20,000 nucleotides of DNA, taken from an uncultured virus (IMG/VR IMGVR_UViG_3300031912_000006) (Duplodnaviria; Heunggongvirae; Uroviricota; Caudoviricetes). The number at the start of each line of letters is the position of its first letter. Position 1 is the first letter of the stretch. Positions 1 through 20,000 of this stretch are shown piece after piece. The notes below the pieces were generated by a model. That model saw only the letters and a program-made list of their open reading frames with translations, was not told the origin of the DNA and did no database searches. The position numbers and the translations under genes were made by a program. Location: IMG/VR virus record IMGVR_UViG_3300031912_000006; one strand, written 5' to 3'.

Positions 1-736
1 CCGCGTGGACGCCCATACCACGGTAATTACCTTCCAATCGGACGGCATTGGCAATTGTCGGATACGCATCCAAAACCTCTTGGGCTCTTGGGAATACGGC
101 AAACGTATCCTCAAGAGAATTGCCCTCCCGCGAGTCTCCACCACCACGTTCAATGATAAGACGCTTGACTTTGTCTGCCTCCCAACTTGGGATGTGATAG
201 ACTCGTGCGACATCGTCTATGCTGTTCTTTCCCTTGTATCTCATGAAGTTTGCGACTTTACCCGTTTTATCTGCGCCGTAACGACTTGCCGCGTAGTCGA
301 AGACTTCTTGTCTACGCTCATCATCAAAGTCCAAGTCGATGTCGGGCAAATCGTTTCGGCTTGGGTCGATGAACCTTTCAAAAAGCAGACGGTCAAATAC
401 CACGGGATCAATCTCCGTGATACGGAGAAGATAGCATACGACGCTAGCAGACGCTGACCCACGTCCAGGTCCAACCGCAATACCATGGTCCTTAGCCCAC
501 CTGACAATGTCGCTCGTGACCAGGAAGTAGTCAACGAAACCTTTGCCAATGATAAGCTCCAACTCCGCTTCCACTCTGTCGATGTATAGCTGGGGTCGGT
601 TGAGCATACTTTCGTTTTGCGTGATGTCAAGGCGATAATCCCATCCACAATTTAGCCAGTGCCGCAACAGCTTTACTGCCTCATCAGACGGTTTAAGATT
701 GATCGCGTACGTAGTGAGATCAGGTTTTACGACCAC
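1..736 (-). CDS. dnaE: DnaE-type DNA polymerase III alpha, catalytic portion (runs off the left edge; missing from the ORF track)
   Basis: Manual translation is open from GTG 736 (GAGGGGAAGGA 9 nt upstream) to base 1. It contains GFVDYFL, GPGRGSASAS, ITEIDP, LLFERF, catalytic PDIDLDF and RLEGNYRGMGVHA. Confidence 0.95.
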   Translation of the reverse strand, partial: MVVKPDLTTYAINLKPSDEAVKLLRHWLNCGWDYRLDITQNESMLNRPQLYIDRVEAELELIIGKGFVDYFLVTSDIVRWAKDHGIAVGPGRGSASASVVCYLLRITEIDPVVFDRLLFERFIDPSRNDLPDIDLDFDDERRQEVFDYAASRYGADKTGKVANFMRYKGKNSIDDVARVYHIPSWEADKVKRLIIERGGGDSREGNSLEDTFAVFPRAQEVLDAYPTIANAVRLEGNYRGMGVHA

Positions 737-1668
737 GGTAGCCAGTCCTTCCCCTCAATTGGATACCGCAGCGGTTCTACCTTTGCGAGCTTCACGTCAC
801 AACGATCAGCTATCACCCCGGTGTTCGAGAGTGCTTGTAACGCACCATCTTCCGTTAACCCCGTGCCCAAAAGGTCTTGGTACACGCGCTCGTCGCTCTC
901 TGGTATGTCTAGTGTTACGTTGTACTCCCAAGCCGCTTCTGTGGCGGATACGCTAGAACCACGGTGAGCCGCATGAAGAACCTTCTGCATCTCGTTGTCT
1001 CTAGCATAGACATAATGACAGTCGCTCGTCGCAGCAAGTTGTGCTCCGGTGTCTCTGGAAATGCGCTCGTAGGCCTGATTGATCTTACAAGTTCGACGCA
1101 GCGCAGGAAAGCGCTGAGTTTCAAGGTAGTACCTGTCGCCAAATACCTCTTGGTACCATTCCACGACCCCAAGGGCACGCCGATATTGCTCTGGGTCGAA
1201 TCTGAATCCTGGTGCACCGTAAGACTTTCCACCAAAGAGCGTGCAGGCAAGCACCGAATCAGAACATCCAGAGAGTACAATGAGTCCGTCACTAAACTCC
1301 TCAAGCATCTCAACGTGAATCGTCGGAAACCGTGTCTTGCTGGTTCTCCCAATGGTTTTCCACGACTCAACGACTAACTTGTTCAGGTTTGAATAACCAG
1401 CCTGCGTCATGGCTAGGATGGTCTGATGGCACTTCCTGCGCTCGTTGGGCGGGGCAACGTAACCCTCAAGGCCGAACAGCGGTTTGATGCCAAACTTGGT
1501 ACACGCCTTCTCAAGCTGTACATGGCTCGACACGTTACCTCAACCATGTTCCGTCAACGCCATAGCTTTCATACCAAGCGTTGCACAACGCTCAACATGT
1601 TCTTCAGGCAAACCATAACCATCTCCATATGAAAAAGTCGAATGGTGGTGTAACGAAACATAATCCAT
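727..1668 (-). CDS. dnaE: PHP domain of DnaE as a separate ORF, interrupted by an in-frame TGA at 1540-1542
   Basis: ATG 1668 has a GAGGTG SD and reads MDYVSLHHHSTFSYGDG...MALTEHG*GNVSSH. The same frame continues as the 727..1533 ORF with PHP motifs GLEGY, H-x-TILA, LIVLSGC, YYLE and ATSDCHY. Confidence 0.9.
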
Positions 1669-1673
1669 TTATA

Positions 1674-2123
1674 TCACCTCCCACGATGATAACGGCGGGT
1701 GTTATCGCCTGGTGTTATTTCTTCTAAGTGATCTGTGTTCCAACAATTTTTACGTTCACACATATGATCAACTGTCATGCCTCGCGTTAAAGTTTCGCCA
1801 TCTAAGATTAACGCTAACCTGTGTATTCGCACAAATTTACCGTGATACCAAATCTGTTGATACTTATGAATTTTGTCTATACCATCATATAGCCAACACG
1901 GAGTATCAAAATTTGGATGTTTAACGACATCCGTTCTAGCCCAAAGCCTATCAAGTACAGGCTGTTCCTTTCGCCCAGCACGCTCCTTATAGACACATAC
2001 CCTATCTGAATGAGCAACTACTTGCCCATCGCCAGTGCGGTAGTCTACTGCAGATTCATAATCTGAAAGTATTGGCTCGCAATAGATTCCGGTGTTTATC
2101 GGAGCTTTACTCACGTTCGTCAT
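1674..2123 (-). CDS. HNH (homing) endonuclease
   Basis: PCWLY...HRLA...VDHMCERKNCWNTDHLEEITPGDN is the Zn-loop HNH signature; AT-rich (hand-counted 60-nt lines are 32-40% GC). Confidence 0.9.
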   Translation of the reverse strand: MTNVSKAPINTGIYCEPILSDYESAVDYRTGDGQVVAHSDRVCVYKERAGRKEQPVLDRLWARTDVVKHPNFDTPCWLYDGIDKIHKYQQIWYHGKFVRIHRLALILDGETLTRGMTVDHMCERKNCWNTDHLEEITPGDNTRRYHRGR

Positions 2124-2135
2124 TACGGGTCAATC

Positions 2136-2678
2136 CTAGTCCCTTTTAGCCTGTTTAGGATCGAGTAGGGCTAATAAAAGGTGACCAATTAAGTCCATCA
2201 TGATCTCTGGAACCTGCTCTCCCACAAGAGGTTTGCCATCCCACAACGCCTTCTTCAGCTTACCAACCTTGCGCCACAGGTCAACAAATTGACCTTTAGC
2301 ACCTAGTTTGAACTCATCGAAGTCGTCACCGTAATCCTTGTTCTTATTGAGGAATAGCTCCAACACCTTTGGCAATACGCAGAGTAGAATGCGCTCTGAT
2401 TGTACCGTTGGTGGGTTAGCAATTTCAATCGTGATCAGGCCCAAGCTATGGTTGATGTTATCCGGCTCACCCCAAGCGCGCACACGAATCTCGTGTAATG
2501 GCAATGGATTTGGCTCAACCTCCATGGGCACTCCTGGGTTGGCATTCATCACTTCGCTCATGACTTCAGCGGTAGGTCGTAACCCAGCTTGATCGCGTAT
2601 TACGTCTGCTTGCGATGTGCTTGGATAGCCGGGGTAACCGCGCTCTTCAAGTTTCTTCGCCATGTAATCATCAGTCAT
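2136..2678 (-). CDS. Nucleotide modification-associated domain 1 (Nmad1/DUF1599)-like protein
   Basis: C-terminal KNKDYG...G...WRKVGKL...E...DLIGH resembles the DUF1599/Nmad1 pattern. Confidence 0.65.
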   Translation of the reverse strand: MTDDYMAKKLEERGYPGYPSTSQADVIRDQAGLRPTAEVMSEVMNANPGVPMEVEPNPLPLHEIRVRAWGEPDNINHSLGLITIEIANPPTVQSERILLCVLPKVLELFLNKNKDYGDDFDEFKLGAKGQFVDLWRKVGKLKKALWDGKPLVGEQVPEIMMDLIGHLLLALLDPKQAKRD

Positions 2679-3529
2679 CGCATGTACTCCAATCGTTTCG
2701 TGACGTCCTTGAAGGCGTCAGTTGTCAGTATGCCCTTCTGCCATTGACCGTATCGGCCTACATGTAGCCAGCTATTCCACGGGCAGTTCATCCCAGATGG
2801 TATGTACCGCAACGGCTTAACTAATCGGCTAGGCTCTTTGCCCGTCATGGCTGTGATCTCGACACCACGCATCCATGCCGGCCACTCAACCGTCTTGTAC
2901 CCGAACACATTTGAAAGCCGGTTGTATGCAACGAATTTGCTGCCGTTACACTCAATCGTCATATCGTCTATCTCATAGGGTACGAATGTTCCGTTTTCTG
3001 GCGCGTCACCGATAGCCCACCCTAGCGAGTAGATGAACTGATCATCGCTTACCGCCCACATATTGCGCGGCACAGTCGATATCACCAAGTCGAAAGACTC
3101 AATGTCTAGCTCGTGCCGTAGGTGGAGGTATGGGTGCTCTCTGGCCCAATCCGGCTTGCCGTTTTCCATTAAGCGGCTTGGGATTTGGAAGTCCTCCACG
3201 CACCCGCCGTACATCAGCCACAGTCGGTGGTAGGCTTCGCGGATGTCCCAGGCCATGTGCTCTGTCTCAAAGTCCTCTGGCGCAATGATACCGTCCCAGA
3301 ACTTGCCGTGCGTCTTGCGCCGATACTCTTCTGGCGTACCAACATTCACGTACGTAACGTGACGGCCTTCATCCTCTTTGATCACACCTGGGATTGGCTC
3401 GTGAAGGTATTGGGAGCCGTACAGTTGGCTCTTACGTCGCTTGGAGAATATGCGGAAGTCAGCGTCAGCTAGGGCGCAAGCGTGCGCCGCCAGCAATCCT
3501 GTTGGGCCGCAACCTAATATCGCTATCAT
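2675..3529 (-). CDS. FAD/NAD-dependent oxidoreductase (UDP-galactopyranose mutase/amine-oxidase-like fold)
   Basis: N-terminal Rossmann motif IAILGCGPTGLLAA, then DLVISTVP and C-terminal VGRYGQW. Start moved to ATG 3529 (GGAG SD, ATGA overlap with the upstream stop). Confidence 0.8.
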   Translation of the reverse strand: MIAILGCGPTGLLAAHACALADADFRIFSKRRKSQLYGSQYLHEPIPGVIKEDEGRHVTYVNVGTPEEYRRKTHGKFWDGIIAPEDFETEHMAWDIREAYHRLWLMYGGCVEDFQIPSRLMENGKPDWAREHPYLHLRHELDIESFDLVISTVPRNMWAVSDDQFIYSLGWAIGDAPENGTFVPYEIDDMTIECNGSKFVAYNRLSNVFGYKTVEWPAWMRGVEITAMTGKEPSRLVKPLRYIPSGMNCPWNSWLHVGRYGQWQKGILTTDAFKDVTKRLEYMR

Positions 3530-3714
3530 TGCTTTGCTCCGTGGCATTTGCGTCGGTGGTACTTCCGCCACCGAACGTGGTTTGGTGTGCTGTCGTTGCC
3601 CCAGTCGGTTAAGCCGCAGCCACCAATATACGGGTTACACATGTACAGCTGAGCACTACCTAGCGCCGGAATCATGTCCAGGCGCAGGATTAGGTCTTTG
3701 TCGTAATTTGGCAA
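3526..3714 (-). CDS. Small hypothetical protein, possibly Zn-binding (C-x6-C...H...C)
   Basis: GGAG before the TTG start; ATGA coupling to the oxidoreductase gene. Confidence 0.6.
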   Translation of the reverse strand: MPNYDKDLILRLDMIPALGSAQLYMCNPYIGGCGLTDWGNDSTPNHVRWRKYHRRKCHGAKQ

Positions 3715-3802
3715 GTTCTCTCCCCAAATCGCAATGGAGGCAAAGCCACCCGTGCTTCGTCCACACCATAGGACAACCGCACGGGCAGCTTCGCTCGGAC
3801 AT
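3656..3802 (-). CDS. Possible 48-aa zinc-ribbon protein (not in the ORF track)
   Basis: MSERSCPCGCPMVWTKHGWLCLHCDLG... fills the gap after the SSB-like gene, but has no clear SD and overlaps the next ORF by 59 nt. Confidence 0.4.
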   Translation of the reverse strand: MSERSCPCGCPMVWTKHGWLCLHCDLGRELAKLRQRPNPAPGHDSGAR

Positions 3803-3811
3803 GATTACGAA

Positions 3812-4558
3812 TCAGAACGGTGGACGCTTGCGACTGCCAGACTTGGCTGTCTCCTTGGCGTCTTGCTCGTCGGAGATGTCTTCGTCATCGTCGCCTTCAT
3901 CCTCTTCATCTTCGTAGTCCTCATCTTCTTCGTAGTCCTCCTCATCGTCTTCTTCGTCACCAATGAGGTCGTCATCTTCATCATCGTCTTGCGGCTCAAC
4001 AGCTTTCGGCTTCTCGCCGAGATACGGAAGGTAGCCGGCAATTTCAGGACGGTAGTTGCCGTTCTGGTCTTGGCCTGCGCGAGTGACGATTTGGATCATG
4101 ACTTCACCGTTGGGCGAATTGATCGGAACGCGACCGATTTTGGTGATGTGGGTTTCCTTATCACCGCGCTTGTTCTCAACTCGCTTGTAGTCTGGGCCTT
4201 TGTCCTCATCCCAGAACACGGCTTCGATTGCGCGCTTGGCTCTTTCAGAACCGTCCGTCAGAGCGTGAAGGAATGCGTTGACGAAACCTTGGGACTGCTC
4301 AATGATGTTGAGCCCATCCCAAACCGGCGCACCGTGGTATTCCTCTTTGCCCTTGAGGTTTGCGGTCTGAACCTCCATGAGCAGTCGGATACGCGGCTTG
4401 CCCTTATTCACGGTGTTGGAGGCAATCCTGATGACCTCCATGCGCTTAACCTTGGCGGGCCAGCTGCCTTTCGGCAGTTCCGGTCCATCGTAGCCCAGCC
4501 CACCGGCCTTGCTTGGCGGCACACCCTTACCGGATATGTCCCACTTCATCTTAGGCAT
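3812..4558 (-). CDS. ssDNA-binding protein-like (DUF669-type) with acidic tail
   Basis: ELPKGSWPAKV N-terminus, long D/E tail ending PPF, directly after the AAA_24 ATPase; start ATG 4558 after GAGGAGGA. Confidence 0.7.
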   Translation of the reverse strand: MPKMKWDISGKGVPPSKAGGLGYDGPELPKGSWPAKVKRMEVIRIASNTVNKGKPRIRLLMEVQTANLKGKEEYHGAPVWDGLNIIEQSQGFVNAFLHALTDGSERAKRAIEAVFWDEDKGPDYKRVENKRGDKETHITKIGRVPINSPNGEVMIQIVTRAGQDQNGNYRPEIAGYLPYLGEKPKAVEPQDDDEDDDLIGDEEDDEEDYEEDEDYEDEEDEGDDDEDISDEQDAKETAKSGSRKRPPF

Positions 4559-5486
4559 CTGTTTCCTCCTCAATCCCAACCATGTCGGCTGCCTCGTCGA
4601 CAGAGTCTTGCGTTGCCTTCACCAGACTCATTGGGTTACTTTCCTTTTCACCGTTGCGGTTGCTACGGCGATTGCGCTTGTTGGGTACAACCCGCCCAGG
4701 CGCAGGCTGCTGCGGTCCTGCTTCTAACAGTTCCCGTAGCTCTTTGAGATTGCCAATATGGCCTTCTCGTATAACAGTTTTCGGCTCCAAGCACCGCGTA
4801 CGGTCCTTGGCCATGACGGTTTTGCTTCCGCGCCACTGGATTACGCGATACTCCTCATAAACCGCGTGGCCGTCTTCATCAGTTCCCGTCCTACGCCGAA
4901 CAACTCGCATGTTGCCGAAGCTCGTCATCCAGCTGGCCGTCGCCTTGGCGTACTGCGTGCCCTTGCCCTGGAGCATTGGGATCACGACCTTGTCGCCTTC
5001 TTCGTTCTCATCCTCCATCTGGAGCGCGGTGTAGAGAACGTTACACGGTAAAGCGTTGAAGCTCTTGACAAGTCGCCGGAACTTCTCGTAATACGGCACC
5101 CAGTCCTGAAGCTGCGGTACGTCAGGATCACGACCAGGATTTAGCTCAACGCCTTGGTCAAGGATATGCCGCATACACATCTGCTGCATTTCCGTAAGGC
5201 TGTCTAGCACAACCCAATTGAACGGTATCGGGTCTTGCTCGCGCAGCCAGTTGTAGGCATCTTGAATGTCGGCCCACGTGTGGATTTTCCACTTCATCGC
5301 CGTTGAGCCAAATCGCTTGGCGCTCAACGTGCCGTTGTCTTCCGGCGCGATGAACAGCACGTCATCATCAGACCCTGCGAACACGGTCTTGCCCACGCCG
5401 CTGTCGGCGTAGATCATGAGGTTGACGTACTCATCCTCATCCTGTAACGAGATGATCTCGTCAGGAAATTGCACTTTCATTGTCAC
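4551..5486 (-). CDS. AAA_24 family ATPase (Sak4-like recombination ATPase)
   Basis: Walker A IYADSGVGKT, Walker B VVLDSLTE, AKDRT motif; lies between the nuclease and SSB genes. Confidence 0.85.
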   Translation of the reverse strand: MTMKVQFPDEIISLQDEDEYVNLMIYADSGVGKTVFAGSDDDVLFIAPEDNGTLSAKRFGSTAMKWKIHTWADIQDAYNWLREQDPIPFNWVVLDSLTEMQQMCMRHILDQGVELNPGRDPDVPQLQDWVPYYEKFRRLVKSFNALPCNVLYTALQMEDENEEGDKVVIPMLQGKGTQYAKATASWMTSFGNMRVVRRRTGTDEDGHAVYEEYRVIQWRGSKTVMAKDRTRCLEPKTVIREGHIGNLKELRELLEAGPQQPAPGRVVPNKRNRRSNRNGEKESNPMSLVKATQDSVDEAADMVGIEEETDA

Positions 5487-5680
5487 ATGAATTCCTGTTC
5501 CTTGTATGGTGCTTCGTCCATTCGGACAACGTACCTTTCGATTTCCTCAACTTTGGCTAGGATCCAGTCTGCATCAACGCCTTTCACTCGTTTCAATGCT
5601 TTCTGCCTCAAAACCCTTGTCTTGAAACGGTCTAACTCGACCATTCCACGATCCTTAACTCTGGCAACAATTTTGATCAC
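5483..5680 (-). CDS. Hypothetical protein
   Basis: 4-nt overlaps with both neighbours. Confidence 0.75.
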   Translation of the reverse strand: MIKIVARVKDRGMVELDRFKTRVLRQKALKRVKGVDADWILAKVEEIERYVVRMDEAPYKEQEFM

Positions 5681-6870
5681 CTCACCTTCTTGCTATTGTC
5701 CGCACCCTCACGGTGATCCGCGTAAGGATCGAATGTCTTCATCGCAGTCTCAATGAAATACTCTGTGTCACCTCCACTTTCGTCAAGCTCACACAGGTCG
5801 AAGAACTTACACCACGGGCAGTCCTTCGTCGGAGTCTTCAGTACAGGCAACCTGCCGCCGCGTACCTCAGCCATCACTCGCGCTTCTTCGCTGATGCGAA
5901 CGATCTGGCGCTGCCGTTCCTTCGGAGTACGCGGCACAAAGTAGCGCAGGAAGTTGTCTGTGCTCTGGTCTGCGCTGATGTCGCCGTAGACCGGACCAAC
6001 GCACTGCTGAGCGCAAATCGCTTCTAGGTCAGTCATTTTCAGCTTCATCAATCCTTCGCGGTCGCTCTCCACGTAGTCGCTGTCCAAGTGCGTGACGAGA
6101 GCGTCTATGTAGTGGCGCTTTTGGGGATTGTTACGGGCCTGATTATTGACGTCGCGTGGGCGAGTGTCGAGCTTGGCGCGCTTGATGATGTTCCACTCCA
6201 TGCCGGCAATGACTTGATCCTTCTCGATAAGTCCTTGGCGCTGAAGGGAATGCGTGCCCACGGCGATGTACGTGGACGGCTGCTCGTCTAGCGTTAGGTG
6301 GCGGGTTTCAATCTTCGTCATCGTCTTGTGGTCCACCATCTTGATGAGCGGCCTGCCCTTTGGGTCCTCCTGGTTGAGGTCACGGTAGCAAAGGTCAATC
6401 GTTCCAACCAATTTCACGATTGGTGTGTAAACCCGCCTGCCCTTCTTCGACTCCATACGCGGCACCCGCACATCCGGTATCAGGACATCAAACCGGCGCT
6501 CGGCGTCTAGCACGTCCCAGTGCGGGTCACCTTGGTACCGATTTACATATGCGACAAGCAATTCCGCGCCAAGCGTGTAGAAGTCCTCCCACTTGGCCAC
6601 CAGCTCATCGTCGCGTACCTCCATCGTCCTGACGGTGGTGATCATGTCCTTGGCTAGTTGCTCCCAAGTCTCGGCAGGATGCGGCCCGCGCTTTAGGCCA
6701 GGTAGGTAGTACCCAGCCAGAGCTACGTGGACGAGCGTCCCAAACTCCGCTAGCTCCATGCCTCTTGGCATCAGTGGCTCCAGGCCGCGAACGTACTGCT
6801 GGTACCACGCCCACTGGCAGCGTTTGAAAGCTGCTCTCTCGCTCTGCCTTAACAACGGCAACTCAGCCAT
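5677..6870 (-). CDS. Cas4/RecB-like PD-(D/E)xK exonuclease with predicted Fe-S cluster
   Basis: FKRC (first Cys), GTLVH, E...GTIDL...VDHKT...Q..TY, and C-terminal CPWCKFFDLC; start ATG 6870 after AGGAG. Confidence 0.88.
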   Translation of the reverse strand: MAELPLLRQSERAAFKRCQWAWYQQYVRGLEPLMPRGMELAEFGTLVHVALAGYYLPGLKRGPHPAETWEQLAKDMITTVRTMEVRDDELVAKWEDFYTLGAELLVAYVNRYQGDPHWDVLDAERRFDVLIPDVRVPRMESKKGRRVYTPIVKLVGTIDLCYRDLNQEDPKGRPLIKMVDHKTMTKIETRHLTLDEQPSTYIAVGTHSLQRQGLIEKDQVIAGMEWNIIKRAKLDTRPRDVNNQARNNPQKRHYIDALVTHLDSDYVESDREGLMKLKMTDLEAICAQQCVGPVYGDISADQSTDNFLRYFVPRTPKERQRQIVRISEEARVMAEVRGGRLPVLKTPTKDCPWCKFFDLCELDESGGDTEYFIETAMKTFDPYADHREGADNSKKVR

Positions 6871-6997
6871 TCGTAGTCTCCTGCGCGAAAGTTTGTTTGT
6901 CTGCACATGAATGGTATTGCGTATCAACGTGAATGAACCCCGTGCCGCAACGGGCACAGGGCTCAATCTCTTGTTGGCAGTGTGGGCACTCAGGCAT
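6863..6997 (-). CDS. 44-aa Cys-rich zinc-finger-like protein
   Basis: MPECPHCQQEIEPCARCG...; AAGGGA before ATG 6997; 8-nt overlaps with both neighbours. Confidence 0.65.
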   Translation of the reverse strand: MPECPHCQQEIEPCARCGTGFIHVDTQYHSCADKQTFAQETTNG

Positions 6998-7208
6998 CGT
7001 ATTCCCTTGCGATGCAATCGGAGCACATCTTGTAGGTGACCGGCTCTCCGTCGAAGATAGCGAATTGCCGGCGGTACTTCTCGCCTGGGTTGATGGTACG
7101 CTTGCAGCTGTTACACACATGTGCCCGTTTAGCTTTGATGCGCCTATCGCTCAGGAGTAAGCCGGTATCTTCCGGCTCACGGGTCAACCAGTCGTCAAGA
7201 CCTCTCAT
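6990..7208 (-). CDS. Zinc-ribbon protein (CxxC...CxxC)
   Basis: KAKRAHVCNSCKRTINPGEKY...MCSDC; ATGA overlap. Confidence 0.75.
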   Translation of the reverse strand: MRGLDDWLTREPEDTGLLLSDRRIKAKRAHVCNSCKRTINPGEKYRRQFAIFDGEPVTYKMCSDCIAREYDA

Positions 7209-7528
7209 AGCATCTCGCTGATCTTGATGTTGATGTAGTGGGTGCCGTCGTGCTTAGTCTTGATGCGCAGTTGCCCTTCTAACGGCGAAACACGTTGGAA
7301 GTCAACATGGATCACGCCTTCTGGCTTACCGCCGAATGGCCAAATCCACTTCTCGTTGTCGATGGTCCAAAGCTTCCCAAAGATCGCATGGGCTACTTGG
7401 TGTTTCAACGATTTGCTTTCACGCATCGCTCGGCGCTCATCACGCTCAAGCATTTTCTTGCAATTCGGGTTGTGTTCACCAGGTCTGGTGGACCAGCAAC
7501 ACTCTTGGGTACTCGGCGCTTTAGTCAC
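7205..7528 (-). CDS. Hypothetical protein
   Basis: 4-nt overlaps on both sides. Confidence 0.75.
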   Translation of the reverse strand: MTKAPSTQECCWSTRPGEHNPNCKKMLERDERRAMRESKSLKHQVAHAIFGKLWTIDNEKWIWPFGGKPEGVIHVDFQRVSPLEGQLRIKTKHDGTHYINIKISEML

Positions 7529-8049
7529 GATTGCTTCCTTTTGGGCATGTCGGATGGAGTCGGGTGATGCTCAGTTCCCATGGGCGGCACCAACGGTGCG
7601 TTGGTCGCCACCCATGGCGAACCTTTACCACCCGGTTGAACAATCAGCTTATCCTTCAGCAGCGATGCGGTACGACTCCACACCGTAGCCTTGCCCGTGT
7701 GGAAGTGCTCGCATAGCTGATCCGTAGTGCGGCCGTTCTTGTAGCTAGCGATGTAATCGTATGTCTCCGCTACAATCCGCGACGTACGTGCACCCTGGCT
7801 AGCCTTGAGTTGGTAGTACCGGCTGTTGGCTTTCCGCTCCGCGAGAGCTAAAGCCTTACGGCGCGCTTCGGCGTTCTCCCTACGCGCCACCGTCGTGGCT
7901 TCTCGTGTCGGCGCTACCGGCTGCGGAGTAGTCGCCGGTGCGTACTCCTGTTGGACCGCCCGCATTAGCGCAGCGGCCTCTGCGATGTGGCCGTTCGCCA
8001 GGTCAACGTCGAACTCAATGTTGCCTTCCGGCGTGATGGTAATTCTCAC
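7525..8049 (-). CDS. Putative winged-HTH DNA-binding protein
   Basis: C-terminal GRTTDQLCEHFHTGKATVWSRTASLLKDKLI followed by a wing-like segment. Confidence 0.65.
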   Translation of the reverse strand: MRITITPEGNIEFDVDLANGHIAEAAALMRAVQQEYAPATTPQPVAPTREATTVARRENAEARRKALALAERKANSRYYQLKASQGARTSRIVAETYDYIASYKNGRTTDQLCEHFHTGKATVWSRTASLLKDKLIVQPGGKGSPWVATNAPLVPPMGTEHHPTPSDMPKRKQS

Positions 8050-8288
8050 GAGGGCACCACCGCGTAATACTTTGCAGGCCTACCGTTATCGCGCTGAACG
8101 TAGCCGTTGCCCATGCTCCCGCCTAGACGGAGATACACCGTCATATAGTTTAGCTTGAGCTTACGAGCGATGTGGTCGACAGTGAGGCCACTTCCATTCT
8201 GATTCCTCATGAGGAATGCCCAGACCTCGTAAGCGCCAGGCGCGAGTGGCCCGCCCAGCACCTTCAATTCGGCAGCAGTAATTGCCAT
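8046..8288 (-). CDS. Winged-HTH DNA-binding protein
   Basis: LTVDHIARKLKLNYMTVYLRL...GYVQR...RPAKYYA; preceded by the conserved leader motif. Confidence 0.75.
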   Translation of the reverse strand: MAITAAELKVLGGPLAPGAYEVWAFLMRNQNGSGLTVDHIARKLKLNYMTVYLRLGGSMGNGYVQRDNGRPAKYYAVVPS

Positions 8289-8296
8289 TTCAGTTT

Positions 8297-8399
8297 CCCT
8301 TTCGGTTGTTCTTCTCTTACCAGGGTTGCCATACCCTGGAGGATGTCAGGCCAAGGCTGCTTAGCGTGGCCACGACTAGCCTGACATCCACCAGGGCAC
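8297..8399 (-). promoter_or_regulatory. Hairpin-leader unit 8: long stem (8331-8399) plus AACAACCGAAAGGG
   Basis: GTGCCCTGG-T-GGATGTCAGGC / GCCTGACATCC-T-CCAGGGTAT; SD motif 8 nt before ATG 8288. Confidence 0.8.
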
Positions 8400-8482
8400 C
8401 CAGCCGTGCGAGTTGCGTATCTCGCCACGTTCCGGCTGGGGCCTGGCCCACCGCGTTTTAGTCCTGTGTGGGCTTCGGACGC

Positions 8483-9232
8483 TTAACCGAAATTGCCGGC
8501 GCTCTGGCCAACAGGGCTGCGGCGCTTGAGGTTGCGTCCTTCGCGCTTCGCCTCTTGCAACGCACCACGACCAACAGGCTGGCCATCGACAGGAGCAGAG
8601 CCGGAGTCGTCACCGTCGGCACCGGAAGATGCAGCTTCGGCATCCTTGGCTGCCTTCTCAGCCGCCTTGGCGGCCTTGTCGGCTTCGGCCTTGGCGGCCT
8701 TGTCTGCCTTCTCCTGCTCGCGCTTCTGGCGCTTCTCTTCACGCTCCTGCTCTGCCTTCTCGCGCTTCTCGTCGCGCTCTTTGGCTTTGCGGTCGCGCTC
8801 AGCTTCGGCGTCAGCGCGCTTCTGGTCCTGCTCAGCAATTTTCGCTTCGCGGTCCTGGCGCTTCTTCTCCTGCTCCGCTTCGCGGTCCTGACGCTTCTTG
8901 TCAGCTTCGGCCTGCTTGTCGGCGCGGGCCTGGTCTGCTTCGGCGCGCTTCTTGTCGGCGTCGATACGCGATTGCTCGCGTGCAGCCTTCTCGTTGGCAT
9001 AACGCTGCTCGCGCAATGCCTTTCGCTCAGCTGAGCGGCCCTTGCTCCCTTGCCACTCGCCGTGCAACACGATTGCGGCCGCGACGTGATCGACAGGAAT
9101 GGTCAAACCTCCAGCAGCGAGCCATCTTTGGAATGACTCATGCGCCTCTGTCGGCTTGACCTCTTTGGTGACCTGCTTGCCGAGATTGTCCGTATAAGTT
9201 ACGGTCGCTCCCGCCGTAGTAGCTTCGCTCAT
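8483..9232 (-). CDS. Hypothetical protein with long charged (K/R/E/A/Q) coiled coil
   Basis: Start moved to ATG 9232 (GAAAGGA 7 nt upstream); repeats such as ADKKR and EKKRQDRE. Confidence 0.8.
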   Translation of the reverse strand: MSEATTAGATVTYTDNLGKQVTKEVKPTEAHESFQRWLAAGGLTIPVDHVAAAIVLHGEWQGSKGRSAERKALREQRYANEKAAREQSRIDADKKRAEADQARADKQAEADKKRQDREAEQEKKRQDREAKIAEQDQKRADAEAERDRKAKERDEKREKAEQEREEKRQKREQEKADKAAKAEADKAAKAAEKAAKDAEAASSGADGDDSGSAPVDGQPVGRGALQEAKREGRNLKRRSPVGQSAGNFG

Positions 9233-9299
9233 TGGCATATCCTTTCGTATTGGCGAAGTCGATAACGGAGCCAACGCTACCCGTTTACCATGGTCGTGT

Positions 9300-9330
9300 C
9301 TATAGTTTAGCCAGGTTTCGACAGGTTTCT
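9300..9330 (-). promoter_or_regulatory. Candidate promoter: -10 TAAACT preceded by a tandem GAAACCTG repeat
   Basis: - strand reads GAAACCTGTC GAAACCTGGC TAAACT ATAG in the 9233-9358 intergenic gap. Confidence 0.4.
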
Positions 9331-9358
9331 TACCCACTTTCTGCCAAGAATTGCGGTG

Positions 9359-9652
9359 CTATTCGCGGTCTCCACGTACCCGTTTGACACGCCGCATTCG
9401 GTGTACCTTAGCCGGGGCGCCACCATCTAGCCGCATCGTACGGCGGCCAGAGTCGTGTAGCATCCGTCGTATCTCGTTGCGTCGCTCTTCAGCTTCTTCC
9501 TGATTGACAATTCGATCCATCAGTGCCGAAAGCTCTTGCGGCTCAACAACTTTCGTAAACAGATTTCGAGACAAAAAAGGCCGCGCCCAGAGGCCCAGCG
9601 CGAAGCTGAGCATGGACGCGGCCCCAATTGCCGCATAAGCGATTTCAGTCAC
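9359..9652 (-). CDS. Small membrane-anchored protein
   Basis: N-terminal hydrophobic helix IAYAAIGAASMLSFALGLW; GTGA overlap with the helicase. Confidence 0.7.
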   Translation of the reverse strand: MTEIAYAAIGAASMLSFALGLWARPFLSRNLFTKVVEPQELSALMDRIVNQEEAEERRNEIRRMLHDSGRRTMRLDGGAPAKVHRMRRVKRVRGDRE

Positions 9653-11595
9653 GGGTGAAGCAACTCCTTAGTGAAGCCCACGCCGCGCTGCCCATCTATG
9701 ATTGACTTGATGCTAACCTCCTTGTCTAAGTTGGCCTTTGCGATGCCCTCTTCAATCGTTCCGCGAGAGAACACCTTCCAGATCACAACTTGGTGGATAC
9801 GGGATAGCCGGTGGAGCCTATCTTCCACCTGCTCTTGATCGCTCGTGTTCCAGGTTTCATCCAGTAGCACAAGCTCGTCGGCAGCGTCCAGCGTAAGCGA
9901 GACACCGCCAGCGGTCGTAGTAAGAAGCAGTACGCGGGTGTCACTCGTTAGATTCTCTTGCCAATCCGACTTGATGTCTTCGCGCTTCTTATCCGACGTA
10001 TCACCAGTGAATACGTGAGCCTTGATTCCCTTCTCGCCCAGCCCTTTCGCAAAGGCATTGATCAGCTGCGAGAATTGGGAGGACACAACCACTTTGGGCA
10101 CACCCACGCGCTCGTCGTAAGGTAGACCCGCCAACTCACCGTCGATACCGCGCTCATCCAGCATCTCCAGCAACCAGTCGAACTTGTTACTGGGTAACGT
10201 CGGGATGAACTGCTCACCGGCCATCATGCCGTAGCTACCGGCGAATTGCTTCAACCGGGTTAGCTCCGCCAAGATACCGTTCGTTACGAGCGTGCCGCCC
10301 TCCAGATCAGCTTCAGCCTTCTTGACCATAGACTCGTAAGCAGCTGCCTGCTTCGGTTCCATGTCCAGCCAAACCGCAACCGGCCCACCAGGTATCAACG
10401 GCCAACCGCCGTATAGCTTGGCGGGCAAGTCACTTGCCACTTCTTCTTTCGTGCGACGGATCATAACGTTGCGAGCCTCATCATACATCGCTTCGGCGTC
10501 GATCATCTTTCCGATTTGCTGCCCGTAGCCATCGTGCCACGTGTTGAAGTGTCGCTTGATCCAGTTCCAGTAGCTCCGGTAGTTATCCGGCCGCAACCAG
10601 TTCAGCTGACCCCACAGGTAGTATTCCTTGCCACGGAAAGGCGTGCCCGACAACGCAATTCGCAGACCATCCTTACGGACGTTCAACGCGCCCAGGCCAA
10701 GCCGTTGCGCGCTCTGCTTCTTCTTGTTGCCGGTGGCTCCCGCTAACGTCTGGTGTGACTCGTCCACCACGATGGCGGACCACTCGACACCAAACAGCTC
10801 AAGAACCGTTTCACGTACGGCGTGAATGACCTTCTCGCCGTTGACCTTCTCGTAATTACCGTACTCATCCACCTTCGCACGAATGCGAACGTAGTTGGGC
10901 GAAGTAATCAGCCAGCACCGCTTGCCGCCGTGTTCGACGGTAGCCAGCGCTGCCTTGACAGCTTCCACGCGACCACTCGGACTCAGCTTGGAGTCAAGAG
11001 TGATCACGTTATCCGTTGGCAACCAACGCTTTAGCTCCTGCGGCCAGGTTAACTGAACCGCTGCTTTCGGCGCTACGACGAGGATGGGGCCACTAATATC
11101 AGCCTCCACTATCGCCGCGATGGTCTGAATGGTCTTACCCAGGCCCGGTTGGTCAGCGATCAAGCACGAACGGTTCCGTGCCGCGAACGCCGCGCCTACC
11201 GTTTGGTATGGCCTTGGCGGGTAACCCAATTCAGGAATGCCTTCCGACATAATCTTCCAGATGTCCGGCGCGTGCTCTCGAACACGTGGCAGGTCAACAA
11301 GATCCATGGATTGTACATCCGGTATCGTGTCCTGGTGCGACTTCTCGTGAGTAGCCCACTCGACTAGCGCCGCTGTCATTTTCAGATCAGCGCCAAACTT
11401 GTTGGCTACCTTACGTGCTCCAGTACACGAGTCCCAGTGGATAGGAAACTGCCAGCGCGCCTTATCGCGGTTCCACCTAGCAGGGCCAGGCAGGTACGCT
11501 TTCAGAGCGGCATTCGCGTCAGGATCGTAACGGTCAGTCATGATCCAGATGCAGTCATCGTCTAGGCCGATAGCCCACAGTCGCTTCTTAGCCAT
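9649..11595 (-). CDS. SNF2-family DNA helicase
   Basis: ADQPGLGKT, VVDESH, LSGTP, GGVSLTL and EQVEDRLHR motifs. Confidence 0.93.
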   Translation of the reverse strand: MAKKRLWAIGLDDDCIWIMTDRYDPDANAALKAYLPGPARWNRDKARWQFPIHWDSCTGARKVANKFGADLKMTAALVEWATHEKSHQDTIPDVQSMDLVDLPRVREHAPDIWKIMSEGIPELGYPPRPYQTVGAAFAARNRSCLIADQPGLGKTIQTIAAIVEADISGPILVVAPKAAVQLTWPQELKRWLPTDNVITLDSKLSPSGRVEAVKAALATVEHGGKRCWLITSPNYVRIRAKVDEYGNYEKVNGEKVIHAVRETVLELFGVEWSAIVVDESHQTLAGATGNKKKQSAQRLGLGALNVRKDGLRIALSGTPFRGKEYYLWGQLNWLRPDNYRSYWNWIKRHFNTWHDGYGQQIGKMIDAEAMYDEARNVMIRRTKEEVASDLPAKLYGGWPLIPGGPVAVWLDMEPKQAAAYESMVKKAEADLEGGTLVTNGILAELTRLKQFAGSYGMMAGEQFIPTLPSNKFDWLLEMLDERGIDGELAGLPYDERVGVPKVVVSSQFSQLINAFAKGLGEKGIKAHVFTGDTSDKKREDIKSDWQENLTSDTRVLLLTTTAGGVSLTLDAADELVLLDETWNTSDQEQVEDRLHRLSRIHQVVIWKVFSRGTIEEGIAKANLDKEVSIKSIIDGQRGVGFTKELLHP

Positions 11596-12194
11596 TAGCC
11601 AACGCTCACAATCGAATCCAGATACACGGCGTGGTAGCCGTAGTTATCGCAAAACGAAATTTGGCGCGGCGCACCATTGTTGACAACGCGGAACATCTTC
11701 CCGCCAACCAGCGCTGAGCTCAACGCTCCGCTAATCCGGTTGACCCAGACGATGCTCTTGTTGTTGAGTACTGCCTTGACCTCTTCATCGCTAGATTCGT
11801 GATCAAAAGGCAACGTACCCTGTACTGCTGCAATGGTTTCCGCTGCTGCCTCGACTTTATCGGGCGTACGTTTCCGCACAGCCGTCTTAAGCCGCTCGGC
11901 GCTCGGCGGTTTAGCCGCGATGTTGGCGGCCGCAGATACGTTCTGGCACTTGATGCTATCGCCTGCCAGGGTGTAGACTGCTTCGATGAACTTACCAGTC
12001 TCCTCATTCCACGAGATGCTCATGGTTTCGTTGTCCCCACGGCTCGCTTGTAGATTGAGCATGCCGTCGGTAGTGGTCCAACCGCCCTTCCAGCCGTACG
12101 CTTTCGCGTAGTCGCCAAAGTGAGCGGCCTTGTCCATGGCTGTAGAGCCATGAGACCTGTATCCACTTGGGTTACGAATAACCCTCTCCATCAT
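11595..12194 (-). CDS. Hypothetical protein
   Basis: Preceded by the conserved leader; TAATG coupling to the helicase. Confidence 0.85.
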   Translation of the reverse strand: MMERVIRNPSGYRSHGSTAMDKAAHFGDYAKAYGWKGGWTTTDGMLNLQASRGDNETMSISWNEETGKFIEAVYTLAGDSIKCQNVSAAANIAAKPPSAERLKTAVRKRTPDKVEAAAETIAAVQGTLPFDHESSDEEVKAVLNNKSIVWVNRISGALSSALVGGKMFRVVNNGAPRQISFCDNYGYHAVYLDSIVSVG

Positions 12195-12199
12195 GAATT

Positions 12200-12289
12200 C
12201 CCTTTCGGTTGTTGTGTTTTCGGGTGCTAAGACGACACCCTAGATAGCTACCGGGAGCCACCCGATAGCCACCTAGCACGGTCCTTAGC
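12200..12289 (-). promoter_or_regulatory. Hairpin-leader unit 7
   Basis: 16-bp inner stem CTAGGTGGCTATCGGG/CCCGGTAGCTATCTAG (3 G.U), outer GCTAAG/CTTAGC; then AAAACACAACAACCGAAAGGG. Confidence 0.8.
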
Positions 12290-12298
12290 TTACTCTCT

Positions 12299-12318
12299 TA
12301 GCCCGGTTCGGGCTAGCC
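12299..12318. repeat. Palindromic motif TAGCCCG-GTT-CGGGCTA (operator-like, copy 1)
   Basis: CCGGTTCGGGCT core recurs at 17262 and 17401. Confidence 0.6.
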
Positions 12319-12501
12319 CGCTTCGACTTCCGAATCTGTCAAAAGCTGGCTCTCCCTTACCCATTGAGACCAGGAGTGGTTATTGTGCGGTGGAGCCGGG
12401 GCAAGCCGTACTTTGGCCCACCCCGGTATCCGCTTGACTATCTCGCACGGAGCGATATAGCCATCAGGATGTCTTGTGCCGCCTGGAAATTCGACGTACA
12501 T
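12313..12501 (-). CDS. Small hypothetical protein (possibly SH3-like beta fold)
   Basis: TGATG coupling to the upstream gene; fills the gap up to the hairpin unit. Confidence 0.7.
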   Translation of the reverse strand: MYVEFPGGTRHPDGYIAPCEIVKRIPGWAKVRLAPAPPHNNHSWSQWVRESQLLTDSEVEAG

Positions 12502-12986
12502 CAGCAGTACACCACCTCACCAAACAGGCCCAGCTGAACCACGAGGTCTGCGACATCCGCGTCGGAGTCTCCATCTTCGCCGTTCGATAGCCATTGGGTA
12601 ACGGCTTGCCGGAGATACTTCCGGCTGAACGGTGCGTCTGGGTCCTCTGACTTAGTAGCTTCAATCACCTTGTCTACGAACAGGTTCATGCCGCGTTCCA
12701 TAACTTTCAGGTCAACGGTCAATTCGCCTGCGCCGCAGTCGAGTTTGATTGGGTCGCCGGCAATCCGCGGCTGGTATGCCTTATCGACGCCCCAGTTGCC
12801 ATCGTCATCGTTAGCCGATAACACCGCAAAGAAGCCATTGATGTCGCCTGCTGGATCGCCACCGGCCTTGTCGTTGGCCCAGTGGTATTCCTCAGCGACA
12901 GACCAATATCCAATTCCGCCCTCCAGAGCGGTCGTGAACATGTACAGGAGAAACCGCTTGCGGTCGTCTGTCATCGTCGTGGTCAT
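12501..12986 (-). CDS. Hypothetical protein
   Basis: Coupled overlaps on both sides; TALEGGIGYW ... DADVADLVVQLGLFGEVVY. Confidence 0.85.
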   Translation of the reverse strand: MTTTMTDDRKRFLLYMFTTALEGGIGYWSVAEEYHWANDKAGGDPAGDINGFFAVLSANDDDGNWGVDKAYQPRIAGDPIKLDCGAGELTVDLKVMERGMNLFVDKVIEATKSEDPDAPFSRKYLRQAVTQWLSNGEDGDSDADVADLVVQLGLFGEVVYC

Positions 12987-13159
12987 TTCACATCCATTTC
13001 GTGTAGTTCCGAAACACAGGCTGGGCAGCCCATGTACACCTGGTCACCGCTGCTGTTATGCGTCGATTCCCAAAGTCGGTGTCTGCCTACGTAATCCGCT
13101 GTCGGCTCAGTTTCAACCAAGCCACCAGCCTCATCACGCATGGCGTGTTTCATCCACAT
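12983..13159 (-). CDS. 58-aa hypothetical protein (not in the ORF track)
   Basis: ATG 5 nt after the conserved GAAAGGG; MWMKHAMRDE...MGCPACVSELHEMDVK; ATGA overlap with the next gene. Confidence 0.8.
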   Translation of the reverse strand: MWMKHAMRDEAGGLVETEPTADYVGRHRLWESTHNSSGDQVYMGCPACVSELHEMDVK

Positions 13160-13164
13160 ATCTT

Positions 13165-13232
13165 CCCTTTCGGTTGTTGGGTTGGGCGATTAGCCCGCAG
13201 GACGCAAGGACCAAAGCCCTTGCGCCCGCCGC
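13165..13232 (-). promoter_or_regulatory. Hairpin-leader unit 6 (GCGGC-stem-TGCGG class)
   Basis: GCGGC GGGCGCAAGGGC TTTG GTCCTTGCGTCC TGCGG ... CCCAACCCAACAACCGAAAGGG. Confidence 0.85.
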
Positions 13233-13240
13233 GCTTTCGC

Positions 13241-13891
13241 TCAGTAGCCGGGTGAACGTCTGCCGCCGCACCACGATTGACCATAGCAAGGTGGGGTGTA
13301 CCCACCTGGTCCCCAAGTACCCGGTACGCCAGGCGTAGTCGAGCAGTTTGGGTCTTGCAGCCAGCACGGAGTAGCACCGGCGCAAATCGCTCCCGGTGGC
13401 GGGTTATATTGCCCGTCACAGGAATACGGAGCGGTCTTGTAGCTCACGACTTGGCCCGGTATCGCGCCCGGTACGCCAGGCACCGTAGTAGCCGGACAGC
13501 CGGGTGGCTTCGGGTTCATGTGGTCGCAGAAGTACTGCTGGTACTGATCTGGTCCCCACGATGTAGTCGGTAGCGTTCCACCAGGCGGCACCATAGGTAC
13601 GCCAGGAACTGTCTCCTGACAACCTATCGTGTAACCGCACGGCCCAGTCGGCGCAACGGTAGTCGTTGGCGCCGTTGTGGTTCCGCACCCTGGCCCTGCT
13701 GCATCGTTCCAGCAATTCCCGTTAGGACTTGGTGTATCTAGATTCGTTGTCGCCGTAACCGTTACCGTCTTTGTTGACGGTATCGGCTGTAACGGCGGCA
13801 CGTTCGTGCTGGATTTATTGTTGGGCGAGAACGCGATACAGACGGCCAAGAACGCCGCCATTATCCCGACTGCCAACAGCAATCGTTTCAT
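13241..13891 (-). CDS. Exported or membrane-anchored Pro/Thr/Gly/Cys-rich protein
   Basis: Signal/TM segment MKRLLLAVGIMAAFLAVCIAF; 12 Cys in six close pairs; PGVP three times. Confidence 0.8.
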   Translation of the reverse strand: MKRLLLAVGIMAAFLAVCIAFSPNNKSSTNVPPLQPIPSTKTVTVTATTNLDTPSPNGNCWNDAAGPGCGTTTAPTTTVAPTGPCGYTIGCQETVPGVPMVPPGGTLPTTSWGPDQYQQYFCDHMNPKPPGCPATTVPGVPGAIPGQVVSYKTAPYSCDGQYNPPPGAICAGATPCWLQDPNCSTTPGVPGTWGPGGYTPPCYGQSWCGGRRSPGY

Positions 13892-14124
13892 TCGTCCACC
13901 TCATCCTCATCCTCATCAGCCGCTTGGAACAATTCGCTGAATGAATACAGCTTGCCAAAGTTCGCACCGTGGCCATTGTTCGTCTGCTCAAGTACGACTT
14001 CGGCATCTTCGCCGTAGTCGCAAATCGCCATCTCGACAGCTTCTTTGAGCTCTTCAAGCGACATTCCATTGACTTGGTCAGGACCATACCCCAGGTTACC
14101 CTGGAACATCATCGTTACCTTCAT
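13888..14124 (-). CDS. Small acidic hypothetical protein
   Basis: Leader motif 5 nt before ATG 14124 (alternative start 14127); ATGA overlap downstream. Confidence 0.8.
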   Translation of the reverse strand: MKVTMMFQGNLGYGPDQVNGMSLEELKEAVEMAICDYGEDAEVVLEQTNNGHGANFGKLYSFSELFQAADEDEDEVDE

Positions 14125-14129
14125 CATTT

Positions 14130-14198
14130 CCCTTTCGGTTGTTGGGTTTTGGGTGTTATACCCTGGATACCCTGCGACCGTAGCCGCAGGGCACCCAG
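14130..14198 (-). promoter_or_regulatory. Hairpin-leader unit 5
   Basis: 16-bp stem CTGGGTGCCCTGCGGC/GTCGCAGGGTATCCAG with a C(UACG)G tetraloop; then CCAAAACCCAACAACCGAAAGGG. Confidence 0.85.
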
Positions 14199-14214
14199 CA
14201 TATTCACTCGGAAG

Positions 14215-15228
14215 TTATTGAAGCTCACCAGCTTTCCGGTGGCGAACTTCGCCGTCAGCCCTGAGGTTGACTTTTTGAGCGGCAGCGTTACCGCGCTCCC
14301 ACGCCGTTTCGTCGTAGTTGTCGCTTGCCTTGATCCGGTAACGGCGTCGGGGCAGCTTCGCTCGGTAAGCTGCGTCCTCAGCCATCATCTTCCGTATCTC
14401 GTCGCCGAACAACCGCTCAAACTCCTCATCGACGTACTTAGCCGTGCTCCGTAGCGCCGGCAGTAAGTCGCCCACGGTAACCTTCTCCGCTGCGGCCCGC
14501 ATAGTACGGAGCCGCTGAGAGATGGTGCCCGCGAAGGACTCTGCGAAGCTGGAGCGATAAGCCTTGTGCCGCTGAGTATGTGGCGTGTAGTCCCCCAGCC
14601 CAGCTTCGCGCATGTACTTCTTGACTTCGCGCTTGAGCATGGACGGAGAGTTAGCGGAGTAGCTGTTAGTGGCCGGGTCAGGAACATCCGCACCGTTACG
14701 GTACGCAATCTTCCAGATTTCGTTCCACTTGAGACCAGCCCGTGTGAGGTGAAACAGATTGTAGCCCAAGGACTGTGAAGCATTCCAGCTTGGGTTAACG
14801 CTCATCACGAACTCACGAAACACCCGAAACCAAATCGCTTCGGCGTAGGCGATGTCTTCGGGATAACCGACTATCGTCCAGACTTCGGTGTCGTAGTCGG
14901 TGTGCCCGTTCTCATCAGTACCCCACGCCAGCCTTGGGTAGAAGCGAATGTTGTTGTGCTTCAAGATCGCAATGATCAGGGAGCGTACCGCGCTATTGAA
15001 CTCGCGGTTCTCCCTACCCAAGGTCACGGTCCAGGTGTCCTTGATTGGCTTCGTTTTGGCCTGAGACCCAAGGTCTTTCAGGTCATTGAATCGGTCGATC
15101 ATGTGTTGGGCCATGAGGTTCTCTGCGTTCTGGGCAGCCAATTCGCGCTCCGCTTCGGTAGCGTTCTCGTCGGCAGCCAGCGCCAAGAGCTTCATGACCC
15201 TTTGGATCGCCTGATCTTTCGTTGCCAT
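14215..15228 (-). CDS. DUF2786-domain protein
   Basis: N-terminal IQRVMKLLALA...TEAERELAAQNAENLMAQHMID matches the DUF2786 pattern. Confidence 0.8.
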   Translation of the reverse strand: MATKDQAIQRVMKLLALAADENATEAERELAAQNAENLMAQHMIDRFNDLKDLGSQAKTKPIKDTWTVTLGRENREFNSAVRSLIIAILKHNNIRFYPRLAWGTDENGHTDYDTEVWTIVGYPEDIAYAEAIWFRVFREFVMSVNPSWNASQSLGYNLFHLTRAGLKWNEIWKIAYRNGADVPDPATNSYSANSPSMLKREVKKYMREAGLGDYTPHTQRHKAYRSSFAESFAGTISQRLRTMRAAAEKVTVGDLLPALRSTAKYVDEEFERLFGDEIRKMMAEDAAYRAKLPRRRYRIKASDNYDETAWERGNAAAQKVNLRADGEVRHRKAGELQ

Positions 15229-15233
15229 AATAT

Positions 15234-15302
15234 CCCTTTCGGTTGTTGGGTTTTGGACTGACTAGTCCGCAGGGCACACCGGAAACCCGGTGTACCCGCC
15301 GC
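15234..15302 (-). promoter_or_regulatory. Hairpin-leader unit 4 (GCGGC-stem-TGCGG class)
   Basis: GCGGC GGGTACACCGG GTTT CCGGTGTGCCC TGCGG ... CCAAAACCCAACAACCGAAAGGG. Confidence 0.85.
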
Positions 15303-15315
15303 ACTTTCAGTCGAT

Positions 15316-15540
15316 TTACTTGGTCTCTTCAATCGTTACGTCCAGGAACAAGCCCTTAGACGCCATGGACACCGACAGCTCGTTGGCGCGCTTCTTGCTT
15401 TCGGTCGTAACGCTAACCTTGCGGCCGGCAGTGCCATTCCGGTACGGCTTACCCTTCGGCATCGTGCTCTCGTGGTGGGTAAACACCGGGTTGTCAGGAT
15501 CGAAGTGGGGAGTAGGAACAGTCCCAGTTACCTTGTACAT
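15316..15540 (-). CDS. 74-aa hypothetical protein
   Basis: Start moved to ATG 15540, 7 nt after the leader motif (MYKVTG...). Confidence 0.8.
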   Translation of the reverse strand: MYKVTGTVPTPHFDPDNPVFTHHESTMPKGKPYRNGTAGRKVSVTTESKKRANELSVSMASKGLFLDVTIEETK

Positions 15541-15547
15541 CGCAATT

Positions 15548-15622
15548 CCCTTTCGGTTGTTGGGTTTTGGGTTGGTAGAGATACCCGCAGGATGCTGGGG
15601 CCTAAGCCCCAGCACCCGCCGC
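15548..15622 (-). promoter_or_regulatory. Hairpin-leader unit 3 (GCGGC-stem-TGCGG class)
   Basis: GCGGC GGGTGCTGGGGC TTAG GCCCCAGCATCC TGCGG ... CCAAAACCCAACAACCGAAAGGG. Confidence 0.85.
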
Positions 15623-15626
15623 GTTC

Positions 15627-16271
15627 TCACCAGCCGTACTTCGCACGGCAGTCAGGACCGATACCGATTTCACGGCTCAAGTCGTTGGTCAGGCCGCGTC
15701 CGCAAACGCCGCACTGCTTGAACTCCTTGCCGTACAACGCACTTGCCTTAGCTGCGCCGTACTCCGCGATTTTGTTTGCGACCGCTTTCTGCGTCCCCAT
15801 CGCCAACCGCTTCTCGTAGTCGCTAACCATCAGCTTCACGAAAACGTAACCGGCCCACTTGCCTTCGGTCGGGCGGTCCACTTTGTAGAACGCGGTCTCA
15901 TTGATCGCGCCCTCTTCAGTCGGTATTCCGTACCGCCCTTCGGGCAGCACCGATACGTCGGGCCAGGGCAACGCCTCAGCCGGGGCAGCTTCAGCCGCAA
16001 CGCCTTTCGGCAGTGGTGCGTCTTTCAGCCTCTCCAGCAGGAAGTCAAACCCAGCCATCGTGATCTGCTTTTGGTCCTGCGACGCGAGAAGGATATTGAC
16101 CATTTCCGGTTCGTAGTCCTGCTCATCGCAAACGGCGAACGCGGCCTTGATCTGCTCCAAACGCGGATGGTGCTTCGGGTCGAAGTTAACCCACTCGCGC
16201 TGGATCAGGCTCTTCAGCCACTTCAGCTGCTTCGGAGAAGCCAGCTTTTGTTCCTTTGTCGCCATCGTCAT
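15627..16271 (-). CDS. DUF6011-domain zinc-finger protein
   Basis: C-terminal CGVCGRGLTNDLSREIGIGPDC; N-terminal ASPKQLKWL. Confidence 0.8.
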   Translation of the reverse strand: MTMATKEQKLASPKQLKWLKSLIQREWVNFDPKHHPRLEQIKAAFAVCDEQDYEPEMVNILLASQDQKQITMAGFDFLLERLKDAPLPKGVAAEAAPAEALPWPDVSVLPEGRYGIPTEEGAINETAFYKVDRPTEGKWAGYVFVKLMVSDYEKRLAMGTQKAVANKIAEYGAAKASALYGKEFKQCGVCGRGLTNDLSREIGIGPDCRAKYGW

Positions 16272-16278
16272 CTCAATT

Positions 16279-16356
16279 CCCTTTCGGTTGTTGGTTTTTG
16301 GTTAAAAGCTCGCGCTTCGCTCCGCAGGGCCAACGGGAAACCCGTTGACCCGCCGC
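16279..16356 (-). promoter_or_regulatory. Hairpin-leader unit 2 (GCGGC-stem-TGCGG class)
   Basis: GCGGC GGGTCAACGGG TTT CCCGTTGGCCC TGCGG ... CCAAAAACCAACAACCGAAAGGG. Confidence 0.85.
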
Positions 16357-16359
16357 AAC

Positions 16360-16680
16360 TTACGCGGTGTGGTTCAAACACCACTGACTCGGGCAAGGGC
16401 AGTTCGTCGCGCTGTGGTAGTACCCATCGTGCGAGTACAACCCAGCGTCGGCAATCGCCTCATCCCAAGTCTTAACCACCTTCCAGCCGCGTTGCTCCGC
16501 AGCTTTCAGGGCATCCTTACGAGTGTCGAACCGATCGAAAGTTAGTGCCGGCCAGTGGACTTCGCCACCGGCCACGATCTCTTTGTGCTCAAAGCTATAA
16601 CGCTTCTTAGTCGGAGCGTGGTACGTTCCGGCTTCGGTAGGGTCCCAAACTTTGCGCACCTTTACCTTCGCATAGATCAT
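16360..16680 (-). CDS. Hypothetical protein
   Basis: ATGA overlap with the upstream gene; His/Cys-rich C-terminus; stop 3 nt before the hairpin unit. Confidence 0.8.
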   Translation of the reverse strand: MIYAKVKVRKVWDPTEAGTYHAPTKKRYSFEHKEIVAGGEVHWPALTFDRFDTRKDALKAAEQRGWKVVKTWDEAIADAGLYSHDGYYHSATNCPCPSQWCLNHTA

Positions 16681-17006
16681 TTCGACAGCCTCTCAATCGC
16701 TTCGCGTGTTTCCGAAACACCAAGTGGCGCATCAGGACGTTCGACTAACTCAACGTCGGGATACTTGAAACACGCGGCTTCGTACACGTCCATCCACTCA
16801 AACCAGACCTCAACATCGTAGTAATCGTTCAACGTCGCGCTCATCACGCGCCCGATCTGCCCGATAAAGCTACGACCCGTGTCCGTCCAGTCGAAGGTGT
16901 CCTTATTCGTCGGATCAGTAACCACTCGCTTCGGAGAACCAATCTCCTCATCGACGTCAGTCACAGACACCACGCGAACCAGGTCACCATCTTTTAGCTT
17001 ACTCAT
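16677..17006 (-). CDS. Hypothetical protein (first gene after the control region)
   Basis: Leader motif 5 nt before the ATG; LKDGDLVRVV KOW/SH3-like start. Confidence 0.8.
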   Translation of the reverse strand: MSKLKDGDLVRVVSVTDVDEEIGSPKRVVTDPTNKDTFDWTDTGRSFIGQIGRVMSATLNDYYDVEVWFEWMDVYEAACFKYPDVELVERPDAPLGVSETREAIERLSK

Positions 17007-17011
17007 GAATT

Positions 17012-17100
17012 CCCTTTCGGTTATTGGGTTTTGGAGTCAGCAACAACTGCCCCTGAAACCGCAGTGGCGAAACCACTACGGAATCAGCAACTTTCGTTGC
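17012..17100 (-). promoter_or_regulatory. Hairpin-leader unit 1
   Basis: Interrupted stem GCAACGA..CTGA-TT-CCGTAGTGG/CCACTGCGG-TT-TCAG..TTGTTGC; then CCAAAACCCAATAACCGAAAGGG. Confidence 0.8.
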
Positions 17101-17261
17101 CCCAACAACAACCATAGAATAGGATTTCGGCGCGTCTGGGTCCCTACGGCCATGGTCGCCGTAGTCCTCTCTCGCGCCTTATTAACTAGACCATCTAAAC
17201 CTACCGCCCGCGCCGTACTAGGTACGCGATCCCCATTGCTTTAGGCCGCCGGGTAACAGTT

Positions 17262-17277
17262 CCGGTTCGGGCTAGCC
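17262..17277. repeat. CCGGTTCGGGCTAGCC (copy 2)
   Basis: 16/16 identical to 12303-12318. Confidence 0.6.
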
Positions 17278-17398
17278 ATCTCCGCGCCTCTCACGCGCGG
17301 TCTATCTCCCTTACCAGCTTCGCGGTATTTAGTTGGTCCCGGCTTCGCCGGTAGGTCTGACTATACCCTCTGACCAGGTCTGACGCTACTCCTAATCG

Positions 17399-17412
17399 GC
17401 CCGGTTCGGGCT
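17399..17412. repeat. GCCCGGTTCGGGCT (copy 3)
   Basis: 14/14 identical to 12301-12314. Confidence 0.6.
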
Positions 17413-17582
17413 GATCCGGCCTGGTGGCGCGTAACCAGCTGTTTTAGGTGCGCCGGTACGCCTACCCACCGGAGCCGTTCTCGTTGGTCCCTGGCCAAAT
17501 CCTGGCCATCCGGCTACCTCCTAGCTCGTCGCCGGGGTTACCGTATCGCTAGGGTCCGACGAGCTACCGGAACGGAGTTAGG

Positions 17583-17825
17583 TTGCCTAAGCAAATAACG
17601 GTCTACACCAAGCCGGATTGCGTGCAGTGCGAGTACACGAAGAAGTGGTTGGCGCGAAGATCATTGCCGTTCAACGAGATTGACGTGGTTGAGCACCCTG
17701 TGTTCGCCGAACAGCTTCGGGAACAAGGGATTTCACAAATGCCCTACGTCGTGGCCGGTGACCAGAAGTGGTCCGGCTTTAAGCTGGACCGCATACGTGG
17801 ACTGGACCCGAAAGACTACAGCTGA
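17583..17825 (+). CDS. nrdH: NrdH-like glutaredoxin
   Basis: ITVYTKPDCVQC...MPYVVAG...WSGFKLDRI; GGAG before the TTG start. Confidence 0.92.
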   Translation: MPKQITVYTKPDCVQCEYTKKWLARRSLPFNEIDVVEHPVFAEQLREQGISQMPYVVAGDQKWSGFKLDRIRGLDPKDYS

Positions 17826-18262
17826 TCGCGCATGTGATCGCGGCTCTGCTTGATACCCGCTAGATGCTTCTTCATGTCTACGCCTGGTGGGTTGCTGATC
17901 GGCCGCGAGTGCGTGATGACTCTTGGTGGCTTCTTCGGCTGACCGATTAGCCACGTGCTGACATCTTCGTCTGTGGGCGGGTTGGTCGCTTCCCAGCGCT
18001 CGTTCACCAAATTCACTGCATCGTTGTGGGATAGCTGTAGCCGCTTCTCAAGTGTTTCAACAGCCAAGTCGAATATCTCTTTGTCCTCTGCTTCAAACTT
18101 GTTGTCGTCCCACATATCTCCAGTAAGCAGTTCAAGCAACGCCCGCATCTTGAGGTTCTCAAGCGTCATGACCACGAGCTTGCGTTCAAGCATGCCTATG
18201 TAGCGGCCTGTCTCGTTGTTATAAACGAGGTCTATCAGTGGGTGTCTGGTCGGTGCCATCAT
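17816..18262 (-). CDS. Hypothetical protein downstream of lysin B
   Basis: AAGGAG followed by ATGATG overlapping the lysB stop; no transmembrane segment. Confidence 0.75.
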   Translation of the reverse strand: MMAPTRHPLIDLVYNNETGRYIGMLERKLVVMTLENLKMRALLELLTGDMWDDNKFEAEDKEIFDLAVETLEKRLQLSHNDAVNLVNERWEATNPPTDEDVSTWLIGQPKKPPRVITHSRPISNPPGVDMKKHLAGIKQSRDHMRDQL

Positions 18263-19179
18263 GCTCCTTGGTAGGCTCTTACCCAATCGTGGACGTGCTG
18301 TATTCCTAGTCCGACGTAAGTCATGCCAGGCCACACTTCTCGCACATGGTATTCACAATGCGGCGCTGTCGGGAACGGCGGTGAACAGAAGAATATCAAC
18401 GCATCGACGGCTGCCGCTATAGCTGCTGAAATACCTCTCACCGTGATCAGTCGATCAGTCAATGGTTGTATTTGTAATATCTCTGCCTCTGACAACTCTG
18501 CTGAACCAGGATCGTTGCCTGTTTTGGCGACTACTTGAGATTCAATATCATCCCAAGCATTCCCATCCAAATTCTGAGCTACCTCAACACAATTGCCCGC
18601 AAACGTGCGGGCGAACTCAACCGCACCACTATGCATTTCCATCTCTGTGCACAGCGTGTAAACGTCGCGTTGAATCTCGCCGGTAAGCCCACGAGCGCTG
18701 GTGCCGTATAAGTCGCCTGGTTCGATCAGTTCGCACCAGTCCCAATCCATCTGAGGCAAGCGGAACTCAGCTATGCCTTCAACTGGCGTGGGTGGCCCAC
18801 CGAAATAGGTGCTGTGCTCGTGACGGCTAGGGTTACCAAAAGCGTAGCCGCACACGTAATTTGACCTCAGATACGCAAGTCGGCCACCAGGCTCAAATTC
18901 CATGCGTATCCGGCTAGCGCACTCGCCACCTTGGCTATACCCGCCCAACACCACAGGCCTATCCTCATGAGCCATGATCCACTCTACGGCCCAATCAACA
19001 CCTATCTCAACAGATTCCGCATAGCTCGGCGCTCGGAAGTCGCCAGGCGGTATCGGCCCAAAGCTCCACGGAGCCTGTACAGGTATCTCGTCGCCAACAT
19101 CAGCGCAGGCACGGGCAACGTCGCTCGGGTAGCCGACACCTGGTGCGGCCCAAGTACCGGAGCACGTGAGGATTGCCAC
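18259..19179 (-). CDS. lysB: Lysin B (cutinase/PE-PPE-like alpha/beta hydrolase)
   Basis: SGTW, nucleophile motif GGYSQGG, FGNPSR, GDLY and PHCEY; directly follows lysin A. Confidence 0.88.
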   Translation of the reverse strand: MAILTCSGTWAAPGVGYPSDVARACADVGDEIPVQAPWSFGPIPPGDFRAPSYAESVEIGVDWAVEWIMAHEDRPVVLGGYSQGGECASRIRMEFEPGGRLAYLRSNYVCGYAFGNPSRHEHSTYFGGPPTPVEGIAEFRLPQMDWDWCELIEPGDLYGTSARGLTGEIQRDVYTLCTEMEMHSGAVEFARTFAGNCVEVAQNLDGNAWDDIESQVVAKTGNDPGSAELSEAEILQIQPLTDRLITVRGISAAIAAAVDALIFFCSPPFPTAPHCEYHVREVWPGMTYVGLGIQHVHDWVRAYQGA

Positions 19180-19193
19180 CCGTCCTGTCGGCT

Positions 19194-19943
19194 TTATTGG
19201 CGGCTCTGTAAAGGGGGCTCACCACCTTCAACGGTGTTCTTGATTGAAGCTGTAGCATCGACCAGCGTCAGGTCTTCACCAGCCGCGTTCTGGCCAAGCT
19301 GCGGCCATGGGCCTAGCTGGCGTTCGATGTTATCAACCTTGCGTACCAGATCGTTCCATTCCTCTTGTGTGGGCACTTCGGCTTCTCCTTTGATAGTGCT
19401 GTAACAGAATCCTTTTGGTGGTATGAGAGTACATAGTTGATCGAAGCTAATCCAGTATTCCCAAGGCCAAAAGCCAGAATCCGCAACATAAACGGCGCCA
19501 CCTGGATATTGATCGTCATATCCGACAACACTTGTGTAGTGGTAGGTGTCGCTGTAGTCGCTGTAGTTTGGTGAGTCTGATCCCTTGATCCCTACTGGAT
19601 TGTTGTTGGGCGGAACTTGCCAGTTAGTTACAAGCGAGTAGCCGGCATTGATAGAACCAACGATGCCTAGCTCCCAAAACCTTTGCTTCTTTTGGTCATC
19701 CGGGTAGCTATCCGCATATACAGAGTCATACGGACGTTCTGGCAGCCTACCGTTAAGGCAATTCTCAATCAGCCCAACATAATCGGTGCCGCCCTGGTGG
19801 GTACCGCATTCCTCTGCTAGTATCCATTCTTCGACGTAGATACCCCGACAACTCAGTGCCACTTGGGCACTCGCAGGCCCACACCAGTAGCCAGTTTCCT
19901 GCGGTATGATACCGTGATCAAATGGTAGAATGATTTCAGTCAT
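19194..19943 (-). CDS. lysA: Lysin A: C39-like cysteine peptidase plus short C-terminal wall-binding motif
   Basis: PQETGYWCGPAS (catalytic Cys), HYTSVVGYD, VADSG; C-terminal GPWPQLG...LTLVDA typical of actinophage endolysins. Confidence 0.85.
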   Translation of the reverse strand: MTEIILPFDHGIIPQETGYWCGPASAQVALSCRGIYVEEWILAEECGTHQGGTDYVGLIENCLNGRLPERPYDSVYADSYPDDQKKQRFWELGIVGSINAGYSLVTNWQVPPNNNPVGIKGSDSPNYSDYSDTYHYTSVVGYDDQYPGGAVYVADSGFWPWEYWISFDQLCTLIPPKGFCYSTIKGEAEVPTQEEWNDLVRKVDNIERQLGPWPQLGQNAAGEDLTLVDATASIKNTVEGGEPPLQSRQ

Positions 19944-20000
19944 GGTGTTCCTTCCGGTTCTCTCAAACCAAGCGGCGGTTCCGCTGTCGGTGGTCCAGGT
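19940..20000 (-). CDS. 3' end of an upstream ORF (partial)
   Basis: Open frame ...PGPPTAEPPLGLREPEGTP* whose TGA overlaps the lysin A ATG. Confidence 0.4.
   Translation of the reverse strand, partial: PGPPTAEPPLGLREPEGTP

Follow-up and report, generated by a model that had tools for sequence, protein, structure and literature searches.

What becomes of a phage replication gene that carries a stop codon within a conserved motif? The question is raised by the window, a 20,000-nt stretch of DNA from an uncultured member of the Caudoviricetes (IMG/VR IMGVR_UViG_3300031912_000006), in which the gene for the PHP subunit of DnaE is interrupted by a TGA next to an HNH gene. A first-pass annotation saw the locus as a candidate homing-endonuclease cassette coupled to a ribosomal stop-hop. 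The reading put forward here, to which about an even chance is given, is likewise a homing-endonuclease cassette with a stop-led gap that the ribosome would cross by a GGU-to-GGU hop.

Layout of the Interrupted PHP Gene

Re-reading of the minus strand confirmed that the PHP gene starts at ATG 1668 behind a Shine–Dalgarno (SD) sequence and runs in frame through GGT-TGA-GGT, as described in the first-pass annotation (Table 1). The proposed take-off and landing codons, GGT 1545-1543 and GGT 1539-1537, match. After the insert, the frame continues through AAC GTG TCG (1536-1528) to TAA 729-727. Each PHP piece exceeds the PF02811 cut-off (37.3 and 65.5 bits vs 26.4), and the HHH, GDG, EH, E and DCH motifs, which presumably bind metal in the PHP subunit, are present in the translations, in agreement with the earlier statement that both halves keep their metal-binding motifs. 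The 42-aa piece aligns with positions 9-50 of phrog_7513 and the piece from GTG 1533 with positions 52-325, so the two pieces abut. Gene callers predict them as separate proteins, P0003 (42 aa) and P0008 (268 aa, start GTG 1533). The PHP remainder is 74–85% identical to proteins of the Onyinye clade (Leopard) and of locus L007.

Further downstream, the polymerase core begins at GTG 736, in a different frame from the PHP ORF, which ends at 727; the earlier annotation had not mentioned this split. The core gene leaves the window and reaches the end region of the contig. The same overlapping two-gene layout is found in Onyinye (gp82/gp84) and L007; it is normal in this clade and not decay.

Table 1. 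Features of the interrupted PHP locus (window coordinates; minus-strand features read from high to low numbers).
Feature	Position	Strand	Remarks
DnaE polymerase core gene	2..736	minus	GTG 736-734; Pfam PF07733, E 1.8e-57; overlaps PHP stop
Remainder of PHP subunit gene	727..1536	minus	AAC...TAA 729-727; Pfam PF02811, E 9.2e-18; GC3 0.58
Shared cassette or co-conversion tract (HNH, 5' PHP, insert)	1400..2214		letter-identical in run X23
Out-of-frame 44-aa ORF	1413..1547	minus	from ATG 1547; ORF list
Rival restart signal	1531..1541	minus	SD-like GAGGT (1541-1537), 3-nt spacer, GTG (1533-1531); read from sequence
Six extra bases	1537..1542	minus	placement ambiguous within 1537-1545; from alignment with 7 relatives and 14 insert-less loci
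Proposed landing codon GGT	1537..1539	minus	resume codon AAC 1536-1534 directly 3'
In-frame TGA stop	1540..1542	minus	read from sequence
Proposed take-off codon GGT (Gly42)	1543..1545	minus	preceded by CAT (CAT GGT 1548-1543); read from sequence
PHP codons 1-42, MDYVSLHHHS...ALTEHG	1543..1668	minus	Pfam PF02811, E 4.5e-9; GC3 0.31; cassette part
PHP gene Shine–Dalgarno GGAGG	1677..1681 (1681-1677)	minus	8 nt before ATG 1668; read directly
Free-standing HNH endonuclease gene, 149 aa	1674..2123	minus	stop TGA 1676-1674; GC3 0.35
Upstream resident gene, function not assigned	2136..2678	minus	Onyinye gp81 position; phrog_10271

Occurrence of the Insert

The insert is identical in loci L004, L005, L006 and L020, and five assemblies carry it in total. 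They belong to a single genotype (1 SNP in 6 kb) and thus show that the insert is real, without bearing on its age. Among the soil runs, all of them in the form of contigs, 23 DNA runs from 18 samples contain at least half of the sampled words of the stretch. Three DNA runs were aligned with the stretch and the insert was seen in two: a contig of run X12 over 1402-2168 has it with 0 differences, a soil contig of run X23 has it as well, and the X20 contigs are without coverage of the site.

A sequencing or assembly error, or a recoded TGA (Gly or Trp), might be suspected in a metagenome contig, and under code 25 GGT-TGA-GGT would read GGG. The doubt about whether the 6 nt are real, raised at first pass, is answered by their identity across the five assemblies and in the contigs of two further soil runs. 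As to recoding, code 11 gives a normal gene density, and TGA, the most frequent stop here, ends 41 of the 90 ORFs of at least 120 codons. Phages related to that of the window infect Actinobacteria, a group not known to recode TGA. An alternative code or suppressor tRNA was rejected: TGA is a normal stop, and no tRNA was found in the window or the 54-kb contig. Error and recoding are refuted as far as contigs allow, and their probability is considered negligible.

Fourteen related loci are without the six bases. Onyinye, a Mycobacterium phage, has an uninterrupted gp82 (...ALTEHGNVSSH); the other 13 loci are L007–L013 and L021–L026, and some of the 14 may be one phage held in two collections. 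All 14 read TEHGN or TDHGN with exactly 6 nt fewer, which bears out the claim that removal of 6 nt gives the canonical T[DE]HGN. The same 6-nt difference was obtained in an eight-sequence alignment of the window and seven relatives. In run X24, a relative reads ...TEH directly before GGT AAC; the run is an RNA library with only this insert-less relative, so it has no bearing on expression of the insert allele.

Scans of IMG/VR with degenerate and exact patterns, the PHP piece, the HNH protein and the HNH alignment found no carriers beyond the same three contigs, and the first PHP-piece scan also returned seven of the insert-less relatives (L007–L013). A single metagenome scan yielded one locus with the insert and six without. 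Genome contigs gave no match to the HNH alignment, and the five pattern matches there were chance occurrences in unrelated bacterial genes. No cultured phage with the codon-42 insert was among the matches listed (60 of 251 and 60 of 362 records). Spans of +6 and +9 nt in WhoseManz, Turuncu and GuyFagieri proved to be ordinary residue differences in uninterrupted genes.

The HNH Gene and the Cassette Junction

The HNH gene ends 132 nt upstream of the PHP-gene TGA, close to the 130 nt given at first pass. It matches generic HNH PHROGs only (best phrog_826, E 2.3e-16, plus five others), and its Pfam HNH_3 score of 19.3 bits is under the 24.8 cut-off. The D-H...N...H-L-E motif is invariant in 9/9 HNH homologues, and the C-terminus is common to all. 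A PDB profile search with the HNH alignment gave 0 matches at E up to 1, and Vivi2-type HNH matches were set aside as unrelated loci. The gene is located between the gene at the position of Onyinye gp81 and the PHP gene. This intergenic site is without an HNH gene in Onyinye and L008–L013 and is occupied by other HNH genes in L007 and L021. The insert occurs in 0/14 related loci without this HNH type; the suggested co-occurrence of insert and HNH gene is thus found, confined to this HNH family.

Composition and identity both break at the site. From 0.35 in the HNH gene and 0.31 in PHP codons 1-42, GC3 rises to 0.74 in codons 43-84 (Fisher p = 1.7e-4). The X24 relative has about 95% identity downstream of the site and 8/30 bases different upstream. 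In run X23, the flanks of the tract 1400-2214 are diverged, with 22 differences in 1292-1399 and 30 in 2185-2369. The HNH gene is a presence/absence polymorphism at one site and moves with the flanking markers of this tract. The gap is at the junction of foreign low-GC3 and resident sequence and is linked to this HNH family. In the earlier reading of the locus, the cassette part is well supported, by the linkage, the composition and identity break and the tract in another background; support for the proposed hop comes from the comparison of sister sites given below.

Sister Lineages and Cultured Phages

The 42-aa ORF of the window type has four sequence variants, the three others (P0004, P0005 and P0007; 86–93% identical) also ending TEHG-stop. 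The sister codon-42 lineages (P0004, P0005, P0007, P0016, P0022, P0058, P0100 and P0113) are known from protein alone, and their protein-to-contig links are drawn only from the equal size of the longest contigs. On this basis, P0005 is apparently on one contig with the HNH homologue P0130 and the PHP remainder P0016, and P0004 with P0133 and P0113. The linked HNH homologues are 60–70% identical and the linked remainders 61–72%. P0007 is linked to the remainder P0022 (71%) only, HNH not being seen on its 4180-nt contig. Two further HNH homologues pair with PHP products starting MNGNTSSH (P0100) and LNNGNTSSH (P0058). The start, SD and every motif residue (HHH, D, EH) of the 42-codon piece are kept in the four variants while the linked HNH proteins have diverged to 60–70%, which speaks for continued translation and use of the piece.

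Analogous stop-led dnaE inserts of 4, 5 and 9 nt were found after codons 10-14 in cultured, viable Mycobacterium and Gordonia phages, mostly beside HNH genes. Leopard has TCT-TAGCC-ACT after codon 10. A Leopard-type site with TAGCT is present in the metagenome locus L021; a second copy of this 5-nt insert was not found in IMG/VR, and the same site is that of cultured Leopard. Aikoy has TAT-TGAAC-GGC and DoobyDoo TAT-TGAC-GGC after codon 14, no HNH gene adjoining the latter. Patos, Ranch, Erutan and Xenia2, for which the sequence was read, have TCC-TAGGTGGCC-TAC after codon 13, and NorManre was assigned to this type by a 100% megablast match. The hosts are M. smegmatis for Leopard and Aikoy and Gordonia for Patos, Ranch, Xenia2 and DoobyDoo. 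Onyinye and Sadboi are intact sisters with neither insert nor HNH. In the database records, the Leopard gene begins at the GTG of codon 25, its first canonical in-frame start, and that of DoobyDoo at the ATG of codon 33. At the sites of Leopard, Aikoy and DoobyDoo, with inserts of 4 or 5 nt, the nearest 10 or so codons contain no canonical in-frame start.

Six sites were read as DNA: the window, Leopard, L021, Aikoy, DoobyDoo and the Patos type. In 6/6, a 0-frame stop opens the insert, so that a stop codon would be in the A site at take-off, and the last 2 nt equal positions 2-3 of the preceding codon, U/C wobble allowed. The chance of this stop and triplet-match pattern is 2e-5 to 6e-5, a rough, post-hoc estimate.

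These sites bear on two alternatives. The insert might be a scar left by repair where the nuclease cuts; it would inactivate the PHP N-terminus and spread with a self-protecting HNH driver, the phage coping with a truncated PHP protein or no PHP activity. Some DnaEs have a PHP domain without catalytic activity, the insert is exactly at the recombination junction, and the window-type assemblies are one recent genotype. Selfish elements can be costly, and a mildly deleterious MobA element is discussed by Manning and Atkins (bioRxiv 10.1101/2022.08.31.505936). Nevertheless, the genotype is abundant in the soil runs, the 42-codon piece is conserved as described above, and the cultured carriers are viable. 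A stop at the start and a partial codon copy at the end of all six inserts are also unlike a random scar. Such a hitch-hiking null or crippled allele is considered improbable.

Alternatively, a near-cognate tRNA, probably that for Trp, might read through the UGA and lengthen the protein by two residues (TEHG-X-G-N). The insert is in frame, and in many bacteria no stop is leakier than UGA. The extra residues would, however, come immediately behind the metal-binding His, in a motif whose length is constant in the 14 relatives, and the 54-kb contig has no suppressor tRNA. TGA also acts as an ordinary stop, for example in the HNH gene, whose end matches its 8 homologues. The sister inserts of 4, 5 and 7 nt are by their length not repairable by readthrough, and this explanation is regarded as very improbable.

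Crossing the Gap or Restarting Behind It

In the proposed cassette with a hop, the mobile unit would comprise the HNH gene upstream of the PHP gene, its own PHP codons 1-42 and, at the downstream edge, the 6-nt gap, in which a stop codon is followed by a duplicate of the Gly codon. The gap would break the nuclease target in conserved TEHGN-coding DNA and protect carriers. By analogy with the T4 gene 60 bypass, which protects against MobA (bioRxiv 10.1101/2022.08.31.505936), the insert may block HNH cleavage. With peptidyl-tRNA-Gly on GGU and UGA in the A site, the tRNA would detach from its codon and pair again with the GGU lying 6 nt downstream. Decoding would then continue at AAC, 9 nt would specify one Gly, and TEHGN would be exactly restored, the product carrying the junction peptide AMALTEHGNVSSHVQLEK. 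There are precedents for this scheme: stop-hops are functional in synthetic constructs (Weiss 1987, cited in PMC5009743), and in Streptomyces phage terminase genes, which have 7–10-nt gaps after UUA, MS detected a junction peptide (PMC10732093).

Several observations count against the hop. Synthetic stop-hops are reported to be inefficient, at about 1%. As UGA is the commonest stop here, RF2 should compete well against it. No stimulatory hairpin was common to the six sites folded (z = -1.8 for the window and -1.45 to +0.36 for the others), and the window-type assemblies are all one genotype. The triplet match itself could partly stem from the origin of the junction, as a cassette codon followed by the remnant of a resident codon, as in Aikoy. 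Two further points, the GAGGT that arises with the insert 3 nt before an in-frame GTG and the sister remainders with starts of their own (MVEGN..., MNGN...), fit a restart, or a split gene, rather than a landing.

According to this last alternative, translation stops at TGA 1542-1540 and restarts 4 nt further at GTG 1533 aided by GAGGT, and a 42-aa peptide and a 268-aa remainder assemble non-covalently, the peptide supplying the first strand, the helix and the second strand with HxH and EH. The stop, the SD-like GAGGT and the GTG are all within 12 nt, the gene callers give exactly P0003 and P0008, and the Patos type has a GTG directly after its TAG. Among the sister remainders, two begin MNGNTSSH and LNNGNTSSH, and a third begins MVEGNVSSH, from a resident ATG that overlaps with the stop. 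In the 7-nt lineage, as judged from the protein, an ATG matching 1547 appears to be in frame with the remainder (product MVEGNVSSH, P0022), and the stop appears to be next to the gene's own start, as in a coupled split gene. The clade already separates PHP from core with overlapping stop and start, and genes split by homing endonuclease genes (HEGs) are functional in T4 gp39/gp60 and Aeh1 NrdA (bioRxiv 10.1101/2022.08.31.505936). Set against this, the spacer is only 3–4 nt, and a GTG restart loses the Gly43-Asn44 kept in 14/14 insert-less relatives. The remainders P0016 and P0113 are called only from VQLEK or LEGY, which suggests, from protein only, that the stop has no start close by. After the 4- and 5-nt sister inserts there is no nearby in-frame start, and the peptides left are 10–14 aa long. 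The duplicated codon is unneeded for a restart yet present, in full or in part, at 6/6 DNA sites. The GTG 1533 restart is a live rival for the 6-nt form; as an account of the locus, genes in pieces are considered unlikely, though a serious contender.

If the hop is accepted, the window would contain a natural in-frame stop-hop and belong to a widespread, unrecognised class of actinobacteriophage dnaE homing cassettes with 4–9-nt stop-led gaps, a broader claim that is held tentatively, at a little under even chances. In such a class, the gaps would shield the carrier from the nuclease, and peptidyl-tRNA re-pairing would cross a gap of any length or frame.

Comparison with Known Systems

One of the closest known systems is the bypass of T4 gene 60 within the MobA homing element (Huang 1988 and Bonocora 2011, as cited; Manning and Atkins 2022, bioRxiv 10.1101/2022.08.31.505936). 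In both cases, a stop directly follows a Gly take-off codon and is followed by a matching Gly landing codon, the gap is in the conserved metal-site-coding part of a replication gene, and it is linked to and travels with an HNH-type homing endonuclease. Relatives without the nuclease retain the gap, as DoobyDoo does here. Unlike the 50-nt gap of T4, the present one is 6 nt, with apparently no take-off hairpin or known nascent-peptide signal and with no N- or C-terminal extension tails. The nuclease gene is inside the gene in T4 and upstream of the whole gene here, and hop and protection in the window are proposals from sequence.

The synthetic E. coli stop-hops (Weiss et al. 1987, via Atkins et al. 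2016, PMC5009743) have the same layout, with a stop between matched codons (GGT-TGA-GGT) and 9 nt specifying one amino acid. They were engineered reporters, whereas the window has a natural site, conserved with a mobile element; that review describes in-frame stop-hops as unknown in nature. The bypass candidates in Streptomyces phage terminases (phiHau3; Antonov et al. 2023, PMC10732093) are also from actinobacterial phages and also consist of short non-coding blocks (7–10 nt) within a conserved gene, and their MS junction peptide supports the crossing of such short gaps. They differ in the gene concerned and in the A-site codon: instead of a stop, it is UUA, a rare sense codon for which a regulatory role has been proposed; endonuclease linkage is not reported in the available text of that paper. 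In HEG-split genes (MobE in Aeh1 nrdA; T4 gp39/gp60), a conserved enzyme gene is likewise in two ORFs at a metal-binding site in association with a homing endonuclease, and function is kept through a protein complex. There, the nuclease gene lies between the pieces and tails are added, whereas here 4 nt separate the pieces, of which the first has only 42 aa.

Implications

Such genes get called pseudogenes, fragments or N-terminally truncated proteins, and if the hop is true, GenBank records of cultured phages give these dnaE genes truncated or wrong starts. Since cultured carriers exist, the question is within reach of routine mass spectrometry and reporters. To our knowledge, efficient bypassing occurs in a mere handful of systems (T4 gene 60 with its relatives, a yeast mitochondrion and, as candidates, Streptomyces phage terminases), and no natural stop-hop is on record. 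The interrupted PHP gene is probably essential. If the proposed reading is true, minimal gaps of 4–9 nt that lack elaborate RNA signals would serve selfish nucleases as a common and evolvable self-mark, placed inside essential conserved motifs with the protein unchanged. This would bear on how hosts and homing elements coexist and on the limits to frame maintenance in translation.

Insert at the PHP locus

The first-pass annotation had read GGT-TGA-GGT, in frame, in the DnaE PHP motif, and had stated that removal of 6 nt restores T[DE]HGN. Both readings hold: in the PHP-subunit gene of the split phage DnaE, the 6 extra nucleotides are TGA plus GGT. Letter-identical copies of the insert were found in three further IMG/VR contigs (L004-L006) and one metagenome contig (L020). 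These four differ from the window's contig by one SNP across 6 kb and diverge only in its last 190 bases, so they represent one genotype; they rule out assembly error and give no time depth. An artefact or recoding has a negligible probability. The divergent end (contig bases 53949-54140, past window position 1, in and just beyond the 3' end of the core gene) has about 35 differences and a 9-base indel relative to the otherwise identical L004-L006 and L020, and marks a second sharp mosaic boundary.

At least half of the sampled words of the stretch that holds the insert are present in 23 soil DNA runs (18 coded samples). Run comparison used contigs rather than reads, and four runs were aligned to the window: one contig of X12 covers 1402-2168 with zero differences, one of X23 covers 1292-2051 without a gap, X20 leaves the site uncovered and X24 holds a relative only. 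The six bases are absent in 14/14 relatives, although some loci may be one phage in two collections. Mycobacterium phage Onyinye gp82, 93% identical to the window across the first 42 residues, reads ...ALTEHGNVSSH, and TEHGN or TDHGN is uninterrupted in seven IMG/VR loci (L007-L013) and six metagenome loci (L021-L026). The insert is a real, non-random feature.

The window corresponds to bases 32418-52417, read on the reverse strand, of an IMG/VR virus contig 54,140 bases long with an estimated completeness of 76%; every gene considered lies on the window's minus strand. Each PHP piece scores over the cut-off for the Pfam PHP domain, and the two cover positions 9-50 and 52-325 of the PHROG profile phrog_7513. 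The upstream ORF matched six HNH-endonuclease PHROGs (best E 2.3e-16), with a Pfam HNH_3 score under threshold. The break between PHP and core is the ordinary layout of the clade, in which DnaE is naturally two genes: Onyinye has gp82 (PHP, 317 aa), a small gp83 and gp84 (core), and the stop/start overlap in L007 is identical in layout to that of the window, which reads GTGGTCGTAA at 727-736. At least one small ORF lies between PHP and core in Onyinye, in the Mycobacterium phages Leopard and Aikoy and in L008, L009 and L011-L013; none is present in the window or L007. Elsewhere in the window, a 255-aa ORF (3812-4579, minus strand) with a long Asp/Glu-rich tail ending ...PPF recalls single-stranded DNA-binding protein tails; a 337-aa plus-strand ORF overlapping it (3734-4747) is probably spurious.

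Features of the interrupted PHP locus in the window
Feature	Position	Strand	Remark
HNH ORF, 149 aa	2123-1674	minus	ends 5 nt before PHP ATG
Shine-Dalgarno GGAGG	1681-1677	minus	upstream of ATG 1668; read directly
PHP codons 1-42, MDYVSLHHHSTFSYGDGYGLPEEHVERCATLGMKAMALTEHG	ATG 1668 to GGT 1545-1543	minus	read directly
Stop TGA	1542-1540	minus	read directly
GGT	1539-1537	minus	followed by AAC; read directly
GTG	1533-1531	minus	read directly
PHP remainder	open frame after insert to TAA 729-727	minus	ORF map
DnaE polymerase core	start GTG 736	minus	downstream of PHP ORF, in a different frame

Edge of a mobile cassette

Base composition changes at the insert. GC3 values are 0.35 (HNH gene) and 0.31 (PHP codons 1-42), against 0.74 (the following 42 codons) and 0.58 (rest of the gene); third positions are G or C in 13/42 codons before the insert and 31/42 after it (Fisher p = 1.7e-4). 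Identity breaks at the same place. X24 is an RNA library and is uninformative on whether the window's allele is expressed; a contig from it matches window 1222-1539 at about 95% identity and differs beyond. The contig's loose end reads ...GMKAMALTEH immediately ahead of the window's GGT AAC, so this allele is insert-less; it has 8 differences from the window in the 30 bases upstream of the site.

The X23 contigs equal the window letter for letter over approximately 1400 to 2214, a tract that takes in the HNH gene and PHP codons 1-42 with the insert, plus the end of the upstream gene on one side and 140 bases past the insert on the other. Beyond the tract there are 22 differences in 1292-1399 and 30 in 2185-2369. 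Since the flanks differ, the tract is present in a second genetic background, as judged from short metagenome contigs joined by overlap only, and as expected after homing or recombination. On these comparisons, which bear out the proposed pairing of insert and HNH gene, a mobile cassette has its edge at the insert.

In Onyinye the intergenic site ahead of the PHP gene measures 74 nt and has no nuclease gene. It carries two unrelated HNH ORFs in L007 (2080-2870), one of those two in L021 (1-450), and a 134-aa ORF of nuclease-like appearance in L009 (2465-2869). Such varied cargo marks a hot spot for mobile nuclease genes.

Older relatives in the protein collection

The 42-aa ORF matched five proteins. 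Four have the same length and end in ...ALTEHG: the window's own (36 contigs), P0004 and P0005 (93% identity) and P0007 (86%). The fifth, P0006, continues into NTSSH. The HNH query gave nine matches (49-100% identity, all aligned), namely P0128, a 109-aa fragment of the window's own HNH, and eight homologues of 145-151 aa. The PHP remainder gave 288 matches, 120 of which were listed and 27 sequences retrieved.

These lineages are known here from protein alone, and their parts are linked indirectly by equal 'longest contig' values: 63,290 for P0005 (42-aa), P0016 (remainder) and P0130 (HNH); 66,505 for P0004 (42-aa), P0113 (remainder) and P0133 (HNH); 4,180 for P0007 (42-aa) and P0022 (remainder); 8,345 for P0058 (remainder) and P0134 (HNH); and 1,708 for P0100 (remainder) and P0135 (HNH). 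Sequence and pattern scans of IMG/VR and the genome collection did not find their contigs. Provided that these links hold, TEHG-stop is found together with HNHs 60-70% and PHP remainders 61-72% identical to those of the window.

The HHH, D and EH residues are kept throughout the 42-residue pieces, which speaks for continued translation and selection of the piece and against a dead gene. This conservation, together with the viability of cultured carriers, makes a hitch-hiking defective allele an improbable explanation.

The remainders begin MVEGNVSSH (P0022), MNGNTSSH (P0100), LNNGNTSSH (P0058), MQLEK (P0016) and MEGY (P0113). As MVE is the exact +1-frame reading of the window's C-ATG-GTT-GAG, the P0022 lineage should, judged by its protein, have one extra base, which would give a 7-nt gap with the resident ATG in frame.

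The window also contains a 44-codon out-of-frame ORF (1413-1547, minus strand) from ATG 1547 in CAT-GGT, overlapping the TGA as ATGgtTGA. Coupling there would yield a junk peptide with the 6-nt form and the PHP remainder with the inferred 7-nt form.

Sister cassettes in cultured phages

In Leopard an HNH-like gp81 precedes MEYVSLHHHS, which is followed by TAG and a 5-nt frame shift (TCT-TAGCC-ACT); the phage is 100% identical to Onyinye downstream of the insert and unmatched upstream. L021 (TCT-TAGCT-ACC) shares Leopard's site and first 35 bases in a different background. In Aikoy, HNH gp82 is followed by 14 codons and TAT-TGAAC-GGC, and identity with Onyinye begins at the second base of codon 14. 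The Gordonia phages Patos, Ranch, Erutan and Xenia2, read in sequence, have an HNH gene, 13 codons and an in-frame 9-nt insert, TCC-TAGGTGGCC-TAC; NorManre has this arrangement by a 100% megablast match, and in Xenia2 DnaE has diverged downstream of the insert. DoobyDoo, also on Gordonia, has TAT-TGAC-GGC following codon 14 with no HNH gene alongside. Onyinye and Sadboi, the intact sisters, lack both insert and HNH. Only the catalytic stretch is common to the window HNH and its counterparts in Aikoy and Patos, and the HNH of Leopard shares nothing with it, so these are parallel cassettes rather than a single family. Weak tblastn matches of the window HNH within genes annotated as RecA-like recombinase in the Gordonia phages Kabocha, Schomber and Chidiebere hint at an HNH-containing intein or insert.

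GenBank starts of DnaE/PHP lie downstream of the insert in Leopard (L039), Patos/Ranch (L041/L042), DoobyDoo (L044) and Xenia2 (L048), at codon 25 (Leopard), codon 33, another internal ATG or a GTG within the insert; in Aikoy (L038) the start is an upstream, out-of-frame codon. In the records of these cultured phages, the interrupted N-terminal codons with the HxH motif are unannotated.

Six sites were seen as DNA (window, Leopard, L021, Aikoy, DoobyDoo and the Patos type). In each case a zero-frame stop opens the insert, and the triplet ahead of the resume codon agrees in its second and third positions with the sense codon before the stop (U/C wobble allowed); in the window all three positions agree. 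The chance of stop and triplet agreement at six sites is 2e-5 to 6e-5 by a rough, post-hoc estimate. The Aikoy junction suggests that the triplet match can partly be a remnant of the homologous resident codon.

Candidate mechanism

Gaps of 4, 5, 6, 7 and 9 nt would point to a common mechanism independent of gap length and frame. These cases have in common a stop immediately behind a sense codon, a cognate or near-cognate triplet ahead of the resume codon, an upstream piece that is intact, and viable carriers. Peptidyl-tRNA would quit the take-off codon with the stop in the A site and re-pair at the landing triplet, where decoding would resume; in the window, GGU to GGU across UGA would restore TEHGN. 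Stop-codon readthrough would be useless for the 4-, 5- and 7-nt gaps, and at the window's UGA it is very unlikely.

The stop-hop of the first-pass annotation is supported by its layout and the agreement of the six sites. Against it, synthetic stop-hops are weak, and no shared RNA structure was found among the sites folded. Two further points count against it. The insert newly creates GAGGT 3 nt ahead of GTG 1533, a Shine-Dalgarno-like sequence that suits initiation better than landing, and the PHP remainder appears to have its own start codon in several sister lineages. Both favor a two-piece gene with restart at GTG 1533, a serious rival for the 6-nt form that we rate as possible but rather unlikely. 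In Leopard, Aikoy and DoobyDoo restart is not easy: the nearest canonical in-frame starts are more than about 10 codons downstream, and the HxH motif would be lost. Hop and restart could run together in the window's 6-nt form. The GGU-to-GGU hop, rated about as likely as not, is the most probable of these readings.

Stop-hops in engineered constructs are covered by Atkins et al. 2016 (PMC5009743), who state that a natural in-frame one is not known. Antonov et al. 2023 (PMC10732093) report mass-spectrometric evidence that a terminase gene of a Streptomyces phage has a 10-nt block behind UUA bypassed; they also mention a 7-nt case. Excerpts of PMC12646305 mention possible bypass solely for Bxb1 primase genes. 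Full-text literature searches found no published account of such gaps in phage dnaE. According to part of Manning and Atkins 2022 (bioRxiv 10.1101/2022.08.31.505936), the T4 gene 60 gap is part of MobA's mobile element, guards it against self-cleavage and can outlast the nuclease. By analogy with this protection, the window's gap probably breaks the nuclease target in otherwise invariable DNA.

As read from its sequence, the window locus is a short-gap, stop-led new variant of the bypass-plus-homing-endonuclease theme with a candidate mechanism, and the cultured relatives make a mechanism of this type directly testable.

Follow-up and report, generated by a model that had tools for sequence, protein, structure and literature searches.

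Four hairpins between early genes of this uncultured virus are genuine copies of one folded RNA element, here called family A, which was previously undescribed. The phages that carry it, between their early genes, are uncultured, live in soil and form a group with kinship to mycobacteriophages. As we model it, family A most likely marks where a long early mRNA is cut or protected.

Occurrence and location of the element

An earlier note on this DNA had drawn attention to four hairpins with shared flanking boxes, and a pattern scan of the window (the whole 20,000-nucleotide stretch that was analysed) bears it out. The pattern GCGGCGGG-N20-32-CCTGCGG has exactly four matches, at 13195-13232, 15267-15302, 15585-15622 and 16322-16356, against a chance expectation of 0.01; none of 200 shuffles reaches four. 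All four lie on the minus strand, which is the coding strand, and the full 54,140-bp virus record holds the same four matches and no others (4 forward, 0 reverse). The upstream stop codons are also as described, 8, 13, 4 and 3 nt from the hairpins at 13195, 15267, 15585 and 16322, respectively. Downstream of every copy there is a conserved A/C-rich leader with a Shine-Dalgarno sequence; the leader 16-mer, here CAACAACCGAAAGGGA, consists of an A/C-rich tract and a Shine-Dalgarno-like end, GAAAGGGA.

16308-16370, minus strand: family-A copy 1 (core plus upper stem at 16322-16356); flanking genes 106 aa (16360-16680) and 214 aa, DUF6011 (15627-16271); MFE -36.9 kcal/mol, z -4.35; CM 66.7 bits
16278-16293, minus strand: leader 16-mer, 28 nt past copy 1; ATG 6 nt on
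15571-15636, minus strand: family-A copy 2 (core and upper stem 15585-15622), its outer stem taking in the TGA stop of the 214-aa gene; MFE -43.5 kcal/mol, z -6.93; CM 61.7 bits
15547-15562, minus strand: leader 16-mer, 22 nt past copy 2; ATG 6 nt on
15253-15316, minus strand: family-A copy 3 (core plus upper stem at 15267-15302); flanking genes 74 aa (15316-15540) and 337 aa, DUF2786 (14215-15228); MFE -38.8 kcal/mol, z -6.03; CM 81.9 bits
15233-15248, minus strand: leader 16-mer, 18 nt past copy 3; ATG 4 nt on
13181-13246, minus strand: family-A copy 4 (core plus upper stem at 13195-13232); flanking genes 216 aa (13241-13891) and 58 aa (12983-13159); MFE -39.3 kcal/mol, z -4.64; CM 69.9 bits
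13164-13179, minus strand: leader 16-mer, 15 nt past copy 4; ATG 4 nt on

A tRNA scan found none.

Fold of the family-A hairpin

Each copy folds in RNAfold as an extended hairpin of about 59 nt, comprising an outer stem, a 3-bp stem, the core, an upper stem and a loop. The extended MFE structure is identical in all four copies of the window (z from -4.35 to -6.93), and RNAalifold independently predicts the same architecture. In each of the four, 22-23 predicted pairs and stacked mismatches make up a quasi-continuous helix of about two turns. The inner part agrees with the earlier description: the upper stems are 12, 11, 12 and 11 bp long in RNAfold, with loops UUUG, GUUU, UUAG and UUU, and a G.U or U.G pair occupies upper-stem position 3 (two copies) or 4 (two copies).

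The outer part does not. The two GCGG boxes had been taken as separate flanks, but the helix extends about ten further positions outward per side beyond them, and the boxes face each other and pair within one helix as an irregular internal-loop core. In the predicted fold of the window's copies the core runs G.G, C-G, G-C, G.G, C.U, and a conserved internal loop between the lower and upper stems (G.G, two base pairs, 2x2 loop) is predicted for all copies; in an alternative register the 2x2 loop would be two single-base bulges facing each other. The upper stem had been regarded as a ruler of fixed length, 11-12 bp; across relatives it measures 9-14 bp and is therefore not a ruler. Family-A loops differ in sequence and in length (3-8 nt), and the copies of two relatives carry an internal mismatch.

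Covariation, core conservation and strand

It had been claimed that the stem interiors differ entirely yet stay paired. The pairing is upheld, with compensatory double changes in 13 of 23 pairs among the window's four copies, but the difference is not entire, as the copies share a GGGY base and G/C near the loop. Of 90 cells in this alignment, 93.3% are paired, compared with 31-48% when the partners are slid. With eight copies the values are 92.1% of 178 cells and 14 of 23 pairs compensatory. In an alignment of 17 distinct rows, which includes two weak rows and was fitted to the model, 93.0% of 372 cells are paired, 21 of 22 pairs covary, and the covariation score is 0.81 against 0.24 in shuffles, none of 500 being as high.

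The core behaves differently from the stems on either side, both of which drift freely in the same copies. All 15 bona fide copies have the same nucleotide at each of nine core positions (C16 G17 G18 C19 G20 and U58 G59 C60 G61); these copies come from four phage genomes and are partly positional orthologues, so that they do not represent 15 independent events. Positions 15 and 62, which face one another, form a G.G opposition in 13 copies and an A.A opposition in two; GCGG thus stands opposite GCGG in 13 of the 15, making the core partly two-fold symmetric. The surrounding genes of the four genomes are 65-81% identical in DNA, and the helicase protein about 65%. Loss of the flanks in related phages had been named in advance as a finding that would speak against the element; across these diverged genomes the core is kept in every copy. 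The comparison supports strong purifying selection on the GCGG-type core while the stems covary.

Among 330 cells, G.U oppositions number 30 and A.C oppositions five, which argues that the element works on the sense strand, and the sense folds of the window's copies are 5.5-9.7 kcal/mol stronger than the antisense folds. These observations support the view that family A functions in sense orientation, as a single strand that folds. An uncompensated two-base change in the upper stem of copy 3 (15289-15290) occurs in one metagenome contig, at a depth of 6.3 and 55 nt from the contig end.

Distribution in relatives and databases

Eleven further family-A copies were found in three other uncultured phage genomes, giving 15 in total and three to four per genome. 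One relative (L164) has a copy at 1536-1600 that is 86% identical to copy 3 over 50 nt and sits at a different junction. In CM searches family A is absent from the closest cultured relative, Onyinye (best E 0.81), and from PLot; it is therefore either dispensable or replaceable by a second hairpin family, family B, described below. No ORF of this virus recurs in each of the three other genomes with family A while being missing from Onyinye, which weakly fits a host enzyme rather than a phage-encoded reader.

A search against Rfam, as proposed earlier, gave no window match at the gathering score; in 12100-17900 there were two Rfam matches at chance level (E 0.6-0.99), neither on the hairpins. 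The literature searched contained no description matching family A. Exact-pattern matches in IMG/VR fall at 119 loci or more, but none of the 119 has the downstream leader or the family fold, and they are thus chance matches in GC-rich DNA. The leader 16-mer occurs in IMG/VR at 26 loci, nearly all in unrelated phages, and a composite pattern in genome contigs hit at least 120 loci, none of them real among the matches listed. The homologue search with the 214-aa protein returned nothing; that with the helicase returned two identical fragments and two 44% relatives, none with a family-A element. No relevant match to a named phage came from megablast or blastn, whether the query was the region or the hairpin with its leader. 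A CM search over three genomes had 0 matches. It also had 0 matches in a sample of 141 genomes from the family surrounding a Mycobacterium genome, which says little, since about 37 of some 1000 candidates per genome were scored.

Family B and mosaic junctions

Families A and B take equivalent positions in related phages. Family B follows the pattern RTGC-NN-GGTG-stem-TATC-NN-GGGT, is common to the window and to Onyinye, which is without family A, and has two hairpins here:

14160-14201, minus strand: family-B hairpin before leader 14129-14144; weak CM match, 21.6 bits
12237-12279, minus strand: family-B hairpin before leader 12199-12214, downstream of a promoter-like motif

The hairpin at 14160-14201 replaces a family-A hairpin between the 337-aa and 79-aa genes. 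It was considered as a family-A remnant, an assignment we reject in favour of family B. As Onyinye, which carries family B, can be grown on a laboratory strain, experiments are feasible.

Blocks of homology with a relative begin and end at leaders and hairpins. Variants in soil metagenomes show joints and loose ends at leaders in three to four of four soil runs. The hairpin-leader junctions coincide with mosaic-block ends and with insertion/deletion variants; it is the leader that holds the breakpoints, and the core is free of them. Judged from these sequences, this suggests that gene modules may be swapped at leaders between co-occurring soil phages, the hairpin-leader units marking the swap points.

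A proposed role in mRNA processing

The signals that direct processing of T7 early mRNA lie between successive early genes. These RNase III signals (R0.3 to R1.3, with R1.1 as the model substrate) are the closest known system, and family A resembles them in having several copies per genome between successive early genes of a long transcript. The shape is similar too: the hairpin is irregular and about two helical turns long, and an internal loop separates its upper and lower stems, general features that are given for RNase III substrates in PMC1540722. By this analogy we tentatively propose that family A comprises T7-style intercistronic processing and stability signals, the core being the recognition site of a double-strand-specific nuclease.

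The hairpins would punctuate the early, rightward polycistronic transcript of an actinophage as cis-acting RNA signals. Each folds into a hairpin of at least two helical turns, whose lower stem begins at or just past the upstream stop codon and whose base abuts the unstructured A/C-rich leader and its Shine-Dalgarno sequence. The core (R.R, C-G, G-C, G.G, C.U and the first upper-stem G-C) would be the site of recognition and cleavage by a double-strand-specific endoribonuclease, most likely host RNase III, as in T7 early mRNA. Cleavage within the core or next to it would part the cistrons, leaving the upstream message with a protective 3' hairpin and freeing the downstream leader. Transcription through the element, recognition by the nuclease and cleavage are steps that we infer; what is observed is a strand-specific, covarying fold between cistrons whose core is under selection and which is followed by neither a U-tract nor a promoter.

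According to the account in PMC1540722, RNase III substrates typically span two helical turns, and internal loops limit cleavage to one strand, leaving protective 3' hairpins. The same account holds that E. coli RNase III requires no positive sequence determinant, and the invariant nine-nucleotide core therefore suggests a more specific reader. Also counting against the proposal are the absence of family A from Onyinye and PLot, the uncompensated change in copy 3, and the variable upper-stem length with the internal mismatches of two relatives. As that core is constant in all copies while the stems covary, it is reasonable, on the alignment, to suppose that a specific protein or nuclease reads it. 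The further idea that the RCGGC/UGCGR core, in which the homopurine pair switches from G.G to A.A, is a new protein-recognition RNA motif defining T7-style site-specific processing of early mRNA in actinobacteriophages is rather doubtful. Family A differs from the T7 signals in having no sequence likeness to them, in its actinobacterial host, in a core far more conserved than RNase III is known to require, and in its purine.purine and C.U oppositions.

If the processing model is true, it would be the first indication of T7-like early-transcript punctuation in actinophages. Family B would be a second such signal, the two families would be interchangeable punctuation hairpins read by a host nuclease or an undiscovered factor, and the excised hairpins of about 40-60 nt might persist as small RNAs.

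Alternative explanations

The element could instead be a passive stability or insulation hairpin that blocks 3'-5' exonucleases upstream or shields the downstream 5' end, with cutting elsewhere and the core kept for structural or secondary reasons. RNase E might then make the cuts within the A/C-rich leader, which is single-stranded; the mycobacterial enzyme has a preference for unpaired sites 5' of C. The hairpins are very stable and GC-rich, they stand directly before an unstructured C-rich leader, families A and B replace each other as if any strong hairpin served, and no cognate phage protein was found. This reading is nonetheless unlikely, as it leaves the nine invariant positions and the G.G to A.A co-change unexplained in copies whose stems drift freely around them.

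It is also improbable that the core is bound by a dedicated RNA-binding protein, from phage or host, that governs read-through, the fate of the mRNA or translation of the following gene, cleavage not being the point. In its favour, the core is invariant, has partial two-fold symmetry and stands between variable helices like a protein operator, and upper-stem position 4 is a conserved U.G or C-G in the 17-row alignment. A bulge-helix-bulge motif can, as PMC1540722 describes, permit RNase III to bind without cutting. Against such a protein, no RNA-binding domain was detected in the neighbouring proteins (Pfam gave only DUF6011, DUF2786 and a TrmB-like HTH among 19 proteins), PHROGs assigned mostly unknowns to 27 window proteins, no ORF co-occurs with family A, and the Shine-Dalgarno sequence is not sequestered by the hairpin in the predicted folds.

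The nut/boxB analogy offered in the earlier note belongs with this explanation. Lambda boxB is a short hairpin whose loop is read by a protein, and family A would share with lambda nut an RNA hairpin in an early transcript that a protein reads. The loop of family A, however, is variable and the stem base conserved, and a nut-like function calls for a single site in each transcript rather than a site at each gene junction. Three to four copies stand between successive genes of a genome, no N-like protein was seen among the window proteins scanned and no boxA was noted; the analogy is not supported.

Terminators or attenuators that lack a U-tract and grade early-operon expression, possibly with a factor, are a still poorer prospect. 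The hairpins are GC-rich and lie 3-13 nt past stop codons, and transcription of the replication genes could start anew from the promoter-like motif at about 12287-12314. Such a function has been claimed for hairpins lacking a U-tract in actinobacteria and in the early region of phiC31, as reportedly by Ingham et al. in 1995. Yet no run of T follows the upper or the extended stem in any of the four copies, none of which is in the terminator-like list of the window; one copy in a relative (G002) has no ORF before it and lies within the first gene's 5' UTR; and the conserved core is not accounted for. In PMC3993855, mycobacterial RNA polymerase in purified form is reported not to terminate at U-less hairpins, whether NusA or NusG is added or not.

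A DNA element is very improbable, whether it took the form of single-stranded hairpins or of direct GCGG repeats, and whether its use lay in recombination, in mobility (REP, attC, IS200-like) or in recognition by a DNA-binding regulator. The mosaic ends and metagenome variants at the hairpin-leader junctions, the L164 copy at another junction, and the tolerance of G.T in single-stranded DNA hairpins would suit it. Breakpoints outside the core do not, and neither does the lack of matches in the 141 sampled genomes, part of whose candidates were scored; no integrase, HUH or RAYT-type gene was seen among the window proteins scanned (27 with PHROGs, 19 with Pfam). The box spacing varies by several bases, as suits a hairpin and not a rigid duplex site, and together with the excess of G.U over A.C and the stronger sense fold this disfavours the direct-repeat version raised in the earlier note. 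A tRNA-like minihelix or RNase P substrate was rejected (loops too small, no CCA), as was a self-cleaving ribozyme (no Rfam match), and the resemblance of CCUGCGG to 16S helix 45 is too short to be informative.

Relation to known gene-start repeats

Repeats at the starts of right-arm genes are known in mycobacteriophages (Cluster K SAS/ESAS, Cluster M), those of Cluster K by 2011 (PMC3203893). According to that account, the SAS is a short conserved sequence a few bases before some right-arm genes, with a 13-bp consensus, GGGATAGGAGCCC, that differs between subclusters; about half are preceded by an inverted-repeat feature, the ESAS, with conserved 17-bp inverted repeats and a variable 4-13-bp spacer. 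Departures from the ESAS consensus are described there as not compensatory, and its authors therefore saw little support for an RNA hairpin (PMC3203893). The family-A arms, by contrast, vary with compensation and only the core is fixed, and the leader CAACAACCGAAAGGGA is unrelated to GGGATAGGAGCCC. The function of SAS/ESAS was still called unverified in 2025 (PMC12699233). Family A adds a case in which the RNA fold is established by covariation and the constraint falls on a small irregular core; what had been a vague 'regulatory repeat' becomes a hypothesis about RNA-protein or RNA-nuclease recognition that can be tested.

The CR3/CR4 repeats of Cluster M mycobacteriophages, compared here by their description, likewise have stem-loops upstream, and inserted genes are described as bringing their own repeat copy (PMC7953290). 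The PeSL (promoter-early stem-loop) cassettes of T4-type phages are small and regulatory, flank non-essential early genes and are presented as recombination points for modular shuffling (PMC2839356). A PeSL is described as having a strong sigma-70 promoter and a working terminator, whereas family A has no U-tract and, between the four hairpins and their start codons, no promoter-like site by the sigma-70 consensus, the one consensus applied. The variants and relatives of the window break at the leader, where genes may be shuffled in a comparable way.

Four copies of one extended hairpin

The four hairpins of the earlier note are confirmed at their positions: GCGGCGGG-N20-32-CCTGCGG has four exact matches in the window, all on the coding strand and at those sites, against 0.01 expected by chance, and at least four matches occurred in 0 of 200 shuffles. 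The pattern occurs nowhere else in the whole 54,140-bp record, and coding-strand GCGGCGGG is limited to the four hairpins genome-wide. Stem lengths, loops, the G.U pair at stem position 3 or 4 and the distance of 3-13 nt from the stop codon were also as claimed.

Family-A hairpins in the window (core and upper stem in brackets)
16308..16370, '-': copy 1 (16322-16356)
15571..15636, '-': copy 2 (15585-15622)
15253..15316, '-': copy 3 (15267-15302)
13181..13246, '-': copy 4 (13195-13232)

Folded with their flanks, all four adopt one common extended structure, and unguided RNAalifold returns the same consensus.

Extended fold, from the outside in
Outer part: stem of about 6 bp, small 1x2 loop, 3-bp stem
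Inner part: G.G opposition, invariant C-G and G-C, 2x2 loop (G.G, C.U)
Top: upper stem of 11-12 bp in these copies

In this fold the two 'GCGG boxes', which are indeed present, face each other within one helix and are not the separate flanks first described. The lower stem includes the upstream gene's stop codon or starts just after it. The folds have minimum free energies of -36.9 to -43.5 kcal/mol (z-scores -4.35 to -6.93), and the antisense strand folds more weakly by 5.5-9.7 kcal/mol. The four copies show pairing in 93.3% of 90 cells, compared with 31-48% for slid partners, with both-side changes in 13 of 23 pairs.

Relatives and covariation

An exact-pattern scan of IMG/VR gave chance matches only, with the fold or leader in 0 of 119 among the matches listed. 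Scanning metagenome contigs with a 20-nt leader word yielded 12 loci, including a 12,906-bp contig (L164/L165). The genes it shares with our phage are 65-81% identical, and it carries four further hairpins with the same flanks and different stems. A composite pattern gave two genuine copies among the 226 matches listed, in the complete virus records G001 (73,825 bp) and G002 (71,334 bp); their helicases are 64-65% identical to that of our phage, as distant as Onyinye's. A covariance model built from eight copies, run unfiltered over these sequences and our own, gave 19 matches. Removing two duplicates leaves 17 distinct ones, and without two weak rows (21.6 and 16.6 bits) the bona fide set is 15 (own 4, relative contig 4, G001 3, G002 4); 11 of these copies are from three other uncultured genomes. 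The model found no match in Onyinye (best E 0.81), PLot or two 44% relatives, and Rfam offered no known family for the hairpin region.

Across the alignment of 17 distinct rows, pairing is seen in 93.0% of 372 cells (34.5-49.6% when slid) and double changes in 21 of 22 pairs. Covariation scores 0.81, compared with 0.24 for shuffles, none of 500 reaching that value. This alignment was fitted to the model and is thus biased toward structure; unfitted MAFFT alignments agree. Conservation of the flanks in related phages, on which the earlier reading hung, is borne out: C16 G17 G18 C19 G20 and U58 G59 C60 G61 are unchanged in 15/15 bona fide copies. The opposed positions 15/62 show G.G in 13 copies, and the other two, both from G002, have A.A; read from the alignment, both members of this non-Watson-Crick pair changed together. 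The GGG/CCC at the foot of the upper stem does vary: G001 has GGUAG.../...CUACC and GAUACC.../...GGUAUC, each compensated. Since the upper stem spans 9-14 bp (loops 3-8 nt), the suggested 'ruler' of fixed length falls away. G.U outnumbers A.C by 30 to 5 among 330 cells of the 15 copies, which, with the fold-energy asymmetry between strands, places the function on the sense strand.

Genome setting

The window corresponds to record positions 32418-52417 on the reverse strand; the record's completeness is estimated at 76%, and all genes of the hairpin region lie on the window's '-' strand.

PHROGs assignments
19194-19943: endolysin
18259-19179: endolysin
9649-11595: helicase
5677-7026: Cas4-type exonuclease
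4551-5486: Sak4-like protein
2-1533: DNA polymerase pieces

The proteins flanking the hairpins match the Pfam domains DUF6011 and DUF2786, both of unknown function. By tblastn, Mycobacterium phages Leopard, Onyinye and Aikoy come closest among named phages (helicase identity about 65%), followed by Cluster D phages such as PLot (about 51%); a BLAST search found no DNA-level match to any named phage. Runs with window sequence are soil metagenomes, and these comparisons place our phage, an uncultured actinophage of soil, in the Onyinye/Cluster D neighbourhood.

Leaders and a second hairpin family

Downstream of each family-A copy, at 15-28 nt, lies a conserved, A/C-rich leader ending in GAAAGGGA, with 4-7 nt from leader to start codon. 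The 16-nt leader CAACAACCGAAAGGGA, often with the upstream extension CCAAAACC, precedes eight starts of the early right arm (six copies exact, two differing at one position; chance expectation in the window 0.17). G001, G002, Onyinye and the metagenomic relative have variants of it before early genes, and the role is that of the Cluster K SAS. The remaining leaders have a family-B hairpin upstream, RTGC-NN-GGTG-stem-TATC-NN-GGGT.

Leaders and family-B hairpins, all '-'
17011-17026: leader
16278-16293: leader
15547-15562: leader
15233-15248: leader
14160-14201: family-B hairpin
14129-14144: leader
13164-13179: leader
12237-12279: family-B hairpin
12199-12214: leader
about 8330-8400: B-like hairpin
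8296-8311: leader

Family B has eight copies (own 2, G001 3 on L406, Onyinye 3 on L150); its wobble-rich base is conserved, the top is variable and the NN pairs covary. Its presence in the cultured phage Onyinye makes it bench-testable.

Mosaicism in soil metagenomes

Contigs from four soil runs were compared with window 12900-16700. Differences between co-occurring variants start at leaders, and leaders and hairpins are likewise where BLAST homology between our phage and the relative contig starts and stops. Variants of our own phage have gene blocks missing or replaced, with breakpoints at conserved leaders and start codons.

Joins and loose ends
12975 to 14127: join, three of four runs, matching loose end in the fourth
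13771 to 15545: join, two runs
15570: loose end, three runs, continuing as sequence upstream of leader 17011-17026
16301: loose end, two runs, consisting of the 3' half of a family-A hairpin from a relative

One contig has an uncompensated two-base change in the copy 3 upper stem, which speaks against strict stem conservation or may be an assembly error. The relative's hairpin at L164 1536-1600 lies at another gene junction and is 86% identical over 50 nt to copy 3 (window 15253-15316); its hairpin at the position equivalent to copy 3 has diverged. Hairpins seem, from sequence, to be copied between junctions.

Comparison with known elements

As a composite of hairpin and start-associated leader, the arrangement resembles Cluster K SAS/ESAS (PMC3203893), Cluster M CR3/CR4 with upstream stem-loops, by description (PMC7953290), and T4-type PeSL cassettes (PMC2839356). 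Judged by these descriptions, family A plus leader fails the defining features of all three; Cluster K repeats, for instance, are conserved and not compensatory, unlike family A. The searched literature offered no description of the family-A motif or of Onyinye's intergenic hairpins, and supplements or subscription papers could contain one. That family A is a real, new RNA motif family is strongly supported; it has a limited known distribution, in the genomes of four uncultured phages. Its general kind is a known one, and its function is putative and unproven.

Proposed function

What is secure, on comparative grounds, is that selection maintains family A as an RNA structure of the sense strand and that something reads its small irregular core. 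The preferred candidate role, put forward tentatively, is a T7-style processing and stability signal: RNase III would cut one strand at the irregular helix and leave a protective 3' hairpin, as PMC1540722 describes for helices of about two turns with a central internal loop. The role is favoured because the predicted helix has this form and because the copies separate successive early genes of one apparent transcript; G002's first copy lies in the 5' UTR of the first gene, not behind an ORF. Against it, core conservation exceeds the known need of RNase III, and Onyinye manages without family A. A passive stabiliser, with cleavage elsewhere, is an unlikely alternative. Just as unlikely is a dedicated RNA-binding protein, as the earlier note proposed: a gene comparison of our phage, its family-A relatives and Onyinye found no phage gene co-occurring with family A, which weakly favours the T7-style role. 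A role as U-less attenuators is improbable: our copies have no 3' U-tract, and according to PMC3993855 hairpins lacking one fail to stop transcription by purified mycobacterial RNA polymerase, which again favours T7-style processing; a sequence scan of the window found no sigma-70-like promoter or terminator-like site at these hairpins. A DNA-level role is very improbable given the sense-strand bias.

Other signals nearby

Window 17007-17815, which separates the lysis genes from the first early gene, is about 800 nt of strongly structured sequence with no convincing ORF; Onyinye has an equivalent 555-nt gap. Within the window stretch, about 80 nt ahead of the leader of this first gene, GGTTGTTGTTGG (17102-17113, '-') is the complement of the leader's CCAACAACC and could pair with and mask that leader. 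It is followed by GGCAACGAAAGTTGC and is conserved in Onyinye, G001, G002 and the relative contig. The motif AGCCCGAACCGG occurs at about 17383-17412 and 12287-12314 ('-'), with a TANNNT hexamer 10-12 nt later (TAGCGT, TAAGCT); PLot has the same arrangement (L151 6402, 9146 and 9453), AGCSCGAATCGG ... TAACGT or TACGAT. The pair may be a lineage-wide promoter, and from the putative copy at 12287-12314 transcription would start anew immediately ahead of the helicase block.
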